Shown: piece after piece, positions 1 through 64,000 of the stretch | Layout: each line of letters opens with the position of its first letter | How positions within the stretch are numbered: position 1 is the first letter of the stretch | Assembly (NCBI RefSeq): GCF_000250635.1 | Contig: NC_016940.1 | Coordinates: 1,096,995 to 1,160,994 of the forward strand | Source of the DNA: Saprospira grandis str. Lewin | GTDB taxonomy: Bacteria; Bacteroidota; Bacteroidia; Chitinophagales; Saprospiraceae | Reading direction: 5' to 3' | Length of the DNA: 64,000 bases | Made by a program: the position numbers and the translations under genes | Notes under the pieces: model-generated | What the model saw: only the letters and a program-made list of their open reading frames with translations | What the model was told of the DNA's origin: nothing | Databases searched by the model: none

Positions 1-523
1 GGCTACCGAGGGACAGGGCAATCCCAACCTACCCAATAGAGATCCTTATGAGCTCACGCAGCTCTCTATTCCCATGGGTTTGGGGGTAAAATTTGCCGTT
101 CATAGCCACCTCAATATTGGTTTTGAGATTGGCTTTCGCAAAACATTTACGGATTACCTAGATGATGTTTCTTTGAGTTATCCCTATGATGTGACCACCA
201 CTCCCGCCACCGCCCTCTACGATCAAACCCCTTATGATGGGGGCCAATTTGGTAACCTCTCGGAACAACAACTGATGTCTGACCGCACTTATGAGTACCT
301 GGTTAATCAGGCTGGAGGCACCTTTGGGGCCGACTTTCCTAGCCAAGATGCCTATGATGCAGCAGTAGCCGAAAGAGGGGGACAAACCACTCGTGGCGAT
401 AAGGCCCAAGACTGGTACCTCATTACGGGAATCACTATTTCTTATAACTTTATTGACAACGGTTTGGTGGGCTCTCGAAAGCGCCGCCGCAAGCGCCAAG
501 GCTGTAAATCAGCTCGTTTCTAG
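1..523 (+). CDS. Outer-membrane beta-barrel protein, C-terminal part; the gene starts upstream of the window
   Basis: Frame is open from the window edge. By eye the C-terminal ~150 aa parallel the C-terminus of the 318-aa signal-peptide OMP at 34474..35430, sharing ...FEIGFRKTFTDYLDDVSLSYPYD / ...FEVNHRLTFTDYIDDVSVDYVDP and an aromatic/Gly-rich strand pattern. The Met at 74 is internal. Confidence 0.6.
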   Translation, partial: ATEGQGNPNLPNRDPYELTQLSIPMGLGVKFAVHSHLNIGFEIGFRKTFTDYLDDVSLSYPYDVTTTPATALYDQTPYDGGQFGNLSEQQLMSDRTYEYLVNQAGGTFGADFPSQDAYDAAVAERGGQTTRGDKAQDWYLITGITISYNFIDNGLVGSRKRRRKRQGCKSARF

Positions 524-546
524 GCGCAAATAAAATCTAATCGATC

Positions 547-579
547 AGCCTCCTTCCTTAAGAAGGGGGCTTTTTTTTG
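547..579 (+). terminator. Rho-independent terminator candidate after the OMP gene
   Basis: gcctccttc-cttaa-gaagggggc stem (one G.U) at 548..570, followed by T8 at 571..578. Confidence 0.5.
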
Positions 580-621
580 CCTAAACTATTCTATGCCTAG
601 CTTGTTCTAATGATCATTTAT

Positions 622-836
622 TTTTGGGGCGTTACTCCTTTCAGTCGTCGAACTGCAGACTAAAGTCTTTGTTGTCGCTGCGGCCTACAGCCTTGCGGCG
701 CTACGTTTACTCCCTACGGTCGTCGAACTGGCGCCCCTATAGGGGCTGGTTGTCGCAGCTCGCAGGTCTGCTCGGCCCTGCGGCGGCTTTGCCGCCTTGG
801 TCTGGCCTGACGGCCACTGCTGCACATCGCTAGGCC
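622..836 (+). repeat. GC-rich modular intergenic repeat, copy 1; long variant, forward orientation (ends ...ctgctgcacatcgctaggcc)
   Basis: Shares tttttggggc... head, ...gctcgcaggtctgctcggccctgcgg..., ggtctggcc and the terminal cacatcgctaggcc with the other copies. It carries an extra ggtcgtcgaactg module that is also present in the copies at 9695..9913 (reverse) and 56932..57192. Confidence 0.85.
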
Positions 837-871
837 AGCCCGCCCCTATTGGGGTTTTTTCACTCCAAAAA

Positions 872-2146
872 ATGCTCAATCCACCAATTATGCCTAAAAG
901 TCGACTCTTAGAAGCGCCAAAAAGCTTGGCTGGCGCCCAATACATTCAGCTCAACAGCTCCAAAAGCATCAGCAATCGCTTATTGATTATTCAGGCGATT
1001 ATGGGCCAATTGGCGCCCCCAAAAAGCTTATCTAGGGCCAAAGACAGCCAGAGCTTGGTCCGACTACTACAGCAAGAAGAAGAAGAAATACTAGATGCCG
1101 AAGATGCGGGGACCTGTTTTCGCTTTCTCACGGCCTACCTTTGTCTCAACAATAAAAAGCAAGTGCTCACGGGCTCGGCTCGGATGCTAGAGCGGCCCAT
1201 TGGCCCCTTGGTAGAAGCCCTGCGTAGCTTGGGCGCCCAAATTGACTACTTGGGCCAAGAGGGCTATCCCCCCTTGCAGATTGGGGCCTCTAGTTGGAAG
1301 GACACAGAAGAAATGCCTAGCTTGCGTATAGATGGCGGCATCAGCAGCCAGTATATTTCGGCCCTCTTGCTTATTGCCCCTGCCCTACCGCAGGGACTAA
1401 AACTGCAACTAGAGGGAGAGATCATTTCTATGCCCTACATTCAGATGACCTTAGGCCTAATGGAGCAGTTTGGCATCGACTATCTACAGGCGGGAAAAAG
1501 CTTTTTAATTGAGCCCCAAAGCTACCAAGCGCCCCAAGAAGAATTTATTGTAGAAGGCGACTGGTCCGCCGCGGCCTACTACTATGCCTTAGTGGCCTTG
1601 GCCGAGCCTGGATTTAGCCTAAAGCTAGGGCAATTGCGGGCCAATTCCTTACAGGGAGATTCCGTCATTGCCGAGCTGATGCAAAACTTGGGGGTAGTCA
1701 GTACATTTTTGCCCGAGGGAGAACTAGAACTCAAAAAAACAGCCCAGCCGCTGCCTAAGGAACTGCGCTATGATTGTCGGCACTATCCCGATTTGGCCCA
1801 AACCCTAATGGCCATATCGGCGGGACTAGCTATTCCCTGCCAGCTTTTTGGTCTACAGAGTTTGCGCATCAAAGAGACCGACCGTTTGGCGGCCATGAAA
1901 AACGAACTAGAAAAGCTGGGGGCAAGGGTAGAAATTGGAGAAGACTGGATGCACATTAAGTCGGGAGTAAAAAGAGCGCAAAAAAAGCCCTTAATTAGTA
2001 GTTACAAAGACCATCGGATGCTCATGTCCTTGGCCCCCTTATCGCTTTTGCTTGGTCCATTAAAAATGGAGCAGCCCGAAGTTGTGGCCAAATCCTATCC
2101 CGATTTTTGGAGAGATTTGGGCCAATTGGGCTTTAAAATTGGCTAA
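872..2146 (+). CDS. aroA: 3-phosphoshikimate 1-carboxyvinyltransferase (EPSP synthase)
   Basis: About 425 aa with AroA-typical blocks (LTGSARMLERPIGPLVEALRSLGA, DGGISSQYISALLLIAPAL, DHRMLMSLAPL). The ORF-track start at 797 lies inside repeat copy 1, so the start is moved to the ATG at 872 (MLNPPIMPKS...). Confidence 0.85.
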   Translation: MLNPPIMPKSRLLEAPKSLAGAQYIQLNSSKSISNRLLIIQAIMGQLAPPKSLSRAKDSQSLVRLLQQEEEEILDAEDAGTCFRFLTAYLCLNNKKQVLTGSARMLERPIGPLVEALRSLGAQIDYLGQEGYPPLQIGASSWKDTEEMPSLRIDGGISSQYISALLLIAPALPQGLKLQLEGEIISMPYIQMTLGLMEQFGIDYLQAGKSFLIEPQSYQAPQEEFIVEGDWSAAAYYYALVALAEPGFSLKLGQLRANSLQGDSVIAELMQNLGVVSTFLPEGELELKKTAQPLPKELRYDCRHYPDLAQTLMAISAGLAIPCQLFGLQSLRIKETDRLAAMKNELEKLGARVEIGEDWMHIKSGVKRAQKKPLISSYKDHRMLMSLAPLSLLLGPLKMEQPEVVAKSYPDFWRDLGQLGFKIG

Positions 2147-2208
2147 AAGCAGTAAGTTTTGGCCTTAAACCTCTAGTTTTGGGCCTTGTACCAAGCAGTT
2201 TATAAGAG

Positions 2209-3858
2209 ATGGCCATATTTAGTCCTTATGCGGAGCTCCTCCGCAACTTGATTCCCCAACTACAGAGCAGCCTAGCGAGCTATGCGGAGGCCGATCGGCC
2301 TATTTTGGCGGCTCTGCTTGCGCAATGGGCCAATTTTAAGGCCCTACCCTTATTAGAAGAAGAGGAGATGCAACTTTTGCGGGCGCAGTGGAAAAAGGGC
2401 GCGCAGTGGGGAGAAGAATTTGAGCAACTCTCTAGTTCTCTACAGGCTGTACATCTGCAACTGGGGTTATTATTGGCCGAGCTACAGCCCTCTTTTGCCC
2501 AAAAGCTAGAACTACAAAGCAAGGGGCCGGGGCTCAACCTTTGGCCCATGCAGCTCTCTTTTTGGGCCGAGCAGCTCCTGATTTACAAAAGAGACGGCAA
2601 TGCCAAAGGCTTATCGGCCTCGGGGCAACTCTTGCTGGCCTATTTGGAGCAGCCCTTAAAGCGGCTGCCTATTTTTAGGCAAAAAGCCCTCTCCTATATC
2701 CTCGATAGTTTTTTGGGACCAGCGGCTAAGCAAAGCCTACTCTTAGATTTATTTAGTGAATTGGGGCTAAAGGCCAAGCTAGCCGAAAACTACCCCTTAC
2801 TATTGGGCCAACTACTCTTCTTGCCCCTGCTTCGGGAATTATGGGACAAACAATACGACAGCCTAGGCAAAGAGCAGATAGATGATTGGGAGGAAAGCCA
2901 ATTAATTTATCATCGGGAGAAAGAGCGGCCCCTCAACCAGCTCTACTATGGGCCTTCTGCTTGTGGAAAAACCCGGGCCGCTCGTTTGGAAGCCTTGAGC
3001 ATTTGCGAGGGGCTGCCTTTGGTCCAAATAGAGCAGTTATCGACAGAAGAGATAGAGCAGCGTTTGGAAGAGCAGCGGCAGGCGGGGCATTTGGCCATGA
3101 TTGCCTTTCATCCCGCCATGAGTTATGAAGACTTTATGGAAGGCTTAAAGCCCCAGATGCAAGGCAAGCAACTTCATTATGTATTAGAGGAAGGCTTATT
3201 TAAGCGTTTTGCCAAGGCGGCCTTAGCCCAGCCCCTCAAGCGTTTTGTGCTCTTAATTGACGAATTGAACAGGGCCGAAGTGGGGGCGGTATTTGGGGAG
3301 CTTCTTTCTTTATTGAGTGCAGAAAACCGTTTGGGTGGAAAAGCCCCCATGCAGCTAGTCCTCCCCTACTCCAAAGCGACTTTTGCCCTGCCCGACAACC
3401 TCTATATTCTGGCCACTATGAATGAGGGCGACCGCAGTCTACAATCCTTAGATTGGGCCTTGCGGAGGCGTTTTCATGCCATAGCGGTACGGCCAGAGCC
3501 GCAACTATTGGGTGATTGTCAGGGTATTGATTTGGCTCGGCTACTGCAGGCCCTCAACCAGCGGATTCGTTTGTATTTTTCGGCAGCGCAAGAGATTGGG
3601 CATGGCTACCTCTTAGGGATTCGGCAATTGGAGGAATTGAACCTTTGTTTTGCGCATCGGATTATTCCCTTATTGGAGAGCTACGCCTATGGCGATCTTC
3701 GTCTGTTGGGGCCTATTTTGGGACAAGCCTTTATAGAAAGGCGGCGCTTGGGGCATTCCTTGGCCTTTTATGGAGTCGGGCAGCAGGAAGAGCAATTTAG
3801 TTATCATATTCGGTCTTTTCCGCTTGCAGCAAGCGCCTACAAACAACTATATGAGTAG
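2209..3858 (+). CDS. McrB-like AAA+ (AAA_5) GTPase-family protein with an N-terminal ~240-aa Leu-rich helical domain and no McrC partner
   Basis: McrB signature FHPAMSYEDFMEGLKP, Walker-B/sensor region VLLIDELNRAEVGAVFGELLSLLS, YILATMNEGDRSLQSLDWALRRRFH. The P-loop is the atypical GPSACGKT instead of GPPGTGKT. Confidence 0.7.
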   Translation: MAIFSPYAELLRNLIPQLQSSLASYAEADRPILAALLAQWANFKALPLLEEEEMQLLRAQWKKGAQWGEEFEQLSSSLQAVHLQLGLLLAELQPSFAQKLELQSKGPGLNLWPMQLSFWAEQLLIYKRDGNAKGLSASGQLLLAYLEQPLKRLPIFRQKALSYILDSFLGPAAKQSLLLDLFSELGLKAKLAENYPLLLGQLLFLPLLRELWDKQYDSLGKEQIDDWEESQLIYHREKERPLNQLYYGPSACGKTRAARLEALSICEGLPLVQIEQLSTEEIEQRLEEQRQAGHLAMIAFHPAMSYEDFMEGLKPQMQGKQLHYVLEEGLFKRFAKAALAQPLKRFVLLIDELNRAEVGAVFGELLSLLSAENRLGGKAPMQLVLPYSKATFALPDNLYILATMNEGDRSLQSLDWALRRRFHAIAVRPEPQLLGDCQGIDLARLLQALNQRIRLYFSAAQEIGHGYLLGIRQLEELNLCFAHRIIPLLESYAYGDLRLLGPILGQAFIERRRLGHSLAFYGVGQQEEQFSYHIRSFPLAASAYKQLYE

Positions 3859-4025
3859 GTTTTAATTGTAGGGACAAGAATGCTAAGCAAAATACCTATA
3901 GATAAACATTAGGTTTTATTCGCTATAAAAACCAAAGGAGCTATCTTAAATTTGAACTGTGACCAAAGTAAATTTGGTTTTCATAGTGATAGTTTTTAGG
4001 GTTTAAGCTCTATGATAAGAGCTAA

Positions 4026-4068
4026 AGCATCAAGCTTGGGGGAGTTTGATGCTTTTTTTATGCCCTTA
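4026..4068 (+). terminator. Possible terminator hairpin downstream of the McrB-like gene
   Basis: agcatcaa...ttgatgct stem with a 13-nt loop, followed by T7. It sits 170 nt after the stop, so it is weak. Confidence 0.3.
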
Positions 4069-4102
4069 GGCCAAGGTTCATTAAAGGCCCGGAGGGCCTT
4101 TG

Positions 4103-4223
4103 GCCTAGCGATGTGCAGCAGTGCGGCGCAGCCGCAGACCAAGGCCGTCAGGCCGCAGGGCCGAGCGAATAGCGAGCTGCGAAACGTAGCGCCGACGAGC
4201 GAAGCGAGGCGGAGGCCCCAAAA
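4103..4223 (-). repeat. GC-rich modular intergenic repeat, copy 2 (reverse orientation)
   Basis: ggcctagcgatgtgcagcag...ggccgagcgaatagcgagctgcgaaacgtagcgccgacgagcgaagcgaggcggaggccccaaaa. The first ~95 bp are identical to the copy at 58762..58898. Confidence 0.85.
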
Positions 4224-4271
4224 CAAAAAAGCCCCTACTTCATCAGTAGAGGCTATATTATTTAGTAGAGT

Positions 4272-6074
4272 TTACTTGAGTTGGAAATCGCTAACGCGAT
4301 AGCCAGGGCGGAGGGGGGAGGTTTCGATATCGGCGAAACGTTTGTGGATAGCGAAGCAGCTACTGGGCACACAGAGGAAGAGGTAGGGTTGTTCTTCATG
4401 GATGATAGCCTGGGCGCGGAAATAGAGCTCCTTACGTTTTTGGGGATCGAGAGTAATGCGGATACTGTCGATAATGCGGTCACATTCTTCATTTCGGAAG
4501 CCGATGCGGTTGCTACCGCCATTTCGGTCTGAGGAAGAGTGCCAAGCCTGCTTAAGCTCGTCGAGATTGGGGCCTTGGGCCCAGGCCGAGCAGATCAGTT
4601 CAAACTCTCGGTTTTGGATATCCTTGACAAAGACGGGAAAATCGGCACTTTTGATTTTGATTTCGATACCGAGGGCTCGGGCTTCACCTTGGAGGAGCAG
4701 TCCAATATTTTTGCGGATATCGTTGCCTTGATTATACTTAAACTCTAGGCTTAGCTTTTCTAGTTTTCCGTTGATGCGTTTATCTAGAACTCCGTCATTA
4801 TCGGAATCGGTCCAGCCGGCTTCTGTCAAGAGTTCTTTAGCTCTTTCGGGGTCATAGCTAAAGGGTTTAATTTGGTCATTATAGTGTTCCTTTTGGGGGT
4901 TAATCGGGCCAACCGTTTCGGTGGCTAGGCCTTCAAAGAGGACATCAATAATTTCTTGGCGGTTAATGATATGGGAGAGCGCTTGGCGGAGCTTTTTATC
5001 CTTTAGCTTAGGGTTGCGCAGATTGATTCCGATATAATAGTAGCCAAAAACGGGGGGAGAAGAGAGTTCAAAAAGATTTTGGAACTCTTGATCTTCTTTT
5101 AGGGCCTTAAACTTGACGGGTTTGATATTGTGTAGGACATCAATTTCCTCATTTCGGGCCACGGTAATAGCGGTACTAGGGTCATTGACCACCTTATGAA
5201 TAATTTTTGTGGGATAGGCCACCAACATAGGGTTTTTGGCCTCATTGGCCCACCAATCTTCTTTGCGTTCTAGGATAATATGTTGGCCATTGCTCCATTC
5301 TACAAAGCGGTAAGGGCCAGATCCGACCACTGTTTCCTTACTAAACTTGGGGCTATTAAAATTTTGGGCAAATCGTTCAAGGTTTGCATTTTTGTTGGCG
5401 GCTTCATAATCCATCTGGTTGAGTTCGGCCAGACTCACTTTTTTCATTAGGCCTTCGGGGTCATAGACATACTCGGGCATAATGTGCATATCGCCAGCAG
5501 ATTCTTCGGCGATAAAATAGCGTTGTTTAGAGAAGATCGTAAACTCTCTTTCGTTATCGGGTGAAATATAGATCGAGTCGATAAACTCATAATAGGGGCG
5601 GCGGCTGCCCGATTCTACCAGAGGATTTTTGATTGCTTTGACGGTAAAGAGATAATCATAGGCCGTAACGGCTTGGCCATTATCCCATTTGGCTTCGGGT
5701 CGGATCTCGAACTTCAGCGACATACCGCCGGCATAGGGGCCCTCTTCTAGTTCTCTGACATCGGGCATTTTGAGGGCGAGTTGGGGCACCAATTTGAGAT
5801 CTTCTGGATGAAACTCCAACAAGCGAGAGAATATGTTGTTCTGAATATAAGTAGCGGCAGCCCCTTGAGAGGTTACAGGATTTAAGCCATCGGGATCATC
5901 TAGTTCCCAGACCGTTACCGAAGGATCCTTCATTTTGTTGCTACTTTGGCTTTCCTTTACTTCCTGAGCGGCTTCTCCGTCTGTTTGGGGAGAGGAAGGC
6001 TGGCAACTGCCAAAACATAAACTTAGTCCGAGCAGGCCTAAGATTGTTTTTTTTCTGATATTCATATTGGTCAT
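4272..6074 (-). CDS. ABC transporter substrate-binding lipoprotein, family 5 (peptide/nickel type)
   Basis: Lipoprotein signal MTNMNIRKKTILGLLGLSLCFGSC. The ~600 aa length and overall pattern fit SBP_bac_5 (oligopeptide-binding) proteins. Confidence 0.7.
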   Translation of the reverse strand: MTNMNIRKKTILGLLGLSLCFGSCQPSSPQTDGEAAQEVKESQSSNKMKDPSVTVWELDDPDGLNPVTSQGAAATYIQNNIFSRLLEFHPEDLKLVPQLALKMPDVRELEEGPYAGGMSLKFEIRPEAKWDNGQAVTAYDYLFTVKAIKNPLVESGSRRPYYEFIDSIYISPDNEREFTIFSKQRYFIAEESAGDMHIMPEYVYDPEGLMKKVSLAELNQMDYEAANKNANLERFAQNFNSPKFSKETVVGSGPYRFVEWSNGQHIILERKEDWWANEAKNPMLVAYPTKIIHKVVNDPSTAITVARNEEIDVLHNIKPVKFKALKEDQEFQNLFELSSPPVFGYYYIGINLRNPKLKDKKLRQALSHIINRQEIIDVLFEGLATETVGPINPQKEHYNDQIKPFSYDPERAKELLTEAGWTDSDNDGVLDKRINGKLEKLSLEFKYNQGNDIRKNIGLLLQGEARALGIEIKIKSADFPVFVKDIQNREFELICSAWAQGPNLDELKQAWHSSSDRNGGSNRIGFRNEECDRIIDSIRITLDPQKRKELYFRAQAIIHEEQPYLFLCVPSSCFAIHKRFADIETSPLRPGYRVSDFQLK

Positions 6075-6134
6075 TATAGTTGTGTAAATTGAAGAAAATT
6101 GTTTGTTAACGGGGCGCTTAAAGATATAAAAATA

Positions 6135-7058
6135 ATGAGTAGAATTTTAATAACGGGAGGCAGCGGCCTCATTGGTCAAGAACTTTGTAAGCTCCTACAT
6201 CAGCAGGGCTTTGAGCCAATTTTGCTCAGTCGGAACCCGGCTAAAATCACGCAATGGACGGCCTTTGAGTGGGATTTGGATCGGGGCTGGGTGGATCCTC
6301 AGCTTTTTGATCAGCCGATTGACTACCTCATTCATTTGGCGGGGGCGGGCATTGCTGATGCGAGATGGAGCGATCAGCGAAAGGAATTGATCATTGACAG
6401 TCGGAGTCAGAGCCTGAAGATATTGGCCCAAGCCTTTAGGGAGGCGAGGCAAGAGCTCAAAGCCTTTATTTCGGCTTCGGCAGTAGGGATTTATGGAGAT
6501 CGGGGGAATGAGGTCTTATCGGAGGAGTCGGCCATTCATAAAGAGCGAAAAGACGACTTTTTGGTACAGAGTTGTATTGCTTGGGAAGATGCGGCCAAGG
6601 CATTTGAGGGATTAACGGCTCGGATCAGTCATCTTCGGATAGGCATTGTGCTTTCGACTCGGGGGGGGGCTTTGGCCAAAATGCTCCCTTCTTATCAGTT
6701 TCATTTGGGCGCTTATTTTGGCGATGGCGAGCAATACTACCCTTGGGTGCATATCAGCGATCTTTGTCGGATGTTCTTGTTCCTCATTCAGCGGGGGAAG
6801 GCTGGCGTTTATAATGGGGTGGGGCCCGATCCCGTACAAAATAAGACAATGGCGCATATTTTAGCTAAGGCAACTGGAAAAAAATCCTTGATTCTGCCTG
6901 CCCCTCGCTTTGCGCTGCGTTTGGCCATGGGGGAAATGGCCAATGTGGTCCTTTATTCGGCCAGGGTGCTTCCTAAGCGGCTAGAAGAAGAGGGCTTTAA
7001 GCATCGGTACCGAGATTTGCAAGCGGCCTTAGTAGACCTAATAGAAAACAAGCGGTAA
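6135..7058 (+). CDS. TIGR01777/YfcH-type epimerase-family protein (SDR39U1, NAD-binding Rossmann plus DUF1731 C-terminus)
   Basis: MSRILITGGSGLIGQELCKLL Rossmann start and ~307 aa length typical of YfcH. The start is moved to the ATG at 6135. Confidence 0.7.
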   Translation: MSRILITGGSGLIGQELCKLLHQQGFEPILLSRNPAKITQWTAFEWDLDRGWVDPQLFDQPIDYLIHLAGAGIADARWSDQRKELIIDSRSQSLKILAQAFREARQELKAFISASAVGIYGDRGNEVLSEESAIHKERKDDFLVQSCIAWEDAAKAFEGLTARISHLRIGIVLSTRGGALAKMLPSYQFHLGAYFGDGEQYYPWVHISDLCRMFLFLIQRGKAGVYNGVGPDPVQNKTMAHILAKATGKKSLILPAPRFALRLAMGEMANVVLYSARVLPKRLEEEGFKHRYRDLQAALVDLIENKR

Positions 7059-7060
7059 AC

Positions 7061-7104
7061 AAAAAGCGAGCTGTCGATAAATCGACAGCTCGCTTTGCTT
7101 TTGG
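7061..7104. terminator. Bidirectional terminator between convergent genes
   Basis: 14-bp perfect stem agcgagctgtcgat/atcgacagctcgct flanked by A- and T-rich runs. Confidence 0.7.
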
Positions 7105-7116
7105 TCCTTGGCCCAT

Positions 7117-8553
7117 TTACTTACGCACCTGACTAGCGTCAATGGGTAAATCTGGAGAGTAGACCATAATATCGTTGCATACTCCAGAAGACAAACGCTG
7201 GGCAAAACCATTGTACTTATTGCCCTTAAAGAGCTTATGGATACGTACATAAGTTGCTCCTGGGTTGGCGCTTTTCCCTTTGGGGTCTAGCTTGAAGGTA
7301 AAGGTTTTATCCCAGAGCTTACGCTCTTTTCTGGGGAGGTCGGCATAGTTATCTGGCTTAAACTTAAGGGTCACCACATACTCCTTATAGCCAAATAGGC
7401 TTTCCACTTCGGTGGGACCTTCTTCTACAGAGATGACCTTGATCGTGCCCGAGATTTTCTCATCATAGACACAGCTTTCTCTACGGATTTCGTTGGTTAC
7501 CTGCTCTCGAATAGCGGCCTTGCGGGCCTCTAGGGCTGCTTTTTCTGCGGCCAATTTCTCGGCTAGTTCATCTCGCAGCTCTTCTTCTTTGGCCTTAATT
7601 TCCTTACGGCGTTGCTCTTCTAATTTCTTGCGTTCTTTGGCGGCCTGTTTTTCGCGCTTAATAGCATTTTTCTGGTCCAATTCGGCTTGTTTGGCGGCCT
7701 CAGCCTTGGCTTTGGCGCGCTCTTCTTTTTCAATTTGCGCCCGCAAAGCGTCTAGATCCATTTCGTCGGGGCTCTTCTTGAGGCCCTCTTTTTCTCGGAG
7801 TTCGGCCTCTACTTTTTTGCGCAATTCTTCTTCAGAGGGCAAATTCAGGTCTACTTCAGGCTCTTCCTCTTTGGGATCCTCTTCATCTAGGGGCTCCTCT
7901 TCTTTTGGTCCTTCTTCCTCTTTGGGCTGTTCTTCTGGAGCAGTTTCTGGGGGACGGTTTCCGCTGGCCTGAGTGGCTGCGTCTTCGGCCATAGCAATGC
8001 CCTTGGCTTCATTTACTTCCTTCTCTTTTTTATAGAGTTTTTCGGCAGCAATTTGAATTTTATAGGCCTTGATGCTATCCTGTGCCTCAAACAAATCATT
8101 GGGGATCCCCATTGACTTATAGGTATATTGCTCGCGGCAGGTTTTATCATCGGTCTGCAAAAATTCCATGGCAAATTTTTGGCCCTTATGCACATAATAG
8201 TGCTTAAGGTATTTGGGGCCTACTGGCAGGCGGTCATAGCCACTTCGCAAGAAAAAGTCAAAGCTATTCTCGCCAAAATCAGCCATTAGTTGCTGCCCTT
8301 TTTCCATGGGCGTAAATTTAAATTTTACGCTGTATTCATCATAGCCCAAAGCACTTTCCGACTTGCTCCGCGTCTTTTCTACTTCCGTAATTTCGGCCAA
8401 GCCTTTTAGCACTTCATACTCGCAACCTTGCACGGTCCGAACTTCATTATTGTTTCTATAGCTCGCTTTTTTTGCCGACTGCGCCCAAAGTCCAGAGGTC
8501 TGAACAAGCAAGAGCAGCAAAAAACTGGCTATCCATAAGGGTGATTTTCTCAT
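7117..8553 (-). CDS. Secreted hypothetical protein with duplicated terminal domains and a central Lys/Glu-rich coiled-coil segment
   Basis: Signal peptide MRKSPLWIASFLLLLLVQTSGLWAQ. N- and C-terminal regions repeat each other (LGYDEYSVKFKFTP vs FGYKEYVVTLKFKP). The middle ~170 aa are KEEEPxxEE / KAKAEAAKQAELDQK... charged repeats. Confidence 0.6.
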   Translation of the reverse strand: MRKSPLWIASFLLLLLVQTSGLWAQSAKKASYRNNNEVRTVQGCEYEVLKGLAEITEVEKTRSKSESALGYDEYSVKFKFTPMEKGQQLMADFGENSFDFFLRSGYDRLPVGPKYLKHYYVHKGQKFAMEFLQTDDKTCREQYTYKSMGIPNDLFEAQDSIKAYKIQIAAEKLYKKEKEVNEAKGIAMAEDAATQASGNRPPETAPEEQPKEEEGPKEEEPLDEEDPKEEEPEVDLNLPSEEELRKKVEAELREKEGLKKSPDEMDLDALRAQIEKEERAKAKAEAAKQAELDQKNAIKREKQAAKERKKLEEQRRKEIKAKEEELRDELAEKLAAEKAALEARKAAIREQVTNEIRRESCVYDEKISGTIKVISVEEGPTEVESLFGYKEYVVTLKFKPDNYADLPRKERKLWDKTFTFKLDPKGKSANPGATYVRIHKLFKGNKYNGFAQRLSSGVCNDIMVYSPDLPIDASQVRK

Positions 8554-8706
8554 ACCAATACATTTTATTATCCAAGTGAATCTAAACTAAAGATGCGCTA
8601 AACTTCTTCTATAAGAACAGGATGCACCGCTTTTCTTTTTGGTTGTTATCCAATCCCAAAATTACTAATTTGTAAGCATTTTATCGGCTTCAGTTATTTT
8701 TTTTGT

Positions 8707-8832
8707 TTTTTTGGGGCCTCCGCCTCGCTTCGCTCGTCGGCGCTACGTTTCAGGGCTCGCAGGTCTGCTCGGCCCTTCAGCGCTTGCAGCGCCTCGGTCT
8801 GGCCTTCGGCCACCCTTGCACATCGCTAGGCC
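8707..8832 (+). repeat. GC-rich modular intergenic repeat, copy 3 (forward; the most canonical copy)
   Basis: tttttggggcctccgcctcgcttcgctcgtcggcgctacgtttcagggctcgcaggtctgctcggcccttcagcgcttgcagcgcctcggtctggccttcggccacccttgcacatcgctaggcc. Confidence 0.85.
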
Positions 8833-8879
8833 AATTGGTCCCGCCTACCCTATCTTTTTAGCTAAAATCTTCTCCGATC

Positions 8880-9647
8880 ATGTCTACTACACCCAATTTA
8901 CTTGCCGTTAGCGAATACTTTTACAGCCTTCAGGGAGAGGGCCAAACGATGGGGGTGCCTGCCATTTTTCTCCGCCTCTCGGGCTGCAATCTCATTTGCG
9001 GGGGCAAAGGGGCCGAAAAAGACGGCCAATTGCATGATGGCGCTAGCTGGATTTGCGATACAATGGAGGTCTGGATGAAGGGCGAAAGTCTTCCCTTTGC
9101 CCAATTGCTGCAGCGCCTAGACGATGAGTTGCAGTTTAGCCAGCGCCTAAGCCAGGGGGTGCATTTGGTCATTACGGGAGGAGAACCGCTCTTACAAGAT
9201 AAGCGCATTGCGGCCTTTTTGGCCTTTTTAGAAGCAGAGCGGCAAGGACTTCGTCCTATTATTGAGGTAGAAACCAATGGTTGTTTTCTGCCCTCTGCTC
9301 CCCTATTAGAAAGAGTCAGTTACTGGAATTGTTCCCCAAAACTCCAAAACTCGGGCATGCCAGCAAAAAAACGCATTGTTCCTAAGGCCCTAAAGGGCTT
9401 GGCCCAAGAAGCTGGAACCATCTTTAAGTTTGTGATTGCCCAAGCCAGCGACTTTGAAGAAATACAAAGCGATTTCTTAGACAAAGGCCTCATCAAAAAG
9501 GAGCAATTGGTCCTTATGCCCGCTGCCGATAGCCTAGCCGCCTTGCTCGAACGCAATAAAATGGTGGCCGAAATTTGTATTCGGGAGCAAATTAGAATGT
9601 GTAGCCGCCTACATGTAGAAATTTGGGACCAACTAACAGGCGTTTAA
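8880..9647 (+). CDS. queE: 7-carboxy-7-deazaguanine synthase (radical SAM, queuosine pathway)
   Basis: N-terminus EYFYSLQGEGQTMGVPAIFLRLSGCNLIC...WICDT matches the QueE start. Cys spacing is unusual (C-x3-C-x18-C). Confidence 0.7.
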   Translation: MSTTPNLLAVSEYFYSLQGEGQTMGVPAIFLRLSGCNLICGGKGAEKDGQLHDGASWICDTMEVWMKGESLPFAQLLQRLDDELQFSQRLSQGVHLVITGGEPLLQDKRIAAFLAFLEAERQGLRPIIEVETNGCFLPSAPLLERVSYWNCSPKLQNSGMPAKKRIVPKALKGLAQEAGTIFKFVIAQASDFEEIQSDFLDKGLIKKEQLVLMPAADSLAALLERNKMVAEICIREQIRMCSRLHVEIWDQLTGV

Positions 9648-9694
9648 AAAAAATTGGCCCAGGGCGAGTCGGCCCTTTGGCCGAAGGCCAAACG

Positions 9695-9913
9695 GCCTAG
9701 CGATGTGCAGCAGTGGCCCGCAGGGCCAGACCGAGCCAGCTTGCTGGCGAAGGGCCGAGCGAACAGCGAGCTGCGAAACGTAGCGCCGACGAGCGAAGCG
9801 AGGCGGAGGCCCAAAAACAGCAGCGAGCTGCGAAACGACAACAAGCCCTTTAGGGCGCAGTTCGACGACCAAAGGGAGTAACCGCCTGCCGAAGACAGGA
9901 GGCCCCAAAAAAA
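9695..9913 (-). repeat. GC-rich modular intergenic repeat, copy 4 (reverse, long variant with the extra module)
   Basis: ggcctagcgatgtgcagcagtggcc...gagcgaagcgaggcggaggcccaaaaacagcagcgagctgcgaaacgacaacaagccctttagggcgcagttcgacgaccaaagggagtaaccgcctgccgaagacaggaggccccaaaaaaa. Confidence 0.85.
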
Positions 9914-9953
9914 TAGCCTCCTAGTCATGATATCTAGCAGGCTATTTCGGTAA

Positions 9954-10862
9954 CTATTGGCCAACTCCGCCAAAATCATCGTCAAAGGTATCTCCATTGC
10001 TGGGCTCATCTTGCTGTTCAAACTCTTGGCAGACCTCTGGTTTTTCGGCCAGCAGCCAGATGTCAATTCCGGCGCCCATACTGGCTCGAGAAGCGGCAGA
10101 AGGCGACTGTCGAACCACATAGGCATTCATAGTATCGATGATATTTGGGCCATAGCTCACCGTGCCCAGATAAAAGGCATTGCCCTTAATGATAAACTCG
10201 GCTTCTGAGAAGGTTTTGCAGCTCAGGTCGGGGACCAATTTTTTGCCGCTATCTTTTCCTTTATAGAGCTCTAGGTCTACCTTATCGCCTTGTTTGAGCT
10301 GATAAGGTTGCTTGGGTCGGCGTTCTCCCTTACTGGGGTCGGCCTCCTTAAAGATCAGGGTTTTATCTTTGGTATAAGCGGCGGCCACCGTATTTTCTCC
10401 GCCTCCATCTACATACTTCAGTTGGCCAATTTTTAGGCCGAGCGCCTTAAATTTCTTCTCGACAAAATTGAGCGGGCGGCCAATAATCTCATTATAATAA
10501 ATATTGACAGGGGGAGCGCTATTGGCGTTTACGGTCAGGTAGATGCTTCGGTTGGGCTTCACTCGGCTATTGGCCTCGGGGGATTGTTTGAGGATAATGC
10601 CAGGATTTCGTTTTGCGTTATAAATCGTATCGGTAACAACTAATCGGAGCTTTCGGCTTTTGAGTTGTCGCTCGGCATTTTTGACCGAAAGGCCCTTAAT
10701 ATCGGGTACTTCAATAGACTCATTATGGCGGGTGTAGGAGGGGAGAATGAGCCAAAAGAGCAGCACAAAGCTCAGCAGCGCAATGCCAATCATCATCCCC
10801 ATATTCTTGAGGAAGAGCTTAGAGCTTAGGAAATAGTATAAAAACTTAAAAAAAGATTTCAT
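9954..10862 (-). CDS. PASTA domain-containing membrane-anchored protein
   Basis: N-terminal TM segment followed by PASTA-like repeats (VPDIKGLSVKNAERQLKSRKLRLVV...; VPDLSCKTFSEAEFIIKGNAFYLGTV). Confidence 0.6.
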   Translation of the reverse strand: MKSFFKFLYYFLSSKLFLKNMGMMIGIALLSFVLLFWLILPSYTRHNESIEVPDIKGLSVKNAERQLKSRKLRLVVTDTIYNAKRNPGIILKQSPEANSRVKPNRSIYLTVNANSAPPVNIYYNEIIGRPLNFVEKKFKALGLKIGQLKYVDGGGENTVAAAYTKDKTLIFKEADPSKGERRPKQPYQLKQGDKVDLELYKGKDSGKKLVPDLSCKTFSEAEFIIKGNAFYLGTVSYGPNIIDTMNAYVVRQSPSAASRASMGAGIDIWLLAEKPEVCQEFEQQDEPSNGDTFDDDFGGVGQ

Positions 10863-11018
10863 GAGAATGAGGACTTAGAAGGTTTAAATCAGGCTCAAAA
10901 ATAGAACTTATTTTTGGTCCAGTCCAACTTTTTTCTTCCTTGTTTATCGGCCCAAAGAATCTGCCGGCCAACCAAAGCCCTACAAAATTGTTTTAGGAAA
11001 AATACTTATCTTGGCGGC

Positions 11019-11429
11019 ATGGCAAGAATAATGGCATTAGATTACGGAAAAAGACGCTCGGGTTTGGCCACCACCGACCCCCTGCAACTGATTGCTTCTC
11101 CACTTTGTACAGTGGCCACAGAGGAGCTATATGACTACCTTTGCAACTATTTGCAAGAGGAAGAGGTAGAGGCTTTGGTAGTGGGCCAAGTGCTGCAAAA
11201 AGATGGGCAGCCTGTCCCGCAAGAGGCCCAAATTTTGGATTTTATTGCAAAATTGCAAAAGCGCTTTCCCAACTTAGCGGTACACCGCCAAGACGAACAC
11301 TTTACCTCTCAGATGGCCAAAGAGGTCATCCGTTTTTCGGTCAAGAAAAAGAAAAAGCGCCAAGAAAAAGGCCTAGTCGACCAAGTAAGTGCCGCCATTA
11401 TCTTGCAAGAATATATGGGATTTCTTTAA
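11019..11429 (+). CDS. ruvX: Holliday-junction resolvase-like protein / pre-16S rRNA nuclease RuvX (YqgF)
   Basis: MARIMALDYGKRRSGLATTDP... matches the YqgF N-terminus (LDxGxKRxG), ~136 aa. The start is moved from the ORF-track 10914 to the ATG at 11019. Confidence 0.8.
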   Translation: MARIMALDYGKRRSGLATTDPLQLIASPLCTVATEELYDYLCNYLQEEEVEALVVGQVLQKDGQPVPQEAQILDFIAKLQKRFPNLAVHRQDEHFTSQMAKEVIRFSVKKKKKRQEKGLVDQVSAAIILQEYMGFL

Positions 11430-11466
11430 GAGGCTCGGCCTCCATTTGATTGATGTATACAACAGT

Positions 11467-12024
11467 ATGAAATTAGCAATTTATGCCTACGGGCATCCTG
11501 TCTTGCGCAAAGAGTGCCAAGAAATAGAAAACAACTCTAAGGGCCTAGAAGAGCTCATCGAAAACATGTGGGAAACCATGTACCATGCAGGTGGCATGGG
11601 GATTGCGGCCCCACAGGTGGGCCAAAGCCTTCGCCTCTTTTTGGTAGATACCCTACAACTAGATGAAGAAAAAAATGGCGAAAAAGGCCTGAAAGAGGTC
11701 TTTATCAACCCCATTATTATTGAGGAAGCTGGTAAGCCTTGGACCTATGAGGAGGGCTGCCTAAGTATTCCCAATATTCACGGAAAAGTGAAGCGAAAAG
11801 CCCAAGTTCGCATCGAATACTACGACCAAAACTTTGAGCTCAAAGAAAAGGTATTTGATGGCCTCAATGCTCGGGTCATCCAACATGAGTATGACCATAT
11901 CGAGGGGGTGCTATTTACCGATTACCTCTCGCCAATGAAGAAAAGAATGCTCAAAAAGCGGCTCGATAAAATTCAGACGGGCGATATCCCACGCCGCTAT
12001 AAAATGGTTTTTGCCCGCCGCTAA
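11467..12024 (+). CDS. def: Peptide deformylase
   Basis: All three Def motifs are present: GIAAPQVG, EGCLSIP, QHEYDHIEG. ~185 aa from the ATG at 11467. Confidence 0.9.
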   Translation: MKLAIYAYGHPVLRKECQEIENNSKGLEELIENMWETMYHAGGMGIAAPQVGQSLRLFLVDTLQLDEEKNGEKGLKEVFINPIIIEEAGKPWTYEEGCLSIPNIHGKVKRKAQVRIEYYDQNFELKEKVFDGLNARVIQHEYDHIEGVLFTDYLSPMKKRMLKKRLDKIQTGDIPRRYKMVFARR

Positions 12025-12040
12025 TCTAAAAAACGCCTCC

Positions 12041-12757
12041 CCAATGTTTGTACTCAGAATTGCTTGCTGCTTGTTTTTCTCTGCTCAGCTGATGGCTCAA
12101 ATGCCTAGAATTACCCTCTCTAAACAGGCGCAAACTACACAAGCCAAAACACAAAATAATCAAGCTACCCTCAAAATGGGCCTGCTCAAATATAAAGGGG
12201 GCGGAGATTGGTACGCCAACCCCACCGCACTGCCCAATTTGGCCAGCTTTTGCAAGCAAAAACTCTATAGCAATTTCGAGCTAGATTATGCCACCGTAGA
12301 TGTAGCTAGCGCCGAAATCTTTGATTACGCCTTTCTCCACATGACGGGCCACGGAAATGTCGTTTTCTCAGATGCCGAAGCCGAAAACCTCAGAACCTAT
12401 CTGATCTCTGGCGGCTTTTTGCATATCGACGATAATTATGGCATGGACCCTTTTATCCGCCCAGCCATGAAAAAGGTCTTTCCCGAACTAGATTTTGTGG
12501 AGCTGCCCTACGACCACCCTATTTATAATATGAATTATAAGTTTAAAGGCGGTATTCCCAAAATCCATAAGCATGACGATAAGCCCGCTCAGGGTTTTGC
12601 CTTGCTCTGGGAGGGCCGAGTGGTTTGCTACTATAGCTATGAAACGGATTTAGGCGATGGTTGGGAGGACCAAGAGGTCCATAACGACCCCGAAGAAAAA
12701 CGCTTGCTTTCTTTGCAAATGGGGGCCAATTTGGTCCAATACGCTTTTGAGTATTAA
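12041..12757 (+). CDS. DUF4159-like secreted protein
   Basis: Signal peptide MFVLRIACCLFFSAQLMAQ. YKGGGDWYANPTALPNL and LHMTGHGNVVFSDAEAENLRTYLISGGFLHIDDNYGMD resemble DUF4159 as recalled. An alternative start at 12011 overlaps def. Confidence 0.5.
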   Translation, partial: PMFVLRIACCLFFSAQLMAQMPRITLSKQAQTTQAKTQNNQATLKMGLLKYKGGGDWYANPTALPNLASFCKQKLYSNFELDYATVDVASAEIFDYAFLHMTGHGNVVFSDAEAENLRTYLISGGFLHIDDNYGMDPFIRPAMKKVFPELDFVELPYDHPIYNMNYKFKGGIPKIHKHDDKPAQGFALLWEGRVVCYYSYETDLGDGWEDQEVHNDPEEKRLLSLQMGANLVQYAFEY

Positions 12758-12767
12758 AGCCATAAAT

Positions 12768-12800
12768 TAGCTACTGGAATCTATTTCAGTAGCTTTTTTA
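12768..12800 (+). terminator. Rho-independent terminator after the DUF4159 gene
   Basis: tagctactg-gaatctatttc-agtagct stem-loop followed by tttttta. Confidence 0.6.
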
Positions 12801-12948
12801 TTTGGGGCTGCCCCGCCCTGCGGGCGGGTCGGGCTGTCTCAGGGCTCGCAGGTCTGCTCGGCCCTTCAGCGGCTTTGCCGCTTCGGTCTGGCCTTCGGCC
12901 ACCCTTGCCCATCCCTCAGCCAGGGCGCTTCGCGCCCTCTAGGTCCAA
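12800..12948 (+). repeat. GC-rich modular intergenic repeat, copy 5 (forward, head variant B: gggctgccccgccctgcgggcgggtcgggctgt...)
   Basis: tttggggctgccccgccctgcgggcgggtcgggctgtctcagggctcgcaggtctgctcggcccttcagcggctttgccgcttcggtctggccttcggccacccttgcccatccctcagccagggcgcttcgcgccct. Confidence 0.85.
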
Positions 12949-12986
12949 AAAAAGGGCGAGCTAGATAAATCTAGCTCGCCCTTTTG
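12947..12986. terminator. Bidirectional terminator serving the TolC gene on the minus strand
   Basis: gggcgagctagat-aaat-ctagctcgccc 13-bp stem, with A7 on one side and ttttg on the other. Confidence 0.7.
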
Positions 12987-13005
12987 AGTTGCTTTTTGCC
13001 ACCAC

Positions 13006-14391
13006 TTACCAATTGCTGGCCCACTGCCAAGCTATGCGGCTCTTAATGTAGTTGTAACGCAACTTTAGGGCCTTCAATTGGGCCTCTACATATTGCTGCT
13101 GTCGAGTATTGACAATAAATATATCCGACTCGCCCAGCATAAATTTTTCTCTTTCCGCTACCACCAATCTGCGGTAATTCTCTACTAGTTCATCGGCCAA
13201 TTGGGCCTGCTCTACCGCCTGCTGTAGGGCCATAAAATAGCTTTTGAGCTTGGTCTGTAAATCTCTTTGCTTAAAGCGATATTTGAAGTCCAGCTTCTGC
13301 TGCTTCAGCCGATTGAGGGCCAAATCACCTCGGGCGCTGCGCATCAAAATAGGATGCTCGAGCTGTACGCCCAATTTATAATACTCCAAAGGACTCCCTT
13401 GGCCAAATTGCAGACTTTCTCCAGCCAAAAAGTTATACTTCAACTTAATTTTGGGCAATAATTTATTGGCCTTTAAGCGCTCTTCTAGCTCCAAGCCCTG
13501 CTGCTGAAAAGCATAGCTTTGTAGCTCGGGCTGCTGCTCCAAACGGGCCAACAAGCCCTCCAAATCACTACTATCTAAGGGGGTTAGAGGCAAGGCCAAA
13601 ATAGATTGAGCCAAACTGCCCAAGGGCAAACTCTTTTCTTCTAGCTCTTCCCCCCAAAGATGCCGCTCTACCTTTAAGGCCGCTTGCTCACTAGCCAAAC
13701 GCGCCTCCAATTGCTTGAGGCCAGCATCCTGCCACTGAATAAAGCCCTTTAAGGTGTCTATGGCCGCAATGTCTCCCTGCAAAAAACGGTCGCGCAACTG
13801 CGACAATTGTGTAGCCTGAATTTCTCGGTTTTCTTCATAAACAGCCAAACAGGCCTGCTTGTAGGACCAGCCCCAATAGTCTGCAGAAATATCATAGAGC
13901 AATTGGTTAATTTGGGCCAATTGCTCGGCCTGATTCTGCGATTGAAGCAATTTTGCCTGCCGAATTGCATTGCGGCGCTCGTTCTGTATCAATCCATTGA
14001 GAATGGGGACCTCTACACCCAAAAAAGCCTGCCCCGCCGCTGGCAACTGATCGGCCGGATTGAGGTAGTAACCCTCTGCCAAACGATAACCCGCCTGAAG
14101 GTTAATGCCCCAAATGCTAGGCAGTTGCAAGTAGCTTTCAAAAATATCATAATATTCCTTGCTCTTAAATTGCTTTTGGTCCCATTTGGCCATCAACTTA
14201 GGGTCTAGCCCTCCCCTAGCCTTACGCAACTCCGCCTCGGCCGTCTGCTCCAAAAGCTGAATTTGTCGACTCAAGGGATGGTAAAGCTTTGCATTTTCTA
14301 TAAGACTTTGGTAGCTCAGGCTGTCTTGTGCCCGAAGCGGAAAAAGCAGCAGCAAAAGGGCCGCCGCTAAAAAAAAGGATTTCAACGACAT
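13006..14391 (-). CDS. TolC-family outer membrane efflux protein
   Basis: Signal peptide MSLKSFFLAAALLLLLFPLRAQ. ~460 aa with two-repeat coiled-coil/beta architecture. Sits immediately downstream of the HlyD-family gene. Confidence 0.7.
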   Translation of the reverse strand: MSLKSFFLAAALLLLLFPLRAQDSLSYQSLIENAKLYHPLSRQIQLLEQTAEAELRKARGGLDPKLMAKWDQKQFKSKEYYDIFESYLQLPSIWGINLQAGYRLAEGYYLNPADQLPAAGQAFLGVEVPILNGLIQNERRNAIRQAKLLQSQNQAEQLAQINQLLYDISADYWGWSYKQACLAVYEENREIQATQLSQLRDRFLQGDIAAIDTLKGFIQWQDAGLKQLEARLASEQAALKVERHLWGEELEEKSLPLGSLAQSILALPLTPLDSSDLEGLLARLEQQPELQSYAFQQQGLELEERLKANKLLPKIKLKYNFLAGESLQFGQGSPLEYYKLGVQLEHPILMRSARGDLALNRLKQQKLDFKYRFKQRDLQTKLKSYFMALQQAVEQAQLADELVENYRRLVVAEREKFMLGESDIFIVNTRQQQYVEAQLKALKLRYNYIKSRIAWQWASNW

Positions 14392-14393
14392 GC

Positions 14394-15824
14394 TTATTTT
14401 TTGAGCTGATTGACAGGAGCTTTCATTTTTACTTTTTCATAGTTGATTTCGTAGTAATCTGGCGGGAAACCATTGAGCTGCCGCCAAACTTCATAGCCCA
14501 AATAAACATCTTTGAGCAAAATTCGAGCTTCTGCCGCTGCGCCCACCCGCAAGCCCTTGGGCCAATCTTTGGCCGCATAGGGATCCGGAATCACCAAGGC
14601 TCTAAACATAGAGTTATCACTTACGGCATTATCTACCGCATAGACCTTTCCTTTAAAGGTACCTACCGACTGATTGGGCCAGCCCGCAAAAACAAAGGCC
14701 GGCCAACCATCAAAGGTAAAGATGACTGTCTCCCCTTTCTGAAGTAGGGGGTAATCCATTGGCCGCACATATATTTCTACAGCAGGGGGAGGCGAAAGTG
14801 GTGCCACCGCAAGCAATTGCTCCGTTTCTTTCAAGGTCTCGCCAATTCCCTTTTTATAAATCTTAGAGACAAAGCCATCCTGAGGGGCCAAAATGTAGTA
14901 AAACTGCTGCCGATTCTGATAATTGGCCTTGGTGTTTTTCAACTTGGCCACTTTTTCTTGGCTGTCAAAACCCGCCGTCAAAGCCGAAAGACGATCCGAC
15001 TCCGCCTTGGCCAATTTATCGCCATAATCTGCCCGAATGCTATTGAGTGCAATTTTAGCATTGAGGTATTCATTTTTTGATAGCTCTAGCTTATTTTCTG
15101 CTGCATTCAGCTTGGCCTCCGTTTCTTGCATTTTATTGCGCTTGCCCTCCCATTCGGTCAATGATTTTAGGCCCTTCTGATAAAGCGTATCGGTCCGAAA
15201 AAATTGCTTTTCTGCAATGTTTTGGGCCATTTTGGCCGCCTCCAACTTTGCACTATCCGAGGCAATCTTAAATTTGGCCTGCTTGAGCTTGTTTTCCGCC
15301 TGCTCCAACTTGAGCTGCTGCGCCTCTCGCAACAAGCGAATACGCTGCGCCAAAGCCTCCGCCTTCTGCTGATAAGATACCACAGAAGAAGATTTAGCCA
15401 CCAACTGCTCATCGGTCCGCTGTACTAGCTCAGGGTCCATATAGGCGACCTTAATTTCCGATAAACGCACCAGTGTATCTCCCGCATGCACCGTATCGCC
15501 TTCCTGCACATACCATTGCTCAATCCGCCCCGGAATAATCGGGTAAACCGACTGAGGCCGATCTTCTGGCCGCAAAGAAGTCACTTTTCCCTTGGCCCGT
15601 ATGTTCTGCGTCCAAGGCAAAAAAGCCATAGAAAACAAGAGAATAAAGAGCGACAATAAGGTATAGAGCAACCAACGCCTACTCTTGGGCGTACTCACCT
15701 TCTTAAAGGCGGGATATTGCTTAATCCGCTGAATAGGCAGCGAATCGCTAGGAGAAATGTTGAGCATATAAGGGTTATTGTTTTTTGTAGATGGCAATTG
15801 TTTGCAAACTAACCATAAATACAA
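14394..15824 (-). CDS. HlyD-family membrane fusion / secretion protein
   Basis: N-terminal TM, long coiled-coil (LKQAKFKIASDSAKLEAAKMAQNIAEKQF...), C-terminal beta domain. A 3-nt gap to TolC suggests one operon. Confidence 0.7.
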   Translation of the reverse strand: MYLWLVCKQLPSTKNNNPYMLNISPSDSLPIQRIKQYPAFKKVSTPKSRRWLLYTLLSLFILLFSMAFLPWTQNIRAKGKVTSLRPEDRPQSVYPIIPGRIEQWYVQEGDTVHAGDTLVRLSEIKVAYMDPELVQRTDEQLVAKSSSVVSYQQKAEALAQRIRLLREAQQLKLEQAENKLKQAKFKIASDSAKLEAAKMAQNIAEKQFFRTDTLYQKGLKSLTEWEGKRNKMQETEAKLNAAENKLELSKNEYLNAKIALNSIRADYGDKLAKAESDRLSALTAGFDSQEKVAKLKNTKANYQNRQQFYYILAPQDGFVSKIYKKGIGETLKETEQLLAVAPLSPPPAVEIYVRPMDYPLLQKGETVIFTFDGWPAFVFAGWPNQSVGTFKGKVYAVDNAVSDNSMFRALVIPDPYAAKDWPKGLRVGAAAEARILLKDVYLGYEVWRQLNGFPPDYYEINYEKVKMKAPVNQLKK

Positions 15825-15975
15825 AATAAGGTTGAATTTCTATGGGGATATTAGTTTTTTTTAACAGCCTTTTCTCTGCCCGATGGCCTTAGGCTAAATT
15901 TGTGGCTTCCGCAAAAAGGCCCTATCTTTGGCAGCGATAATTTTGATCAAAAAATCGAGAATTGCGCATTCAGCT

Positions 15976-16605
15976 ATGAAAAAACCTTATGTTATAGGGA
16001 TTACCGGGGGAAGTGGCTCGGGCAAAACCACTTTTTTATCTGCTTTAGAACAAGAATTTGGCAAAGAGCAAATTTGTATCCTCTCGGCGGACCACTACTA
16101 CCGCCCCAGAGAAGAACAAAAAGCCGATGAACAGGGGGTCCTCAATTTTGACCTCCCCTCTTCCATCAATGCCGAAGAACTAGAGCGAGATGTCCGCCAG
16201 CTGATTGCAGGCCAAGATATAGAACGAAAGGAATATACCTTCAATAATCCTTTGGTCCAACCCAAAATGCTTAAATTTAAGGCGGCGCCCATCCTTATTT
16301 TAGAGGGTATTTTTGTCTTTCACTATCCTCAAGTCGCCGACCTGATCGACCTCAAGGTCTTTCTCTACACTAGCGAGTCTACGGCCCTTTCTCGCCGGAT
16401 CAAGCGGGACCGCATTGAGCGCAATTATCCCCTAGAAGATGTGCTTTACCGCTATGAGCATCATGTGATGCCCACCTACCGACAGTATATTGCGCCCATT
16501 AAGGAGCAGGCCGATTTGCTCATCAATAATAACCATAAGTTTGATGCTGGCCTTCAGGTCTTTAAGGGCTTTATCAATAATTATCTGCAAGAAGTAGAGG
16601 ATTAA
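15976..16605 (+). CDS. udk: Uridine kinase
   Basis: MKKPYVIGITGGSGSGKTTF P-loop start and ~209 aa. Start moved to the ATG at 15976. Confidence 0.8.
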   Translation: MKKPYVIGITGGSGSGKTTFLSALEQEFGKEQICILSADHYYRPREEQKADEQGVLNFDLPSSINAEELERDVRQLIAGQDIERKEYTFNNPLVQPKMLKFKAAPILILEGIFVFHYPQVADLIDLKVFLYTSESTALSRRIKRDRIERNYPLEDVLYRYEHHVMPTYRQYIAPIKEQADLLINNNHKFDAGLQVFKGFINNYLQEVED

Positions 16606-16608
16606 GTT

Positions 16609-16771
16609 TTTTTGGGGCCTGCGGGCCCCTTTTGCCTTGCTGCGCTGCGGCAAGGGCCCGCCGGGCTGTTGCGGGGCTCGCCGGGCTGTTGCGGGGCTCG
16701 CAGCGCTGCTCGGCCCTTCAGCGCTGCGCGCTTCGGTCTGGCCTGCGGCCACCCCTACACATCCCTAGGCC
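16609..16771 (+). repeat. GC-rich modular intergenic repeat, copy 6 (forward, with an internal 20-bp tandem duplication gccgggctgttgcggggctc x2)
   Basis: tttttggggcctgcgggcccc...gccgggctgttgcggggctcgccgggctgttgcggggctcgcagcgctgctcggcccttcagcgctgcgcgcttcggtctggcctgcggccacccctacacatccctaggcc. Confidence 0.85.
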
Positions 16772-16817
16772 GGGGCCATTTTTTTCAGGCTGCTCTTTAC
16801 TCCCCAACCCTTTGCCC

Positions 16818-18032
16818 ATGTTTTCACGCCTTTTTTCTGCTCCGCCCTCGGCCTTTTCGGCTGTTAGTACCTTGATTGTCAAAGTGACTTATCGCTGCAA
16901 TTTAGATTGTTTGTATTGCTATGAGAAAGTAAGCAAAACGGGCCAAGATATGTCTATTGAGCAGTTTAAAGAGCTGGTAGATTTGAGTTTGGGCCAAACT
17001 TCTTCTCCTCAACTCACTTTTCTTTTTCATGGGGGCGAGCCTACCCTCTTGCCCATTCCTTGGTATGAGGAGGGCCTAGATTATGCCTTGAGCCAGGCCA
17101 AAAAATGGGGAAAAACGGTTCATTTTGCCATGCAAAGCAATTTGGTCCGTCTAAAAGAGGAGTATATTCAGTTATTTCAGCGCTATAAGATAGCCTTGGG
17201 GGTGAGTTTGGACCAGCCCGTTTTCCTGCTAGACGACAGCCAGCGAGGAGGCGAGACCAAGGTCTTCAAGAACTTTAAACGCCTACAGGCCGCCAAGGTC
17301 AAAGCGGGGGTTTTGGCCACCATCAACAGCAGCAACTACCCCAACTTTTATACCCTTTGCGAATGGCTGTGGAGCGAGGCCAAGCAGCGCTCTTTTAAGG
17401 CCAATGTGGTCACGCCAGTGGGGGCTGCCCATGGGCAGCCCCCACTGCAGGCCGAGCAAATTTTTATGGCCCAAAAAGCCATTATTGATTATATGATAGC
17501 GACCCAAGGACAGGCACTCATAGAGAGTAATATTGCCTTAGAGTTGGGCCGTTATTTTGAGCCAGAGCAAGCGCAAAGCACCCTTTGCCATGAAAAAACC
17601 TGTGGGGCGGGCCGTTCGGCTTTGGGGATTACGCCAGAGGGGCATTTGTTGCCTTGTGGGCGCTTTGCTTGGAACGAGCCGGCTTACTATTTGGGCCATC
17701 TTTCTGAGCAGCGACAAGCCAGCCGAAAAGAAAAAAAGCAATTGGCCCAGAAAATTGCCGACTTTCATGCGCAAAAGCCAGAAAACTGGTACGATTGCGA
17801 AAGTTGTCCCGCCCAAAAAGTCTGCGGTTATGGCTGTCAGGCCTTCATTCTCCGCTCCGAGGAGCAAGCCAATTTGGACTGCCTGCCGACCAAAATGCGC
17901 TTTGCCTATTATCAGGAAAAAGAAGTGGCTTTAAAGGCTGTTTTTGACAACATCCAAAAGCGGCAGGCGGGTCCCAGTCGCCAATTTCGGATTAAGGACC
18001 AAAACGGGCAATGGAAAAGCTACAAACTTTAG
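16818..18032 (+). CDS. Radical SAM enzyme with a C-terminal SPASM domain (AnSME / peptide-maturase-like)
   Basis: CNLDCLYC (CX3CX2C) near the N-terminus and the SPASM motif CESCPAQKVCGYGC near the C-terminus. The ORF-track start at 16632 lies in repeat copy 6, so the start is moved to the ATG at 16818 (MFSRLF...). Confidence 0.7.
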   Translation: MFSRLFSAPPSAFSAVSTLIVKVTYRCNLDCLYCYEKVSKTGQDMSIEQFKELVDLSLGQTSSPQLTFLFHGGEPTLLPIPWYEEGLDYALSQAKKWGKTVHFAMQSNLVRLKEEYIQLFQRYKIALGVSLDQPVFLLDDSQRGGETKVFKNFKRLQAAKVKAGVLATINSSNYPNFYTLCEWLWSEAKQRSFKANVVTPVGAAHGQPPLQAEQIFMAQKAIIDYMIATQGQALIESNIALELGRYFEPEQAQSTLCHEKTCGAGRSALGITPEGHLLPCGRFAWNEPAYYLGHLSEQRQASRKEKKQLAQKIADFHAQKPENWYDCESCPAQKVCGYGCQAFILRSEEQANLDCLPTKMRFAYYQEKEVALKAVFDNIQKRQAGPSRQFRIKDQNGQWKSYKL

Positions 18033-18069
18033 GCGGGCCGAAGAACAGCCTTTAGCCTGAAAAAGGGAG

Positions 18070-18200
18070 ATGAGCGGCCCAGCGCTGCGCAGCGGTGGCC
18101 GCAGGCCAGACCCAGCGGGCGAAGCCCGCGCAGGGCCGAGCAGACCTGCGAGCCGCGGAGCATAGCGGCGGCCAGCGAAGCTGGCCGCGGGCCCCAAAAC
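18070..18200 (-). repeat. GC-rich modular intergenic repeat, copy 7 (reverse)
   Basis: cggcccagcgctgcgcagcggtggccgcaggccagaccc...gggccgagcagacctgcgagccgcggagcatagcggcggccagcgaagctggccgcgggccccaaaa. Confidence 0.85.
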
Positions 18201-18218
18201 CCAGTAATTATAAACAAA

Positions 18219-18956
18219 TTAAGCTAGGGCTAGCAAGCGTTGCTCCACAGATTTGAGCAGGCCAAAAAGCGACTGAAAATTGTCTAGATAATAATAGACC
18301 GACTGCATTTCGTGCTTATGAAAATGGTGTTTCAAAACGCTTTCGAGCAGAAAGGGGCGGAACTCGCAATTTTGGCCTTTATGGACCTGAATACTTTCGC
18401 CGAAAGAGGACAAAATGCCTGCCCCATAAATGGCTTGGCCCTGAGCATTTTTGCAAACGCCAAACTCGATAGTAAACCAATATAGGCGTTCGAGAGCGGC
18501 CACGGCATCGGGCAGATGAGCGACTTGCAAGCCGATGCGGCCGAACTCCTGCATAAAGTCGGCATATTGGGCATTAAAGAGGAGGGGAATATGGCCAAAA
18601 GTATCGTGAAACATATCGGGTTCCTCCAGATAATCGAGTTCCTCCATTTTTCGGAGCCAGCAAGAAGAGGGGAATCGGCGTTGGGCCAGTAGGGCAAAAA
18701 ACTCCTCTACGGGAATCAGGCCGGGCACCAGCTCGATACTAAAATTCTGTTCTTTTTGGAGCAGGGGCGAAAGCTCTTTAAAATTGGGAATAGCTTGGCC
18801 ATTTAGGGCCGATTGGGCGGCCTTTAGGGCGGGCCAGAGTTCGGGCACCGCCTTATCTTCTAGGTTTTCCCATTGGCGTTTGAACAAAAGTTGCCAAACG
18901 GCTTGATCTTCGGCTTGATAAGCCTCATAATTTTGCTGCATCATGATTTTGCGCAT
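18219..18956 (-). CDS. phhA: Phenylalanine 4-monooxygenase (biopterin-dependent aromatic amino-acid hydroxylase)
   Basis: EEPDMFHDTFGHIPLL iron-binding signature and ~245 aa length. Confidence 0.8.
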   Translation of the reverse strand: MRKIMMQQNYEAYQAEDQAVWQLLFKRQWENLEDKAVPELWPALKAAQSALNGQAIPNFKELSPLLQKEQNFSIELVPGLIPVEEFFALLAQRRFPSSCWLRKMEELDYLEEPDMFHDTFGHIPLLFNAQYADFMQEFGRIGLQVAHLPDAVAALERLYWFTIEFGVCKNAQGQAIYGAGILSSFGESIQVHKGQNCEFRPFLLESVLKHHFHKHEMQSVYYYLDNFQSLFGLLKSVEQRLLALA

Positions 18957-19000
18957 AAAAAAACCCGCTTTCTGCTTAGAGAAAGCGGGCTGTATTAAAG
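18957..19000 (-). promoter_or_regulatory. Terminator-like hairpin plus U7 tract abutting the phhA start codon (possible attenuator)
   Basis: On the minus strand the sequence reads aatacagcccgctttctctaagcagaaagcggg-ttttttt-ATG. The 10-bp stem is cccgctttct/agaaagcggg. Confidence 0.4.
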
Positions 19001-19210
19001 TATAAATGTATCTTTAGACAGGCAATAGAACGCTTACTCTAGCGGGGGCAGAGCAGCATAATAATAGCGCTGTAATTGAGTTTGTTTCATCTTTGATTAT
19101 CTTAAGCGCTCTAAATCAAGCGTTTTAAGGAATAAGGGCAAAGAAAGCAGGCCTTTTGCGAAAATCCAAGTTTTTTATTAGTTTTTTGTCATTGAACTCA
19201 AATTAATCCT

Positions 19211-20215
19211 ATGCACACACATTATCACATTCGACTTTCACAGGATGGGCAACTTTGGGCAGAATTTTCATTGCCCGAGGAGGCGGAGGCTAGTCTTTTG
19301 CTCAACTCATTAGAAACGATCTTGGACCTTTATCGGGAAGAGGACATTCATTTTTTGTTTAATGAGCGAAAAATCACGGCGGGGCCTGCGCAAAGAGAGC
19401 AGGAGCAATCCATTTTAGAATTGAGTCTGGCAGAACTTTGGGGAGATTTGGATGAGGCCTTATTGGTTTTGAACGGGCAAATTTGGAAGCTCTACCTTTT
19501 GGACCGGGCCTTAGAAGGGCCTGCTGAGCCGCAGCTTTTGGAATTGGGGCCGCAACTGCAGGAAGTTTGGCAGGAGCCGGCTTCTTTATTGGAAGAATTG
19601 ACCAATATGTTGGAAATGGCGCCTTTGCCATTGGAGGAAGAGGAAGACGACAACCCTTATACTGTTCAGGAATTGGCTCTTTTTCAGACCCAGATGGAAT
19701 TTAAGAAAATCCAGTTTCGTCAGTACAAAGCCTTGGGAGAAAGAGCCATGCAGCAGCTGCCCGAGGCCGAGTTATTTCGGCAATTTTCTGCTGATCAAAA
19801 CAGCATAGCCATTATTGTGCAGCACCTTTGGGGCAACATGCGTTCTCGTTGGACCGACTTTTTGAACACGGATGGCGAGAAAGACTGGCGAAACAGAGAC
19901 AATGAATTTGAGCTATACCTCAAGGACCGCAAAGCGGTGATGGACTACTGGGAAGAGGGCTGGTTGTTTCTTTTCAATGCGCTAGACCAATTGGAGGCCA
20001 AAGACTGGGACCGCAATGTTTACATTCATGGTGAGGAGCATTATGTTTGGCAGGCGATAGATCGGCAACTGGCTCATTATAGTTATCATATTGGCCAGAT
20101 TGTACTTTTTGCTCGCATCTTTAAACAAGATCCTTGGGAAAGTCTTTCTATTCCCAGAGGCAAATCGGCGGAATACAACCAGATGATGCGAGAGGAAAAC
20201 GAAAGAGAAGACTAG
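19211..20215 (+). CDS. Hypothetical protein with a C-terminal DUF1572 (DinB/YfiT-like) domain and a unique ~160-aa acidic N-terminal extension
   Basis: C-terminal half (MEFKKIQFRQYKALGERAM...HLWGNMRSRW...HYSYHIGQIV...) resembles the ~165-aa DUF1572 family as recalled. The N-terminal half has no recognisable family. Confidence 0.5.
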   Translation: MHTHYHIRLSQDGQLWAEFSLPEEAEASLLLNSLETILDLYREEDIHFLFNERKITAGPAQREQEQSILELSLAELWGDLDEALLVLNGQIWKLYLLDRALEGPAEPQLLELGPQLQEVWQEPASLLEELTNMLEMAPLPLEEEEDDNPYTVQELALFQTQMEFKKIQFRQYKALGERAMQQLPEAELFRQFSADQNSIAIIVQHLWGNMRSRWTDFLNTDGEKDWRNRDNEFELYLKDRKAVMDYWEEGWLFLFNALDQLEAKDWDRNVYIHGEEHYVWQAIDRQLAHYSYHIGQIVLFARIFKQDPWESLSIPRGKSAEYNQMMREENERED

Positions 20216-20328
20216 CGTTTGGGCGGGCTTATTCTGAGGAAGAAAAGGCCCGCTTTGCTATGATTTTTTTTGAAAAAGCTGGATATTGAGCAGTTGTAAA
20301 TGAACCTAGGCTGGAGGTGGAGACTTGA

Positions 20329-20730
20329 GCCTATAATAGCGCAGATGAGGAAATTATTCTGCTGGATAAGGTAGCCAAGCAAAAACTATTAACGGATGAG
20401 GAAATTAAATCCTTAAAAGCCAAGAAACTAATCGAGGGAAGAAAGCCCAACTTTCATATTTCCTCAGAAGTAGCTAAAGCATCGGGAGATAAAGCAAGGT
20501 ATATAAAGCAAAGAGGGATTGACGATAAGTTTTATGAACAGTTAATTATTCAATATTTGAATAAATTTCAAGTAGCTAGTAGCGCTGACCTTAAAAAACT
20601 ACTACTCGATAAATTACCTGAAATTTTAGCTCCCAAACAGAAAGAAAATAAAATCAGAAATATGTTGCAAAAGATGAAGCGCAACTCACTAATTAAGCTA
20701 AATGAAAACCGAGAATGGCAACTCGTTTAA
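20329..20730 (+). pseudogene. Remnant (C-terminal ~130 codons) of a RecG-like 'ATP-binding protein / putative transcriptional regulator' gene, with the N-terminal part deleted
   Basis: The frame is open from the stop at 20326 but has no start codon. The translation ...LIEGRKPNFHISSEVAKASGDKARYIKQRGIDDKFYEQLIIQYLNKFQVASSADLKKLLLDKLPEILAPKQKENKIRNMLQKMKRNSLIKLNENREWQLV* matches the conserved C-terminal HTH tail of that family as recalled. Confidence 0.55.
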
Positions 20731-20817
20731 TTTAAACGGGATTTAAACGGGATTTAAACGGGATTTAAACGGGATTTAAACGGGATTTAAACGGGATTTA
20801 AACGGGATTTAAACGGG
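20731..20817. repeat. Tandem repeat, 11-bp unit (atttaaacggg) x ~8
   Basis: tttaaacggg followed by (atttaaacggg)x7, directly visible. It begins at the stop codon of the truncated gene. Confidence 0.9.
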
Positions 20818-20934
20818 AAATTAATGCAAAGTACTGGAAATCAAAAACATAAGTCTCGTTTAATTTGGTTTAAAAAAATTTAATTTAATCGAATTAGCTA
20901 TTTTTAAATGATAGAAATTTAAGCCTCAGGAATC

Positions 20935-20946
20935 GACTAATTAGTC
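20935..20946. promoter_or_regulatory. Perfect 12-bp palindrome gactaattagtc in an AT-rich upstream region (candidate operator)
   Basis: Self-complementary dodecamer followed by the half-site-like aactaat, ~120 bp upstream of the 21066 gene. Confidence 0.3.
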
Positions 20947-21065
20947 AACTAATCAAAACATTTTTACACAAAGCGCTGTATTTTACTAGAAAATTAGGGT
21001 ATAATCATCCAATATTTTCATATATAGGCAAAGCAAAAATCAGAACCACCAAATATCAATGATAA

Positions 21066-21872
21066 ATGTCTACTAAAAAGAAACTACATATTCCCATCTT
21101 GGCCGATATGGCTGCTGCGGGCCAAGAGCCCGAGGTCCTTTTTTGGGTAGGTTGCGCAGGCAGCTTTGACGATAGAGCCAAAAAAGTAACTGTGGCCTTT
21201 AGCAAGCTGCTTTCGGCGGCGGGGGTAGAATTTGCCATTTTGGGCAAAGAAGAAAGTTGTACTGGAGACCCTGCTCGCCGAGCTGGAAACGAGTTCATCT
21301 TTCAGATGCAAGCCATGCAAAACATCGAAACGCTCAAGATGTATAATGTGAAGAAGATCGTGACGACTTGTCCGCACTGCTTCAATATTCTAAAAAATGA
21401 GTATCCTGTTTTGGGTCTAGAAGGGGTTGAGGTATTGCATCACACCCAGCTCATTCAAAGTCTATTGGCGGAGGGTAAATTGACTGTAGAAGGCGGTAGC
21501 TTTGCAGGCAAGACCCTGACTTACCATGACTCTTGCTACTTAGGTCGAGCCAATGATATTTATGAAGCGCCTAGAGCTATTTTGGAGAAAATTGATGGCC
21601 AATTGACTGAAATGCAGCGTTCTCGCTCTAAGGGACTTTGCTGCGGAGCGGGTGGAGCCCAGATGTTTAAGGAAAATGAGCCTGGTGACAAGCGAATTAA
21701 TATGGAGCGGGCTGAGGAAGTCATTGCTACAGGGGCCGACTATGTTACGGCCAACTGTCCTTTCTGCATTACTATGCTTCAGGATGGACTCAAAGCAGAA
21801 AATGACAAGCGCCAAAGTCCTATTATGGTCCTTGACCTTTCTGAAATGATTGTAGAAGCCAATAAACTGTAA
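21066..21872 (+). CDS. (Fe-S)-binding protein with two cysteine-rich CCG domains (LutA/GlpC/YkgE-like)
   Basis: Two CCG-type Cys clusters (WVGCAGSFDDRAKKVTVAF...CTGDPARRAGNE...TCPHCFNIL and CYLGRAND...LCCGAGGAQMFKENEPGDKR...NCPFCITML). ~268 aa. Confidence 0.7.
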   Translation: MSTKKKLHIPILADMAAAGQEPEVLFWVGCAGSFDDRAKKVTVAFSKLLSAAGVEFAILGKEESCTGDPARRAGNEFIFQMQAMQNIETLKMYNVKKIVTTCPHCFNILKNEYPVLGLEGVEVLHHTQLIQSLLAEGKLTVEGGSFAGKTLTYHDSCYLGRANDIYEAPRAILEKIDGQLTEMQRSRSKGLCCGAGGAQMFKENEPGDKRINMERAEEVIATGADYVTANCPFCITMLQDGLKAENDKRQSPIMVLDLSEMIVEANKL

Positions 21873-21877
21873 GCCTT

Positions 21878-22360
21878 ATGGCCAATTTTGATGCCTTTTC
21901 GCCCAATAGCCGACTTTGGATTTATCAGGGGCAGCGCCCTTTTACTGCAGAAGAACAGGCAGAATGGAACCCCAAACTACAGGCCTTTGCCAGCTCTTGG
22001 TTGAGCCACCAAAGACAACTTAAAGCTTGGGGCGGGATTTTGCAAGATTACTTTGTGGTCTTGATGGTTGATGAAGAGCAAGCCGATGCTAGTGGCTGTT
22101 CTATTGATAAATCTGTTGCTTTTATTAAGGAGATGAGCCAAGCTACTGGCCAAGACCTTTTTGAGCGGATGTTCTTTTTGTATCGCAATGAAGAGGGCCA
22201 AATTGAAGGCCTTCCCTCTACTGATTTTGCCGCGGCCTTTGCTGAAGGTAAAATCAAAGCGGATAGCCCCGTTTTCAATAATTTGGTCCAAACCAAAGCC
22301 GAACTAGAAAGCAAATGGGAAATTCCCCTAGAAGAGAGTTGGCATAAGAACTTTGTTTAG
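21878..22360 (+). CDS. Hypothetical conserved protein, ~160 aa (a family that seems to be annotated as 'ABC transporter ATPase' in Bacteroidota, as I recall)
   Basis: 6-nt gap to the upstream gene. MANFDAFSPNSRLWIYQGQRPF start. No catalytic motifs recognised. Confidence 0.45.
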   Translation: MANFDAFSPNSRLWIYQGQRPFTAEEQAEWNPKLQAFASSWLSHQRQLKAWGGILQDYFVVLMVDEEQADASGCSIDKSVAFIKEMSQATGQDLFERMFFLYRNEEGQIEGLPSTDFAAAFAEGKIKADSPVFNNLVQTKAELESKWEIPLEESWHKNFV

Positions 22361-22467
22361 GGTTTGTTTAATCCTTAGCCCTTAAACAAATATGGCCTCC
22401 TCCGCTTTTAAGAGAGAAGAACATTTAGAACCGAAGTGGAGCTCACTCCCTTCACAAAAAAAGAATT

Positions 22468-23025
22468 ATGGCACTTACGCATTCTAATATGCTGCCCCTA
22501 GGCAGTTCCGCTCCAGCTTTTCAACTGCCTGATACTGTTTCGGGCCAAAGAAAAAGCCTAAGCGAGCTGCAATCTGATCAAGGAACCCTTGTCTTTTTTA
22601 TTTGTAATCACTGCCCTTATGTCATCCATATCTTGCCTGAGCTCAAACGCCTAGCCCAAGATTATCAGGCAAAAGGAATTAGCTTTATCGCCATTAGCTC
22701 TAATGATGTAGAGAACTATCCCGATGATTCTCCCGAAAAGATGAAGGAACTGGCCCAAGAAGAAGGCTGGGACTTTCCCTACCTCTATGATGAGGATCAA
22801 AGCGTGGCCAAAGCCTATGATGCCGCCTGTACGCCCGATTTCTACCTCTTTGATGGAGAAGCAAAACTGGCCTACCGTGGTCGTCTAGATGACTCTCGTC
22901 CCAATAGCGGAACGCCACTAACTGGCGCAGATTTAAGAGCCGCCCTAGATGCTGTACTCGCTAAACAAGCCGTTAGCGAAACGCAATATCCTAGCGCCGG
23001 CTGTGGTATTAAATGGAAAAAATAA
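22468..23025 (+). CDS. Thioredoxin-fold (AhpC/TSA-like) thiol-disulfide oxidoreductase family protein
   Basis: FICNHCPYV redox motif region, ~185 aa, no signal peptide. Confidence 0.65.
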   Translation: MALTHSNMLPLGSSAPAFQLPDTVSGQRKSLSELQSDQGTLVFFICNHCPYVIHILPELKRLAQDYQAKGISFIAISSNDVENYPDDSPEKMKELAQEEGWDFPYLYDEDQSVAKAYDAACTPDFYLFDGEAKLAYRGRLDDSRPNSGTPLTGADLRAALDAVLAKQAVSETQYPSAGCGIKWKK

Positions 23026-23029
23026 CCCT

Positions 23030-23830
23030 ATGCATCAAGCATTTTTATGGGAAATAAAGCAGGGAGGCCAAGCGCCTCCCTCTTTTGTCTTGGGCAGTAT
23101 GCACAGTACCGACCAAAGAGTATTTGGCGGACTAGAACAACTAACTGCTTTGCTTAAAGAAGTAGAATACTTTGCCCTAGAGTTTGATAGCCAAACGCTA
23201 AATGAAGAACAACAGCTTCAGCTGCATTTGGCCCAACAACTTCCCCAAGGACAACAACTTTCAGACTTGGTTTCGCCTAGTATTTGGCGCAAGCTCCAAG
23301 AACTCTTTGCTCAAGAATTGGGCATGCCTTTTTTGCTGGACCAATTGGTCCATAGCCGCCCTATGCTCATTCCCCAATTCTATAACCAATGGAAAAGCGC
23401 TAAGGATTATCCCATGGCCTTAGACCATTATCTCCTGCAGTTGGCCCAAACAGAAGAATTGCAAATTGAAAATCTAGAGACCTTTGAGGAAATGCTCTCG
23501 GTCTTTGAAAACTTGCCCATAGCCCCTCAAATCTGGGCCCTCAAAAAATTTGTCTGTCAGAGAGGCAAACAATGGAAGAAGTTTCAGCAAAGTCTAGACG
23601 CTTATGCCGCAGGCAATCTGCCCTACCTGCTCAAGCAACAACAAAAGGTTTCGGGCAAAAGCAGAAGGGTCATCCTCCTCCAACGCAACCAAGCCATTTT
23701 GCCCCGTATGCAAAAACTCATGAAAAAAGGCCCCAGCCTAATGGTCCTTGGCCTCTATCATCTGATTGGCAGCCAGGGCTTGTTGCGCAGCCTCAAACAA
23801 AAAGGCTATTTAGTACGCCCTTTGTTTTAA
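23030..23830 (+). CDS. TraB/GumN family protein
   Basis: MHQAFLWEIKQGGQAPPSFVLGSMHSTD matches the TraB/GumN N-terminal signature (LWEIxxxG...S(Y/F)xxG(T/S)MH). Start moved to the ATG at 23030. Confidence 0.6.
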   Translation: MHQAFLWEIKQGGQAPPSFVLGSMHSTDQRVFGGLEQLTALLKEVEYFALEFDSQTLNEEQQLQLHLAQQLPQGQQLSDLVSPSIWRKLQELFAQELGMPFLLDQLVHSRPMLIPQFYNQWKSAKDYPMALDHYLLQLAQTEELQIENLETFEEMLSVFENLPIAPQIWALKKFVCQRGKQWKKFQQSLDAYAAGNLPYLLKQQQKVSGKSRRVILLQRNQAILPRMQKLMKKGPSLMVLGLYHLIGSQGLLRSLKQKGYLVRPLF

Positions 23831-23835
23831 AGCTC

Positions 23836-23864
23836 CCCAAAGCGGCCTTCGGCCGCTTTTTTTG
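23836..23864. terminator. Bidirectional rho-independent terminator
   Basis: agcggcc-ttc-ggccgct stem (cUUCGg-type loop) followed by T7. Confidence 0.7.
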
Positions 23865-23868
23865 CCCC

Positions 23869-25002
23869 CTACTCTAGCTTTTCTAAGCCCCCAAATTCTG
23901 CCTGCCCCTGGGCCAACATGGCTTTGCGAGCCGATAATTCTACTTTCTCCGATTTTTGCAAACAAGAGAAGTCCGCCGCCAAAATGGCTTGGAGCTCCGC
24001 CAAAACTTCTTCCCGACTCAACCAGTAGTGCTCCGTCAAAAAGATGTCGTCTAATAGCTTTTGCTTAAAGGGATCTAAGGCTTGATCTAAGTTTAAATCG
24101 CTCTGATAAAGCGCATCCAGCCGCTCAAAAAGGGCCAAATGCTGCCCCCGACCCAATAGGCTGTATTCCCGATTTTCTTCCAACAAAGCTATGCTCCAAC
24201 TCCCCAGAGAATAACCCAAACTGTCTAAAGGATAGGCCGCATAAAAAAGCTCCACCAATTGGTCATCTAAGCTGTCTGCCGTCTGCTCGGCCAACTTCCC
24301 CCAAAATCTGTAATCCCGATACAGCTGATATTCGGTTTTGGGGGCTGGCAAATAGACCAAATAACCCGGCAGTACATGCTGCAACCAAAAGAAATTGGCC
24401 AAACTATCTGCCGAACTTAAGGCCAAGGCCTCATTCACCCGCTCCTCCAAGGCCAATTCTAGGTTTTCGCCCTTTTTATACAACATCCGAAAAGCAGGCA
24501 AACTCTGAATCTCTGCTGCTTCTCGCTGATATTGCTTGACCTCCGCAGCCAACTCGTCGCCAAAAAAGAAGTATAAACGCCGATCTAACCAAAGCCGCTG
24601 CAAATCCTCCGAGGGCAGGCTGTCAAAGCTCAAACTCCCCCCAAATAACCAGCCCTTATAGCCATCTGCCGCCTCTACTTCTAGCCAGGGCTCCCTATGG
24701 TCCACCCCCTCCAAACGGATCAAACTTTCGGCCTTGCTCATCCGCCCCAAATACCGAAAACTACTGCCTTTGTGGTAGCTCCGCAAACTTTTTGCCCCCC
24801 AATCTGGCGCCGCTTTCAACTCCCCTTCTCGACTGCTCAGGCTCAGGCTGGCTCCTTGCCCATCTGTCGATATGTATAGGCTGCTGTCTGCGGTTTTGGG
24901 CGCTTTTTCTGGCCCTTCTAGCAGCGGTTCCTGGCCTTGCTCTTCGGTACAAGAAAACAATAACAAACAGACAATCAAGGATATAGCGGAATATATTTTC
25001 AT
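23869..25002 (-). CDS. Hypothetical lipoprotein
   Basis: MKIYSAISLIVCLLLFSCTEEQ lipobox-like signal. Otherwise no recognised family. Confidence 0.5.
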   Translation of the reverse strand: MKIYSAISLIVCLLLFSCTEEQGQEPLLEGPEKAPKTADSSLYISTDGQGASLSLSSREGELKAAPDWGAKSLRSYHKGSSFRYLGRMSKAESLIRLEGVDHREPWLEVEAADGYKGWLFGGSLSFDSLPSEDLQRLWLDRRLYFFFGDELAAEVKQYQREAAEIQSLPAFRMLYKKGENLELALEERVNEALALSSADSLANFFWLQHVLPGYLVYLPAPKTEYQLYRDYRFWGKLAEQTADSLDDQLVELFYAAYPLDSLGYSLGSWSIALLEENREYSLLGRGQHLALFERLDALYQSDLNLDQALDPFKQKLLDDIFLTEHYWLSREEVLAELQAILAADFSCLQKSEKVELSARKAMLAQGQAEFGGLEKLE

Positions 25003-25012
25003 CTTTTTTTTT

Positions 25013-25172
25013 ATTTTGGGGCTGCCCCGCCCTGCGGGCGGGTCGGGCTGTGTCAGGGCTCGCAGGTCTGCTCGGCCCTTCGCAAAAAAGCTGCGCTTTT
25101 TTGCTCGGTCTGGCCCTGCGGGCCACCCTTATCCATCCCTCAGCCGAGGGCCAGCCGCCAAGCGCTTTAGCC
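25013..25172 (+). repeat. GC-rich modular intergenic repeat, copy 8 (forward, head variant B)
   Basis: ttttggggctgccccgccctgcgggcgggtcgggctgtgtcagggctcgcaggtctgctcggcccttcgcaaaaaagctgcgcttttttgctcggtctggccctgcgggccacccttatccatccctcagcc... Confidence 0.85.
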
Positions 25173-25234
25173 TAAAATTTTTATCAAAGAAGGGCCAAAC
25201 AATTAATTAGATCATTGCGAAGCAATACCATTTT

Positions 25235-25359
25235 GGCCTAGCGATGTGCAGCAGTGGCCGTCAGGCCAGACCGAGCCGCTGAAAGCGGCGAAGGGCCGAG
25301 CGAACAGCGAGCTGCGAAACGTAGCGCCGCAAGGCGAAGCCGCAGCGGAGGCCCCAAAA
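25235..25359 (-). repeat. GC-rich modular intergenic repeat, copy 9 (reverse); forms an inverted pair with copy 8
   Basis: ggcctagcgatgtgcagcagtggccgtcaggccagaccgagccgctgaaagcggcgaagggccgagcgaacagcgagctgcgaaacgtagcgccgcaaggcgaagccgcagcggaggccccaaaa. Confidence 0.85.
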
Positions 25360-25363
25360 CATC

Positions 25364-28072
25364 CTAATCCTCCTGAGAAGAAGACAACAAACTGTTTTGC
25401 GCTTGTCGCTCTTGGCCAAAAGTCAGAATCTGCCGAATAAAATCGAAGGGCTGATAACCATTGATGGCCGTTTGGTGGAAGATGCAGGTGGCGGGCGTCA
25501 TGCCGGGCAAAGAATTGACCTCAATGACCAGGGTTTCGGCTCGGCCATCGGCATAAATGCGGACAAAAGCATCGATTCGGGCATAGCCCGTAACCCCCAA
25601 AATGCGGGCCGCCTGCTCTAAATCGGCCTTAATTTGGGCCGCCAAGGGCGCATATTCAAGTTCGCCAACAGCCAAGCGAGCAGGGGTAATATTTTGTCCC
25701 TCTCCCGCCAAAAACTTCTCTTCCAACGATAAAATCTCGCCAGAAGCCAAGGTTTCAGAAGGCTCAAAAACCTCATAGCGGATGCTTCCATCGGCCTCAT
25801 GATGACAAAGTAGGCCCACGGTCACCTCCAGAAAATGCAGGGCATCTTTTTGCTCCACCAACTGCTCTAAAAGGGCATATTGCTTTTGGGGAAACTCCTC
25901 TTTGGGCAAAATGGCTAGGCGCTCTTGGGCAATTTTTGGCAAAATATCCTCTTCACGGAAAAGGGCCGCCAAAAAGGCCTCCAATTCCGCCTCATTTTTG
26001 ATCTTTTTCACGGCAGAGCTACAGCCATCATCTACTGGCTTGGCAATCAGGGGCCAGCCTAGTTTTTCGCCTGCTTGCTGCAGACTTTGTTCAGGCTGGG
26101 CCAAATAATCGCTTTTGCTCAAAAGGATTTGCTCGGTCACGGGCAGGCCAGCGGCTTTCAGCTTTTGGAGACTTTGGTACTTATCAATCGTCAAGGCAGC
26201 AGAATCGGCCTCCGAACCATTAAAAGCGATGCCTCTTTTGGCCAACTCTCTTTGGAGCGCGCCATCCTCGCCGGGGCGGCCATGCAAAGCGATAAAGGCC
26301 AGACGGGTCTCCTCGCTTAATTCATCAAAAGAGAGCGAGCGGGGATCTAGGCGGCTACTTCGGCCAGAAAACTGATTAGCAATATGAGCCGTTTCTTGGC
26401 GAATCTTTTGGATAATGGGATGTACCTTATAATTTAATAATTTATCGCGAATATCGTCGGCATTATCCTTTAGCAAAAGGTTGATTGGTAATTCGTAGAG
26501 CTGTTGGTCCTCCGCCTTGCCCGTCAGGAAAACGGGAAAAGGCAGATAATCTGCAGAGCTGGCCAACTTCTCATAAATATTGCGGCCACTTTCTACCGAA
26601 ATATGGCGTTCGGAAGAATAACCGCCTAGAATAACCGCCACCTTTTGGAGTTCGGCAACCTCTCCTTCTAGGCGTTGCATCTCGCTTTCCAATCGGGCCA
26701 ATAATTGGCCATAATTATTGGGGCGCAGGCATTTTCGGCTGCGGGCCAAAAGCGAGCGATGAATAATAAAACTGAGAAAATGCGAGGGATTGAGGCCAAT
26801 TTCGGCCGCTTGATGGAAAAAGAAAGAAGAAGGCAGCATGCCCGAAGTCGTATTCGGATCATTGAGAATAATGCGGCCATCGGCTTGAATAAAACCATCG
26901 ATTCGGGCATAAACATCAAACTCCAAAAAGCGGAACAGCCGTTCGCACTCTTGGCGGATCGCTTGGATTTGGGCCTCGGGCAAATCAATAGGGGTTAACT
27001 TACGCGAGAGTCCAGCCAAATACTTAGAGCGATAATCAAAAAGCTCTTTGCCCTTGATAATTTCGGTGGGGGGCAAAGCAATGGCTTGGCCATCCTCATC
27101 TTGAATCACGACACAGGAAAACTCTCGGCCCTCAATAAAGCCCTCTAATAAAACGCTTTCCTCTCGGTATTGGCTTTGGAGTCGGAGCTTGGGGCTATGT
27201 CCCTGCCCCAATTCCTTATCGAGTAGGGCCAATAATTGCTCGGGATGATAGAGCAACTGTTTATCTTTTTTTGGGCCTTCCACCTCTAGCGGGAAGCCGA
27301 GGCCAGAGCGAATATCGAGCAATTTCCGCATCCATTGGATCTGCTCCTCTCGGCTCATTTGCTGCCAGTCTTCGGCGCTAATTTCGAGGCCAAAAAAGGC
27401 ATTTTCTAGGGCATCGAGAAGGTCTTCAGCCTGCTCGACAATACGCACACCGATAGAAGAACCTTGATTGGAAGGGCGGACCACCAAGGGGAAACCCATC
27501 TCTTTTTTGAGCTGCTCCAGATTGGGCAATTCGCCGCTCCAGTCTTTGGCCCAAATTTGTTGGATGGGAGGACTTTCAAAGCCGCCTGCCTGCATCATTT
27601 TCTTCTGGAAACTTTTGTCCATGCCCAGGCTACTCGCTCGGATGCCAGAGCCACTATAGGGAATCCCCAAAGCTTCTAACATCCCTTGAAGTTGACCATC
27701 TTCGCCCCATTCGCCATGCAGACTCAGAAAAGCAAAATCGATCAATTCGGGCAATTCGCTAAAGCTAATTGGGCGGCCAATTTGGGCCAGCAACTCCTTA
27801 GAGGCCTGCTTAGAAAGGCCTAGGCTTTCCACATAAATCTGAAAATGGTGTGGGCTAGGCGGCAGTGCCTCTACTGGGGGATAAAAATCTCGGATACTGC
27901 CCTTATAGAGATACTCCCAATCGAGTAGGCAGAGTTGGCCAAAACTATCCACAAAAATAGGGATGGGCCGAAAAAGTTGTTTATTTAAATTATCGTAGAC
28001 GGTCCGGCCACCTGCAAAGGCGATTTCGCGTTCTCGAGAGGGGCCAGCCAGAAATATTCCAATGTTCAACAT
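25364..28072 (-). CDS. Tandem double D-alanine--D-alanine ligase-like (ATP-grasp) protein, 902 aa
   Basis: Two complete Ddl-like modules. Module 1: MLNIGIFLAGPSREREIAFAGGRTVYDNL..., FLSLHGEWGEDGQLQGMLEALGIPYSGSG, FPLVVRPSNQGSSIGV, EFSCVVIQDEDGQAIALPPTEI, DYRSKYL. Module 2: VAVILGGYSSERHISVESGRNIYEKL, IALHGRPGEDGALQRELAKRGIAFNGSEADSAALTIDKYQ, WPLIAKPVDDGCSSAV, EVNSLPGMTPATCIFHQ. Confidence 0.7.
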   Translation of the reverse strand: MLNIGIFLAGPSREREIAFAGGRTVYDNLNKQLFRPIPIFVDSFGQLCLLDWEYLYKGSIRDFYPPVEALPPSPHHFQIYVESLGLSKQASKELLAQIGRPISFSELPELIDFAFLSLHGEWGEDGQLQGMLEALGIPYSGSGIRASSLGMDKSFQKKMMQAGGFESPPIQQIWAKDWSGELPNLEQLKKEMGFPLVVRPSNQGSSIGVRIVEQAEDLLDALENAFFGLEISAEDWQQMSREEQIQWMRKLLDIRSGLGFPLEVEGPKKDKQLLYHPEQLLALLDKELGQGHSPKLRLQSQYREESVLLEGFIEGREFSCVVIQDEDGQAIALPPTEIIKGKELFDYRSKYLAGLSRKLTPIDLPEAQIQAIRQECERLFRFLEFDVYARIDGFIQADGRIILNDPNTTSGMLPSSFFFHQAAEIGLNPSHFLSFIIHRSLLARSRKCLRPNNYGQLLARLESEMQRLEGEVAELQKVAVILGGYSSERHISVESGRNIYEKLASSADYLPFPVFLTGKAEDQQLYELPINLLLKDNADDIRDKLLNYKVHPIIQKIRQETAHIANQFSGRSSRLDPRSLSFDELSEETRLAFIALHGRPGEDGALQRELAKRGIAFNGSEADSAALTIDKYQSLQKLKAAGLPVTEQILLSKSDYLAQPEQSLQQAGEKLGWPLIAKPVDDGCSSAVKKIKNEAELEAFLAALFREEDILPKIAQERLAILPKEEFPQKQYALLEQLVEQKDALHFLEVTVGLLCHHEADGSIRYEVFEPSETLASGEILSLEEKFLAGEGQNITPARLAVGELEYAPLAAQIKADLEQAARILGVTGYARIDAFVRIYADGRAETLVIEVNSLPGMTPATCIFHQTAINGYQPFDFIRQILTFGQERQAQNSLLSSSQED

Positions 28073-28171
28073 AGGTGCAAGGCAGATTTATAATGATGGG
28101 CGCAAAGGTAGCAGATTTTTTAGAGAGTTGAGTTTTTAGCGAATAGAGAGTAAGCACAGGGGAGTATTTCG

Positions 28172-28208
28172 CCCTAAAATAAAAGGCCCCGACAAAATTG
28201 TCGGGGCC
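28172..28208 (-). terminator. Rho-independent terminator after the Big_2 lipoprotein gene
   Basis: Minus strand: ggccccgaca-aaat-tgtcggggcc 10-bp stem followed by ttttatttt. Confidence 0.7.
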
Positions 28209-28235
28209 TAGAACAAGCAGTTAGTTAGCTTAATA

Positions 28236-29723
28236 TTATTGTACCGTTACCGTAATAGTTTGGCTAAAGTTGCCATGGCAAACGGTAATATTTGCGGTTC
28301 CGCCGCTGAAAGAAGTGGCAGAAATTTCTCCGTTGAAATCAACATCTGCTACTTGGATATTATCTGAGCAGTAAACGATTGGCGCACCAACAATAGCGGT
28401 AGCGCCAGCATCTACTACCTCCGCAGAAATCTGAGCCGTTTGGCCAAAGCTAAGCGTCACATTAGAAGAACTATTGAGATTGAGGCCTGCCGCATTGGGG
28501 TCGGCTGTACCACAATTACAAGAAGAACCTACAGCCACAGAGAGAATACTTACGCCAGGAAATACCTCAGGATCATTAGCATCAGCAGCAATCACAAAAG
28601 TAGACATACCTGGGTTGGCTGAAGATTTTACGGTAGCCAAACCATTGTTGTCAATAGTAGCTACATCAAAAATGGGAAAGCCAAAAGTAGGAATTTGCCA
28701 GCTGACATTAGAGGTTGCTTGGGGGTTGTTAAGCACCAACTCGCCATTGCTACGCACTACATCATATTTGGTAGCGCTATATTGCTGTGTATTGCCAGCA
28801 GCTACAGAAGCATTTAGCGGATCAAGCGTAATTACTTTATTGGGGCTAACTTCTAGTTGAGCTTCGCCAACTACACCTTGGGCCATAGCATAGACCTTAG
28901 TACTTCCGATAGTTTGGGGGCTGATATTTCCATTAGCATCAATTGTTGCAATAGAAGGATCAGCTACCGTCCAGTCAAAAGTGACTGTTTTTTCATTGCC
29001 ATCCATATCATAAGCCTTGGCGGTATACTGAGCAGTTTCTGTTTTGAGGATGACTTGGCTAGCGGGACTAACCACCACACGCTGCACAGGCAACTCAATC
29101 ACAGGAGGAGCCAAGACAGTAACGGGCACCTCTACAACAGGGTTACCGTCAATGCCCGAAGCCGTAACTGTAATGATACAGTTTCCAGCCCCAATAAAAC
29201 TCAACTCTCCAGAAGCATTTACCGTAGCTACGGTATTATCGCTAGACTGATAGCTATAAGTGGGTGAAGAGGTCCCTAGATAAACGGCCTCCATCTGAAT
29301 ATTCGGGAAATCACTATCGACTAAAACAGCTGCAGGAGCCACGGCAAAAAGTGCGGGAGTCTGTATAGCCAAAGGCGCAGAACTAGTCAAGGTCGTTCCA
29401 CCAACCGTTACCGAAGCCTGAATAGTGGTTGTTCCAGCTGCAACCACTGTAACCGCCCCATTGCTAGCAATAGTGGCTACATCAGTATTTGCACTCGACC
29501 AGCTGACATTGCTAGCTGCCGTGCGATTGCCCTCAGTATCTAGCAAAACAGCCGTATAAGTTAGGCTGCCATCCATAAGCATGGTCTGAGCACCATTTTC
29601 AATTACAAGCATTTGATTGCTAGCATCCTGATTGTCTCCATTATTATCTTCATCTTTTTTACAGGAGGTCAAGGCTAAAAAAAGTAGACTAAAAAGTCCT
29701 AAATAATTTAAAATTTTCATCTT
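28236..29723 (-). CDS. Surface lipoprotein with repeated bacterial Ig-like (Big_2-type) domains
   Basis: Signal/lipobox MKILNYLGLFSLLFLALTSC. Thr/Val/Ala-rich beta repeats (AVTVVAAGTTTIQASV; SFIGAGNCIITVTASG; TIGSTKVYAMAQG). Start set to the MKILNY ATG rather than the ORF-track 29768. Confidence 0.6.
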   Translation of the reverse strand, partial: KMKILNYLGLFSLLFLALTSCKKDEDNNGDNQDASNQMLVIENGAQTMLMDGSLTYTAVLLDTEGNRTAASNVSWSSANTDVATIASNGAVTVVAAGTTTIQASVTVGGTTLTSSAPLAIQTPALFAVAPAAVLVDSDFPNIQMEAVYLGTSSPTYSYQSSDNTVATVNASGELSFIGAGNCIITVTASGIDGNPVVEVPVTVLAPPVIELPVQRVVVSPASQVILKTETAQYTAKAYDMDGNEKTVTFDWTVADPSIATIDANGNISPQTIGSTKVYAMAQGVVGEAQLEVSPNKVITLDPLNASVAAGNTQQYSATKYDVVRSNGELVLNNPQATSNVSWQIPTFGFPIFDVATIDNNGLATVKSSANPGMSTFVIAADANDPEVFPGVSILSVAVGSSCNCGTADPNAAGLNLNSSSNVTLSFGQTAQISAEVVDAGATAIVGAPIVYCSDNIQVADVDFNGEISATSFSGGTANITVCHGNFSQTITVTVQ

Positions 29724-29914
29724 AAAATGTTGAATGTTAATTAAGTGGCTTGTTCCAGCCGCCGCCAAGGTCTAAAAACATGCCAAGACAGCATTAAGCA
29801 AGCATTCAAACAACAAACCAACAATTGCAAAAATTTGAAAATCAATTATATATAAAACATGAAAATTAGTTCCTTTTTCAGGAAGATTTCTTTCCTTCTT
29901 CTAAGGGTCTATTT

Positions 29915-32374
29915 CTACTTTAGCCCCAATTGCCAGCCCAAACTCAACTGAATAGAGCGCCCTTCTGCGGGTAAAATACCTGGACCAGGATAAGCCGAAG
30001 CTCTACGGCTGAAATAAGCTTTGTTCAATAGATTATTTACATTTAATCCCAAGCGAAGGGCTTTGTACTGATAACTAAAACTAGCATCCCAAACGCCATA
30101 GGCGGGAATACGGCCCAAAACCGCATTAGCCACCAGTTCCGCATTGCTGGCATCGCTAAAATGACTTCCCGTATAAGCGTATTGCAGACTAGCTTTGTAG
30201 TTTCCTAAATAAGCCTGTAAGCCGAGGCGCCAACTAATGGGCGGCACCAGCTCCAATAATTTGCCCTGAGCAAAGGTATTGGCCGTTTTGGTATAGCGGC
30301 CATCCAAAATGGAAAAGTTGTTAAAGAACAACAGGCCCTTATCCTCTTTGATACTTTTAAATAAGCGCAGAATATCCCATTCTATAAGGCTTTCTAGGCC
30401 CAAAACACGAGCGTTTCCAATATTAGAGCGATAAGAAATGAGCTGAATTAAGTCGGGATTTTCAGGATCGGACCGACTCGTTGAAATATTCCCAATCCGA
30501 TCTTGGTAGGCCAAATAGAACAAAGAAAAATCAAAGCGGAGATGCCGGCCCCAACGGCCCCGAAAGCCCAAATCGGCATTAAAGCCACTTTCATCCTGCA
30601 AATCGGGATCAATGACTTGGTTGGGATTGACCAAGCGCAAATCATTAAAGTTGATGGCCCGATAGTTCTGCGAAATATTGCTGTAAATTTCTAATTGGTC
30701 CTTGGGCCGATAGCTCAAGCCAATCCCCAGCAGAAAAACAGAGCGATTGCGGCCCCGCTGCTCATAAATGGCTTCATTGCGCAGAGTATCGGCCCCCTCC
30801 GCGCTAGGCTGTACCAATAAATCTTGATAATAACCATCGGCTTGGGTTTGAATATATTCATAGCGCAAACCTGGCGTAATGCTCCAGCCCTTACCCAAAC
30901 TAAAGAAGTTTTCGGCAAAGGCAGCAAAGTTAAAACTAGGAAAATTATAGTCTGAATTGAGGATGCCTTTCGCAGGCTCCAAAAAGGTAAAATCGGCACG
31001 GCTGCCGGTGCTATCGGCATTGGCTAGGCCTTGAGCTTGGGTGGTAAAGCCTTTGTAGAGGCGAACGCCCCCCAAAAGAACGCCCATTTTTTTGGCCCCA
31101 ATCTTATAGCGGTGCATGATTCGACTTTCTTGCCCAAAGTTTTGGTATTGGCCCTTAATCAGCTGTCTTGGTCCCCCATAATCGACCCGATTGATGGCTT
31201 CTAAATTGCCCAAAGATTGACGGCCTGCAAAAAGCGCAAACTGCCGAAAATTAAGCTTAGTATTTTTGGCCAAACGATAATTGATATCTAAAGCCGTAAT
31301 GGCCCAATCTACCCGAAACCAGTTGCGGGGACGCTTAGCTTGACGAGGATTTTGCCGAAACTCTAAATCGGTCAAACCGCCAGGCTGCTGCGCCAGATAA
31401 GACATATAGGTTTGCTCCAAAGACAAACTCAACTTTTCGGTCCACTGATAATGCAAGCCCAAATAGGCCGTATGCTGCTCAAAAGCAGAGTTGGGCCGCC
31501 AGCCATCGCCTCTTTTATATTGATGAAAGGCATAATAACGCAGCTTTCCTTTTTGGCCCTCCAAGCTATTAAAGCTCGAATAAAAGCCAAAAGAACCGCC
31601 CGTTTGTTGGCCCGTCCAAAGCAATTTATAATCCTTATTTCCCCGCTTCATTCTAAAGTTGAGCAAACCGCCAAACTGCGTTCCATACTGCAAGGAAGCC
31701 GCTCCCCGAATCAACTCAATGCCTTCTAGGGCCAAAACAGGAGGTGTATAATAAGACTCTGGATAACCCAATGCATCGGCACTAATATCATAGCCATTTT
31801 GGCGAGTGTTGAAGTTGGAACTGCGGTTGGGGCTTAGGCCGCGGCCGCCAATATTGAGCTGAATGCCCGAATTGTCATTCTCCCAAATGTTTAAGCCTGC
31901 AATTTTTGCATAGACCTGTCGGCTGTTATTGGCGGCCAAATTGCCCTGCAACTTACTCGCCTTGATGATAGAGGACTTTTTGGCGGCCCCAATCAGCATT
32001 TTGTCCCAATCTACGGCCCGAAATTGCTGCAAACCATAATTCCCCTCTTCGGCCTGCACATAAACCGTGGGGCCCTGCCCGCCCAAAGGCTGCAAAATAA
32101 CTTGCAAAACCGTATCGATAGGCAGTTGCAGCACTAAAGATCGGCCCTGAAACCCCTCTGCATAAACATCCAATTGATAGGGGCCAGCGGCCAAACTATC
32201 AAAGCGAAAAAAGCCCTGGGCATCGCTTTTAGTTAGGGTCGTTTTCTGGACCAAAAACAGCTCGGCCCCAGCAATGGCTTGGCCCAAACTATCTGTTAAT
32301 TGGCCCTGAAGAGCCGATTGCGCTCCTGCCAAAACAGGGAGCAAAAAGAAAAAGAGATAGCCATAAAGTCGCAT
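29915..32374 (-). CDS. TonB-dependent outer membrane receptor with an N-terminal carboxypeptidase-regulatory-like domain
   Basis: Signal peptide. 819 aa with plug/barrel-typical Gly/aromatic alternation. The N-terminal GQLTDSLGQAIAGAELFL beta-sandwich is common in Bacteroidota TBDRs. Confidence 0.7.
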   Translation of the reverse strand: MRLYGYLFFFLLPVLAGAQSALQGQLTDSLGQAIAGAELFLVQKTTLTKSDAQGFFRFDSLAAGPYQLDVYAEGFQGRSLVLQLPIDTVLQVILQPLGGQGPTVYVQAEEGNYGLQQFRAVDWDKMLIGAAKKSSIIKASKLQGNLAANNSRQVYAKIAGLNIWENDNSGIQLNIGGRGLSPNRSSNFNTRQNGYDISADALGYPESYYTPPVLALEGIELIRGAASLQYGTQFGGLLNFRMKRGNKDYKLLWTGQQTGGSFGFYSSFNSLEGQKGKLRYYAFHQYKRGDGWRPNSAFEQHTAYLGLHYQWTEKLSLSLEQTYMSYLAQQPGGLTDLEFRQNPRQAKRPRNWFRVDWAITALDINYRLAKNTKLNFRQFALFAGRQSLGNLEAINRVDYGGPRQLIKGQYQNFGQESRIMHRYKIGAKKMGVLLGGVRLYKGFTTQAQGLANADSTGSRADFTFLEPAKGILNSDYNFPSFNFAAFAENFFSLGKGWSITPGLRYEYIQTQADGYYQDLLVQPSAEGADTLRNEAIYEQRGRNRSVFLLGIGLSYRPKDQLEIYSNISQNYRAINFNDLRLVNPNQVIDPDLQDESGFNADLGFRGRWGRHLRFDFSLFYLAYQDRIGNISTSRSDPENPDLIQLISYRSNIGNARVLGLESLIEWDILRLFKSIKEDKGLLFFNNFSILDGRYTKTANTFAQGKLLELVPPISWRLGLQAYLGNYKASLQYAYTGSHFSDASNAELVANAVLGRIPAYGVWDASFSYQYKALRLGLNVNNLLNKAYFSRRASAYPGPGILPAEGRSIQLSLGWQLGLK

Positions 32375-32439
32375 AAACTCCTTTTGTTTTAAATTAAACG
32401 TACTGAAGTAATAAATAGAAGTCTGCCTAGGATGTTGAT

Positions 32440-32595
32440 TTTTTGGGGCTGCCCCTGCGGCCTACGGCCTTGGGTCGGGCTGTTTCGCAGCTCGCTGATC
32501 GCTCGGCCCTGCGCTTTTTCACTACGTTCAAAAGCTGGGTCTGGCCTTCGGCCACTGCTGTCCATCCCTCAGCCTGCGGCGGCTTTGCCGCCTGC
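32440..32595 (+). repeat. GC-rich modular intergenic repeat, copy 10 (forward, variant B-like)
   Basis: ttttggggctgcccctgcggcctacggccttgggtcgggctgtttcgcagctcgctgatcgctcggccctgcgctttttcactacgttcaaaagctgggtctggccttcggccactgctgtccatccctcagcctgcggcggctttgccgcctgc. Confidence 0.85.
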
Positions 32596-32700
32596 TAACG
32601 GTGGCTGCAACATAAACCCTACAGCAAAAATGGTCCTGCGCTGCAAGGCGGTATAAATTGAGGGCCGAAGAAAATGGCCAAAAGAGAAAAAGACCGTTGA

Positions 32701-32827
32701 GCGGCTTAGCGCTGCGGAGCGGGTGGCCGCAGGCCAGACCAAGGCGGCTTGCCGCCGCAGGGCCGAGCAGACTTGCGAGCCCCGCAGCATAGCGCCCCGC
32801 CGCCTGCGGCGGCGGGGAAGCCCCAAA
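32701..32827 (-). repeat. GC-rich modular intergenic repeat, copy 11 (reverse); forms an inverted pair with copy 10
   Basis: gcggcttagcgctgcggagcgggtggccgcaggccagaccaaggcggcttgccgccgcagggccgagcagacttgcgagccccgcagcatagcgccccgccgcctgcggcggcggggaagccccaaa. Confidence 0.85.
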
Positions 32828-34192
32828 TTAGTCCCTATGAAAAGGAAGCAACCAACTGGGACTACTAAAAAGCGCTGCTTTTTCTTGGGCCAAATTGACC
32901 TGAGGATCTACCAAGCGCTGGCTAGGGCGGCCATTGAGGCTGACCTGAGCGTCTAGATAAACCTCTGGGTTTTGATAGCCTTCTTCTGTTTGGTAATAAT
33001 TGGCCAAATAATGGGCAAACTGCAAAAGCATATCAGGTTGATAGGCCATCATCAGCTCCTGTTTTTCATTGAGATGGTCCAGATTATTGACCCAGCTCAT
33101 TTTGCCCGTTTGGCCATCGACTACCTTAAACTGAGCATAGCCCCTTTTCTCGACCAGCATGACCATCCAAGAAAAGCGGAAGCCCTGTTCCTGCCAAAGG
33201 ACATTGCCCGCATAGAGATGATGTCGCAGCGGAAAAAGCGCCTGAAAAAGCAGAAAAGACAGCAAAAAATAGCGTTGAAAAGGGGGAAGAACGAGCTCTA
33301 GTTTTAATTTAGACAAAGTCAAATTAAAAATTTGAGCAAAGGTAGCAATTATTTTTTCATGAAAATGGCTAGAGAAAAAAATTGTGGTGCAGGCCATCAT
33401 CAGGTAGGGAAAAATGCCGATATAGAAGAGGGCGGCGGTGGCTAGGTGGAAGCAAATGACAAAAAAGTAGGCATATTTTCGGCTTTTGGACCAAAGGAGA
33501 AAAAAGCCAATACTGAGATCGAAGGCGGCGCCAAAACAGGCAAAAATGGGGGGCAGCCAGCTCTTGCAGAGGAGAGGGCCAAAGATTGGAAAATCGGATA
33601 GTTGGCCCAGCCAGATGCGCAGAGGTTGGGCTAAAACGAGCCAATCGCTTTGCAACTTGGCCAAGCCGGCAAAAAAATAGACCAGCACAAAAAGCAGTCG
33701 GGGCGTCCATATATATAGAGCGGGAACCTTGACCAAAGTCACCGAGATCGGATAATCTAGGGAAAAAGCGCGATGAGCGGGCAGGATCCAAAGCAGCAGG
33801 GCTAGCAAAGCGACCAGGTAGTAATGATTGAGATAATGCGTCAGGTCCAAAAGCTCTACATAAGTAAAGCAAGCAAAAAAAATCCCGGCAGAAAATTTAT
33901 ATTTATAGCCTAGGGCGATACCGAGGCCAGCGGCAGCCATCAAAAAAAAGCAGGCATAAAGGGCTGTTGCGGGCAATTCGGGCAGCCAATGCGTACCCCA
34001 AAGGCGGAAGGCAAACTGGGGTTGGATATAGAACTTATCGACCCAGCCGAGCAGCAGCATTCGCAGAGAGAGCCAGCAAGCGATCAGGCCAAAAATGATT
34101 CTGAGGCTAATGAGGGGGGCGATACTTTTGGGTTGGTCTAAAGCGAGCATAAGGATGAATTTTATGGGCGCAAAGGTAGACAATAGGCGCAA
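32828..34192 (-). CDS. Polytopic membrane protein, HTTM-domain-like (vitamin-K-dependent gamma-carboxylase-related)
   Basis: Multiple predicted TM helices over ~280 aa (…YIWTPRLLFVLVYFFAGLAKLQSDW…) followed by a soluble C-terminal domain. The assignment is from recalled family features only. Confidence 0.45.
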   Translation of the reverse strand: MRLLSTFAPIKFILMLALDQPKSIAPLISLRIIFGLIACWLSLRMLLLGWVDKFYIQPQFAFRLWGTHWLPELPATALYACFFLMAAAGLGIALGYKYKFSAGIFFACFTYVELLDLTHYLNHYYLVALLALLLWILPAHRAFSLDYPISVTLVKVPALYIWTPRLLFVLVYFFAGLAKLQSDWLVLAQPLRIWLGQLSDFPIFGPLLCKSWLPPIFACFGAAFDLSIGFFLLWSKSRKYAYFFVICFHLATAALFYIGIFPYLMMACTTIFFSSHFHEKIIATFAQIFNLTLSKLKLELVLPPFQRYFLLSFLLFQALFPLRHHLYAGNVLWQEQGFRFSWMVMLVEKRGYAQFKVVDGQTGKMSWVNNLDHLNEKQELMMAYQPDMLLQFAHYLANYYQTEEGYQNPEVYLDAQVSLNGRPSQRLVDPQVNLAQEKAALFSSPSWLLPFHRD

Positions 34193-34473
34193 AAAAATGC
34201 TTGGGCCTAAAAAAAGAGAAAGAAAGCTCTATCTTATCTACTGAAAATAGAGAAAGCGCAATATTTCGCAATCCGTGAAATACTAGGAGCGCTTTTATTG
34301 GCGTTTTCCATAAGATCGAGGGCATCTCCCTCAGATTTTTAAGACAAAATTAACATATTTGATTTTTTCTTTTTAAAGTCAAGAGAGCCGACAAAAGTTG
34401 GTATCTTGAGCCGTACAGACGAATCACAAGACAGAACATTACCATTTCTTCACCTCTACATACTGTTAGTAGC

Positions 34474-35430
34474 ATGCGCATAGGACTACTTAGCTTTTGT
34501 TTGATGTTTAGCTTTGGGCTATTAAAAGCTCAAGCCGGTTATCAGCCCCCTTTTCCTTATGAAATTGGTCTTCAGATTGGGACCTCTCAATTTTTGGGTG
34601 ACCTTGGTGGGCAAAGTGAGGCTGGTCGCCCATTTATTCGGGACACCGATCTCAAGGCGATTCGCCCTTTAATTGGCGCTTTTGGGCGTTGGAATATTGG
34701 CCCTTATTTTTCTGCACGTGCAGATTTGAACTACCTTCAATTGGCGGGAGATGATGCGCTTGCGGGTAGTGGATTTAGTGGCGAGACACGTTCAGAGGAC
34801 CAAGCTTGGTATCGTTACTACCGCAACTTGAGTTTCCGTTCGCATGTATTTGAGGCCTCTATTGCTGGGGAGTTGATTCCCTACAACTTTGAGTTGGGTG
34901 GAGGTTATCAGAGCTATAGTGTGATTTCTCCTTATGGATTTATTGGGGTGGGTATTTTCCACTTTAATCCTCAGGCGCAGTATGATGGGCAGTGGGTAGA
35001 CCTACAGCCTTTGTCTACAGAGGGCCAGGGTTTGGTAGATGGTCGCACGCCTTATAGTCTTACTCAATTTAATGTACCTTTGGGCTTTGGCGTAAAATGG
35101 AATTACAACGATCAGTGGGCGCTTTCTTTTGAGGTAAACCACCGATTGACCTTTACGGATTACATTGATGATGTTTCTGTGGACTATGTTGATCCTCAGG
35201 TCTTCTATGATAACTTTGCGCCTGAGCAAGCGGCCTTATCTGCTGCTATGGCTCGCCGCTCTGTAGAGATTGATCCCGGCCTAGTGAATGGTTATGTATC
35301 GGCTCCGGGCGAGCAAAGAGGAGACCCCAAAGATAATGACTCTTATTATACGATTGCCCTTCGTTTTAGCTACTTCTTTGATGCTAACTCTTTGGGTGGC
35401 GGTCGTCGTTATGGTTGTCCCGTTTGGTAG
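34474..35430 (+). CDS. Outer-membrane beta-barrel protein (paralog of the partial gene at 1..523)
   Basis: Signal peptide MRIGLLSFCLMFSFGLLKAQA. Alternating aromatic/Gly beta-strand pattern. C-terminal region matches the 1..523 product. Confidence 0.65.
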   Translation: MRIGLLSFCLMFSFGLLKAQAGYQPPFPYEIGLQIGTSQFLGDLGGQSEAGRPFIRDTDLKAIRPLIGAFGRWNIGPYFSARADLNYLQLAGDDALAGSGFSGETRSEDQAWYRYYRNLSFRSHVFEASIAGELIPYNFELGGGYQSYSVISPYGFIGVGIFHFNPQAQYDGQWVDLQPLSTEGQGLVDGRTPYSLTQFNVPLGFGVKWNYNDQWALSFEVNHRLTFTDYIDDVSVDYVDPQVFYDNFAPEQAALSAAMARRSVEIDPGLVNGYVSAPGEQRGDPKDNDSYYTIALRFSYFFDANSLGGGRRYGCPVW

Positions 35431-35617
35431 ACTAAAGCCAGCGATGAATTGAAATAGAAAAGCTGAGTAGGTGAAAGCCTGCTCGGCTTTTTTTGTGGGG
35501 GTGTATATGTTATTTTTAACGCTTTTTGTTGTATATCTCTAGATATAGTTGTACTTTAGTTAAAATTCTACTTTTCCCAAAAGCTAAAAAACTCAAGCTA
35601 ACTGCTTATCGTTTAAA

Positions 35618-36139
35618 GTGCATAATCAAGCAGCAAAAACTTTATATGCTATGGATTTATCAATTCAATATGGAAGGTCTAAAAGTATATTAGATTCGCT
35701 TTCTGATGAGGCATCTACAGCATCTAGTATAAGTTGGATAGAGCGCCTGCTTTTAATTTTCATTATCAACAGAGTGAATAAAAAGCTCTCTAAATTAAGT
35801 GCTGGCATTGAGGCTAAAATTAGCTCAGAAAAACAAGCTAAAGAATACCACAAACTCTATTTGGTAGCCCAAAAGCTCTCTAAAGAAGACATTCAACTCC
35901 AAGCCTCTACTTCTTATCATTTTTTGGAGGGTCGAGTAATCAAAAAAGCCCTACAAACACAAAAGCTACTCCTTGAAATCAAGGAAAAATTAGCTGTAGT
36001 TTTATTTCCTACTCCCGAAAAGGTAGATCGAGCAACATTTTTCAAAGAGTCGAAACGCATTAAGGATTTTTTTGATGATTTAGATGATGAGGACACGGAC
36101 CAAGCCTACTTAAGTTATCATCCAGATTTACCTCAATAA
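35618..36139 (+). CDS. Hypothetical protein of 173 aa; candidate partner (antitoxin?) of the downstream MazF-like gene
   Basis: Lies in an AT-rich islet and its stop is 4 nt from the next start. Lys/Glu-rich helical sequence with no recognisable family. Confidence 0.45.
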   Translation: MHNQAAKTLYAMDLSIQYGRSKSILDSLSDEASTASSISWIERLLLIFIINRVNKKLSKLSAGIEAKISSEKQAKEYHKLYLVAQKLSKEDIQLQASTSYHFLEGRVIKKALQTQKLLLEIKEKLAVVLFPTPEKVDRATFFKESKRIKDFFDDLDDEDTDQAYLSYHPDLPQ

Positions 36140-36142
36140 TAT

Positions 36143-36493
36143 ATGAGTTCCTCCTTTGAAGTTGGTGATGTCGTCATCTGTGCCGTATTTTATGAAGAGC
36201 GTCTTGAAACCAAAAGACGGCCTGTTGTTATTGTAGAAAAATACAACGACTCAAGTTATGCGGTGAAAGTAACTAGCACAAATATCCCTAGGAAATTTCC
36301 TGGGAAGTATAAAGGGAGATGGATTGAAGAAGGAAGCGAAGCCTACAAAATGATGGGGCTAAGAAAAGCTAGTTTTGTATATCACCAAAATTCCGGCGCC
36401 ACAACAATAAGTAATGTTATGTTTACTCACGTAATTGGTCGTTACCCTTATATTGAAGAGCTTTTACAAGATCTTATAGAAGAAAATGTTTAA
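36143..36493 (+). CDS. PemK/MazF-family toxin-like protein (Kid/CcdB SH3-like fold)
   Basis: GDVVICAVFYEERLETKRRPVVIV...YAVKVTSTNIP...ASFVYHQNSGATTIS follows the MazF pattern GD(I/V)h.h.F.......KxRP.V(V/I)(V/L)S....h...VP(L/I)TS.........S.h....h..hD. Confidence 0.55.
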   Translation: MSSSFEVGDVVICAVFYEERLETKRRPVVIVEKYNDSSYAVKVTSTNIPRKFPGKYKGRWIEEGSEAYKMMGLRKASFVYHQNSGATTISNVMFTHVIGRYPYIEELLQDLIEENV

Positions 36494-36523
36494 TATTTTT
36501 CAGTGATAAAAAACAACACCTAT

Positions 36524-36556
36524 AAAAAAAAGCGGCCTTCGGGCCGCTTTTTTTCA
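36524..36556. terminator. Rho-independent terminator after the MazF-like gene
   Basis: A8-gcggcc-ttcg-ggccgc-T7 (UUCG tetraloop). Confidence 0.75.
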
Positions 36557-36667
36557 TCCCCCATCTCGGTATAACTTTGGTACAACTCCCCCTAAAAACA
36601 AGGCAAATCTAGGCCTTTTTCCAAGAGTACAGTAATGCGCAAAAATGGCGGATAAGTCCCTGACAGA

Positions 36668-36702
36668 TAGGCTAAAACAAAAAAAGCAGCTAGTGAAAAC
36701 TA
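36668..36702. terminator. Terminator hairpin immediately 3' of tRNA-Arg on the minus strand
   Basis: gcagctagt-gaaaa-ctagctgc stem flanked by A7 and ttttg. Confidence 0.6.
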
Positions 36703-36776
36703 GCTGCTTTTGTGATTCCAGCAGGACTCGAACCTGCAACCGTCTGCTTAGAAGGCAGATGCTCTATCCAGTTGAG
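36703..36776 (-). tRNA. tRNA-Arg (anticodon TCT)
   Basis: Minus-strand read: GGTTCCATAGCTCAACTGGATAGAGCATCTGCCTTCTAAGCAGACGGTTGCAGGTTCGAGTCCTGCTGGAATCA. This gives the acceptor GGTTCCA/TGGAATC, D-loop AGCTCAACTGGATAGAGC, anticodon stem TCTGC/GCAGA with loop cTTCTaa, and T-arm GCAGGTTCGAGTCCTGC. Confidence 0.9.
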
Positions 36777-36855
36777 CTATGGAACCAACTGCAGCGCAAA
36801 TATGGCAACTTTTAATCAATTGGCCAAATATTTTACCTACTTTTTTGAGCAAAGC

Positions 36856-37011
36856 CCCTCCCCCAGGCCCTATTGGCCCAGCGCTGCGGAGGGGTGGCCG
36901 AAGGCCAGACCAAAGCCGCCAAAGGCGGCTGCAGGGCCGAGCAGACCTGCGAGCCCCGCAGCATAGCGGCGGCCGAGCGAGGCGAAGCCGAGCCGGCCGC
37001 GGGCCCCAAAA
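36856..37011 (-). repeat. GC-rich modular intergenic repeat, copy 12 (reverse)
   Basis: cccagcgctgcggaggggtggccgaaggccagaccaaagccgccaaaggcggctgcagggccgagcagacctgcgagccccgcagcatagcggcggccgagcgaggcgaagccgagccggccgcgggccccaaaa. Confidence 0.85.
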
Positions 37012-37014
37012 TAA

Positions 37015-37560
37015 TTATCGAACAGAAGAACGAAATACCTGCTGGCCGTACTCCCAGAGAAATTTGAAGACCAAGAAAAAGAGGAAAAACGAAAGCCCAA
37101 TTTGCCAAAGCTTTTGAAAAGGAAGGACCATTTTGTGCATCAGCAAAAGGAGCAAACCCAGAGCCAAAGCAGCCGTGATGAGCAGTTCGTAGAGCTCGCC
37201 AAACCAAGGTAAGGCCTTCATTTTTAGGCCTTTTTTTCGGAGAATCATAAATACAATGACCGCCGAAATTAAGGGTAAATAATAGACGCTAAAACTTAGT
37301 TCTAATAGATTTTTTTGGTTCATCATGATGCTGTAGAGCCAAAACACCCCAGAAATAAGGGCCGGAATAGCCGTGCCATAAACCAAAGAGGAATACATAT
37401 AACCATAGGCGCTAGAAGCTGGCGATGGCCCCGAAATAATATTGAGCAATAAAGCCATAAATGGCAACAGCAAAAAGTAAAAGAAGAGGGCCACGGGGTC
37501 CTGATGAAGCAAGGCAATGAGTTCTTCGATCTGCATAATTTTGGGAATGGATTTTGGCAA
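37015..37560 (-). CDS. Hypothetical integral membrane protein
   Basis: Five or more hydrophobic helices (LLLPFMALLLNII...; AIPALISGVFWLYSIMM...; LPLISAVIVFMIL...; LITAALALGLLLLLM...; IGLSFFLFFLVF). No family recognised. Confidence 0.45.
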   Translation of the reverse strand: MPKSIPKIMQIEELIALLHQDPVALFFYFLLLPFMALLLNIISGPSPASSAYGYMYSSLVYGTAIPALISGVFWLYSIMMNQKNLLELSFSVYYLPLISAVIVFMILRKKGLKMKALPWFGELYELLITAALALGLLLLLMHKMVLPFQKLWQIGLSFFLFFLVFKFLWEYGQQVFRSSVR

Positions 37561-37639
37561 TACAATACTGGATTTTAAATCTAGGAATAAATCATTACTT
37601 TTGTAAACTTCCGCAGACGGAACTTAAAACTACTACAAA

Positions 37640-38095
37640 ATGAAATCCTTAGCACTAGTATTCAGCTTTCTACTCGCAGGTCTAGGCAGCGGCCTTTTGG
37701 CCCAAAACCCTTCTGATGGCCTCCACTTTTGGAAAGTCCTGAGCAAAGTGAAGTATAAATCAAAAATTGATATCGAAAGCGGGACCCTGATCTATACACC
37801 AGTTTTTAATAGAAGCATCAAAAAACTAGATGGCAAAGAGATCGTCCTCAAAGGCTATGTGATTCCCGCCGACCTTAGCGGAGGCCGCATGACCCTCTCC
37901 GCCTTCCCCTATAGCTCTTGCTTTTTTTGTGGAGGCGCCGGCCCCGAATCCGTTATTGAAATCGATGCAAAAACGCCCATTATCTACCGGATAGATAAAC
38001 CAATCACGCTCAAAGGAAAACTCAAACTCAATAGCGAAGACCCCCTCCGCCTGATGTATATCCTCAAGGAAGCTGATTACTACGAAGGCAGTTAA
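37640..38095 (+). CDS. Secreted hypothetical protein (DUF3299-like?)
   Basis: Signal peptide MKSLALVFSFLLAGLGSGLLAQ. ~150 aa with conserved-looking GYVIPADLSGGRMTLSAFPYSSCFFCGGAGPESVIEID. Confidence 0.45.
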   Translation: MKSLALVFSFLLAGLGSGLLAQNPSDGLHFWKVLSKVKYKSKIDIESGTLIYTPVFNRSIKKLDGKEIVLKGYVIPADLSGGRMTLSAFPYSSCFFCGGAGPESVIEIDAKTPIIYRIDKPITLKGKLKLNSEDPLRLMYILKEADYYEGS

Positions 38096-38118
38096 TGCCC
38101 GAAAAATATTAGATTGTT

Positions 38119-39120
38119 ATGACTCAAATTTCGCGCATTCTGGGCGAACGCAGCGGCTCTGAAAAAGGGCCGCTCTTGCTTATTCTTACCCAGGTCCATG
38201 GCAACGAACCCGCCGGCTATTACGCCGTTCAAGAACTCTTTCAACGCATTGACCAAGAGTACCAAAATAAAGCAGATTTTGACTACCGAGGCCGAATTGT
38301 CGCCCTGCGGGGGAATCTGGCCGCTATTGCCTCCGGCCAACGATTTATCGATGAAGATTTTAACCGCATCTGGACCGATGAACGGGTAAAACAGGTCCAA
38401 AATAGCCCCCTAGATCAACTCAAATCTCAGGAAGAAAAAGAGCTCAAAGGACTACTGGAAACTATTCAGGCCCTAATGGACCAACATCCAGATGAACAGG
38501 TCGTTTTACTCGATCTGCATACCACCACGGCCAAGGGCGGCATGTTCCTCATCCCCTCTACCGACGATAATTCTAGAGCCCTAGGCCTCAATATCCACGC
38601 CCCGCTCCTACACGGTTTTCTCGATGGCCTAGAAGGGACGATCCTGCACTATTTTCGCCAGAAAAATTTTCCCCACCATCAACTCACTTCGATCTGCTTC
38701 GAGGCCGGCCAACACGATAGCCTCTCTTCTGTAGGCCATGCCGTTTCGGCCATCATCCAATGCTTTACCGCTATGGGCGGCTTCTATGCCGCAGATATCG
38801 AAATGAAACACGAGCTCCGCCTGAGCGAAGAAAATCAAGGACTGCCCAAAGAAGGCCGCCTAGCCTACTGCCACCGCATCCATCAAGGCGATAACTTTAA
38901 AATGCGCAGCGATAAAATTTATCGCAATTTTGACCCCATCTATAAAGGAGAATTACTAGCCGAAGATAAAAATGGCCCCATCTACTCCCCCCTCGATGGC
39001 CTCATCCTTATGCCGCTCTACCAAAAACAAGGCAATGACGGCTTCTTTATCATTGAAGATATGGACCTCTCTGCCCCCAAATTGGGCCGAAAAATTCCAA
39101 AAACTATTCTCAATGCCTAA
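38119..39120 (+). CDS. Succinylglutamate desuccinylase/aspartoacylase family (M14-like) zinc hydrolase
   Basis: ILTQVHGNEPAGYYAVQEL zinc-ligand region and ~330 aa length. Confidence 0.65.
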   Translation: MTQISRILGERSGSEKGPLLLILTQVHGNEPAGYYAVQELFQRIDQEYQNKADFDYRGRIVALRGNLAAIASGQRFIDEDFNRIWTDERVKQVQNSPLDQLKSQEEKELKGLLETIQALMDQHPDEQVVLLDLHTTTAKGGMFLIPSTDDNSRALGLNIHAPLLHGFLDGLEGTILHYFRQKNFPHHQLTSICFEAGQHDSLSSVGHAVSAIIQCFTAMGGFYAADIEMKHELRLSEENQGLPKEGRLAYCHRIHQGDNFKMRSDKIYRNFDPIYKGELLAEDKNGPIYSPLDGLILMPLYQKQGNDGFFIIEDMDLSAPKLGRKIPKTILNA

Positions 39121-39210
39121 CTGCCGCAAGTTTAGCCCCAGAAAAGAACTATTTTGATTTAGTCTTGTTAACTTTGCGCCTCCAAGAGGAAAAAACTAAT
39201 CCTGCCGATC

Positions 39211-39370
39211 TTTTGGGGCCTCAGCTGCGCTGCGCTTGCTGCGCTACGTTTCGGGGCTCGCAGGCTTGCTCGGCCCTTCAGTGCTGCGCACTTCGGTCTG
39301 GCCTGACGGCCACCCCTACACATCGCTAGGCCATCTGGCCTGACGGCCAAGGCGGCTGCGCCGCCTATCC
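39211..39370 (+). repeat. GC-rich modular intergenic repeat, copy 13 (forward, with a 3' extension)
   Basis: ttttggggcctcagctgcgctgcgcttgctgcgctacgtttcggggctcgcaggcttgctcggcccttcagtgctgcgcacttcggtctggcctgacggccacccctacacatcgctaggcc + atctggcctgacggccaaggcggctgcgccgcc. Confidence 0.85.
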
Positions 39371-39405
39371 ATTCATACCACAAAAAATATTTGATCCGCT
39401 ACAAT

Positions 39406-39744
39406 ATGGCTATCGTAAAATTTACTTTCGAAGACCCTAATATTCCCCCCAAGGAACTAGAAGCCAGCCTAGGCGATAATATCTCCGAATTGGCTGATGA
39501 TAACGACATTCATATCAACCATAACTGTGGCCGCGTCTGCGCCTGTAGTACCTGCCACGTTTATATTGAAGAAGGCGAAGATAGCCTTCCCGAAATCTCA
39601 GACCGAGAAGAGGACTTTATTGATAGAGCCCTAGATCCCCGCATCGAGTCTAGACTCGCCTGCCAGTGCATTATCCAAGAAGATGATGCCGTTATCGAGG
39701 TCTTGGTCCCCGACCAAACCCGCATTATTGGACATGAACACTAA
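39406..39744 (+). CDS. fdx: 2Fe-2S ferredoxin (adrenodoxin/ISC Fdx type)
   Basis: Cys ligands in HNCGRVCACSTCHV...LACQC. ~112 aa, immediately upstream of iscX. Confidence 0.75.
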   Translation: MAIVKFTFEDPNIPPKELEASLGDNISELADDNDIHINHNCGRVCACSTCHVYIEEGEDSLPEISDREEDFIDRALDPRIESRLACQCIIQEDDAVIEVLVPDQTRIIGHEH

Positions 39745-39755
39745 ATTGAGATATC

Positions 39756-39995
39756 ATGAGTTTTGAACTTAACCTGCCTATCCATTGGACCGATTATGAA
39801 GATATCGCCATGGGCCTTTATGATAAATTTGGCGACGATTTTACCGAGTCTAAAATTTATCGCATCCGCTTTACCGACCTCATCGAATGGGTGCTAGACC
39901 TGCCCAACTTTGTGGGCAAACGCGAAGATTGTAATGAGGGCCACCTCGAGCAAATTCAAGCCAAATGGGTCTACGAATGGAGAGATAACCAATAA
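39756..39995 (+). CDS. iscX: Fe-S cluster assembly protein IscX (YfhJ)
   Basis: 79 aa, acidic, with WTDYEDIAMGLYDKFGD...IRFTDLIEWVLDLPNF matching the IscX pattern (W.D...I...L.......P...RFTDL..W...L..F). Confidence 0.7.
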   Translation: MSFELNLPIHWTDYEDIAMGLYDKFGDDFTESKIYRIRFTDLIEWVLDLPNFVGKREDCNEGHLEQIQAKWVYEWRDNQ

Positions 39996-40000
39996 AACAA

Positions 40001-40033
40001 AAAGGCTACAGCTATTCGCTGTGGCCTTTTTTG
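40001..40033 (+). terminator. Rho-independent terminator after iscX
   Basis: aggctacagc-tattc-gctgtggcct stem (one mismatch) followed by T7. Confidence 0.55.
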
Positions 40034-40053
40034 CCCATTTAACACTCCTCTGA

Positions 40054-41070
40054 TTGATAAAAGATACAATTATGGATAAACGCATTCCAGTAACTATTAT
40101 TACGGGCTTTTTGGGCAGCGGAAAAACGACCCTGCTCAACGAACTCATCCAACGCTATCCCGAGAAAAAGCTCGCCATTATTGAAAATGAATTTGGCGAA
40201 TTAGGCATCGACCAAGATTTGGTGGTCCGTGGAGAAGACCAAATCTTTGAACTCTCTAATGGCTGTATTTGCTGCAGCCTCAATGATGAATTGGTCGATA
40301 CCCTGGCCAAACTCCTCAATGGAAATTACGATTTTGACCATCTCCTTATTGAAACCACAGGCATAGCCGAACCCGATGCCATCGCCGCCGCCTTTGTGGC
40401 CGATGCCTCGGTCCAAGCCTATTTTCAATTGGATGCCGTCATCTGCCTAGCCGATGCCCAATATACCCTAGACAGCCTAGCCGAAAGAGAAGAAGCCAAA
40501 CGCCAACTCGCCTTTGCCGACCTCATTTTGCTCAATAAAAAGTCTAGCGTTTCCGAAGAACAATTGGAGCAAACCAAGGCCGGCCTGAAAAAGCTCAATC
40601 CCCTAGCCGAAATCATTGAGGCCGATTATGGCAAAACAGAACGCAATCTTTTGGACCTACAAGCCTATGCTTTTGCTACGGTAGAAGAAAAGCTCAAGGC
40701 CCAACATCAACCCAAAACTTGCAGCCACGGCAGCCATCATCACCATCATCATGAGCAAGGCGAATTGGTCACGCATAGCTTTATTTTTGACCAGCCCTTT
40801 GACCTGCTCAAGCTTCGACATTGGCTGCAAGTGCTGCTCATGCTACAAGGAGAAGGCATTTATCGAGTGAAGGGCGTACTTTGGGTGCAATGGCAGGATA
40901 AAAAAATGGTCCTGCAATCGGTCCGAAAATCTTTTGCCCTCCAATTGGGCGAGGACTGGCCCGAAGACAAACCCCGCCAAAGCCGAATTGTCTTTATTGG
41001 CAAAAATCTACGCAAGGATATTCTAGAGAAAAGCCTCAAACAATTGCTGGCCCTAGAGACTAGCTTTTAA
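40054..41070 (+). CDS. COG0523-family (CobW/ZigA/YeiR-like) metallochaperone GTPase with a His-rich segment
   Basis: P-loop GFLGSGKTTLLN, the GCICCS motif, a His-rich SHGSHHHHHHEQGE linker and a CobW C-terminal domain. A possible alternative start is at 40072. Confidence 0.75.
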   Translation: MIKDTIMDKRIPVTIITGFLGSGKTTLLNELIQRYPEKKLAIIENEFGELGIDQDLVVRGEDQIFELSNGCICCSLNDELVDTLAKLLNGNYDFDHLLIETTGIAEPDAIAAAFVADASVQAYFQLDAVICLADAQYTLDSLAEREEAKRQLAFADLILLNKKSSVSEEQLEQTKAGLKKLNPLAEIIEADYGKTERNLLDLQAYAFATVEEKLKAQHQPKTCSHGSHHHHHHEQGELVTHSFIFDQPFDLLKLRHWLQVLLMLQGEGIYRVKGVLWVQWQDKKMVLQSVRKSFALQLGEDWPEDKPRQSRIVFIGKNLRKDILEKSLKQLLALETSF

Positions 41071-41074
41071 ATAG

Positions 41075-41113
41075 AAAAGGCCCAGAACTCGATGTTCTGG
41101 GCCTTTCTTTTGG
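41075..41113 (+). terminator. Rho-independent terminator after the COG0523 gene
   Basis: ggcccagaac-tcgat-gttctgggcc 10-bp stem followed by tttcttttgg. Confidence 0.7.
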
Positions 41114-41117
41114 ATGG

Positions 41118-41267
41118 AGCAGGGCGCGAAGCGCCCGCAGGCTGAGCTGCCGAAGCAGGGCCGCCGAAGGCGGCAGACCAAAGCGCTGAAAGCGCTGCAG
41201 GGCCGAGCAAACCTGCGAGCTGCGAAGTGGAGCGACCCGACCAAAGGAAGGGGCAGCCCCAAAAAAA
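41118..41267 (-). repeat. GC-rich modular intergenic repeat, copy 14 (reverse, variant B)
   Basis: cagggcgcgaagcgcccgcaggctgagctgccgaagcagggccgccgaaggcggcagaccaaagcgctgaaagcgctgcagggccgagcaaacctgcgagctgcgaagtggagcgacccgaccaaaggaaggggcagccccaaaaaaa. Confidence 0.85.
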
Positions 41268-41271
41268 GATC

Positions 41272-42660
41272 CTAAGCCTCCTTCATCGCACGGAAATGCT
41301 CATAGAAATAAGGCAAGGTTTCAATTCCTTTGAAGTAATTGAACACCCCAAAATGCTCATTGGGCGAGTGAATGGCGTCGGTGTCTAGACCAAAGCCCAT
41401 CATGACCGTTTTAGCACCTAAAATCTCCTCAAAAAGAGCCACAATCGGAATACTTCCGCCCGCTCTGAGGGGAATGGGCCGCTTGCCAAAGGTTTGCTCA
41501 TAGGCCTTGGCCGCCGCCTGAAACTCAATGCCATCGGTGGGCGTCAAAACAGGCTCTCCACCATGATGAGGAGTCACCACCACCTTGACCGAAGCAGGCG
41601 CAAGGGCCTCAAAATGCTTTTTAAATAGGGCCGTGATTTGCTCAGAACTTTGGTTGGGCACCAAACGCATAGAAATTTTGGCATAGGCTTTTGAAGGCAA
41701 AACCGTTTTGGCTCCTTCACCAATATAACCGCCCCAAATGCCGTTCACATCGAGGGTTGGGCGAATAGAAGCCCGCTCCATAGTCGAGAATCCAGCCTCT
41801 CCAGACACATCATCAATGCCCAATTTAGCCTTATAATCAGCCAAATCGAAAGGCGCTTTAGCCATAGCCTCCCGCTCTTCCGCAGAGACCTCCAAAACAT
41901 CATCATAAAAGCCCTCTACCGTAATTCGGCCCTCCTCATCTTGCAAAGAAGCAATCATTTTAGCCAAAATATTGATCGGATTAGCCACAGCACCCCCATA
42001 AGTGCCCGAATGTAAATCGCGATTTGGGCCCGTCACTTCGACTTCCACATAGCTCAATCCACGCAAACCAGAAGTCATCGAAGGACTCTCATTGCCCAAC
42101 ATAGAGGTATCAGAAATCAGGATGACATCACAGGCCAAACGCTCCTGATTTTCACGCATAAAAGGACCCAAATTTGGCGAACCAACTTCCTCTTCGCCCT
42201 CTAGCATAAACTTGATATTGCAATACATTTTTTGCTCCCGCATCATGTACTCAAACGCCTTGACATGCATGTACATCTGCCCCTTATCATCACAGGCTCC
42301 ACGGGCAAAAATAGCCCCCTCAGGATGACGGTCAGTGGTCTTAATAATGGGCTCAAAAGGTCCAGATTCCCAAAGCTCAATGGGATCGGGCGGCTGCACA
42401 TCATAATGGCCATAGACCAAAACCGTAGGCCAGCTAGGGTCCATAATTTTCTCGGCATAAACAATGGGGTGGCCCGCTGTGGGACAAATTTCCACGCTAT
42501 CCACTCCCGCCTCTAAGAGCTTGATTTTCAAAAACTCCGCAGCCGAAAGCATATCTTTTTTATAGGCAGAATCGGCACTCACTGAAGGAATCCGCAAAAG
42601 AGCCATCAACTCCTCTAACAAACGGTCCTTATCCTTTTCAATAAATTGTTTTACAGACAT
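41272..42660 (-). CDS. M20/M25/M40-family dipeptidase (PepV/Dug-like)
   Basis: MSVKQFIEKDKDRLLEELMALLRIPSVS start and metal-binding blocks (YGHYDVQP, ARGACDDKGQ, EGEEEVGS). The ORF-track start at 42804 runs into the repeat, so the start is moved to the ATG at 42660. Confidence 0.75.
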   Translation of the reverse strand: MSVKQFIEKDKDRLLEELMALLRIPSVSADSAYKKDMLSAAEFLKIKLLEAGVDSVEICPTAGHPIVYAEKIMDPSWPTVLVYGHYDVQPPDPIELWESGPFEPIIKTTDRHPEGAIFARGACDDKGQMYMHVKAFEYMMREQKMYCNIKFMLEGEEEVGSPNLGPFMRENQERLACDVILISDTSMLGNESPSMTSGLRGLSYVEVEVTGPNRDLHSGTYGGAVANPINILAKMIASLQDEEGRITVEGFYDDVLEVSAEEREAMAKAPFDLADYKAKLGIDDVSGEAGFSTMERASIRPTLDVNGIWGGYIGEGAKTVLPSKAYAKISMRLVPNQSSEQITALFKKHFEALAPASVKVVVTPHHGGEPVLTPTDGIEFQAAAKAYEQTFGKRPIPLRAGGSIPIVALFEEILGAKTVMMGFGLDTDAIHSPNEHFGVFNYFKGIETLPYFYEHFRAMKEA

Positions 42661-42681
42661 AAGTTGTTGTTGTTTTTCTAT

Positions 42682-42832
42682 TTTTTTTGGGGCTGCCCCA
42701 GCCTTTGGCTGGGTCGGGCTGTATCGCAGCTCGCTATTCGCTCGGCCCTGCGCTTTTTCGCTAGGCTCAAAAGCTAGGTCTGGCCTTCGGCCACTGCTGT
42801 CCATCCCTCAGCCTGCGGGCGCTTCGCGCCCT
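42682..42832 (+). repeat. GC-rich modular intergenic repeat, copy 15 (forward, variant B)
   Basis: ttttttttggggctgccccagcctttggctgggtcgggctgtatcgcagctcgctattcgctcggccctgcgctttttcgctaggctcaaaagctaggtctggccttcggccactgctgtccatccctcagcctgcgggcgcttcgcgccctg. Confidence 0.85.
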
Positions 42833-42852
42833 GTCCCCTGCAATTGGACCAA

Positions 42853-43752
42853 TTAGGCCTTTACAAAGACAATATTATCCGAGTCTTCCCCCTTCCGCTG
42901 AAGGTAATCTTCTACCGAGCTATTTAGCCGCTCCAAATGGCCCGAGGAGCAGATAATATGGGGAAAATAAGCCAGCTCCGCCAAAAGCGATTGGGCCGCC
43001 AAATGCGGAGCATTATCTCGGCTAGCGGCCAAATACTCCATAGCAATTTTGGGCGAATGAGCGCTCAAAAACGCCTTGGCCCCAGCCAAAACCTCATATT
43101 CGGCCCCTTCCACATCAATTTTAATCAATTTGGGCCGAAAAGCGCTGGGCAGCAGATAATCATCTAGGCAAACGGCCTCAATATCGTGCACCTTGGGCGG
43201 GTCTTGGGCAAACCAATCTTCGCCTTCAAACTGCTCTAAATGTAGGCTGTTATACTCAGAATGTTTGTTGCTAAACTCATAAAATTTTAGAGTAGCCGCT
43301 TTTTGGGCCACCGCCTTATTATTCGGCTTCAGCTGAGGCAGCTCGGCGGCATTTTGGGCCAAAATTCTAAAGGTGGTCGAGGCCGCCTCAAAGGCTTGTA
43401 CCTGGCCCTTGGGCCCCACCAAATGAGCGGCCAGCAGACTAAAGTAGCCATAATGCGCCCCAATATCCAGAAATTGATCTTCGGCCTTTAGCTCTTGGAT
43501 GAGCCAACGAGCCAGGCGAATTTCAGAATCATGCGTTTTTCCGCCCGTCAGATAAATATCCAAACTGGCGGGCAGCAGCAACTGCATCTTTTGACCCCAA
43601 AAGGTATGGGCTTGCACTGCCCACTCTCCCTTTGGGAAAAGCCGTCTGCGCAATTGGGCCAAAATATAGCCCAAAGGACGTTTTTGCAGGCGTTTCCATT
43701 TGCTAGCTTGGGCCAAATTGGCCACTTCTTGCAATTGTTCTAGAATGTTCAT
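42853..43752 (-). CDS. FkbM-family methyltransferase
   Basis: LDIGAHYGYFSLLAAHLVGPKGQVQAFEA SAM-binding region typical of FkbM. Start set to the MNILEQ ATG at 43752. Confidence 0.65.
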   Translation of the reverse strand: MNILEQLQEVANLAQASKWKRLQKRPLGYILAQLRRRLFPKGEWAVQAHTFWGQKMQLLLPASLDIYLTGGKTHDSEIRLARWLIQELKAEDQFLDIGAHYGYFSLLAAHLVGPKGQVQAFEAASTTFRILAQNAAELPQLKPNNKAVAQKAATLKFYEFSNKHSEYNSLHLEQFEGEDWFAQDPPKVHDIEAVCLDDYLLPSAFRPKLIKIDVEGAEYEVLAGAKAFLSAHSPKIAMEYLAASRDNAPHLAAQSLLAELAYFPHIICSSGHLERLNSSVEDYLQRKGEDSDNIVFVKA

Positions 43753-43756
43753 TGCG

Positions 43757-44152
43757 CTATTTCTCTTGGGGGTAAGCAGCAAAGGCAGAAATCTCGACCC
43801 GTACATCCTTGGGCAGACGGCTCACTTGCACGGCCTCTCTAGCCGGAGGCGCAATGCCTTCAAAATAGCTAGCATAAACCTCATTGATGGCCGCATAATC
43901 ATTCATATCCTTCATGAAGATGCTACATTTTACGAGCTGTTCTGGACCAAGACCAGCTTCGGCCAGTACCGCCAGCATATTATTCATCACCTGCTGGGTC
44001 TCCTCTTGGATCGTTCCATGCACCTTAAGTTCTTGAGTAGCGGGATCAATCGCAATTTGGCCAGAGAGGAACAAAAAGCCATTGGCCGCAACGGCTTGGC
44101 TGTAGGGGCCCACTGCCGCAGGCGCTTGATCAGTATGGATAATTTTTTTCAT
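43757..44152 (-). CDS. ridA: RidA (YjgF/TdcF) family reactive-intermediate deaminase
   Basis: MKKIIHTDQAPAAVGPYSQAVAANGFLFLSGQIAIDPAT... and ~131 aa length. The ORF-track N-terminal extension to 44401 lies in the repeat. Confidence 0.8.
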   Translation of the reverse strand: MKKIIHTDQAPAAVGPYSQAVAANGFLFLSGQIAIDPATQELKVHGTIQEETQQVMNNMLAVLAEAGLGPEQLVKCSIFMKDMNDYAAINEVYASYFEGIAPPAREAVQVSRLPKDVRVEISAFAAYPQEK

Positions 44153-44221
44153 TTTCTTAGTTATCATTGGTAGAAGCGAAAGATAAGGAAGTTGAGGCAA
44201 GCTGCAAAAGTTTTTGGTCCA

Positions 44222-44402
44222 GATAGGCGGCGAAGCCGCCTGCGAGCGAAGCGAGCCATGGCCCAGCGCTGCGCAGCCGTGGCCCGAAGGGCCAGACCCA
44301 GTTTTTTGAGCGCAGCGAAAAAAACGCAGGGCCGAGCAGACCTGCGAGCGGCGCAGCATAGCGGCGGCCGCCCCAAATTGAAGGGCGGCCGCGGGCCCCA
44401 AA
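44222..44402 (-). repeat. GC-rich modular intergenic repeat, copy 16 (reverse, long)
   Basis: gataggcggcgaagccgcctgcgagcgaagcgagccatggcccagcgctgcgcagccgtggcccgaagggccagacccag...gggccgagcagacctgcgagcggcgcagcatagcggcggccgccccaaattgaagggcggccgcgggccccaaagc. Confidence 0.85.
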
Positions 44403-44435
44403 GCAAAAAAAAGAGGACCGTAGTCCTCCCTTTTC

Positions 44436-46307
44436 TTATCTAATTTGTGGTTCCAGCCAGCGTTTGAAACGCTTTTCCTGTTCCTCTGTCATCTTCTCTT
44501 TAATCTTGAAGACATGTTTTTTCATCATTTTGATTTTGGCGATTTCGGTCTCCAAAGTCATTTCCTTGTAATTGCCTTCGCCATCGGGGCGGAGAATGCG
44601 AATTTCTAGCGGGTCGCCTACTTTGAGGCCCTGCATATAGGTAAATAGGATAGCCGAAGCGGTTTTGGGCGTAAAGCTTTTATCGTTCCAAGACAGGATC
44701 ACATCGCCATTTTTGAGGCCCATATATTTGCTTCCAAACTCATCGAGTTTTTCGGCTTTGGCCATATAAAAACGGCCAAGCGTATCGGTGCGGAGAGCGC
44801 CATTTTCTAGCCCGCCTAGGGGAGACATTTCTAGCACAGGGGCCTCTTTAAGGTACTCTACGCCATAAGGCTCTAGAAACTTATTATAGTCGAGCATTTC
44901 GGTACCTTCCACATACTTATCAAAGAACTTTTGGAGCTGAGGAAAGCCTGTAATTTCGATAATCTTATCGTAGAGCTCTACATCTTGGAAAGGATTATCT
45001 TGGCCATAATAGGCAGAGAGATCGCGAAGGAGCATCGTTAGGTCGTATTGTCCTTCCGAGAGGCGAATCAGTTCTAGATCGAGGCACATAGCGGTTAGTG
45101 CGCCCTTATAATAGATATTATTATACTGGCTATTAAAGCCTTTTTCCAGACACTTCTTACTCATTTCGGCTAGAGGAATACCTGCCTTATAGCGAGTAGA
45201 AGTTTGCACCTTTTCGCAGAGTTTGTCCATAAACTCCTCCTGTGTTTTCAGGCCATAGCGGCACTGCATATGGTGGGCCATATACTCCACCACCCCTTCA
45301 TAAAGCCAAAGGTGCTTAGACATTTTGGGGTTCATATAATTAAAATTGTAAATCTCCTCTGATTGGATATAGAGGGGCGTTACAATGTGGAAAAACTCAT
45401 GAGAGGCAATGTTTACCACCAGCTCGCCGATGCGATCTACTTTTTCCTCGGCTAGGCAGAACATAGAAGAGCGGGGATGCTCTAGGGCACCAATAGAGCC
45501 CGAGGGATAGCCATTGGGCGAAAGGTAGATCAGAAAATGGTAGCGATCTACAGGAAGCATATTGCCCAAATATTTATTTTGGGCCTCTAGCATCGGGCGG
45601 ATCTTATCGGCAATATCTTTGGCCGTTGCCTTTTTATTGGGCGAGTAGACCGAAATTTGGATATCTCCATAGCCCAATTTAAAATTGACTGTATCGGGAT
45701 TACTGTAAAGAATTGGCGCATCGACTAGGTCGCCATAATCAGAGGCGCGAAAAACGTCTGTATCAAAATCGCCACCCGTTCTGCGCAAAGACGTACTAGC
45801 ATAAAAATCATTGGGGCGATTGAAGGTCAGTTCAAACTTAAGTTTCTCCTTATCCTCAAAAAATCCAAAGAGTCCGTTGTTATTGATGAAAAAGACCTTA
45901 CCTGCCTCAAAGTTAGTACAGGCGGGCTCAAAGAGTGGCTCTTTGAGTTTAGCATCCCAGACATCTTCTACCAGATAGGTAATTTTTTCTAGGCGTTTGG
46001 CTTTTTTGATTTTCCAGGTATTCTTATCAATACGATTTACCTTGAGTTTTTTACCTCGGCTATCAAAGGCTTCTAGGTTATTGATAAACTGGCCGTAATC
46101 ATGAATTTCGTAAGTTCCGGGAATGATTCGGGGAAAGTAGAAAGTCACCTCATCTTTGGGGACCGAACTAGGCACCTGCAGGCTTACCTTTACTTGGTCC
46201 GCAATGACTTCATTGAGGTCTACTTCGTACTTATAAATATCATCATCTTGCGCCATTAGGCCCAGGCTCCCAAAAAAGAGCAATAGGGCAGTAAAGAGCT
46301 TGTTCAT
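44436..46307 (-). CDS. M61-family (glycyl aminopeptidase-like) zinc metallopeptidase with a C-terminal PDZ domain
   Basis: Signal peptide MNKLFTALLLFFGSLGLMAQ. HExxH in IASHEFFHIVTPL. C-terminal PDZ-like GLKNGDVILSWNDKSF. Confidence 0.7.
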   Translation of the reverse strand: MNKLFTALLLFFGSLGLMAQDDDIYKYEVDLNEVIADQVKVSLQVPSSVPKDEVTFYFPRIIPGTYEIHDYGQFINNLEAFDSRGKKLKVNRIDKNTWKIKKAKRLEKITYLVEDVWDAKLKEPLFEPACTNFEAGKVFFINNNGLFGFFEDKEKLKFELTFNRPNDFYASTSLRRTGGDFDTDVFRASDYGDLVDAPILYSNPDTVNFKLGYGDIQISVYSPNKKATAKDIADKIRPMLEAQNKYLGNMLPVDRYHFLIYLSPNGYPSGSIGALEHPRSSMFCLAEEKVDRIGELVVNIASHEFFHIVTPLYIQSEEIYNFNYMNPKMSKHLWLYEGVVEYMAHHMQCRYGLKTQEEFMDKLCEKVQTSTRYKAGIPLAEMSKKCLEKGFNSQYNNIYYKGALTAMCLDLELIRLSEGQYDLTMLLRDLSAYYGQDNPFQDVELYDKIIEITGFPQLQKFFDKYVEGTEMLDYNKFLEPYGVEYLKEAPVLEMSPLGGLENGALRTDTLGRFYMAKAEKLDEFGSKYMGLKNGDVILSWNDKSFTPKTASAILFTYMQGLKVGDPLEIRILRPDGEGNYKEMTLETEIAKIKMMKKHVFKIKEKMTEEQEKRFKRWLEPQIR

Positions 46308-46512
46308 AAAAATTTGTTTTTAGTGAATGGAGCATCCATTCAGACAAAATTAGGTATGTTATAGGTCTGTTAACAGAGGAGATAAGAAGTCAAATAAAAT
46401 ACTAAAACGGGGCTATAACTCTTGGCTTTTTCGCCTAAAGCCTTAGTTTTTTAGACTGAGTTAGGATCCTCTTCTTTTAGCTAGGCAATTAATAAACCAA
46501 ATTTAACTGCAT

Positions 46513-47316
46513 TTAGGCCAAAAGCGCCAAGCGTTTAAAGAGGAAGTAGAGGTTGAGGTTGAGTTCGGCCTGAATGTCAAAGACTTGTCCATTAATGTAT
46601 AAAATCTGTTTTTTCAGTTGCAGCTCGGCTTGTAGGCTAAAGCGGGCGCTACGGCCTTGGCTCATTGATTGCCGCCAATATAGGCCTTTGGGCGTAAGAA
46701 TAAACCCTCTGCGGCCCAATTGTCGCATAGAGGGGTCTAAAAAGAAGAGGAGTTCTTCTTGGCCTAGGGCCGAAAAGAATTTTCGGCCAGCTGTTTTCAG
46801 TTTTTTGGGCCAATCTATGGCCTGCCAACTATGGGCATAGGGCAATTTATCGCTTTGTAGGTAATTAGCAATTAATGTCCTGAGGTTACAGCTTTCGCCT
46901 CTTTGCATTTGTTGGTAGCTCTGCAGACTTTGAGGTAGGGCTTGGGGCAGCTGTTCTCGGCCTTCTTGCAAAAAGTAGGCTTCGGCCCAAGTTCTAAACT
47001 GCCAATCTATTTCTTCACTAATAGCCCGAAGTTCTTCTTGCTGGCTGGGGTCTTGTTGCTCTATCCAATAGGCCAGTTGCAAGAGGCGCTCTTCTAAATA
47101 GCGTAGTCGAAAGCCATCTTCTTGGCCCAAATCCACGGCCTTTAGGCCCAAATCCCGCCCTTCTTGCTGCATATATAAGAAAAAGGCCCCTTTGAGCTGC
47201 TGAGGCAGCCGGGCCAAATCTTTAAAATCTATGGGCCATTGCATGCCCCCGCAGAGCGAACAAAAACGACTGCGGGCGGGCAATTCGGCCTGACAATGTA
47301 TACAGCTTTGCGCCAT
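46513..47316 (-). CDS. Hypothetical protein with an N-terminal zinc-ribbon (CxxC...CxxC)
   Basis: MAQSCIHCQAELPARSRFCSLCGG. The rest is unrecognised. 8-nt gap to the upstream gene in the same orientation. Confidence 0.45.
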   Translation of the reverse strand: MAQSCIHCQAELPARSRFCSLCGGMQWPIDFKDLARLPQQLKGAFFLYMQQEGRDLGLKAVDLGQEDGFRLRYLEERLLQLAYWIEQQDPSQQEELRAISEEIDWQFRTWAEAYFLQEGREQLPQALPQSLQSYQQMQRGESCNLRTLIANYLQSDKLPYAHSWQAIDWPKKLKTAGRKFFSALGQEELLFFLDPSMRQLGRRGFILTPKGLYWRQSMSQGRSARFSLQAELQLKKQILYINGQVFDIQAELNLNLYFLFKRLALLA

Positions 47317-47324
47317 AATTCTCT

Positions 47325-47888
47325 TTAGGGCATTTTAGCAATAGCCTGCTGTAGGTCCTCATATCCTTTTTTGAGGTGCAGGTCTTCGGTTAAATGTTCG
47401 GCCAACAATTGGGCGTATTCTTCCGCCTTGGGTTTTTCGCCTCGATAATAGGCAATATGGGCCAAATTCAGGTAAGACATGGCTTTTTCGGCCTTTCTGC
47501 GCATCCCCAAATCAATGGCTTGCAACAATTGTTGCTCCCCTTTTTCCAAAAGCGCAAAGCGCTCTTTTTGGTCCATCCCCTTTTCTTGGCTCTTATAAAT
47601 AGCAATTAGACCCTGACAAAAAAAGTAGTAGGCCCGATGAGAAGCCAATAACCAATCTACTTTATGCGTGGCCGCCAAGTACTTTTCAGCCTGCTCTATT
47701 TTGCCCGCTTTCAAAGCAAAAAGCGCCCCATTGATATGACCAAATAGAAAATAACCCAAAAGCAGCAAAATGGCAAATCCCCAACTCAAAATACTCACAG
47801 TAGGCCCAAAATCTAATAGCATGGCCACAATCCCCGCCGCAAATAGCGAGAAGATGAGGATAAAACGCAATCTCGGATTAAAAAACAT
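47325..47888 (-). CDS. Two-TM membrane protein with a TPR-like helical cytoplasmic domain (paralog of the next gene)
   Basis: Two N-terminal hydrophobic helices followed by TPR-like repeats (AEKYLAAT...YYFFCQGLIAIYKSQEK...MSYLNLAHIAYYRGEKPKAEEY). Confidence 0.45.
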   Translation of the reverse strand: MFFNPRLRFILIFSLFAAGIVAMLLDFGPTVSILSWGFAILLLLGYFLFGHINGALFALKAGKIEQAEKYLAATHKVDWLLASHRAYYFFCQGLIAIYKSQEKGMDQKERFALLEKGEQQLLQAIDLGMRRKAEKAMSYLNLAHIAYYRGEKPKAEEYAQLLAEHLTEDLHLKKGYEDLQQAIAKMP

Positions 47889-47898
47889 ATACTTTATT

Positions 47899-48648
47899 TT
47901 ATCTGCGTTTTCCTCCTCTTTTCATATAGCCTTGCATCTGCCCTTTCATGCCACCACGGCCGCCTTTCATGGCCTGCCGCTGCATCTGATGCTGCCCTTT
48001 CAACATCAAATCAATCTCTTTGATGTTCTCTTTGACCTGCGGATTGTTGATGTTCAATTTCTTGGCTGTCTCCAAGTACTCTTTCATTTTCATTACATAA
48101 GGGCGACGTTGCGTTTCTGTAGTCATTTTTTGCGCATACATGCCCTGCACATTAATGAGCTGCAAATAAAGCATCCCCCGAATATCATCAGGTAGGTCCA
48201 ACTTCATGGCCTGATTGGCCAATTTTTCACACTTTTTGGTCTCGCCTTTCTGCAATGCCAAACCCGAACGAATGAAGTAGTACATCCCATGATAACCAAA
48301 TTGCAACCACTCTGGCTTAAACGTATAGGCCAACACTTTTTCGGCCCCCTCGGTATCGCCAATCTGCATTTTCATGGCCGCCGCATTCACGGTACCAATC
48401 AAAAAGTGCTTGACCAACAAAACAATAACAACCAACAAAGGCATCCAAGCCCAGGCAAAACCCACTGTCGGCCAAAGCCCTAGGGTCAAGGCCAAACAGG
48501 CAAAAAACAAAATCAGCTGTCGCTGAAAAGTAAAAAATTGAATGAAGGATAACATATTTCTCGTTTTACTATTTTCGTTAAGTGCCGCAAAGATACGAAA
48601 GCTTGGGCGCAGGACTGCTTTTTTTTTATTTTTTTGTCTGCTCCCCAT
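47899..48648 (-). CDS. Two-TM membrane protein with a TPR-like domain and a Gly/Met/Lys-rich C-terminal tail (paralog of 47325..47888)
   Basis: Same architecture as the downstream gene, plus the tail MKGQHQMQRQAMKGGRGGMKGQMQGYMKRGGKRR. The true start may be the internal Met (MLSFIQFF..., ~48555). Confidence 0.4.
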   Translation of the reverse strand: MGSRQKNKKKAVLRPSFRIFAALNENSKTRNMLSFIQFFTFQRQLILFFACLALTLGLWPTVGFAWAWMPLLVVIVLLVKHFLIGTVNAAAMKMQIGDTEGAEKVLAYTFKPEWLQFGYHGMYYFIRSGLALQKGETKKCEKLANQAMKLDLPDDIRGMLYLQLINVQGMYAQKMTTETQRRPYVMKMKEYLETAKKLNINNPQVKENIKEIDLMLKGQHQMQRQAMKGGRGGMKGQMQGYMKRGGKRR

Positions 48649-48671
48649 TTTATAACTTTATTTTGATCTAG

Positions 48672-48806
48672 TTTTGGGGCTGCCCCTTCCTATGGTCGGG
48701 TCGGGCTGTGTCGTGGCTCGCAGGTCTGCTCGGCCCTGCAGTTTTTTCGCTACGCTCAAAAACTTGGGTCTGCGGCTGCGCCGCACCACTTTCCATCCCT
48801 CAGCCA
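48672..48806 (+). repeat. GC-rich modular intergenic repeat, copy 17 (forward, variant B); a detached fragment lies at ~48961..48995
   Basis: ttttggggctgccccttcctatggtcgggtcgggctgtgtcgtggctcgcaggtctgctcggccctgcagttttttcgctacgctcaaaaacttgggtctgcggctgcgccgcaccactttccatccctcagcc. Further on, cctgcgggcgcttcgcgccctgc appears again. Confidence 0.8.
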
Positions 48807-49027
48807 GATTTAATCGCGCTGCTTTGGCCATAGTTTGCTATGAATTTTCTGCTAGGCCAGCTATTTTTTAAGGACATAGCCTTCGCTATGGCCGAGAAAA
48901 ATAGGGCCGACTAGCGGGAAATTGCTGCAAACTATAAAAGTGAGTGCGCTTAAATTTGGCTATTACCTGCGGGCGCTTCGCGCCCTGCTAAACGCAAATT
49001 ATCTCCTTTTGGACCAAATTTCCATTT

Positions 49028-49744
49028 ATGCTCAAACAAATTGAAGGCCTAGTGCTGCGCACTGTAGATTATAGCGAGAGTAGCGTTATCTGCGATCTAT
49101 TTAGCCGAGAACTGGGCCGCCGCTCTTATATGGTGCATGGCGTGCGCAAGCCCAAAGCCAAAATTACCAAGGCCCTTTTGCGGCCCATGTCTTGGGTAGA
49201 ATTAGTGGTTTACCATAATGAGGAGCGAGACCTCAATAAGGTTAAGGAGATTCGGCCTAGTTACATCTACCAAATCATTCCCTTTGATATTGCCCGCTCT
49301 AATATGGCCCTTTTTATGGTGGAGCTGGCCCAAAAAGGCCTACAAGAAGAGGGTCCACAAGAGGAGCTCTATAACTTTTTGTGGCTTTATTTTAATCAGT
49401 TGGACCAAAAAGAGAGTCCCGCCTGGGCCAATTTACATCTGCATTTTATAGTCCATTTTGCGGCAGAATTGGGCTTTTGTCCCAGCCCTAGCTCCGCCCC
49501 TATTTTTGATTATAAAGAGGGGGAATTTGTGCAAGAAAAACCCCTACATCCCTATCATTTTGATGAAGAAAGCAGCCAGATTTTGGACCAACTCCTGCGT
49601 TTGAGTCGGCATCAGTTGGCAACGCTAAAGCTCAACCGCCTCAAGCGGCAACATTTTATTGAGCAAATGATTTTATTTTATCGCTATCATTTGCCCAATT
49701 TTCAGCTCAAAAGTTGGGAGGTCCTCAAACAGATTATGGGCTAA
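49028..49744 (+). CDS. recO: DNA repair protein RecO
   Basis: MLKQIEGLVLRTVDYSESSVICDLFSRELGRRSYMVHGVRKPK matches the RecO N-terminal OB-fold pattern. ~238 aa. Confidence 0.75.
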   Translation: MLKQIEGLVLRTVDYSESSVICDLFSRELGRRSYMVHGVRKPKAKITKALLRPMSWVELVVYHNEERDLNKVKEIRPSYIYQIIPFDIARSNMALFMVELAQKGLQEEGPQEELYNFLWLYFNQLDQKESPAWANLHLHFIVHFAAELGFCPSPSSAPIFDYKEGEFVQEKPLHPYHFDEESSQILDQLLRLSRHQLATLKLNRLKRQHFIEQMILFYRYHLPNFQLKSWEVLKQIMG

Positions 49745-49757
49745 ATTGCGCTTTAGC

Positions 49758-49783
49758 TCGAGGCCTGAAGGGCCTCTTTTTTG
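49758..49783 (+). terminator. Rho-independent terminator after recO
   Basis: gaggcc-tgaa-ggcctc stem followed by T6. Confidence 0.6.
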
Positions 49784-49900
49784 GCCTAGCGATGCGGCGG
49801 GGTGGCCGTCAGGCCAGACCAAGGAGCCGCAGGCGACGAAGGGCCGAGCAAGCCTGCGAGCCCCAAAGCGTAGCGCCCGCCGAAGGCGGGAGGCCCCAAA
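49783..49900 (-). repeat. GC-rich modular intergenic repeat, copy 18 (reverse)
   Basis: ggcctagcgatgcggcggggtggccgtcaggccagaccaaggagccgcaggcgacgaagggccgagcaagcctgcgagccccaaagcgtagcgcccgccgaaggcgggaggccccaaaa. Confidence 0.85.
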
Positions 49901-49904
49901 ACAG

Positions 49905-50660
49905 TCAATGTCCCCTTTTTTCCATAAGGATCACATAGCGCATAAATACGCCCCAGGCCAGTAATTTGCAGACGATAAAGCCCACTTTGCCGTCGCGGAA
50001 GCCCTGTTGGATGATGTAGTGCTTGAAGAAGCGGAAAGCGGGTTTGAGGTAGAGGTGAAAGAAGCCCACTTTTGGGGTTTTGCTGGCATAATCGCCGGCG
50101 GACCAATGGGCGTAGCGCTCCATTTTGGCCATAAAATGGCGCATACTTTTGAAGGTATAGTGCAAAAGGCGGCCCTTTAGCCAAGCGACTTTTCCCTTAG
50201 TGATAATTTCGGCATGTACCTCTTTTTCTTCATAGCGGCAAAGGTCGCGTTTAAAAAAGCGGATGACGGCATCATTTTGCCAGCCTGAAAAGCGGACCGC
50301 CTGTCCCATAAAATGGTTATCGCGGCCCATCCAGTAGGCAATAGGTCCTTGGGGGTCTTCGGCTTGGCTCATAATGGCCTTAATTTCGGCGACTAGATTT
50401 TCGCTAGGGCGTTCATCGGCATCTAGCAGCAGGATCCATTCATTTTTGGCTTGGGGAATCGCCCAATTTTTCTGGCTAGCCGAATTGCCATATTCTCTTT
50501 GAATAATTCGGGCGCCGGCTTTTTGGGCCAGGGCCAAGGTATCATCCGTACTAAAAGAATCGACGACCAGCAGCTCATCGGCCCAGCTGACCAAAGGCAA
50601 TAACTCTCGGAGATTATCGGCTTCGTTGAAAGTGGGAATCAGTACAGTAAGCGGGCGCAT
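49905..50660 (-). CDS. Family 2 glycosyltransferase
   Basis: VLIPTFNEADNLRELLP...VVDSFSTDDTLALAQ and the DAD motif region (LLLDADERPS). ~250 aa. Confidence 0.75.
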   Translation of the reverse strand: MRPLTVLIPTFNEADNLRELLPLVSWADELLVVDSFSTDDTLALAQKAGARIIQREYGNSASQKNWAIPQAKNEWILLLDADERPSENLVAEIKAIMSQAEDPQGPIAYWMGRDNHFMGQAVRFSGWQNDAVIRFFKRDLCRYEEKEVHAEIITKGKVAWLKGRLLHYTFKSMRHFMAKMERYAHWSAGDYASKTPKVGFFHLYLKPAFRFFKHYIIQQGFRDGKVGFIVCKLLAWGVFMRYVILMEKRGH

Positions 50661-50662
50661 AA

Positions 50663-51535
50663 TTAGATGATTTTATAATTTTGGTACTCGCCTACTCTTT
50701 TTCCCGTCATATTTTCGATTGTTCTAGAGAGGCGTTCTTTGAGAGAGAGTTTTGGGGGATTGGGCGAGAACTCCCAATTTAGGCGTTTGAGGCGTTGCTC
50801 CATCACTTTGGGGGCGGTCCCTTCAAAGCGTTTTACCGAATCGATTTCGGAATAATCGTATTCTCCTTCCTTTTGCATATTCTTCTCGATCCATTCATCG
50901 GAATGCCAGAATCGGTTAGAAGAAAGGCGTTTTTGGACCTGTTTTTCGGGGGGGCGCACCCAGCCGTAGTGATAAATATCGGCGGGGATGAGTTTGACCT
51001 TTAGCTTTTCGTCCTCTTTGGTTCTGAAGCCTTGAGCATCTTTATAGGAGCGAATATTTTTATCATTTCGGACCACTCGGATTTCTCGGCGGTACCATTT
51101 TCGGGAGTCGGCCACATAATCGTAGGAGCCCCAAAAATGTTGATAATTGAAGAGTAGGCCTTGCACCTCTTTATCGTTTAGGTATTGTTCCATAGCTTGG
51201 CGGACCGTAGGGATAAACTTTTCGTGAAGCACCTCATCGCCTTGGAGGTAGAACACCCAATCGCTATCGGGGCTAACGGCATCTAGGGCCTTATTGGTTT
51301 CTACGGCTAGGACCTTCCCGCCTTCGCGCAGGCTATCATCCCAGACCGAGGGAATAATTTTGAGTTTGGGGTCCTTAATTTGGGCCAAGAGCTCCTCGGT
51401 CCCATCTTCTGAGTTGCCAAAGAGAAGGATAAACTCATCGCAGAGCGGGAGGATAGATTGGATAGCTTCGAGGATGGGATAATCAAATTTAACCGCATTT
51501 CTGACGAAGCTGATGCCAGTAACTTTCATAAACAT
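50663..51535 (-). CDS. Putative glycosyltransferase (GT2-like, ~290-aa family)
   Basis: MKVTGISFVRNAVKFDYPILEAIQSILPLCDEFILLFGNSEDGT resembles a small GT family as recalled. 2-nt gap to the GT2 gene. Confidence 0.5.
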   Translation of the reverse strand: MFMKVTGISFVRNAVKFDYPILEAIQSILPLCDEFILLFGNSEDGTEELLAQIKDPKLKIIPSVWDDSLREGGKVLAVETNKALDAVSPDSDWVFYLQGDEVLHEKFIPTVRQAMEQYLNDKEVQGLLFNYQHFWGSYDYVADSRKWYRREIRVVRNDKNIRSYKDAQGFRTKEDEKLKVKLIPADIYHYGWVRPPEKQVQKRLSSNRFWHSDEWIEKNMQKEGEYDYSEIDSVKRFEGTAPKVMEQRLKRLNWEFSPNPPKLSLKERLSRTIENMTGKRVGEYQNYKII

Positions 51536-51569
51536 TAGGATTAGATGGGTCCTTTAATGGGGCAAAGGT

Positions 51570-51612
51570 ACAAAAAAAAGACCTCTAATAGCAGTTGCTA
51601 GAAGAGGTCTTT
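51570..51612 (-). terminator. Rho-independent terminator after infB
   Basis: Minus strand: agacctct...agaggtct 8-bp stem followed by T8. Confidence 0.7.
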
Positions 51613-51633
51613 TGTATTATTGAGTCAAGCGGC

Positions 51634-54600
51634 TTAGAGCGTTTGCTTCACTTCTTTGATTTCGTAAACTTCGATTTCGTCGCCTTCACGGATACCGTCG
51701 AAATTGCGGATGGTTAGACCACATTCGAAGCCATTTTTAACTTCGGGGACACTATCCTTAAAGCGTTTGAGTGAGCTAAGTTCGCCATGTTGTCCTTCCT
51801 TTTTGGGGAAGATCACGATACCGTCGCGGATCACTCGGATATAGCTATTGCGGGTTACTTTACCAGATTGCACCATACAACCGGCAACTTTACCCACCTT
51901 AGAAATGCTAAATACGGTTTGGATAGCTACAGAACCAATAGTTTCTTCTACTTGCTTGGGTTCTAGCATACCTTCTAGGGCAGACTTTACTTCCTCGATA
52001 GCATCGTAGATAATAGAATAGGTCTTAATTTCCACTCCTTCTTGTTCAGATAGGCGGCGAGCAGATGGGTTGGGGCGCACTTGGAAGCCGATAATAATGG
52101 CATCAGAAGCGGCGGCAAGGTTTACATCAGACTCTGTAATTTGACCTACAGCCTTATAGATAATATTGGTTTGAATTTGCTCGGTAGAAAGTTTGAGCAA
52201 AGAATCAGAAAGTGCTTCTACAGAACCGTCCATATCTCCTTTCACGATCAGGTTCAACTCTTGGAAGTTACCCACTTTGAGTCGGCGAGTAATATCGTCT
52301 AGAGTAATACGGCGGGTAGCACGAATCTGTTGCTGGCGGATAATTTGGCCGCGTTTGTTGGCCAATTCTTTCACCTTACGTTCAGACTCTAGCACCTGAA
52401 GCTTCTCCCCTGCTTGAGGGGCGCCATCGAGGCCAAGAACGAGAACGGGAGTAGAAGGTCCGGCCTTTTTCACTCGTTTACCTCTTTCATCGAACATGGC
52501 TTTCACACGGCCATGATATTGGCCCGCGATGATAGGATCTCCGATAGCGAGTGTACCAGTTTGCACCAATACTTTGGCTACATATCCGCGGCCTTTTTCT
52601 AGAGAGGCTTCGAGGATAGCACCAATAGCTCGGCGGCTAGGATTAGCTTTAAGCTCTAGCATTTCAGACTCCAACAAGATTTTCTCTAGGAGTAAATCTA
52701 CATTAAGGCCTTTTTTGGCTGAGATATCTTGGCTTTGGTAAGTACCGCCCCATTCTTCAACGAGGAGGTTCATAGAGGCCAATTCTTGTTTAATTTTCTC
52801 GGGTTGTGCGCCTTCCTTATCAATCTTGTTAATAGCGAAGATGATAGGTACTTCGGCAGCTTGGGCGTGACTAATTGCCTCTTTAGTTTGGGGCATGATG
52901 TTATCATCTGCGGCGATAATAATTACAGCCACATCGGTTACTTTTGCACCACGGGCACGCATAGCGGTAAAGGCTTCGTGACCAGGAGTATCAAGGAAAG
53001 TAATGCTTCCCATATCCTTCACCTTAACTTCATAGGCACCAATATGCTGAGTAATACCTCCGGCCTCACCTTCGGCAACATTAGCCTTACGGATGCGGTC
53101 CAAGAGAGAGGTTTTACCGTGGTCTACGTGACCCATTACGGTAACGATTGGAGAGCGGGGTTTGAGATCTGCGGGATCATCTTCTTCCTCCTCCTCTTCG
53201 ATATCGACTTGATCTTCGGCAGAGATAAACTCTACTTCATAGTCATATTCTGTAGCGATCAGTTCGATAATTTCTGCATCTAGACGTTGGTTAATAGAAA
53301 CGAACTGTCCGATTTGCATACACATCATAATGATATCGGCGGGAGTGGCATTGAGCAGGCCGGCCAATTCAGATACAGAGATAAACTCTGTTACCTGTAG
53401 TACCTGGGGCTCTTCCATCTCTTCTTCCATACGTTGGCGCATGGCTTCCTTCTTCTCATCACGAGAGGCACGGGTAGAACGGCGTCCTCCTTTTTTGCCT
53501 CCACCATGCAGGCGTTGCATGGTTTGTTTTAGTTTATCGTCTACCTCCTTATCAGAGATTTCGCGGCGTTTACCTTTCTTCTTCCGCTTTTTGTTACTAT
53601 TAGACGATTGGCGATCATTAGATCCTCCACGATTGTCGTTAGATCTTCCACGATTATCGTTTTGGGCTTGATTGGTTGAGATTTTGGTGCGCTTACGTTT
53701 TGTTCTATCGTTATTGCCATCCTTTTTCTCCTCCTTCTTCTCTCCGCCTTTTTTGGCCTCTTGTTTTTCCTGAGGCTTTTTATCGTCGGTACCGCCAATT
53801 TTCTTGCGGTTACGTTTCTTTTTGCGTTTGCGGCGTGGGTCTTCAATATTGATCTTACCTAAGATCTTGAGCCCTTTAAGTTGGGGAGCCTCCATTTTGA
53901 TATCGACTCCTTCCTTTTTCTTTTCAGTAGTTGCTTCTGGCTGTTCTTCGGTTTTCTGTTCCGTTTTCTCGGCCACAACTTGTTTTTCTTCTACCACTTT
54001 TGGTGATTTGGTTTCTTCCTTTTTAGGCGTCTCCTGCTTAGGCTCTTCCTTAGCTTTGGGGGTTTCTTCCTTTTTGGGAGTTTCTTTCACCTCCTGTTTG
54101 GCTTGTTCCTCCTGCTTAGGTTTAGGCTCTTCTTTTTTGGGCGCCTCTTCTTTCTTGGCAGTAGTTTTCTTGCCTCCTTTACGGCGGCCAGAGCGAGACT
54201 GCTCATCTAAGTTGATTTTGCCCAAAATTTTTGGCCCTTTAGGCATATTAGAAACCACTTCATCATCTTTGGTTTCCTCCTTTTTCTCAGAAAGCTCGCT
54301 TTGCTTTACAACGGGAGTCTCTTCTTTGGGTGTAGTAATTTCAACTTTCTTAACCGGCTTTGCTTCTTGCTTAGCCTTGGCCAATTGGCGCTCTTTTTCC
54401 TTCTTTCTTTTCTCCTCCTCCTTCTTTTCCTTCTCTAAGCGGCTGCCAATAGTAATCTTGTCCGCCTCTTCCTTAATGGCGGCAGATTTGTTGAAACGGG
54501 CCAACAACTTATCGTACATTTCGTCTGAAACCTTGGCTGTGGGGCGGTTGACCACCTCATATCCATTATCGTTCAGATACTCAACGATAGTGTTTGTTCC

Positions 54601-54642
54601 AATATTTAGCTCGGCAGCTACTTTTACTAACCTTTTTGACAT
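51634..54642 (-). CDS. infB: Translation initiation factor IF-2
   Basis: G-domain [31 protein letters not shown]. 1002 aa with a long Lys/Glu-rich N-terminal region. Confidence 0.95.
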
Positions 54643-54932
54643 TCCGTGTATTTAGCTAATTGCGTAAAAATCGTGATTTTAAAAAATCGGTACAAATATA
54701 GTCAATATATTTGAGAGCATTCCCATAACATTAGGAAAAATGCCTTTTGGCCCCTTCTTTATTCATAGAAAAGCCTAGGGCCCTTGCTTTTCTTATCTTG
54801 AATTTCGTCTTCTGATACCTGCTTTTTCTCTAGCGAGAAGGGGCGATATGGACTAGCTTTCAGCTAAAAAAGGCCTAAGTATAAGATGTTTTTTACTACG
54901 CCCCTACTTAGGCCCCTAAACGTTAGCAGTAA

Positions 54933-56249
54933 TTATTCTGCGCTATCTTCTTCACTACTCTCCTCTTCGGCTTCTTCTTCAACAGGATCGGGCAAATCTT
55001 TACCTCCATCGTCAAATTCTGCTTTGAGGACCACAATGATTTCCTTAATGGTCTCCTCTTCCAAGTCTGTCCGACGCAAGAGCTCATCCAAACTTAGATT
55101 GAGTACATTTCTGGCGGTATCACAACCAATATTCTTCAATTCATCAATGACCCAATCTTCAATCTCATCTCTAAACTCGTCGAGCTCTACATCAAAGTCG
55201 GCATCTGTATCAAAGGCGCCTTCTCTAAAGACGTCAATGTTGTAATCTACTAAACGGCTAGCCAATTTGATATTGACGCCCTTCTTACCAATCGCCTTAG
55301 AAATTTCAGCCGCTTCCAAAAAGACAGAAGCTTTGCGATTATCCAAGTCCAATTCTACCGAACTGATCCGCGCTGGCGTCAATGCCCGCTGAATCAATAA
55401 GGCTTCATTGCTAGTATAATTGATAATGTCTATGTTTTCGTTCCGCAATTCCCGAACAATTCCGTGAATTCTAGAACCTTTCATCCCTACACAGGCCCCA
55501 ACAGGGTCAATTCGCTCGTCATAAGACTCTACCGCTACCTTGGCTCTATCGCCAGGCGCACGAACAATCTTACGCACCGTAATCAATCCATCCTCAATCT
55601 CAGGTACCTCCTGCTCGAGCAAACGCTCCAAAAAGCTGCTGGCCGTACGAGAAAGAATGACCATGGGGTTGTTGTTTTTGTTCTCTACTCGGTCCACTAC
55701 CGCCCGAACCATATCTCCCTTACGGAAATAATCGCCGCGAATAGTTTCCGATTTAGGCAACATCAACTCCGCTCCGGTAGCCTCATCCACAATCACAAAT
55801 TCCCGCTTCAAGGTCTGTGCTACTTCTCCAAAAATAAGGTCCCCAATCCGGTCGGCATACATCTGATATACCTTGTCCTTCTCTAGTTCCAAAATTCTTG
55901 AAATTAAGGTCTGACGAGCCGCCATGATCGCACGACGACCAAAATCAGCTACCCCCACTTTTTCATAACACTCTTCGCCTACCTCATAGTCCTCCTCAAT
56001 CTTTACCGCATCGCTAATCGCAATATGATAACGATCATCCTCTACCTCGCCATCGGGAACGATCTCGCGCTTGCGCCAAATCTCTAAATCCCCCTCAATG
56101 GTGCTCACAATGATGTCAAAGTTATCATCGGCCCCATATTTTTTGCGAATAAGGGTTCTGAATACATCCTCGAGCACCCGCACCATGGTTGGGCGATCAA
56201 TGCTCTTCATATTTTTAAACTCCGAAAAGGAATCAATCAAATTGATCAT
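54933..56249 (-). CDS. nusA: Transcription termination/antitermination factor NusA
   Basis: S1 and KH region blocks (VGACVGMKGSRIHGIVREL, RKIVRAPGDRAKVAV) and an acidic C-terminal tail. Immediately downstream of rimP. Confidence 0.9.
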   Translation of the reverse strand: MINLIDSFSEFKNMKSIDRPTMVRVLEDVFRTLIRKKYGADDNFDIIVSTIEGDLEIWRKREIVPDGEVEDDRYHIAISDAVKIEEDYEVGEECYEKVGVADFGRRAIMAARQTLISRILELEKDKVYQMYADRIGDLIFGEVAQTLKREFVIVDEATGAELMLPKSETIRGDYFRKGDMVRAVVDRVENKNNNPMVILSRTASSFLERLLEQEVPEIEDGLITVRKIVRAPGDRAKVAVESYDERIDPVGACVGMKGSRIHGIVRELRNENIDIINYTSNEALLIQRALTPARISSVELDLDNRKASVFLEAAEISKAIGKKGVNIKLASRLVDYNIDVFREGAFDTDADFDVELDEFRDEIEDWVIDELKNIGCDTARNVLNLSLDELLRRTDLEEETIKEIIVVLKAEFDDGGKDLPDPVEEEAEEESSEEDSAE

Positions 56250-56265
56250 ACCTTATGTATAATTT

Positions 56266-56754
56266 TTAAAATGTAATCTTAACTAGCGCTTTCTTAATAC
56301 GCTCAAAGGGAATCTCCTGACGCATCTCGACCAACTCTTTCTTTTTCCGCCCCTCTATCTTCACTTTCTCACTATAAGTCAATACAATATGCTCCTCCGT
56401 CACTTCTTCTAACTTCCCCTTCGCATGCTTGTGCTCTCCCTCAATCTCTACCGATAACTCCCGCCCTATGTTCTTCACATACTGACGATGTAGCTTCAAC
56501 GGACGATCTAGGCCCGGAGAGGACACATCCAAGGTGTATTTCTCTCCCAACCAACCATTCTCCTCTATCTGAGCTTCCAAATGACGACTCAATCGCGCAC
56601 AATCTCCAAAATTGACCCCATTGTCACTGTCAATAAAAACCTGCACTTTGTTCTCGCCCTTATACTCAATCTCTACCAGAAATAAAGCCTCTCGACCCTC
56701 TTCTGCAAAATAAGCCGTTATCAAATCGGCTAGCTTTTCCGTAATTGTTGGCAT
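56266..56754 (-). CDS. rimP: Ribosome maturation factor RimP
   Basis: ~160 aa. LFLVEIEYKGENKVQVFIDSDNGVNFGDCARLSRHLE fits RimP. Classic rimP-nusA-infB order. Confidence 0.8.
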   Translation of the reverse strand: MPTITEKLADLITAYFAEEGREALFLVEIEYKGENKVQVFIDSDNGVNFGDCARLSRHLEAQIEENGWLGEKYTLDVSSPGLDRPLKLHRQYVKNIGRELSVEIEGEHKHAKGKLEEVTEEHIVLTYSEKVKIEGRKKKELVEMRQEIPFERIKKALVKITF

Positions 56755-56931
56755 CTGACTTCTTTATAATAAAAAGAGGGAACGTTTTCACGGTTCCCTC
56801 GCTCAATGCGTTTTGCTGCCACAAATATAAGCATTTATCTTTAGCTTTTTGGACTTTCTCCAGATTTGTTAGCCCAGCCCCCATTTTTTCCAGCTCCTCT
56901 CCCCTCCTTTCTACTGCCTCAATTTCTGCTG

Positions 56932-57192
56932 TTTTGGGGCCTCCCGCCTGCGGCGGGCGGTTACTCCCTTTGGTCGTCGAACTGCGAACTAAAGTTCTTG
57001 TTGTCGTTTATTCTCTTTGGTCATCGAACTGGCGCCCCTATAGGGGCTTGTTGTCGCAGCTCGCTGCTATTTTGGGGCCTCCGCCTCCCTTCGGTCGTCG
57101 GCGCTACGTTCCGCAGCTCGCTATTCGCTCGGCCCTTCGCCAGCTTCGCTGGCTCGGTCTGGCCTACGGCCACTGCTGCACATCGCTAGGCC
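56932..57192 (+). repeat. GC-rich modular intergenic repeat, copy 19 (forward; composite of two heads plus the extra module)
   Basis: ttttggggcctcccgcctgcggcgggcggttactccctttggtcgtcgaactgcgaactaaagttcttgttgtcg...ggtcatcgaactggcgcccctataggggcttgttgtcgcagctcgctgctattttggggcctccgcctcccttcggtcgtcggcgctacgttccgcagctcgctattcgctcggccc...ctgctgcacatcgctaggcc. Confidence 0.85.
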
Positions 57193-57225
57193 TGTGGCCC
57201 TTCGGGCCTGTAGGACGAAAAAGTT

Positions 57226-57675
57226 TTAGCTAGCTTTAATGGCTTTATTAGGTTGATAATTATACTTCTTCAATGCCGCCTTCATTTTTGCTATGGCCTT
57301 CAATATTTCAGTACGGTTCTTTCTGCTTTTTATCCATTGAGGAAGCCGACTCGCTAAACTCCTATTTATGTTTGGAACACGCTCCCGTAAATCAGCTTCA
57401 ACATAGCGCTCAATAAAATCTAAATGAGCCCTGTTTCTCGCCCAGAGAACATGCCCGCAACAATGAATGACTAGGAAGTAGTTAATGTCTATAGTCAGTC
57501 GAACATAATGAGGTAGACAAGAAAACAGTGGTTCAAACTTTTTATTAAACCCACAATGAATACAAGCCACTTGTAAGTCGATAAAATCTGTTGGTCTCGC
57601 ACATTTGGGACAACCTACTATTTCAGCACCGTAAAAGTCGTATAAGGTTGTTCCATTGTCTTCAAATTTTTTCAT
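57226..57675 (-). CDS. Hypothetical zinc-ribbon protein in a low-GC islet
   Basis: CPKC...CIHC Cys pairs plus HCCGH. The local sequence is AT-rich relative to the window. No recognisable family. Confidence 0.4.
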   Translation of the reverse strand: MKKFEDNGTTLYDFYGAEIVGCPKCARPTDFIDLQVACIHCGFNKKFEPLFSCLPHYVRLTIDINYFLVIHCCGHVLWARNRAHLDFIERYVEADLRERVPNINRSLASRLPQWIKSRKNRTEILKAIAKMKAALKKYNYQPNKAIKAS

Positions 57676-57819
57676 CTTTATTTTATTTAGAGTGAATTAG
57701 TATTATTAGCCCTCTAACTGCTCATCTTCTGATAGATGATTTTTTGCTTGGGCTAGCTGTCCACTCAATACCCGCTTTCATTGAAAAAAGTTCTATTGTC
57801 TTCAAAAGAAAGAAGGACT

Positions 57820-58389
57820 TTATTCTTTTATTTCTTTCCTTTTTAGGCCATTATCTCCCCCACTCCCCCCATAACAAAGGCAATCTTCATGCTCTGCATA
57901 GTCTTTTAGCTTAGGGTGCTTAAACTCTCCCAACTTTTGTAGGCCAATTTTTTTCATGACTTGCTCGGACTTTTGGTTGTCTAGGGTGCAAACGGCAATG
58001 AGCTGCTCTATTTCTAGCTCCTCAAAGGCAAATTCCAGACATTTTTTGGCCCCTTCTGTTGCATAGCCCTGCCCCCAGGCCGCTTTTTTCAAGCGCCAAC
58101 CAATATCTACCGCAGGCGTGTAGGCGCTCTCATAATCCTGATAGGCTAAGCCGATGAAGCCTATAAATTCTCCGCTCTCTAAAATGTCAGTGGCAAAATA
58201 GCAGTAGCCATATTTCTCCTGATGCGCCTGTAGCCGCCGCAGAAAGGCCGCCGTTTCTTCTTCTGTTAGCGGACTGGGAAAATGTGCCATGACCTCTAAA
58301 TCGGCATTCATTTTTGCCAATTCAGGCAGGTCGGCGGCGGTCCAAACACGAAAACCCAAGCGGGCAGAGCGAAAAAGGTAGTTTTTCAT
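57820..58389 (-). CDS. GNAT-family N-acetyltransferase (RimJ/RimL-like)
   Basis: ~189 aa. RLGFRVWTAADLPEL...GYCYFA...IGWRLKKAAWGQGYATEGAKKCLEFAFEEL matches the acetyl-CoA-binding motif A pattern. Confidence 0.7.
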   Translation of the reverse strand: MKNYLFRSARLGFRVWTAADLPELAKMNADLEVMAHFPSPLTEEETAAFLRRLQAHQEKYGYCYFATDILESGEFIGFIGLAYQDYESAYTPAVDIGWRLKKAAWGQGYATEGAKKCLEFAFEELEIEQLIAVCTLDNQKSEQVMKKIGLQKLGEFKHPKLKDYAEHEDCLCYGGSGGDNGLKRKEIKE

Positions 58390-58448
58390 GTTGATTGTTT
58401 TTATTGGTCCAAGATAGGGTTTAAAATTTTGTGTATGCGCCTTTCTTG

Positions 58449-58760
58449 CGGCCTAGGGACATATATCTCCTCATCTATTATCTCATCTCTACCCCTAGGG
58501 CCAAGGCCCTAGGGGCATGTATCTCCTCATCTATTATCTCTGCGCCTAGGGACAAGCCCCTAGGCTAGCTTTTTTAGACAGCCCTCTAAAGAGGGCCTCC
58601 AGATAAGGCCCTTCTCTACAATAACTCCTTACTTAAATAAGCTAGTTGATAGACATCTAAGCGCTTACCTAAACTTAGGTAAGCTAATTGACAGAGATCT
58701 AATGGCTTACTCCAATTGGGATGCCCTAATTGACAGAGATCAAGGCCTTTAGGCGATTTA
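58449..58760. repeat. Local direct-repeat block: a 33-bp unit x2 (cctaggg(a/g)cat(a/g)tatctcctcatctattatctc) with CCCTAGGGCC/GGCCCTAGGG palindromes, then a 42-bp periodic direct repeat x3 (ctaattgacagagatc... at ~58642, 58684, 58726)
   Basis: Directly visible. Copy 1 at 58451-58483 and copy 2 at 58509-58541. The three 42-bp units contain ctagttgatagacatctaagcgcttac, ctaattgacagagatctaatggcttac and ctaattgacagagatcaaggccttta, with the inverted repeats cttacctaaacttaggtaag and ccaattgg in the spacers. Confidence 0.8.
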
Positions 58761-58761
58761 G

Positions 58762-58898
58762 CAGGCGGCGAAGCCGCCGCAGGCCTAGCGATGTGCAGCA
58801 GTGCGGCGCAGCCGCAGACCAAGGCCGTCAGGCCGCAGGGCCGAGCGAATAGCGAGCTGCGAAACGTAGCGCCCGCCGAAGGCGGGAGGCCCCAAAAA
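58762..58898 (-). repeat. GC-rich modular intergenic repeat, copy 20 (reverse; near-identical to copy 2)
   Basis: ggcctagcgatgtgcagcagtgcggcgcagccgcagaccaaggccgtcaggccgcagggccgagcgaatagcgagctgcgaaacgtagcgcccgccgaaggcgggaggccccaaaaaaa. Confidence 0.85.
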
Positions 58899-58957
58899 AA
58901 CAAAAAAGGAGCAGTAAAAAATTACTACTCCTTTTGTATGCTATTGTGCCCAAGCCA

Positions 58958-59779
58958 TTAGATAAAGAGGTCGGGCATAGGTTTTTGGCTGCTATCTACA
59001 GCATATTGGCTAAGGTCTTGGATGCCTTCAAACATCAAGACTTCATCATCGAGGAAGAAATTGCCCGTGCATTCTGCGGCGGGGCGTTGCAAGATGAAAT
59101 AAGCGGCATCGGCCACCACTTTGGGCGTACGGCTCTGTTGCACCATAGCCTCTCCGCCTAAAAGATTGCGCACGGCAGCCGTGGCAACAGTCGTTCTAGG
59201 CCAAAGGGCATTCACGCCAATTTTATAATCCTTAAACTCCTCCGACATGCCCAAAACGCACATACTCATGCCGTATTTGGTCATGGTATAAGCCACATGA
59301 TTAGCGAACCATTTGGGGTCCATATTCAAGGGTGGCGAAAGGTTGAGGATATGGCCATTTTCTGACTTTTTGAGGTGGGGCAAACAAGTTTTGCTCACCA
59401 AAAAGGTCCCTCTCACATTTACGGAGTGCATCAAATCATAGCGCTTGAGGCTAGTGTGCTCCGTGGGCGTAAGGCTAATTGCGCTAGCGTTATTGATGAG
59501 GATATCAATGCCACCAAACTCGGCCACCGCCTTATCTACGGCTTCTTGGACCAGCTCCTCGCTGCGTACATCTAGGAAAACCGCCAGGCCTTTTCCGCCA
59601 GCAGCCGTCATTTCTTCGGCGGCGGTATAAATGGTTCCCTCTAATTTGGGATGGGGTTCTGTGGTTTTGGCCGCCACCACAATATTGGCGCCCTCTTGGG
59701 CCAAACGAAGGCCAATTGCTTTGCCGATTCCGCGGCTACCGCCTGTAATAAAGACAGTTTTATTCTTAAAATAACTCAT
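58958..59779 (-). CDS. SDR-family oxidoreductase (HSDL2-like)
   Basis: KTVFITGGSRGIGKAIGLRLAQEGANIVV Rossmann motif and the catalytic YxxxK region (YTMTKYGM). Start set to the MSYFKNK ATG at 59779. Confidence 0.75.
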   Translation of the reverse strand: MSYFKNKTVFITGGSRGIGKAIGLRLAQEGANIVVAAKTTEPHPKLEGTIYTAAEEMTAAGGKGLAVFLDVRSEELVQEAVDKAVAEFGGIDILINNASAISLTPTEHTSLKRYDLMHSVNVRGTFLVSKTCLPHLKKSENGHILNLSPPLNMDPKWFANHVAYTMTKYGMSMCVLGMSEEFKDYKIGVNALWPRTTVATAAVRNLLGGEAMVQQSRTPKVVADAAYFILQRPAAECTGNFFLDDEVLMFEGIQDLSQYAVDSSQKPMPDLFI

Positions 59780-59873
59780 CAGGATTGATTTTTTGGTATT
59801 GCTCTTAGCGAGCGGCTTGAAATTGACCATTTTTTGTCAGTTCACAAAATATTAGTTGGCCTTTTTCTCTGCG

Positions 59874-61478
59874 CTAAGACAAGTCCAAATACTTGCGGAT
59901 GGTGTTAATGGCCACGCCTAGCACCCGAGCCGTTGCCGTTTGGTTGCCCTGCATGCGTTCATAGACCATTTTGATATGCTGCGCCTTGACATCTTCTAGG
60001 CGGAGGCTATCGAGAAAAAGCTGCTGCATCAGGTGCAATCTTTTGGGGAAATCTTGGCGACTGACCTCTTCTAGGCCCAAAACATAGAAGCGCTCCACCA
60101 GACTTTCTAGCTCTCGGATATTTCCGGGAAATCGATAATTAAGTAGCTCCTTATAGGCTTTCTTTTCAAACTGAATTGGTTTTTTTCGGCAATAAAGCTG
60201 TCGTTTTTGCTCTACAAAATGCTTGAGGTAGAGCTCCTTGGCGGCTTGTCCCTGCTCGTCTAGGCTGGGCAGTTCTAGCTCAGCAATGGCGAGGCGATAA
60301 TAGAGATCCCAGCGAAATTTACCGGCCTGACAAAGCTGTACCAAATCCTGATTGGTAGCCACAATAATGCGCACATCTACCTTTCTAATTTGCTGCCCAA
60401 TGGGAGCAATTTCTCCAGACTGCAAAACCCGCAAGAGCGTTTGCTGCATCTGGGGAGAAATATCGCCAATTTCATCTAGGAAAATGCTGCCCTTATCGGC
60501 CTGCTCAAAATAGCCTTTATGCTCTTGGCTGGCGCCGGTAAAAGAGCCTTTGGCATGGCCAAAGAGGCGAGACTCCAGCAGAGAATCGGAAAAAGCGGCA
60601 CAATTGACCGCAATAAATGGCTGCTTGGATCGGGGCGACTTACTATGGATAAACTGGGCCAATAATTCTTTGCCACTTCCACTCGCCCCCTGAATAATAA
60701 TCGTTCCCCTTTCGGCCTGCGCCACCTTAAAGGCCTGATTATAGACCCGCTCTAGGGCGGGGCTCAGCAGCACATGATCTTCGGGCAATTGGCTGCGGCT
60801 CATCTCTTGGCGGCTGCGGCCTTCTTTTAAGATAAAAGAGCCCAGCTCGGTAGCCCGCTCAATATTGAGGAACTTTCGACGGGGTTGTTGTTCGGGACTC
60901 TCTTGGCTTTTGGTGGTTTGCAACAGGCAGGTCCGTAGCCCCAACTGCTGATGCAGCATAAACCAAACCACCGACATGGCCGAGGTGCCTGGAGAGAAAA
61001 AGAGATCAATTTGATAATCCCTATGCTCAAATAATACAGGCTCTACCTTGGCCTTAATGGGGGCAAAATCTATAATTTCCTCTTCGCTTAGGCCCATATA
61101 TCGGCCCTCAATTTGATGGCTGGGAAAATCTCGTCTCAGCGTATTGAGCAGAAACTCAAAGGCCGTATTTTCTTGGGCCTTAGAACAGAGGATGATGTGC
61201 TTTTCATAGCCCTCAGTTTCCGAAAAAAAGTATTGGTGGAGCTCATAATTGGGCCCAAACTTATTGATTTGTGAACGCTTTTCTCCTCGCTCAAAATCAG
61301 AAAGGGGAGCCCACCAAGAAATAACGACCTTGGGTTGCATACCGCAGTGTTTAAACAATTGAATGGGTTGAAATTGATGGTTCAGATAGCTGATGAACCG
61401 ACTATTGTCTGTCATTTGTGTTGGTTTTGCTTTAGGAGGGGCAAAACGAACTAAAAAACAGACCAAGCTATAATTCAT
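59874..61478 (-). CDS. Sigma-54-dependent transcriptional activator (bEBP) with an unrecognised ~240-aa N-terminal domain
   Basis: AAA+ sigma-54 interaction blocks (GASGSGKELLAQFIH, GSFTGA, GSIFLDEIGDISPQMQQTLLRVLQ) and a C-terminal Fis-type HTH (TATARVLGVAINTIRKYL). An alternative start is at 61415. Confidence 0.8.
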   Translation of the reverse strand: MNYSLVCFLVRFAPPKAKPTQMTDNSRFISYLNHQFQPIQLFKHCGMQPKVVISWWAPLSDFERGEKRSQINKFGPNYELHQYFFSETEGYEKHIILCSKAQENTAFEFLLNTLRRDFPSHQIEGRYMGLSEEEIIDFAPIKAKVEPVLFEHRDYQIDLFFSPGTSAMSVVWFMLHQQLGLRTCLLQTTKSQESPEQQPRRKFLNIERATELGSFILKEGRSRQEMSRSQLPEDHVLLSPALERVYNQAFKVAQAERGTIIIQGASGSGKELLAQFIHSKSPRSKQPFIAVNCAAFSDSLLESRLFGHAKGSFTGASQEHKGYFEQADKGSIFLDEIGDISPQMQQTLLRVLQSGEIAPIGQQIRKVDVRIIVATNQDLVQLCQAGKFRWDLYYRLAIAELELPSLDEQGQAAKELYLKHFVEQKRQLYCRKKPIQFEKKAYKELLNYRFPGNIRELESLVERFYVLGLEEVSRQDFPKRLHLMQQLFLDSLRLEDVKAQHIKMVYERMQGNQTATARVLGVAINTIRKYLDLS

Positions 61479-61547
61479 TGATAAACAAGCCTCTTTAAAA
61501 CAGAAGCTTCATCAAAAAATGATGGCAGCTATCAAAAACTGATGACT

Positions 61548-62279
61548 TTATTCTCTAATGATACGGAATTTCATCCAAATATCTTCCTGAGGGCGGCCAT
61601 ATTGGTCTTTGGCTTGGGCCGCAATGCTATCAATAATATCGAGGCCTTCATAGACCCGCCCAAAAACGGAGTAATTCATATCGAGCTGTGGGCTGCCCCC
61701 TAAATACTTATAGCGCATTCTGTTTTCGGGACTATAGACCATATTGTACTTGCGCTCATTTTGGTCCAATTGCTCCATTCGGACCTGGCTACCCTGTACA
61801 ATATAAAACTGGCTAGCGGAGGACTTTTTTTCTGGGTTGAGCTCATCACTTTGTCGAGCGGCAGCCAAAGCCCCTTTGATATGGGGATACTGCGGCAGGA
61901 TTTCGGCCTCTAGCAGTTGGCCATTGCCGCCTCCGCCCAAACGTTGTCCTTTTTTGGCTTGTCTGGAGCTGGGGTCTCCCCCCTGAATCATAAAGCCTTC
62001 AATTACCCGATGAAAAAGCAGGCTATCATAAAAGTTTTGGCGGATCAACTGCAGCATATTTTCTCTATGGCCGGAGGGCTCAAAATAGAGCTCTATCTTC
62101 ATCTCGCCATAGGGCGTTTCTAGGGCCACCAAAGAAGAAAAGGGATCGGGAGCGGGAATTAGCAAACTGCTATCTATAGCCGCTGTTTTAGGGCTAGAGC
62201 GGTCTTCAATCTCTAAAGGGCGATGGCAGGCACAAAAAAGCAAGAGCAGTAGGCCAAGCGGGTATAATTTCTGTATCAT
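61548..62279 (-). CDS. Cyclophilin-type peptidyl-prolyl cis-trans isomerase (lipoprotein)
   Basis: FHRVIEGFMIQGGDP and the YSVFGRVYEGLD region. Lipobox-like MIQKLYPLGLLLLLFCAC. Confidence 0.8.
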   Translation of the reverse strand: MIQKLYPLGLLLLLFCACHRPLEIEDRSSPKTAAIDSSLLIPAPDPFSSLVALETPYGEMKIELYFEPSGHRENMLQLIRQNFYDSLLFHRVIEGFMIQGGDPSSRQAKKGQRLGGGGNGQLLEAEILPQYPHIKGALAAARQSDELNPEKKSSASQFYIVQGSQVRMEQLDQNERKYNMVYSPENRMRYKYLGGSPQLDMNYSVFGRVYEGLDIIDSIAAQAKDQYGRPQEDIWMKFRIIRE

Positions 62280-62312
62280 TAGCGGTATTTTGGCCCTAAA
62301 ATACTAAGGCAA

Positions 62313-62693
62313 ATGCAAAGCAAATTATTTCTATTTAGCTTTTTTCTATCTCTTCCCTTTTCGCTACTGGCCCAGAGCATCCAGCTGGTAGATGGTCCTG
62401 CGCCCGAACAGCCCTATGCGGAATTAGTGGCCGAAAGCTGGGATGAGCAAGGCGCCAATTTTGAAATCCTCATTGAGAACAAAGGAAAGGCGATGCTCCA
62501 AATTGATAGCATCGCCCTGAGTTGCGATTGTTTGACTTTGCGGCCTTATCATAACATTCCCTTGCCAGAAGATGGCCGCCGCCGCTTTTTTATTCAGTAT
62601 AAAGGTCCCAAAAAACCTTTTGATTTAATGGCCATTATTTATAGCAATGCCAAAAATCACCCCGCCTATTGGCTGCGCCTAAAACAGGACTAG
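62313..62693 (+). CDS. DUF1573 domain-containing secreted protein
   Basis: Signal peptide. ~125 aa with FEILIENKGKAMLQIDSIALSCDCLTLRP resembling DUF1573 as recalled. Confidence 0.55.
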   Translation: MQSKLFLFSFFLSLPFSLLAQSIQLVDGPAPEQPYAELVAESWDEQGANFEILIENKGKAMLQIDSIALSCDCLTLRPYHNIPLPEDGRRRFFIQYKGPKKPFDLMAIIYSNAKNHPAYWLRLKQD

Positions 62694-63841
62694 TCTACAG
62701 TCTCTTTAGGGTAAAGCGAGCGCTGAATCACTTTCTCATAATAGGCCTCGTACTGAGGCAGTATATTTTCTATCGAAAACTTTTTGGCATGTTCTAAGGC
62801 CGCCTTCTGAAACTTCTGATGTAGGGTTTCATCCTTGAGCAACTTAATGGCATTGGCGGCCATTTCATCCACCTCGCCCAAATCGGAGCAAAAGCCCGTC
62901 ACTCCATGCAAATTGACTTCGGGCAAACCGCCCACATTGGTCGAAATTACGGGAACCTCACAGGCCATAGCCTCTAGGGCCGAAAGGCCAAAACTCTCAC
63001 TAGCCGAAGGCATAATAAAGAGGTCCGAAACGGCCAACAACTCTTCTACCGCATCTTGCTTACCCAAAAAGCGAATATCTGCACAAAGGCCCAATTCTCT
63101 ACACAATTGCTCTAGTTTTTGCCGCTCTGGCCCATCGCCAACCAACAGTAGCTTGGCAGGCAACTCGGCCCGAACCTGCGCAAAAATCTTGACCACATCC
63201 TCTACCCGCTTTACCTTGCGAAAATTAGAAATGTGAATCAGTATTTTTTCGCCATGAGGCGCAATCGCTTTGCGAAAATGCTCTTTGTTCGAGCGCTTAA
63301 ATCGGTCAAAATCAATGAAGTTATAAATGACCTCAATCTCTTGGTCCACCTCAAAGTTGGCATAAGTATCCTGTCGCAAACTATCCGATACCGCCGTTAC
63401 CCCATCCGATTTATTGATCGCAAAACTGACCACTGGCTCATAAACGGGCTGCTTGCCCACCAGCGTAATATCGGTCCCATGCAAGGTCGTCACGGTGGGA
63501 ATATAGATCCCTTCTTGCAGCAATATTTTCTTGGCCATATAAGCCACCGAAGCATGCGGCACCGCATAATGCACATGCAAAACGTCTAGTTGGTCATATT
63601 TGACCACATCCACCAACTTAGAGGCCAGGGCCGTTTCATAAGGCGGATAATCAAAAAGAGGATAGTCTGCAAAACGAACCTCATTATAGACAATATTCTC
63701 ATGAAACCCATCCAAACGAGCCGGAGGAGCATAGGTAATAAAATGAACTTTATGGCCTCTATCGGCTAGGCCTTTGCCCAATTCTGTGGCAACAACACCG
63801 CTACCTCCATAGGTAGGATAACAAACAATTCCTATTTTCAT
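62690..63841 (-). CDS. bshA: N-acetyl-alpha-D-glucosaminyl L-malate synthase BshA (GT4 glycosyltransferase, bacillithiol biosynthesis)
   Basis: MKIGIVCYPTYGGSGVVATELGKGLADRGHKVHFITY N-terminus characteristic of BshA, and a GT4 C-terminal domain (E...LPEVN...G). Confidence 0.75.
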   Translation of the reverse strand: MKIGIVCYPTYGGSGVVATELGKGLADRGHKVHFITYAPPARLDGFHENIVYNEVRFADYPLFDYPPYETALASKLVDVVKYDQLDVLHVHYAVPHASVAYMAKKILLQEGIYIPTVTTLHGTDITLVGKQPVYEPVVSFAINKSDGVTAVSDSLRQDTYANFEVDQEIEVIYNFIDFDRFKRSNKEHFRKAIAPHGEKILIHISNFRKVKRVEDVVKIFAQVRAELPAKLLLVGDGPERQKLEQLCRELGLCADIRFLGKQDAVEELLAVSDLFIMPSASESFGLSALEAMACEVPVISTNVGGLPEVNLHGVTGFCSDLGEVDEMAANAIKLLKDETLHQKFQKAALEHAKKFSIENILPQYEAYYEKVIQRSLYPKETVD

Positions 63842-63941
63842 AATGACGCTTCTGTATGCTTTGGCCTCAAGATAAGGCCCGACTTATAATAAACAAAAGC
63901 CCTAAAAGGTTTTTAAGTGATGTTTAAGCCTATTCTGCTGT

Positions 63942-64000
63942 TTTGGGGCCTCCGCTGCGGCTTCGCCTTGCGGCGCTACGTTACAGGGCTCGCTCTTCGC
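63942..64000 (+). repeat. GC-rich modular intergenic repeat, copy 21 (forward, cut by the window end)
   Basis: ttttggggcctccgctgcggcttcgccttgcggcgctacgttacagggctcgctcttcgc. Confidence 0.8.

Follow-up and report, generated by a model that had tools for sequence, protein, structure and literature searches.

Facing repeats between two genes of Saprospira grandis str. Lewin: one long hairpin, or two members of a structured repeat family?

Do two repeat elements that face each other between two genes of S. grandis str. Lewin form one long hairpin, or is each an element in its own right? The locus lies in the 64-kb stretch of DNA analysed here (the window, to which all positions refer), and an earlier note had read it as a cruciform or long RNA hairpin serving as terminator, insulator or RNase III substrate. 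Covariance-model matches found both elements where that note had put them: the region consists of two copies, facing each other, of a repeat about 135 nt long, copy 8 at 25008–25149 (+) and copy 9 at 25231–25365 (−), separated by 81–88 bp depending on how the ends are drawn. Copy 8, of subtype A, begins TTTTGGGGCTGCCCC, ends CCCTCAGCC, scores 118.7 bits over the full model (nhmmer E = 4e-27) and lies antisense to the flanking genes. Its T-run (25004–25017) ends 1 nt from the ATG (25002–25000) of the downstream gene, an ORF of 377 aa (23869–25002, −). The consensus structure, projected on this copy, places the 5′ half of the closing stem P1, GGCTG, at 25020–25024 (+), its partner CAGCC at 25141–25145, and a variable hairpin H2 (GCAAAAAAGC-TGC-GCTTTTTTGC) at 25082–25104 (+). 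Copy 9, of subtype B (128 bits), lies in sense orientation, with TTTTGGGGCCTCC...GCGCTACG towards its 5′ end and GCTAGGCC at its 3′ end; its T-run begins 4 nt past the TAG stop of the upstream tandem-Ddl gene (25364–28072, −), which encodes a 902-aa protein with two D-Ala-D-Ala ligase units (Pfam families on record), identical in sequence to S. grandis str. Lewin AFC23834.1. Between the 3′ ends of copies 8 and 9 lies an A+T-rich spacer (25150–25230) with an ATTGC-GAA-GCAAT hairpin.

The arrangement recurs, as had been claimed: a second facing pair occupies 32435–32578 (+) and 32699–32834 (−), and at both loci the flanking genes are co-directional on the minus strand. The first copy of this pair is of subtype A, lies antisense (111.1 bits) and turns its T-run end to the start of a TonB-dependent receptor gene (ATG at 32374). 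The second, copy 11, is subtype B-like (GGGGCTTCC...GCTAAGCC; 95.4 bits) and lies sense, with its TTTGGGGC terminus directly after the TAA stop of an HTTM-like gene.

These four copies belong to a much larger set, and on balance we think it probable that the feature comprises subtype A and subtype B members of an abundant structured intergenic repeat of Saprospira and related Saprospiraceae. The window holds 21 copies, all intergenic, of this repeat of 130–160 nt, which amounts to about one per 3 kb and about 4% of the window. The remaining copies, all matched by the covariance model, lie on the plus strand at 706–840 (85.8 bits, with an alternative 5′ module), 8703–8836, 12794–12925, 16604–16775, 39205–39336, 42679–42817, 48666–48809, 57064–57196 and 63935–64000 (cut by the window end), and on the minus strand at 4098–4229, 9690–9823, 18072–18205 (copy 7), 36871–37017, 41136–41270 (where a closely related strain has a 75-nt insertion in the H1 loop), 44256–44409, 49779–49907 and 58778–58903. 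In the copies at 4098–4229 and 12794–12925 a terminator-like hairpin immediately precedes the T-run, and a canonical terminator (GGACTACGGTCC + T8) comes directly before the copy at 44256–44409. For the core 10-mer GCTCGGCCCT, chance would give 0.15 occurrences in the window, where 20 are present, and 602 kb of Saprospira DNA contained 193 covariance-model matches. Repetition of the core motif is also massive in S. grandis DSM 2844; uncultured Saprospiraceae genomes have it in the same architecture, and Lewinellaceae genomes show it more weakly.

Several known sources of such a repeat were considered and set aside. The sole Rfam match in the window was a tRNA, with none for the repeat at gathering score; at E = 10 or below over 24990–25380, the best candidates reached 7–14 bits against gathering scores of 40–70, and ARAGORN gave tRNA-Arg alone. 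A phage origin was rejected, one weak and divergent copy being present among 2.9 million viral contigs. Literature on Saprospira repeats, REP, palindromic sequences and MITEs yielded no description of these elements, and nothing on them was found in the strain WHT genome note or the RepRanger survey. Our reading is that the element is an undescribed structured intergenic repeat, presumably non-autonomous, that resembles REP/BIME elements or MITEs. If this is right, about 4% of the Saprospira genome would be a single undescribed repeat, with, by extrapolation from the window, on the order of a thousand copies. The repeat also has practical consequences, in that Logan contigs carrying the flagged locus end inside copies, as expected of a sequence that breaks short-read assemblies, and it gives rise to spurious ORFs.

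Turning to the pairing between the facing copies, the complementary cores that the earlier note had quoted are exact inverted repeats (GCTCGGCCCTTCGC / GCGAAGGGCCGAGC, 14 nt; GCTCGGTCTGGCC / GGCCAGACCGAGC, 13 nt), and the folding energies it had suggested computing are indeed highly favourable. The intergenic RNA 25003–25363 (−) folds at −179.5 kcal/mol, compared with −141.9 ± 5.7 kcal/mol for dinucleotide shuffles (z −6.6; none of 100 shuffles as good), and the same segment as single-stranded DNA gives a z-score of −6.05. The second pair folds at −216.6 kcal/mol (z −6.3) with 54 inter-copy pairs. Joint folding of copies 8 and 9 is 35–51 kcal/mol more stable than folding of the two copies and the spacer apart. 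The minimum-energy fold contains 60 inter-copy base pairs, in agreement with the proposed pairing over more than 60 nt, but the inter-copy helix is interrupted by side hairpins and branch points, and its longest uninterrupted stretch is 12 bp. Pairing capacity is retained at both loci across three genomes, as follows from the invariance of the cores.

The earlier note had also asked whether inverted pairs are over-represented, and they are. The 896 kb of S. grandis DNA examined contain 17 neighbouring copies with a gap below 150 bp, every one of them convergent (p = 6e-11, chance being 25%); of the 29 with a gap below 300 bp, 26 are convergent, 1 is divergent and 2 are tandem. About 80% of copies, though, are singletons, for which no long hairpin is possible. 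The partners of a pair are, if anything, slightly less alike than random copies (67% identity vs 71%, p = 0.025) and are preferentially of different subtypes (A+B in 18 of 26 vs 45% expected); neighbours separated by a gene resemble each other no more than random copies do. Gaps within pairs range from 49 to 391 bp, and the spacers of different pairs are mostly unrelated. The facing pair is thus not a unit, but a place where two independent copies meet.

Each copy possesses its own conserved nested fold, in which a closing stem joins both ends around several helices: the 5-bp stem encloses a 5′ hairpin H1, two long-range helices and hairpins H2 and H3, and the unit has eight helices with the long-range ones included. 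Invariant cores (GCTCGC..GCTCGGCCCT, GGTCTG and CA.C.CT..GCC) separate freely varying, strictly Watson–Crick helices. Among the 26 pairs that RNAalifold returned on a MAFFT alignment of 65 copies, 16 show compensatory changes, and one-sided changes are almost absent. Across 150 copies, standard pairs fill 99.2% of 3,898 aligned pair cells, compared with 77% after shuffling and 31–62% when the partner is slid by 1–3 columns, and 803 of these cells carry double-sided changes. The variable positions of P1 are occupied by complementary dinucleotides (CT/AG 97, TG/CA 63, CC/GG 35 and TT/AA 7), while H2 takes 169 distinct sequences among 234 copies and folds at −5 kcal/mol or better in 80% of copies vs 10% of shuffles. 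Non-Watson–Crick cells are rare (G.T 6, A.C 12 and C.T 13 of 3,748), with no wobble enrichment on either strand among these cells; helix P4 holds an invariant G.T, at which the other strand would have a mismatch. The single-sequence minimum-energy fold was rejected as a guide to structure, and covariation was given priority, because the two folds disagree by 7–15 kcal/mol.

This covariation shows that selection or homogenisation maintains pairing within copies, not between copies. It bears directly on the model of the earlier note, in which facing copies are co-transcribed and their one long RNA hairpin acts as terminator or insulator or, through RNase III cleavage, separates the two messages, a model that we now regard as distinctly improbable. 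It can draw on minimum-energy folds that pair the copies at both loci, on the pairing capacity kept in three genomes, on an outermost helix (UUUUGGGGC with GCCCCAAAA) that would bring the upstream stop beside the downstream start, and on the lack of a separate terminator in the 4 nt between the Ddl stop codon and copy 9. However, the retained capacity is automatic given invariant cores, the partners differ in subtype, most copies have no partner at all, and co-transcriptional folding would probably close each copy's own stem before its partner was made. The short continuous helix is a further difficulty: RNase III substrates usually comprise about two helical turns (roughly 20 bp) of near-continuous double-stranded RNA, and cruciform extrusion from duplex DNA over a non-palindromic centre of 81–128 bp is kinetically very unfavourable. 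Nor does the transcribed orientation present a hairpin followed by a U-tract; a terminator consensus scan found none inside either copy of either pair, and terminator counts over two 1-kb regions containing both pairs were at or below shuffle expectation. Terminator and RNase III roles for the facing pair are conjectural and have little support. What survives of the long-hairpin interpretation is extensive pairing on paper, the recurrence of the arrangement and the convergent excess; it does not appear to be the main biology. If the repeat-family reading holds, as we think somewhat more probable than its opposite, the long inter-copy hairpin would be a by-product of shared cores. The caution from this case is that a highly favourable folding energy between neighbouring repeats does not establish the pair as the functional unit.

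What, then, places two copies face to face? Each copy has its TTTGGGGC end at the border of a transcription unit, where a T-rich tract directly adjoins it on the 5′ side: the TTT immediately before GGGGC is 96–100% conserved, and the upstream flank is T-rich for about 25 nt. Of all copies, 112 turn this end to a stop codon and 110 to a start codon, at a median distance of 32 nt from stops and 66 nt from starts (105 and 181 nt for the 3′ end), and a quarter of stop-facing copies start no more than 7 nt from the stop codon. In 19 of 103 stop-facing copies, but in none of 104 start-facing copies (p = 7e-7), a canonical hairpin and T-tract terminator runs straight into the element; the terminator lies upstream of the element, with the T-tract in common. 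The elements are not themselves canonical Rho-independent terminators, because the T-run precedes the G+C hairpins instead of following them. Promoter candidates were likewise discarded: no sigma-70 promoter was found inside the elements, and the TTTG of the terminus completes no Bacteroidetes-type TAnnTTTG box, with A at the required position in just 5%.

We infer that the T-tract that a copy adjoins is that of a terminator past a stop codon, or the complement of an A-rich leader before a start codon. An intergenic region would then have its left-edge T-tract on the top strand and its right-edge one on the bottom strand, and where both edges are occupied the copies would face each other by their 3′ ends, as at 25008–25365 and 32435–32834. 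Placement at T-tracts thus accounts for the convergent pairs (17 of 17 at gaps below 150 bp).

The two subtypes differ in their relation to transcription. Within co-directional spacers, subtype A is antisense in 33 copies and sense in 11 (33 of 44 antisense), compared with a sense orientation in 42 of 71 subtype B copies (Fisher p = 5e-4). The antisense bias of subtype A is not predicted for a purely selfish DNA element. It would suit a cis-acting RNA role for each copy, whereby B, in sense orientation, protects or terminates the upstream message as a 3′-UTR structure, A, read as its reverse complement, forms a structured leader immediately before the A-rich region of the translation start, and a pair is simply one element of each kind in a short spacer. 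Both flagged pairs fit, with B after the stop and A, its T-run against the start, before the downstream gene; the proximity of many copies to stop codons, conservation of the elements above near-neutral sites and fully Watson–Crick helices that fold on either strand are also compatible with it. We nevertheless consider the whole scheme unlikely, since pooled copies show no orientation bias, 41% of B copies are antisense, neither strand carries a G.U signature and no Rfam family matches even at E = 10 or below. Moreover, with a canonical terminator upstream of at least 18% of stop-facing copies, poor transcription of these is to be expected.

Orientation is ordered over longer distances as well. 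It alternates along the genome in 163 of 188 neighbouring copies, and for 63 of 71 transcription units the copies on either side are inverted relative to each other. Alternation over several kilobases is not accounted for by T-tract targeting, and for strict alternation around transcription units we have no ready explanation. In one candidate account a host protein, for instance a nucleoid protein, gyrase or a recombinase, would bind the copies as DNA sites that mark transcription-unit borders, and their inversion would reflect a pairwise interaction or topological insulation. Binding of gyrase and IHF is known from E. coli BIMEs, and the order just described would suit such sites, as would cores that are invariant across genera beside variable helices, a signature symmetric between strands, copy positions conserved between species and breaks of synteny at element termini. 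Yet a site in duplex DNA needs no compensated helices, the alternation could arise passively through deletions that lose direct repeats around dispensable genes, and the binding protein is putative; we hold this account doubtful.

Comparison between genomes indicates that the copies are old. At orthologous loci, 14 of 14 copies occupy the same sites (8 in Saprospira sp. CCB-QB6, at 85% nucleotide identity, and 6 in DSM 2844, at 94–95%). Presence/absence polymorphism of the large element was seen at none of these 14 sites, so mobility is deduced rather than shown; the polymorphisms found concern a second, smaller hairpin element only. In the spacer of the flagged pair, a 25-nt GTAGG hairpin is present in DSM 2844 and missing in Lewin. 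Between Lewin and CCB-QB6, orthologous copies are 86% conserved, compared with 69% for third codon positions and 79% for other intergenic DNA, which points to constraint and possibly to a host function. Copy 8 is 100% identical between Lewin and DSM 2844, and the copy at 32435–32578 is kept in all three genomes. Copy 9 occupies the same site in DSM 2844 and CCB-QB6 with H1–H3 exchanged and the cores identical, and copy 11 has H2 and H3 replaced in Lewin relative to the other two. With helices 99% Watson–Crick, almost no wobble and hairpins swapped whole, the repeat offers an unusually clean natural data set on how helices stay perfect, to which selection, gene conversion and hairpin-templated repair are possible answers.

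Gene order changes at some of these sites. In a synteny comparison, the 377-aa ORF was not at this position in DSM 2844 or CCB-QB6; DSM 2844 synteny stops at 24996, just past the T-run end of copy 8, and homology with CCB-QB6 breaks off at the T-run end (18199) of copy 7 and, in copy 9, at the inner end. The copies may thus mark points of gene-order change between strains. A more far-reaching proposal, which we put forward with considerable reserve, is that the repeat is no selfish element in decay but a new class of structured module with dedicated machinery: about 135 nt of single-stranded DNA or RNA, in a branched fold, would stand inverted at both ends of transcription units, its invariant cores recognised by a putative recombinase, transposase or nucleoid protein and its helices serving as swappable cassettes, and would punctuate the chromosome and drive block rearrangements at TTTGGGGC termini. 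Taken as a whole, these parts together are unlikely.

Searches for a means of mobilisation yielded no enzyme. An HUH/Y motif scan of roughly 1 Mb revealed no Y1 transposase, and tblastn with an approximate IS608 TnpA query against 1.12 Mb gave nothing significant, a weak negative for DNA that covers about a fifth of one genome. Multi-copy sequences of at least 900 nt in about 20% of the genome were IS3-like, IS5-like or a paralogous gene family; as the ends of these insertion sequences are unrelated to the repeat, an autonomous partner among them was dismissed. A composite transposon or gene cassette was dismissed too, the inverted copies enclosing aroA, recO, cobW, ferredoxin, a radical-SAM enzyme and similar genes. 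At the element itself, the 3′ boundary is not sharp, and the T-run of the 5′ flank has no matching T-run in the 3′ flank. Such asymmetry is what SINE-like spread might leave, the RNA being the strand that ends ...GCCCC-AAAA, whose A-rich tail would prime target-primed reverse transcription on nicked T-tracts: the T/A run varies in length and is sometimes interrupted, at one end only, the copies sit on T-tracts, the other end is ragged, and a common fold unites discrete subfamilies. We find this route highly improbable, given that no target-site duplications were seen, that the reverse transcriptase is only putative and that an absence of wobble pairs would be unusual for a fold selected as RNA; we know of no such retroposon in bacteria.

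The reading we favour is that of a repeat whose active form, now or at the time of its spread, is folded single-stranded DNA that inserts on the 3′ side of T-tracts. It would have colonised the genome before the Saprospira species split, and its copies would now be kept uniform by exchange between them. The importance of the elements might lie mainly in the DNA or RNA structure that they place at gene borders, with rearrangement at these sites as a possible further effect. Counted against this reading are the lack of a mobilising enzyme among the sequences searched, the occupation of all 14 compared sites, the antisense bias of subtype A, the alternation of orientation, the invariant G.T in P4 and the high conservation of orthologous copies.

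Among the closest known parallels are REP/BIME elements of Enterobacteriaceae and pseudomonads, which are GTAG/CGTC-tagged, high-copy, extragenic, G+C-rich hairpin repeats at gene borders (PMC3733652). REPs occur mostly as inverted dimers with spacers of 20–100 bp, tandem head-to-tail dimers being rare; heterodimers of different subtypes (BIME Y/Z types) are common, construction is mosaic, and the dimers may fold separately or as one large stem-loop (PMC3733652). The Saprospira repeat is similarly high-copy and extragenic, forms inverted dimers and rarely tandem ones, combines subtypes within pairs, has a mosaic build and places G+C hairpins at gene borders. It differs in its unit, which is 130–160 nt long and a nested multi-helix with non-palindromic cores where a REP is a single imperfect palindrome of 20–40 nt, in its anchoring to a T-tract, and in its termini, TTTGGGGC and ..GCC, which lack a GTAG/CGTC tag; a GTAG or ATAG can be read only in the interior of subtype B, in the reverse strand (GCGCTACG). 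No RAYT (Y1 transposase) gene was found by motif scan and tblastn of about 1.1 Mb, part of the genome. The excess of inverted doublets able to form a long hairpin recalls the REPINs of Pseudomonas fluorescens, which are REP doublets, and rests on the type of statistical reasoning that the earlier note had put forward; REPIN arms are near-identical and replicate as a unit at characteristic spacing, whereas the Saprospira arms differ in subtype and their spacing varies. A REPIN-like doublet replicating as a unit was rejected on the grounds that the arms are no more alike than random copies (0.67 vs 0.71) and the spacers are unrelated.

In size (100–160 bp), number (hundreds of copies), intergenic position and modularity (as in BOX A/B/C), the repeat resembles the MITEs Correia/NEMIS of Neisseria, ERIC/IRU of enterobacteria and RUP/BOX of pneumococcus, which are often co-transcribed; Correia hairpins are RNase III substrates, the role that the earlier note envisaged for the facing pair. 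Those MITEs are imperfect palindromes over their whole length, with terminal inverted repeats of 20–30 bp and target duplications (TA for Correia), whereas the Saprospira ends are joined by a 5-bp stem only (GGCYN / N′RGCC), short of the terminal repeats of about 15 bp or more that mark this type, and the interior is branched. No target-site duplication was detected where the 3′ boundary is unsharp and all compared sites are occupied. Integron attC sites (60–140 nt) are likewise folded as single strands, with conserved boxes at the ends, a variable interior and a position at gene borders. An attC site is, however, one hairpin, in the same orientation as its neighbours, in arrays of promoterless cassettes by an integrase gene; the Saprospira fold is branched, its orientation alternates, housekeeping genes lie between copies and no integron integrase context was seen.

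Finally, comparison may be made with IS200/IS605 elements and their gene-less derivatives (PATEs). Unlike these, the Saprospira repeat alternates in orientation without a replication-direction bias and has a 3′ end that is not sharply defined, and in the roughly 1.1 Mb examined, a partial data set, no Y1 transposase was found. Like them, it is without terminal inverted repeats, has shown no target duplication, carries hairpins near its ends and has a fixed end immediately 3′ of a short target, here TTT. IS200/IS605 elements act as folded single-stranded DNA, a mode of action that would fit the strand-symmetric, Watson–Crick-only helices of the Saprospira repeat.

The inverted pair flagged by an earlier note is real, and is one unexceptional example of an exceptional repeat family. 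It occupies the intergenic region 25003–25363, between the stop codon of a tandem D-Ala-D-Ala ligase (Ddl) gene (25364–28072, minus strand, 902 aa) and the start codon of a 377-aa ORF (23869–25002, minus strand). An iterated nhmmer search identified 21 copies of the repeat in the window, and a covariance model made after that search was used for copy boundaries, placing the first pair at 25008–25149 (+, copy 8) and 25231–25365 (−, copy 9). The recurrence of this arrangement reported near 32440–32827 was located at 32435–32578 (+, copy 10) and 32699–32834 (−, copy 11). Against an expectation of 0.15, the window has 20 occurrences of the core 10-mer GCTCGGCCCT. The Ddl protein is identical to S. 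grandis str. Lewin AFC23834.1 and comprises two complete ligase units, an architecture common in Saprospiraceae and relatives (>100 homologues of ~900 aa). Elsewhere in the window, a tRNA-Arg(TCT) gene at 36712–36786, the sole Rfam or ARAGORN match, is separated by 85 nt from the 3' end of copy 36871–37017, and an intergenic tandem array of ~10 copies of an 11-nt unit, ATTTAAACGGG, spans 20708–20839.

In the aligned window copies the parts always follow one another in the same order. A T-run and GGGGC come first, then a variable hairpin (H1) and a connector, which reads GCGCTACGTTTC in subtype B and TCGGGCTGT in subtype A. Next are the core GCTCGC(A)GGTCTGCTCGGCCCTKC, a second variable hairpin (H2), TYGGTCTG, a third hairpin (H3), a 3' motif (CAC..CACATCGCTAGGCC or variants) and, usually, an extra hairpin. 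Among 234 parsed copies, H2 takes 169 distinct sequences, 80% folding at −5 kcal/mol or better versus 10% of shuffles, with loops mostly of three bases (C-TTT-G, C-TGC-G, C-TTC-G). The RNAalifold consensus fold of 65 MAFFT-aligned copies goes beyond these local hairpins: a closing stem (P1), in which 5' GGC-N-N pairs with 3' N'-N'-GCC, contains two long-range helices, the second joining the four bases preceding the GCTCGC core to four bases past H3 in at least six perfect versions (GCAG/CTGC, AGGG/CCCT, GGGG/CCCC, GCGG/CCGC, GCCG/CGGC and GTGG/CCAC), and H2 is enclosed by an invariant GGCC/GGTC helix. In 150 copies fitted to the model, 99.2% of 3,898 cells hold standard pairs, compared with 77% for shuffled controls and 31–62% when the partner is slid by 1–3 columns; double-sided changes number 803 cells and one-sided changes 3, and the independent MAFFT alignment of 65 copies had yielded the same pairs. 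Variable P1 positions are occupied by CT/AG (97), TG/CA (63), CC/GG (35) and TT/AA (7), with 11 exceptions in 213. Since pairing is compensated within each copy, every copy is an autonomous, self-contained fold.

Folding between copies was also recovered. As transcribed-strand RNA, the first intergenic region reaches −179.5 kcal/mol (z −6.6) and the second −216.6 kcal/mol (z −6.3), better than shuffled sequence, the comparison set by the earlier note; the first folded as DNA gives z −6.05. The pair fold is more stable than its separately folded parts by 35–51 kcal/mol, and lone copies hold a slight advantage over shuffles (z −0.5 to −2.6). The complementary cores described for copies 8 and 9 are exact over 14 and 13 nt, and the proposed pairing of >60 nt corresponds to 60 (first pair) and 54 (second pair) inter-copy pairs in the minimum-energy folds; on these energies and pairs, the original observation is correct as stated. 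The accompanying proposal, that such pairs serve as a terminator, insulator or RNase III substrate where co-transcribed, is possible but not favoured: the covariation speaks against it, partners differ in subtype, native terminators already lie upstream of some elements, and the longest uninterrupted inter-copy helix in the minimum-energy folds is 12 bp. Nor is the pair a unit. Partners are 67% identical versus 71% for random copies (p = 0.025), gene-separated neighbours are no more similar than random copies, and the spacers of different pairs have only short hairpins in common. Subtypes A and B are combined in 18 of 26 typed pairs versus 45% expected (p = 0.01), recalling the Y/Z heterodimers of E. 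coli BIMEs (heterodimers are described for REPs; PMC3733652), and this A+B pairing lowers rather than raises inter-copy complementarity.

Turning to placement, the three T preceding GGGGC are 96–100% conserved and T-richness extends ~25 nt into the 5' flank; the 3' boundary is not sharp. By heuristic gene calls, the 5' end lies a median of 32 nt from stops and 66 nt from starts, and the 3' end farther away (105 and 181 nt, respectively). A canonical terminator hairpin and T-tract merges into GGGGC in 19 of 103 stop-facing copies but in 0 of 104 start-facing copies (p = 7e-7), as at 44409 (GGACTACGGTCC-TCTTTTTTTTGCTTT-GGGGC), so the element sits 3' of the neighbouring gene's own T-tracts. Where a copy faces a start codon, this tract is complementary to an A-rich leader (copy 8, gene strand: ...GGGGCAGCCCCAAAATAAAAAAAAAG-ATG). 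We propose that the left edge of an intergenic region would thus offer T-tracts on the top strand and the right edge on the bottom strand, such that two occupants of one spacer would always face each other. The check on over-representation of facing pairs came out positive across 896 kb (the window plus 104 S. grandis DSM 2844 segments of 8 kb each), with convergence in 17/17 neighbours <150 bp apart and 26/29 at <300 bp.

T-tract targeting accounts for convergence within spacers, but not for long-range alternation. From one copy to the next, orientation alternates 163 times out of 188 (p = 5e-26), singletons several kb apart included, and transcription units flanked on both sides carry inverted copies in 63 of 71. 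Intervals faced by 3' ends are short, numbering 53 at 0.5–2 kb versus 6 of the opposite kind, and enclose housekeeping genes; intervals faced by T-run ends are mostly long operons. Candidate explanations are loss of direct repeats by deletion, attraction of copies to transcription units bounded on both sides by strong T-tracts, and a pairwise function across the transcription unit.

Orthologous loci were compared in Saprospira sp. CCB-QB6 (L122, ~85% nucleotide identity) and DSM 2844 (L124, 94–95%). All 14 copies covered (8 in CCB-QB6, 6 in DSM 2844), both pairs included, are at the same sites, and between Lewin and CCB-QB6 the elements (86% identity) exceed both the remaining intergenic sequence (79%) and third codon positions (69%). 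Differences between orthologous copies are clustered. Lewin and DSM 2844 share copy 8 without a single difference (100% identity); copy 9 has the same cores in both, with H1, H2 and H3 swapped for other perfect hairpins, the new H2 and H3 matching hairpins found at 4098 and 58778 in copies of the window; H2 and H3 of copy 11 are replaced in Lewin, and copy 10 shows a double change from A-T to G-C. Copies thus appear to exchange cassettes, the exchange being anchored by their invariant cores. Gene order past the first pair differs in all three genomes. DSM 2844 homology ends at 24996, just beyond the copy 8 T-run, followed by an aminotransferase/carotenoid block; CCB-QB6 homology ends where copy 9 has its inner end (25234), followed by block 9960–18199, inverted, whose end at 18199 is the T-run end of copy 7. 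These three breakpoints at element ends, suggestive but few, hint at rearrangement there. Two other indels lie away from elements and are not bounded by repeats: 28141–29913, including a Big_2-domain gene (28236–29768) missing in DSM 2844, and 35494–36548, a 1-kb segment with two small ORFs missing in CCB-QB6. The CCB-QB6 spacer downstream of Ddl has grown to ~900 bp, so facing-copy spacing varies greatly among strains; it contains a tandem array of a ~47-nt unit (GGGGAATTTCCCCACGCTAATCGGAAAAATCCAAACGCCAT...; L122:13200–13640), and another DSM 2844 locus carries an array of a ~21-nt unit, GAAAAAGCTAGCCCGAGCAAG (L045:2300–2500). The short-read Logan contig SRR29904084_170538 (L001/L123), which carries the flagged locus, begins and stops ~26–28 nt inside copies 10 and 9, indicating that the repeats fragment short-read assemblies of this organism.

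The level at which the fold is constrained was considered next. Among 3,748 cells (invariant G.T excluded), non-Watson-Crick combinations comprise G.T 6, A.C 12, C.T 13 and others 5, without the wobble excess expected of an RNA-selected fold on either strand, and helix variation is dominated by GC-to-CG flips. With all copies pooled, the TTTGGGGC end points toward a stop codon in 112 and a start codon in 110; thus, a sense/antisense preference is absent from the family overall. Together, these features favour a constraint or homogenising process acting on DNA, as a folded single strand or both strands. Pulling the other way are the strand asymmetry of the loops (TTT, TGC and TTC far exceed AAA, GCA and GAA) and an orientation bias of subtypes in co-directional spacers, where A is antisense in 33/44 and B sense in 42/71 (p = 5e-4). 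GAA and GCA loops closed by C-G are a very stable DNA mini-hairpin motif, and the H2 loops, read on the reverse strand, include GAA and GCA closed by C-G.

In a distribution scan with a 22-base core pattern, one genome per species, DSM 2844 predominates among the matches listed, which include true copies, built in the same way, from several uncultured Saprospiraceae genomes, along with weaker copies from two Lewinellaceae genomes; none of the listed matches from other phyla fit the family profile, and viral contigs yielded one weak divergent copy. Rfam held nothing similar, and no published description was found in the searchable literature. The family is mosaic, with partial copies in tandem with full ones. 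Some copies have an extra or alternative 5' module, GTTACTCC..GTCGTCGAACTG-hairpin-TTGTTGTCGCAGCTCGC, sometimes with its own TTTGGGGC start (623–682, 704–782, 9831–9910 and 56932–57083). At 48666–48998 the repeat lies within a longer ~320-nt unit, found again at 88% identity in four segments of DSM 2844 (L058, L065, L087, L074); this unit appears to represent a composite subfamily extended by 190 nt on its 3' side.

Another family of smaller repeats consists of hairpins GTAGGTTnnAACCTAC / GAGGGTTnnAACCCTC plus ATCGCAAAGCGAT, with 18 perfect hairpins in 896 kb, of which 78% have a large element no more than 150 nt away. This family is polymorphic between close strains: in one such strain (L128) it is inserted as a 75-nt segment into copy 41136–41270, in the H1 loop (L128:4286–4364 versus window 41245–41248) and replaces the core of copy 44256–44409 (L128:7368–7468 versus window 44252–44363), and a 25-nt hairpin in the first-pair spacer is present in DSM 2844 (L124:12838–12862) but not in Lewin. 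It also occurs in CCB-QB6 (L122:12870–13100). Because of its GTAG tag, this smaller family is the better candidate for a true REP. The large repeat differs from REP/BIME repeats in unit size and tag and from MITEs in its termini, which are not inverted, and no matching transposase of the IS200/IS605 kind was found in ~1.1 Mb of sequence; it is therefore not classed as a member of any of these systems. Among known systems it comes nearest to REP/BIME repeats and to structured MITEs, and it resembles IS200/IS605-type single-strand elements in having one end fixed on a short target and no inverted termini.

Follow-up and report, generated by a model that had tools for sequence, protein, structure and literature searches.

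Gene and module organization

The window, by which we mean the whole 64,000-nucleotide stretch of the Saprospira grandis str. Lewin genome that was analysed (NC_016940.1:1096995-1160994), carries an open reading frame on its minus strand that encodes 902 residues from an ATG start and has its stop codon within the coordinates given in Table 1. The product is deposited as AFC23834.1 / WP_015691482.1 / UniProt H6L3V2, and the database annotation of AFC23834.1 is already that of a D-Ala–D-Ala ligase. A Pfam search with the 902-aa protein recovered PF01820 (Dala_Dala_lig_N) in two stretches (E 1.3e-38) and PF07478 (Dala_Dala_lig_C) in four (E 2.8e-56). The open reading frame and the doubled domains bear out an earlier note on this DNA, which had described a 902-aa protein with two Ddl-like ATP-grasp modules and had named an HMM search as the check. 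Since the double Ddl has no transmembrane segment, it is expected to be cytoplasmic. A terminator-like hairpin is situated between the start of ddl and the upstream gene for a Big_2 lipoprotein, which suggests that the double ddl is transcribed on its own.

Table 1. Features of the double ddl gene and of related elements in the window
Feature	Coordinates	Strand	Description
Whole gene	25364..28072	-	tandem A-B D-Ala-D-Ala-ligase-like protein, 902 aa
Module A, A-type Ddl	26732..28072	-	about residues 1-447
Insertion A1	27782..27949	-	about residues 42-97, after strand beta-2 and before HG motif
Insertion A2	27167..27388	-	about residues 229-302, central ATP-grasp domain
Inter-module linker	26651..26731	-	about residues 448-474; predicted long helical connector
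Module B, B-type Ddl	25367..26650	-	about residues 475-902
Insertion B1	26348..26524	-	about residues 517-575; position same as A1
Insertion B2	25880..25966	-	about residues 703-731, 'REEDILPKIAQERLAILPKEEFPQK'; position same as A2, shorter
Terminator-like hairpin	28184..28209	-	11 bp stem, 8 GC, then T-run; consensus scan only
TM + PASTA-domain protein	9954..10862	-	302 aa, AFC23817.1

The two halves of the protein (residues 1-470 and 471-902) align with each other over their whole length with 28% identity (E 6e-33), and in this alignment both insertions fall at matching positions. Each half is enlarged by its insertions, as had been proposed, with about 430-470 aa per module compared with 306-365 aa in canonical Ddl. 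Insertion A1 contains a conserved 'YKG(T/S)IRDFYPP' and is not found where module A is compact, as in plants and in classes iii and iv, while A2 contains a conserved 'DIR(S/T)G(L/I)GFP' and is confidently modelled as a helix plus strands. Insertion B1 contains the invariant 'LLKDNADDIRDK'. In the structure model the linker region consists of helices 429-447 and 454-474.

Predicted structure and family assignment

The AF2 model of the full protein has a pLDDT of 86 and a pTM of 0.87, and the latter value implies that modules A and B are fixed relative to each other in the predicted structure. In a fold search the best PDB matches were all Ddl enzymes, with TM scores to target of 0.75-0.90. Superposition of the modelled modules on solved Ddl structures gave TM scores of up to 0.90, with an rmsd of 2.6 Å to E. 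coli DdlB (4c5a). The three-domain Ddl ATP-grasp fold is thus shown by the model in both modules. The protein has the same fold and catalytic set as canonical Ddl (E. coli DdlB 2DLN/4C5A, DdlA and Bacteroides Ddl), but differs from it in having two diverged modules per chain, whereas canonical Ddl is a homodimer of single modules.

The large subunit of carbamoyl-phosphate synthetase (CPS) holds two ATP-grasp modules in one chain, and CPS and cyanophycin synthetase both resemble the double Ddl in carrying several ATP-dependent ligase sites per polypeptide. This analogy had been drawn in the earlier note and is not upheld by structure. Comparison with CPS (1bxr_A) gave a TMq of 0.46, a TMt of 0.39 and an rmsd of 15.8 Å, by which the fold search rules out a CPS- or cyanophycin-like arrangement, and PF02786 matches the double Ddl weakly, over 40 residues. 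The two-module arrangement finds no structural correspondence there, and each module is predicted to be a self-contained two-substrate Ddl.

The NCBIfam Ddl model has a cut-off of 243 bits, which the whole protein passes with 354 and which neither module reaches alone (A 216 bits, B 146 bits). The database name of Ddl therefore clears the curated threshold only through the sum of two modules that are each below it. The best scores on the Van models for D-Ala-D-Lac and D-Ala-D-Ser ligases are 146 bits for module A and 88 bits for module B, compared with cut-offs of 495-775; on the D-Ala-D-Lac models module B reaches 73 bits (cut-off 550).

Active-site residues of the two modules

Conserved sites are numbered below according to E. 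coli DdlB and were followed through a family set of 121 homologues. Residues E15, R16, H63, G64, E68, K97, S151, E180, E187, K215, R255, D257, N272, G276 and M277 are invariant in both modules in 121/121 sequences. In the S. grandis protein itself, module A retains E14, H119, K153, S205, E310, E317, K350, Y351, R390, D392, N407, G411 and S416, and module B retains E488, H597, K631, K678, E736, E749, K786, R832, D834, E851, N853 and G857. Each module additionally has invariant changes of its own, namely K144→R199, E148→Q203, E270→D405, P275→S410 and L282→F417 in module A, which are specific to the family, and S150→C684, G153→A687, Y216→F787, S281→T862 and L282→C863 in module B.

When the ATP, Mg and catalytic set (K97, K144, E180, E187, K215, R255, D257, E270, N272 and G276) is considered, module B is identical throughout and module A is identical but for K144R and E270D, a pattern that is constant in 121/121 sequences. 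The ATP-binding lysine K144 is replaced by Arg within 'VVRPS', and E270 is a Mg ligand; both substitutions are conservative but unusual. The earlier note had credited each half with the full Ddl motif set. The motifs that it quoted are present with the exception of the C-terminal EhNxhPG(M/F)T in module A, which instead reads L-N-D-P-N-T-T-S-G-M-L owing to E270→D and P275→S; module B has the canonical EVNSLPGMT. The Glu15-Ser150-Tyr216 triad together with Ser281, which is the hallmark of dipeptide-forming Ddl, is present in module A (E14, S205, Y351, S416) and incomplete in module B (E488, C684, F787, T862), where the Ser150/Tyr216 pair that marks dipeptide-specific Ddls is missing.

Constraint on the two modules is equal, with a mean pairwise identity of 0.635 for A and 0.645 for B and with 125 and 119 invariant columns, respectively. 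With catalytic residues conserved in 121/121 sequences in both halves, the proposal of two complete, non-degenerate modules stands. That one half might be a decaying duplicate is excluded by this equal conservation, by the completeness of the catalytic residues and by the contrast with relatives that have genuinely decayed. In some lineages the same syntenic slot is occupied by catalytically dead double-Ddl–PASTA fusions, one of them in GCA_975849725.1, and these pseudo-enzyme relatives retain 0-11 of 16 catalytic residues. Genomes with a dead fusion must have another Ddl, so the position of the locus alone is no proof of a sole housekeeping role. Because the gene is maintained in lineages where catalysis has been lost, the Ddl fold would also have a non-catalytic use.

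Two ancient paralogue clades

As judged from sequence comparison, the N-terminal module A and the C-terminal module B are two ancient paralogue clades. In a neighbor-joining tree over all architecture classes, B separates from the rest with 100% bootstrap support and A with 90%, and this tree and module-specific HMM scores both place an A-type module first and a B-type module second in the double Ddl. The modules are 28% identical to each other and 31-32% identical to DdlB. A recent internal duplication is excluded, as the halves are as distant mutually as they are from E. coli DdlB, and it is also contradicted by the separate A and B clades common to plants and other phyla. The S. grandis protein, classes i, iii and iv and the plant proteins have in common an A signature (E270D, P275S and L282F with Ser150 and Tyr216 kept) and a B signature (S150C, Y216F and S281T). 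Within this scheme the S. grandis protein, in which both modules have insertions and K144 is Arg, is of class i and lies outside the subclade of the plant enzymes, which is class iii with a compact module A.

The A→B tandem is carried by at least 571 bacterial species genomes. The earlier note had allowed that its reading would fail if fused Ddl-like proteins were a well-known housekeeping form in this clade, and this is largely the case, as the fused form is the standard of the clade. Gene fission has occurred secondarily, in which case both halves are kept and are found in the same samples as unlinked genes.

Comparison with plant plastid DDLs

We compared the S. grandis protein with the plant DDLs of Arabidopsis (At3g08840), Physcomitrium (PpDDL, BAE45860) and rice (BAF22630). 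The plant and moss plastid enzymes have the same tandem order of an A-type followed by a B-type module. Plant module 1 carries the signature of module A (D-x-N..SGM, with K-Y and Ser150 kept) and plant module 2 that of module B (DGCS, EEKF and E-x-N..PGMTP(S/A)T), where EEKF was taken from database sequence and DGCS and E-x-N..PGMTPST from a machine-read alignment in PMC12681378. Plant module 1 nests within the A clade (bootstrap 100%), and the plant sequences group with class iii (bootstrap 100%). Unlike the S. grandis protein, the plant DDLs are of class iii, have a compact module A that is devoid of A1 and A2, contain 'EKFQGG', keep Lys144 in module A and possess a transit peptide. Among bacteria they are closest to Patescibacteria, Chlamydiota and other MAGs, not to Saprospiraceae, and module A of the S. 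grandis protein is only 31% identical to plant module 1 over shared core columns. Among the top 150 representatives no plant proteins were recognisable; the homologues P0228 and P0251, with N-terminal extensions, look bacterial.

Moss has a single DDL gene, and its Ddl knock-outs lose D-Ala dimerisation (PMC9954125; PMC12681378); the moss peptidoglycan precursor terminates in D-Ala-D-Ala (PMC9434261). Arabidopsis lines that have only the C-terminal DDL module exhibit no phenotype, and there is debate over what the Arabidopsis gene and its individual halves do (PMC9954125).

Gene neighbourhood and the PASTA protein

PASTA domains have an established role in peptidoglycan binding. In most related genomes a gene for a TM-PASTA protein lies directly downstream of the double ddl or is fused to it, and in S. 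grandis the orthologue of this gene encodes AFC23817.1. Here the gene is displaced from the double ddl by ~15 kb and the pairing is broken. The UniProt name of AFC23817.1, 'Serine/threonine protein kinase', is unsupported since its 302 aa comprise a TM segment and PASTA alone. Across 80 related loci the TM-PASTA gene is adjacent to the double ddl at 43, fused to it at 6 and nearby at 4, while rhodanese homologues are found at 20/80 loci and rluD homologues at 8/80. The PASTA, rluD and rhodanese genes near the double ddl are homologous to those of the canonical Bacteroides ddl operon, which has the order PASTA-rluD-ddl-x-rhodanese.

The double ddl is, as had been noted, not beside mur or fts genes within the window. 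This absence is uninformative because the canonical Bacteroides ddl also lies outside the mur/fts cluster. The conclusion that had been drawn from it, that the protein is probably not the housekeeping Ddl, is countered by the PASTA/rluD/rhodanese setting common with the canonical Bacteroides ddl, by the breadth of the species distribution and by the kinship with plant DDL. Neither the 64-kb window nor any of the 80 related loci contains another Ddl-like open reading frame, and likewise no biosynthetic or secondary-metabolite cluster and no vanH- or vanX-like neighbours were found around the double ddl in the window or at the 80 loci. For class iii/iv tandems, a position in the dcw cluster was not found at loci L004, L005, L012, L097 and L098. 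Only scattered links were observed at class iii/iv loci, namely an adjoining alanine racemase, an NlpC/P60 hydrolase and, at a distance of 8-10 kb, a Mur ligase and an Ala symporter.

Proposed function of the double Ddl

We propose, with a probability of roughly 0.65, that the S. grandis double Ddl is a D-Ala-D-Ala ligase for peptidoglycan precursors that is built as a single-chain heterodimer and serves as the housekeeping Ddl of its clade. Each module would act as a normal Ddl, in which ATP phosphorylates the carboxylate of D-Ala1 and the amine of D-Ala2 attacks the acyl-phosphate, with the dipeptide then passing to MurF. We infer D-Ala-D-Ala formation and the supply of MurF from plant genetics and from synteny with canonical ddl. 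Modules A and B may pack against each other within the chain as the two subunits do in the canonical Ddl homodimer, a proposal for which the model pTM of 0.87 is the sole support. The likeliest site of D-Ala-D-Ala formation is module A, given its intact Glu-Ser-Tyr triad and Ser281. Module B has all ATP and Mg ligands but Cys, Phe, Thr and Cys in a remodelled acceptor pocket; it is probably also catalytic and might have an altered acceptor preference or altered kinetics. The enzyme would be functionally coupled to the TM-PASTA protein, which spans the membrane once with its PASTA domains in the periplasm and may tether D-Ala-D-Ala synthesis or regulate it by the state of the wall.

The remodelled pocket of module B raises the alternative that the protein is bifunctional, with module A making D-Ala-D-Ala and module B ligating D-Ala to D-lactate, D-serine or another D-amino or D-hydroxy acid, so that the cell would have stem peptides with two kinds of ends, or else a second metabolite that contains D-Ala. 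All 121 homologues have Y216→F, S150→C, S281→T and L282→C in module B, whose Phe and Cys also persist in plants and in classes i, iii and iv, and B forms a clade of its own. A single Phe/Tyr switch is known to govern depsipeptide versus dipeptide activity in Ddl of lactic acid bacteria and in DdlB Y216F (PMC5996685), and PDB entry 1iow, labelled 'Y216F', was among our fold-search matches. Module B has Phe at this position in common with the Phe-type D-Ala-D-lactate ligases (Leuconostoc LmDdl2 1EHI and Lactobacillus Ddl) and with DdlB Y216F (1IOW). Unlike these ligases it has the extra Ser150→Cys and shows no specific sequence affinity to them, staying at or below 88 bits on the curated D-Ala-D-Lac and D-Ala-D-Ser models, and it is hosted by Gram-negative bacteria and plants, where the known precursor ends in D-Ala-D-Ala. 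The absence of vanH- and vanX-like neighbours also argues against a second product, as does the accumulation of the ordinary D-Ala-D-Ala pentapeptide precursor in moss, whose DDL shares the B-type module (PMC9434261). We therefore regard a bifunctional enzyme as unlikely. Also improbable, in our view, is a pseudo-heterodimer in which only one module is catalytic, while its partner would bind nucleotide or product and take the place of the second subunit in a structural or allosteric role. Both modules do have non-canonical residues at near-universal positions (K144R and E270D in A, S150C and Y216F in B), lineages of the same architecture are maintained after loss of catalysis, and Arabidopsis lines with the C-terminal module only are without phenotype (PMC9954125). 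The ATP, Mg and transition-state residues of both modules are nevertheless invariant in 121 sequences and across phyla under equal constraint, and the S. grandis protein is unlike the genuine pseudo-enzymes with their 0-11 of 16 residues.

The idea in the earlier note that the two modules could extend one product by successive ligations to a tripeptide, depsipeptide chain or polymer, which would place the gene in secondary metabolism and not in cell-wall synthesis, appears very improbable. In its favour are the two ATP-grasp sites in one chain and the conserved insertions. No biosynthetic cluster accompanies the gene in the window or at the 80 loci, the neighbourhood is one common with housekeeping ddl, the two-module arrangement of CPS is structurally dissimilar, the halves also exist as unlinked genes, and loss of the plant orthologue abolishes the D-Ala dimerisation needed for peptidoglycan (PMC9954125). 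Of that idea successive ligation is unsupported, and a depsipeptide survives as a minority possibility for module B because of the Phe at the Tyr216 position. More speculatively, the heterotandem may be more than two joined subunits of a homodimer, in that module B may be a second enzyme or a sensor for a different ligand, with the A-B pair wired to a periplasmic PASTA sensor so as to couple the supply of D-Ala-D-Ala (or D-Ala-D-X) to the state of the wall. We consider this possible but doubtful; the observations cited for it are the separate B clade, the invariance of Cys150, Phe216 and Thr281 in B from Bacteroidota to plant plastids, the adjacency or fusion to PASTA and the existence of catalytically dead double-Ddl–PASTA derivatives. 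Such a device, if real, would be a new one and would explain why plants keep both halves.

Significance and related systems

Textbooks describe Ddl, a classic antibiotic target (D-cycloserine) that is central to vancomycin resistance, as a homodimer of single-module subunits. In a large bacterial group and in plant plastids the enzyme is instead a conserved heterotandem, whose two ancient paralogues differ in their active-site signatures. The gene is coupled to, and at times fused with, that of a PASTA membrane protein, and pseudo-enzyme versions are also found. Another specificity or a regulatory role for module B would amount to new biochemistry of the cell wall; should the two halves do no more than make D-Ala-D-Ala, the protein is an interesting but ordinary architectural variant. 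The role of the two halves lends itself to study in a simple system, either in S. grandis, which is culturable, or in E. coli lacking ddl as an expression host.

In the literature searched we found nothing on a bacterial tandem Ddl or on a link between Ddl and PASTA. The Chlamydia MurC-Ddl and other Mur chimeras likewise fuse a peptidoglycan-precursor enzyme to a ligase in one polypeptide, which has been proposed to help stability or co-assembly (PMC10214165). MurC-Ddl, however, joins Ddl to a different enzyme, and a Ddl-Ddl heterotandem is absent from the chimera types of that survey (PMC10214165). With regard to the membrane partner, the closest parallel is with PASTA sensors such as PBP2x and the kinases PknB, PrkC and StkP, which are likewise single-pass proteins with extracytoplasmic PASTA domains coupled to a cytoplasmic wall function. 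The difference is that the cytoplasmic partner here is a Ddl, encoded by an adjacent gene or present as a fusion, and not a kinase or transpeptidase.

Domain organization and fold of the double Ddl

The open reading frame lies exactly where the earlier note had placed it, starts with ATG and encodes a protein deposited as AFC23834.1 / WP_015691482.1 / UniProt H6L3V2 from Saprospira grandis str. Lewin. A Pfam search bore out its reading as two Ddl domains, with Dala_Dala_lig_N found twice (E 1.3e-38) and Dala_Dala_lig_C in four stretches (E 2.8e-56), and the best matches in a PDB sequence search were D-Ala-D-Ala ligases without exception. Residues 1-470 and 471-902 align end to end at 28% identity (E 6e-33), with two large insertions at matching positions in both halves, which we refer to as module A (N-terminal) and module B (C-terminal).

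Coordinates of genes in the window and at related loci
Feature	Sequence	Coordinates	Strand	Length (aa)	Domain match
EPSP_synthase-family protein	window	797..2146	+	449	EPSP_synthase, E 2.3e-68
PASTA gene	window	9954..10862	-	302	PF03793, E 6e-23
Radical-SAM/SPASM protein	window	16632..18032	+	466	
Biopterin-dependent aromatic amino-acid hydroxylase homologue	window	18219..18956	-	245	
Predicted lipoprotein	window	23869..25002	-	377	
Double ddl	window	25364..28072	-	902	
HTTM protein	window	32828..34192	-	454	HTTM, E 3.7e-67; vitamin-K-dependent gamma-carboxylase lumenal domain, E 1.9e-51
Compact A-B tandem (P0189)	L004	10001-12265		754	
Dead PASTA fusion	L095	1511-4858			
Dead PASTA fusion	L096	8001-11675			

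An AlphaFold2 model of the protein made with 57 homologues was confident (pLDDT 86.2, pTM 0.87), and solved Ddl structures superpose on each module with a TM to target of up to 0.90 (rmsd 2.6 Å for E. coli DdlB). In the fold search against the PDB no solved chain matched the two-module arrangement. Carbamoyl-phosphate synthetase differs in that its chain does not match this layout (TMq just 0.46, rmsd 15.8 Å). Public databases already carry the protein as 'D-alanine--D-alanine ligase (family protein)'. Against the NCBIfam Ddl model, which has a 'subfamily' cut-off of 243 bits, the whole protein scores 354 bits, module A alone 216 and module B alone 146; the automatic name 'D-alanine--D-alanine ligase' passes only because two sub-threshold module matches are summed. 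Neither module approaches the score of the Van-type ligase models.

Active sites of the two modules

Residues of E. coli DdlB, whose sequence we checked against 2DLN/1IOV, were located in both modules of the window protein and of 120 full-length homologues. Catalytic residue sets are complete in both modules, with E15, R16, H63, G64, E68, K97, S151, E180, E187, K215, R255, D257, N272, G276 and M277 kept in 121/121 sequences. Each module also carries invariant substitutions of its own, given here as DdlB position and window-protein position. Module A has K144->R199, E148->Q203, E270->D405, P275->S410 and L282->F417 and retains Ser150 (S205), Tyr216 (Y351) and Ser281 (S416), while module B has S150->C684, G153->A687, Y216->F787, S281->T862 and L282->C863 and retains Lys144 and Glu270. 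The earlier note had credited each half with the full Ddl motif set. This holds for module B, which has the E-x-N-x-x-P-G-M-T motif that it shares with canonical Ddl, but not for module A, which has LNDPNTTSGML instead. Mean pairwise identity within the family is 0.635 vs 0.645 for the two modules, and invariant columns number 125/464 vs 119/420. Constraint on the two modules is equal within the family, and neither half is in decay.

An old fusion of two paralogues

The top 120 matches in a word-indexed search were all full-length homologues of ~900 aa (55-95% identity), with Saprospira, Aureispira, Phaeodactylibacter, and Saprospiraceae and Bacteroidota MAGs as the named organisms. Searched exhaustively with HMMER, 1.84 billion cluster representatives yielded 595 at E<=1e-30, and the best 150 of these were classed by module A and module B profiles. 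Class i, the type of the window protein (~860-930 aa), has insertions in both modules; class ii is class i with a C-terminal extension of ~340-360 aa that carries PASTA domains and a TM helix; class iii (~790-830 aa) combines a compact module A with an insertion-bearing module B; and class iv (~700-754 aa) has two compact modules. Stand-alone A-type (~410-430 aa) and B-type (~390-400 aa) proteins were also found. In every class the first module is marked by an A signature (D-x-N..SGM plus a retained K-Y) and the second by a B signature (DGCS, EKF, E-x-N..PG[ML]TP[AS]T).

In a neighbour-joining tree of 51 modules (345 core columns, Kimura-corrected distances, few canonical outgroups) the B modules form one clade (bootstrap 100%) and the A modules another (90%), with E. 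coli DdlB and Bacteroides Ddl outside both and beside A. The internal branching of the A clade is mirrored in the B clade. Hence the fusion is old, and A and B represent separate paralogues; over the core columns, the two modules of the window protein share 28% identity with each other and 31-32% with DdlB. The stand-alone A-type and B-type proteins are nested inside class i (bootstrap 91% and 92%), and their genes (A-type, P0221 and L006-L008; B-type, P0247 and L009-L011) occur on different contigs of shared samples (JGI 3300055001 and the SRR2852027x series). They therefore point to a secondary fission with both halves retained, which argues that both are needed. The stand-alone A-type gene stands between an S41 peptidase gene and mnmA, and an alanine racemase gene is ~4 kb off.

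A compact A-B tandem without insertions (P0189) is encoded on a 1.1-Mb contig, L004, which has many ankyrin and WD40 repeat genes, and a Mur ligase and a Na+/alanine symporter are encoded 8-10 kb upstream of it. The organism is possibly chlamydia-like. MurC-Ddl fusions are the known form in such organisms.

Relationship to plant DDL

That plant DDL is a tandem has already been published. Mur genes of moss include one DDL (PMC12681378), and moss Ddl knock-outs lose D-Ala dimerisation and form macrochloroplasts (PMC9954125). In moss the precursor is an ordinary pentapeptide ending in D-Ala-D-Ala, and FCB-group homologues were reported as the closest to PpDdl (PMC9434261). We reconstructed an Arabidopsis stretch from a noisy, machine-read DDL alignment (supplement, PMC12681378), which has obvious OCR duplications and underlies some of the evidence on plant module 2; used as a query, the stretch recovered genuine plant sequences, the top match being 99% identical. 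Plant module 1 has the A-type motifs VVVKPARAGSSIGV, RRKYLPT, ARIDGW and TDINLISGMEQNSFLFQQA. The B-type motif LSLEEKFQGGTGINLTPPP of plant module 2 is present in a real database sequence, and DGCSTGVARL and IIEANTVPGMTPST come from the machine-read alignment. Plant module 1 clusters with class iii A modules (bootstrap 100%). The motifs and this grouping thus place the window protein, as a bacterial member, in one superfamily with plant DDL. The plant protein is of the same kind, with an A-type module 1 and a B-type module 2, although the window protein lies outside the plant subclade.

The nearest bacterial relatives of plant module 1 in the sequence search (44-47% identity; among them P0315, P0320, P0330, P0352, P0384 and P0386) were from Peregrinibacteria, Gracilibacteria, Nomurabacteria, other Patescibacteria, Chlamydiota, Thermoanaerobaculia, Alphaproteobacteria, Verrucomicrobia MAGs and others, and cyanobacteria were not among them. 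These non-cyanobacterial relatives are relevant to the debate over where plastid peptidoglycan genes came from.

Genomic context and coupling to PASTA proteins

GTDB species genomes were scanned with two module-A motifs and at least 571 matched; the best 80 loci are nearly all from Saprospiraceae, Lewinellaceae, Chitinophagales or unclassified Bacteroidota MAGs, MAG labels being the submitters' own. Among these 80, a single-pass PASTA membrane-protein gene is directly downstream on the same strand at 43, is fused in frame to the double Ddl at 6 (1233-1261 aa, one TM helix near residues 982-1013) and lies 0.7-4 kb downstream at 4. Seven loci were too short to judge, and single-sequence phmmer detected no PASTA gene in 20, which may include divergent homologues. 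Rhodanese homologues were found downstream at 20/80 loci and RluD-type pseudouridine synthase homologues at 8/80. The canonical ddl of Bacteroides (325 aa) has the gene order PASTA - rluD - ddl - 381-aa gene - rhodanese, and the double-ddl neighbours are homologous to the Bacteroides PASTA, RluD and rhodanese proteins. So the double gene of these relatives has the neighbourhood of a housekeeping ddl.

The S. grandis PASTA gene is ~15 kb away from the double ddl. Its product combines a PASTA domain with a single N-terminal TM helix and matches the Bacteroides PASTA protein (E 1.2e-22); the gene is the orthologue both of the PASTA gene adjacent or fused to double ddl elsewhere and of that in the Bacteroides PASTA-rluD-ddl operon. 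UniProt names the product 'Serine/threonine protein kinase', for which its domain content gives no support. The neighbours of the double ddl in the window (a Big_2 lipoprotein, a TonB-dependent receptor, an HTTM/VKGC homologue, a peroxiredoxin and TraB/GumN) are unrelated to it, and a terminator-like hairpin lies between it and the upstream gene. There is no second Ddl in the 64-kb window, the rest of which is core chromosome. Directly downstream, where relatives have the PASTA gene, stands the predicted lipoprotein gene, whose product has no Pfam match and a signal-peptide-like N-terminus ending in 'LFSC'.

At least 12 PASTA-fused representatives (P0163, P0171, P0172, P0174-P0176, P0178, P0187, P0196, P0202, P0218 and P0253; 1013-1236 aa) are without most catalytic residues, keeping 0-11 and 1-10 of 16 key positions per module and often having the omega-loop K-Y deleted; intact fusions and the window protein keep 15-16/16. 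By their residue losses these double-Ddl, TM and PASTA fusions look like pseudo-enzymes that persist as the cytoplasmic part of a membrane protein with PASTA domains. Another Ddl must be encoded in their genomes, and the double-Ddl fold is evidently put to a non-catalytic use as well. Two of them (at L095 and L096) occupy the syntenic slot of intact genes, between a divergent upstream MatE gene and a rhodanese gene. Locus position is therefore supportive of a Ddl role but not conclusive.

Proposed function

We propose as the best-supported reading, with a probability of about 0.65, that the window protein is the S. grandis D-Ala-D-Ala ligase in the form of a single-chain heterodimer. Its fold, its full sets of catalytic residues, its place in the family, and the shared neighbourhood and link to plant DDL are shown by the analyses above, and the mechanism is proposed from them. 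Each module would run the standard acyl-phosphate mechanism, and the two would pack like the canonical homodimer, the sole support for which is the model's pTM of 0.87. Module A, with its Glu-Ser-Tyr triad, would form D-Ala-D-Ala, and module B would also be catalytic with an altered acceptor preference or altered kinetics. More speculatively, the PASTA pairing hints at a protein that senses the wall from the periplasmic side and would tether or regulate precursor synthesis.

Module B has all ATP and Mg ligands and an acceptor pocket of Cys/Phe/Thr/Cys. Its Phe is at the Tyr216-equivalent position that switches dipeptide vs depsipeptide synthesis (PMC5996685), as would suit a bifunctional enzyme whose module B uses a different acceptor, but the moss precursor data and the absence of Van ligase affinity count against this reading, and we consider it unlikely. 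It is likewise doubtful that the protein is a pseudo-heterodimer with one working site only; the complete residue sets in both modules and the equal constraint on the two speak against it. The successive-ligation or polymer model of the earlier note is highly improbable. The single-chain D-Ala-D-Ala ligase would have an ordinary role, yet its two-site design is unexplained, deeply conserved and directly testable.

A survey of Mur chimeras published in 2023 includes MurC-Ddl and no Ddl-Ddl. In the searchable literature, outside of which many subscription papers lie, we found no description of a bacterial tandem Ddl, of the division into A and B with fixed differences in the active site, of Ddl-PASTA coupling, including in Gram-negative Bacteroidota, or of pseudo-enzyme Ddl derivatives.

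Other genes in the window

The EPSP_synthase-family protein is either AroA or MurA, as this family spans AroA and the peptidoglycan enzyme MurA. The radical-SAM/SPASM protein gene adjoins that of the hydroxylase homologue. The HTTM protein, a bacterial homologue of animal gamma-glutamyl carboxylase, is encoded ~5 kb from the ddl gene.

Follow-up and report, generated by a model that had tools for sequence, protein, structure and literature searches.

A divergent MazF/PemK-fold protein of Saprospira grandis is conserved together with a family of long upstream partner proteins

Introduction

Few bacterial RNases have been studied as closely as the MazF toxins, and the antitoxins that go with them are textbook small DNA-binding proteins. 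A classical type II antitoxin has about 70-100 aa, carries an N-terminal domain of the AbrB, RHH, HTH or Phd type and is autoregulating. In the case of MazE, a disordered C-terminal region wraps over MazF, neutralising it (reviewed in PMC4803016). Partner swapping is a general property of type II toxin-antitoxin networks (PMC4803016; PMC10440598), and in the networks surveyed, predicted transmembrane regions are typically found on the toxins (PMC10440598). An earlier survey retained only pairs with no transmembrane segment in either component (Makarova et al., 2009; PMC2701414); in the same work, the SMa0917-type toxins, highly diverged members of the PemK/MazF superfamily, were recognised only through iterative profile searches together with secondary structure (PMC2701414).

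Here, we describe a two-gene locus of Saprospira grandis str. Lewin, analysed within a stretch of 64,000 nucleotides of contig NC_016940.1 (hereafter, the window), in which a divergent MazF/PemK-fold protein is preceded by a protein longer than itself. The analysis defines a rare MazF subfamily that has, at every locus examined, a distinct and previously undescribed partner family. Literature searches on membrane-anchored antitoxins, on MazF with transmembrane partners and on Saprospira toxin-antitoxin systems turned up no account of such a pairing.

Results

The two genes lie in a low-GC islet bounded by a terminator and a tRNA gene

The GC content of positions 35450-36699 is 0.362, against 0.471 for the whole 64-kb window; when the window is read in segments of 1250 nt (mean 0.470, sd 0.030), this is the segment with the lowest value, at z = -3.6. 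The AT-rich islet that had been proposed from the letters alone (hereafter, the sequence-only reading) is thus real, in that its composition lies beyond the normal variance of the window. Another low-GC patch, of about 0.37, is found at about 19650-21700.

On the left, a plus-strand terminator hairpin (35456-35493; RNA fold -24.8 kcal/mol, z -7.8), which has seven consecutive U behind it, stands after a DUF6089/OMP beta-barrel gene (34474-35430); just past this hairpin the GC content drops from about 0.46 to about 0.33, and this is the left edge of the islet. The right edge is a tRNA-Arg(TCT) gene (36712-36786; ARAGORN; Rfam RF00005, 71.1 bits) which is on the minus strand and therefore has its 3' end toward the cassette. 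Directly after that 3' end, also on the minus strand, there is an intrinsic terminator (36679-36711; terminator scan; RNA fold -18.1 kcal/mol, z -6.3). A bidirectional intrinsic terminator (36525-36554; terminator scan; RNA fold -19.8 kcal/mol, z -6.2), made up of an A-run, GCGGCC-TTCG-GGCCGC and a T-run, closes the two-gene operon. The strong terminators and the tRNA-Arg(TCT) gene beside the islet, first noted from the letters alone, were all recovered by the terminator scan and RNA folding, by ARAGORN and by Rfam.

Between the left hairpin and the first gene, an AT-rich leader (35494-35650, plus strand) is presumed, on reading its sequence, to be the promoter region of the operon. It holds a short palindrome, TATATC-TCTA-GATATA, at about 35533-35548, and may combine promoter and operator roles; a promoter scan gave no sigma-70-type promoter in the leader, Bacteroidota promoters being outside the scope of that scan. 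The upstream gene, coding for a putative antitoxin (hereafter, the partner), is on the plus strand at 35651-36139 and most likely starts at the ATG at 35651, which gives a product of 162 aa. This is the start used in the gene calls of other S. grandis assemblies (P0003; L001-L003), and the homologue at locus L037 aligns with the Saprospira partner from its own Met1. An alternative ORF with a GTG start at 35618 (35618-36139) would code for 173 aa. The toxin gene, coding for a predicted endoribonuclease of 116 aa, follows on the plus strand at 36143-36493; the two genes share the same frame and meet at the junction 'TAA TAT ATG', with a gap of 3 nt. The tight coupling described in the sequence-only reading is thus retained, whereas the length of 173 aa given there for the upstream gene is replaced by 162 aa as the most likely value.

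The 116-aa protein is a divergent member of the MazF/PemK fold

Searched directly, the 116-aa protein does not match the PemK/MazF family model PF02452 even at E <= 1, and nothing was found for it in NCBIfam or among PDB sequences; comparison with PADLOC and PHROGs gave no meaningful match, and matches to DUF6949, ectoine EutE and myosin-binding protein C were at chance level and were rejected. Because the direct searches of Pfam, NCBIfam and PDB were negative, the assignment to MazF/PemK was made by profile and structure evidence. A deep, exhaustive HMMER search identified 28 relatives of the toxin, and a word-indexed protein search returned, for either protein of the pair, only the Saprospira copies. 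Of the resulting 29 family members, 25 match PF02452 (best E 8.3e-10); the family profile matches S. aureus MazF (E 1e-3, positions 4-95) and retrieves 2,927 proteins, the annotation of which is nearly always PF02452. Moreover, an AlphaFold2 model of the toxin (pLDDT 90.1, pTM 0.83) gave 61 matches at E <= 1e-3 when compared with the PDB using Foldseek, and the best 50 of these are all MazF or MoxT/YdcE, with a probability of 1.00 and TM scores of 0.61-0.72.

Alignment with hhalign of the toxin and B. subtilis MazF (89% probability, E 2e-6) pairs R26 with R25 and T44 with T48, which we take to be the catalytic Arg/Thr of the B. subtilis enzyme, as R29/T52 are of the E. coli one. In the subfamily alignment T44 is invariant and R26 is at least 90% conserved, while G58, W60 and M71 are invariant in a manner specific to the subfamily; the window toxin retains the catalytic residues and every family-invariant position. 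Catalysis is predicted to depend on R26 and T44. By profile and modelled structure, the 116-aa protein has the MazF/PemK fold, and on this point the family profile, the Foldseek search and hhalign all agree with what had been suggested for it from a few short motifs. The window toxin is nevertheless an extreme outlier, since no PemK model matches it directly, and it could have lost activity.

The subfamily is rare: clustering at 50% identity leaves about 28 representatives in a set of 1.8 billion proteins. Its named source organisms are Bacteroidota (Saprospira, Fulvivirga) and one Chlorobi metagenome-assembled genome. Searching plasmid and phage collections with the toxin (tblastn) gave no match. 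With narrower toxin alignments as the query, IMG/VR viral contigs yielded no related locus; of two metagenome scans, the first was empty and the second yielded one locus, L038. P0024, a protein of 1,048 aa with four weak toxin matches, was considered as a multi-MazF protein and rejected, as Pfam gave only scattered, sub-threshold matches of a coiled-coil type.

A long upstream ORF accompanies the toxin at all loci examined

At all 12 distinct loci that carry the toxin subfamily, an ORF of 158-215 aa with no assigned family is found immediately upstream. In the eleven loci outside Saprospira this ORF lacks a Pfam match in every case, and the gap between the two genes ranges from -1 to +12 nt, apart from a single call of +43. 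The pair, whose conservation as neighbours elsewhere had been left as a question by the sequence-only reading, is thus conserved, and the long partner is therefore no oddity of Saprospira. Within the species, both sequenced strains, Lewin and DSM 2844, have the pair at this site, as do two read-archive (Logan/SRA) assemblies; a third such assembly (L004) has a shortened partner, and its contig ends before the toxin gene.

By sequence comparison, the upstream ORFs of the toxin loci are homologous to one another. The nearest homologue of the Saprospira partner, at L037, is 32% identical to it from end to end (E 6e-13), the two toxins being 51% identical. When a hidden Markov model of nine other partners was run against 5,349 control sequences (window ORFs and shuffles), the Saprospira partner came out on top, and hhalign of the Saprospira and L037 partners against the nine others gave 94.8% probability, E 5e-8, over 111 columns.

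The site and its neighbourhood

No integrase is present within about 6 kb on either side of the cassette (gene list, syntenic locus L001), as had been stated at the outset for the islet, and a search of 34300-37300 gave no second copy of the tRNA 3' end. The two marks of a tRNA-targeted island, an integrase gene and a repeat of the tRNA 3' end at the far boundary, therefore lend no support here to the decayed island remnant that the sequence-only reading put forward. A 16/19-nt match between 35735-35753 and the D-arm/anticodon stem of the tRNA was considered as a relic of an att site and rejected as probably due to chance, because it is short, lies within the partner coding region and does not involve the tRNA 3' end. 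The neighbours of the Saprospira cassette are genes of a housekeeping type. The five S. grandis assemblies examined are all occupied at the site; in ten related Saprospiraceae genomes the OMP gene is present and the tRNA, toxin and partner genes are absent downstream of it, with synteny broken, a comparison made from the OMP flank in species-representative genomes that are distant enough for synteny to have been lost.

At other loci of the family, an integrase gene lies directly upstream of the pair (L012) or nearby (L007), a phage tail gene is found near the pair in L036, and the neighbours in L011 are the conflict-system genes SMEK_N, MC6 and DUF2326. Horizontal acquisition of the cassette is suggested by its low GC content, by the patchiness of the family and by the integrase and phage genes that accompany other family members; since the Saprospira site has no att-like repeat or integrase, acquisition at this site is read from composition and patchy distribution alone. 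The Saprospira cassette is an ordinary small accessory module, probably of foreign origin.

The partners have an acidic tail and, in most cases, a hydrophobic segment

The Saprospira partner has no match in Pfam, NCBIfam, PHROG, PADLOC or PDB, which agrees with its first description as a protein of no recognisable family, and the profile of the partner family gave no meaningful match to the PDB. DNA-binding Pfam families, those of the AbrB, RHH, HTH or Phd type included, are matched, by sequence, by none of the 12 partners, and no sequence relationship was detected between the partner and MqsA, HicB or Panacea/DUF4065. Isolated matches, under the family thresholds, were obtained to Holin_BlyA (E 0.019) and 2TM (E 0.078), each in one of ten members. 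An AlphaFold2 model of the Saprospira partner, computed from an alignment of three sequences, is all-helical and of low confidence (pLDDT 43), and for this reason was kept out of the fold search.

A conserved feature of all 12 partners is an acidic C-terminal tail with aromatic residues, the last 30 residues having a net charge of -2 to -7 in every one. The tail consensus is F-x-(D/E)-D-W-(N/D/E)...D-x-Y, the Saprospira version being FFDDLDDEDTDQAY. In Saprospira the tail reads FFDDLDDEDTDQAYLSYHPDL, with a net charge of -7 over the last 30 aa, and the residues beyond about position 137 are KDFFDDLDDEDTDQAYLSYHPDLPQ. The Trp of the motif is present in 10 of the 11 partners outside Saprospira, L038 being the one without it, and is replaced by Leu in Saprospira.

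In addition, nine of the 12 partners have a membrane-type hydrophobic segment near the N-terminus: a 19-mer with a Kyte-Doolittle value of 2.37-3.44 within a hydrophobic stretch of 25-35 residues. No segment of membrane length is present in the partners of Saprospira, L037 and L007 (1.35-1.45, the Saprospira peak being 1.45), which fall below the classical Kyte-Doolittle cut-off of 1.6; the hydrophobicity scale was the sole membrane predictor used. Such segments bring up the possibility of an abortive-infection or defence module rather than an addiction-type pair, in which the long partner would be a membrane-associated sensor or tether that restrains the MazF-like RNase, and infection or envelope damage would remove the partner and free the RNase. 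This overlaps with the reading that we prefer (see Discussion), the difference being in the role of the partner. The strongly hydrophobic 19-mer in most partners, the finding of a DNA-binding domain in none, and the conflict-system, integrase and phage genes near other loci are in its favour. Against it, three partners, that of Saprospira included, have no membrane-length segment, the Saprospira neighbours are of a housekeeping type, and membrane location is predicted by a hydrophobicity scale only; moreover, PADLOC-DB v2 matched none of the 29 toxins and one of ten partners, with a single weak hit to PDC-M45B (E 0.012) that, being confined to that one family member, was rejected as chance. 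We consider a defence module of this kind rather unlikely.

In a more specific proposal, to which we would likewise give little weight, the partner family would be a new class of membrane-tethered antitoxins or sensors, with an N-terminal hydrophobic hairpin in the inner membrane and the acidic DDW tail restraining the MazF-type RNase at the membrane. Release would come with envelope damage, phage entry or turnover by a membrane protease, the system would dispense with autoregulation through DNA binding, and the versions of Saprospira, L037 and L007 would be soluble forms derived secondarily.

Strain variation and selection

Neither ORF is disrupted in the window or in three other S. grandis assemblies; in one assembly the partner (P0004) has an in-frame deletion of 31 aa. 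A variable 3' segment, defined by blastn breakpoints and DNA alignment, extends over 36385-36527 (plus strand) and comprises the 3' end of the toxin gene (~37 codons) and the downstream 43 nt. Its identity in other S. grandis assemblies is only about 55%, against about 95% for its flanks, and the toxins P0001 and P0002 differ at their C-termini; the reading frame is kept throughout, however, and similarity remains at the protein level. In comparison with DSM 2844, dN/dS is 0.19 for the partner gene (from 7 substitutions) and 0.08 for toxin codons 1-79, values that rest on 7-8 substitutions per gene.

These data bear on whether the locus is an inert or decaying remnant. Its low GC would then come only from short genes rich in Lys, Glu and Asn, its toxin would have drifted out of the reach of Pfam because function was lost, and the tRNA gene would be there by coincidence. 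The sharp divergence of the last 37 toxin codons between strains, the deletion in P0004, the absence of both an integrase and an att repeat and the failure of the window toxin to match the PemK model directly could all be understood in this way. However, the two ORFs remain intact across four assemblies, the catalytic and family-invariant positions of the toxin are kept, the dN/dS values, from few substitutions, are well under 1, the variable C-terminus is in frame and similar as protein, and the dedicated terminators are intact. We therefore regard an inert remnant as very unlikely.

Discussion

In the reading that we find likely, the locus is a chromosomal type II toxin-antitoxin-like two-gene cassette with a new antitoxin family, in which the upstream protein would neutralise a divergent MazF-fold RNase; the partners make up a family of long proteins (158-215 aa, predicted to be helical) for which we know of no earlier description. 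The 116-aa MazF/PemK-fold enzyme would cleave RNA without the ribosome, via Arg26 and Thr44, and the 162-aa gene, translationally coupled to the toxin gene, would encode its cognate neutralising partner. By analogy with MazE, the acidic aromatic tail of the partner may cover the RNA-binding groove of the toxin dimer. The toxicity of the 116-aa protein and its rescue by the partner are suggested by family membership and gene order, and the role of the tail by its resemblance to MazE. Some observations fit less well with a toxin-antitoxin-like cassette: the window toxin, unmatched by PemK models directly, could be inactive; the partner has no DNA-binding domain of the classical type II kind and is longer than the toxin; and the Saprospira tail has Leu at the position of the motif Trp. 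A reversal of roles, with the upstream hydrophobic protein being the harmful one (holin-like or membrane-damaging) and the MazF-fold protein a regulator, an antidote or a catalytically retired RNA binder, is highly improbable, for although most partners have a membrane-type segment, there are weak Holin_BlyA and 2TM matches and transmembrane regions are typically ascribed to toxins in surveyed networks (PMC10440598), the catalytic Arg/Thr of MazF is conserved throughout the subfamily, the gene order is mazEF-like (partner, then MazF-fold protein), the Saprospira partner has no membrane segment, and the holin and 2TM matches are isolated and sub-threshold.

The toxin-antitoxin-like cassette resembles MazE-MazF, Kis-Kid and PemI-PemK (PF02452) in the fold of the toxin (TM 0.61-0.72 for the predicted structure), in its Arg/Thr catalytic pair and its size, the toxins having about 110 aa, and in having the partner gene first and the toxin gene second, in tight coupling. 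MazE, like the partners described here, has an acidic C-terminal region (PMC4803016). Unlike MazE, the partners, at 158-215 aa, have about twice its length and exceed the toxin; by sequence, they lack the N-terminal DNA-binding domain of the classical antitoxins, and most have a membrane-type hydrophobic segment. In addition, the window toxin differs from PF02452 toxins in being under the Pfam threshold, and the invariant G58, W60 and M71 are specific to its subfamily.

An antitoxin larger than the toxin, and a known toxin fold joined to an unrelated antitoxin family, are also features of the MqsR-MqsA, HicA-HicB and Panacea (PanA) pairs. The MqsA, HicB and Panacea antitoxins are soluble, however, whereas most Saprospira-type partners look membrane-associated, and MqsA and HicB bind DNA, whereas a DNA-binding domain was not detected in the partner family. 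The subfamily is similar to the SMa0917-type PemK/MazF toxins in being a lineage-restricted, very divergent branch of the superfamily; those toxins are alpha-proteobacterial and have Phd-type antitoxins, whereas the Saprospira subfamily, whose named sources are Bacteroidota and a Chlorobi assembly, has the undescribed long partner.

If the partner is an antitoxin, it would add a new antitoxin family to a network already known for partner swapping, its conserved acidic DDW tail would be a compact, testable motif, and the control of an operon that lacks a repressor domain would call for explanation. If most partners are truly anchored in the membrane, the pair would, unusually, connect the state of the cell envelope to a toxin that cleaves RNA. 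With respect to the survey filter that admits no transmembrane segment in either component (PMC2701414), the Saprospira partner, at 1.45, fits, and nine of the 12 partners, at 2.37-3.44, exceed it as judged by the hydrophobicity scale only.

The toxin is a very divergent member of the MazF/PemK superfamily

A reading of the sequence alone had assigned the 116-aa product of the gene at 36143-36493 (+) to the MazF/PemK toxins on the basis of motifs. Searched individually, the protein showed no match to PF02452 even at E <= 1, none in NCBIfam, PADLOC or PHROGs, and nothing relevant among PDB sequences; a word-indexed protein search returned only two S. grandis clusters. When 1.84 billion representatives were searched exhaustively with HMMER, 28 relatives of 98-131 aa were recovered (an odd 1,048-aa protein among the matches was dismissed), and the alignment of the toxin with its relatives (A1) has the consensus Y..GDVV.V.FP..E....K.RPAVI....C.IT.TNR...G.WI.KDS..GK.MGL..DSFI....IG..P. 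PF02452 is matched individually by 25 of the 29 members of this subfamily (best E 8.3e-10). With the family profile, S. aureus MazF is matched over nearly its full length (E 1e-3) and 2,927 proteins are retrieved, almost all annotated as PF02452; scores fall clearly from 105 bits or more in 23 subfamily members to 75 bits in the next match. Comparison with B. subtilis MazF by hhalign gave a probability of 89% (E 2e-6), and the best 50 PDB matches found by Foldseek with an AlphaFold2 model built on A1 (pLDDT 90.1) were all MazF-family toxins (TM 0.61-0.72). Together, these results establish the fold and show the motif-based call to have been right: as judged from profiles and a predicted model, the toxin is an extreme outlier of the superfamily. 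Its UniRef label is already PemK/MazF; the superfamily is known, the member new and highly divergent. The catalytic residues are also in place, in that hhalign pairs R26 and T44 with R25 and T48 of B. subtilis MazF, the catalytic pair of that enzyme; in the subfamily T44 is invariant and R26 nearly so, and G58, W60 and M71 are subfamily-specific invariant residues.

An upstream partner is conserved across loci

The sequence-only reading had described a 173-aa upstream gene without a recognisable family. The ORF exists (35618-36139, +), but its product is most likely 162 aa, starting at ATG 35651, because other assemblies call this start and the nearest foreign homologue aligns from its own first residue. 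The lack of a family stood in searches of Pfam, NCBIfam, PADLOC, PHROGs and the PDB, none of which gave a match; the predicted model (pLDDT 43, all-helical) was unusable.

We compared 11 loci from other organisms with that of Saprospira. In all 12 distinct loci a Pfam-less ORF lies directly upstream of the toxin gene on the same strand, the two genes overlapping by 1 nt at the closest and otherwise lying up to +12 nt apart, with one gap called at +43; the pairing is conserved elsewhere. The partner has 171 aa in Fulvivirga kasyanovii (L005), 198 aa in a Chlorobi genome assembled from metagenome (L011), 161 and 158 aa in two NCBI genome assemblies (L012 and L013), 191 and 165 aa in read-archive assemblies (L035 and L037), 180 aa in a Tara ocean metagenome (L036), and 186, 215, 194 and 188 aa in further metagenomes (L007, L009/L010, L034 and L038).

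By sequence comparison, these partners are homologous to one another. The L037 locus, which encodes the closest relative of the Saprospira toxin (51% identity), has a partner 32% identical to that of Saprospira over its full length (E 6e-13). When 5,349 window ORFs and shuffles were scored with an HMM of nine other partners, the Saprospira partner came first, with a colinear alignment over residues 34-150, and a profile of the Saprospira and L037 partners matched that of the other nine with 94.8% probability (E 5e-8, 111 columns). Common to the partners are a (L/F)(Y/F)P-x-P turn and an acidic tail (consensus F-x-(D/E)-D-W-(N/D/E)...D-x-Y; the Trp is replaced by Leu in Saprospira, FFDDLDDED), the net charge of the last 30 residues being -2 to -7 in 12/12. 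A hydrophobic stretch of 25-35 residues with a central Pro is present in nine of the 12 (19-residue Kyte-Doolittle maxima 2.37-3.44); in the Saprospira, L037 and L007 partners the maxima are only 1.35-1.45, and a membrane segment is therefore probably absent there. A sequence search for a DNA-binding domain found none in any partner.

No description of the partner family was found in these libraries or the searchable literature, and to that extent it appears to be undescribed. Transmembrane segments led to exclusion in a comparative survey of type II systems from 2009 (PMC2701414), a filter that would have hidden most of the family. Type II systems are well known to exchange partners (PMC10440598), and a MazF toxin with a new antitoxin family would therefore be no new kind of system.

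Composition and layout of the islet

The segment at 35450-36699 has a GC content of 0.362, against 0.471 for the whole window, and is the lowest of all 1250-nt windows (mean 0.470, sd 0.030; z = -3.6), in agreement with the low GC claimed earlier. The two coupled ORFs, the strong terminators and the tRNA at the islet end were likewise found as claimed. The partner and toxin ORFs share a frame, with the junction TAA-TAT-ATG, and the operon leader has a palindrome, TATATC-N4-GATATA. The right flank is tRNA-Arg(TCT) (36712-36786, minus strand), the 3' end of which thus faces the islet. Three strong terminators divide the region: a hairpin/U-run terminator (35456-35493, -24.8 kcal/mol) after the DUF6089/OMP beta-barrel gene at 34474-35430, a bidirectional one after the two-gene unit (36525-36554, -19.8 kcal/mol) and one after tRNA-Arg (36679-36711, minus strand, -18.1 kcal/mol), all folding far more strongly than shuffled controls (z -6.2 to -7.8). 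Between the last two lies a spacer of ~120 nt (36558-36678) without a notable ORF or an Rfam match, only ~88-90% identical between strains as against ~95% for its flanks. A family of GC-rich (about 0.58-0.63), REP/MITE-like intergenic repeats has copies in both orientations at 32471-32594, 32751-32794, 36864-37007, 39242-39285, 41191-41234 and 42710-42833, one copy directly adjoining tRNA-Arg(TCT) at its 5' side; the same repeats are also present in strain DSM 2844.

Origin of the cassette

As noted before, there is no integrase, here within about 6 kb of the pair, and no direct repeat of the tRNA-Arg 3' end was found. A 16/19-nt match between the partner coding sequence (35735-35753) and the sense strand of tRNA-Arg in its D-arm/anticodon-stem part (36752-36770) is probably due to chance; it does not involve the 3' end, the part that integrases use. 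In related Saprospiraceae species-representative genomes the OMP gene is 61-71% identical, and tRNA, toxin and partner are absent downstream of it (tblastn or family HMMs); synteny is broken there, and hence no true empty-site comparison is available. Plasmid, phage and IMG/VR collections gave no toxin homologue. The islet may or may not be an inserted island, and a probable foreign origin is argued from its composition, from how rare and patchily distributed the family is, and from the mobile-element neighbours of other members. A tyrosine integrase directly precedes the pair in L012 (1217-2383), an integrase is near it in L007, a phage tail tape-measure gene is near it in L036 (4518-6038), and the conflict-system genes SMEK_N, MC6 and DUF2326 are beside it in L011 (4191-6315), which suggests that the module travels on mobile elements.

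Proposed function and within-species variation

We propose that the 116-aa protein is a predicted ribosome-independent endoribonuclease, which the putative antitoxin of 162 aa would bind and neutralise. The disordered C-terminus of MazE wraps over MazF (PMC4803016); by analogy, the acidic, aromatic tail of the partner may sit in the RNA-binding groove of the toxin. Less probably, the partner could have a defence or sensor role. It is unlikely that the roles of the two proteins are reversed; the MazF fold and catalytic residues are those of the 116-aa protein. Lastly, the cassette is unlikely to be an inert remnant; the dN/dS values relative to DSM 2844, namely 0.19 for the partner (7 substitutions), 0.08 for the first 79 toxin codons (8 substitutions) and 0.05 for the neighbouring OMP gene, are consistent with purifying selection, though statistically thin given the few substitutions.

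The same locus is occupied in DSM 2844 and three read-archive assemblies, at ~95% nucleotide identity (the L004 contig ends after the partner). At 36385-36527, comprising the last ~37 toxin codons and 43 nt downstream, the segment of the other strains is only ~55% identical, whereas the flanks are ~95% identical and the partner tail is almost unchanged; the alternative segment keeps the reading frame and encodes a similar protein sequence, and the pattern resembles that of a local recombination tract or a diversifying cassette. Two perfect copies of a 14-nt direct repeat, AAAAGCTCTCTAAA, lie within the partner gene, at 35781-35794 and 35871-35884. The partner of L004 (read-archive assembly SRR28370020, protein P0004) has a 31-codon in-frame deletion exactly between these repeats, which may reflect natural slippage or assembly collapse.

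Elsewhere in the window, a second low-GC patch (~19650-21700, GC 0.37-0.39) contains a stretch of ~850 nt (20216-21065) with no ORF of at least 80 aa and no Rfam match. At 32828-34192 (-) lies a gene for a bacterial homologue of vitamin-K-dependent gamma-carboxylase (HTTM and VKGC lumenal domain, E 1e-67 and 1e-51), which adjoins the DUF6089 OMP gene, a pairing kept in two related Saprospiraceae genomes.
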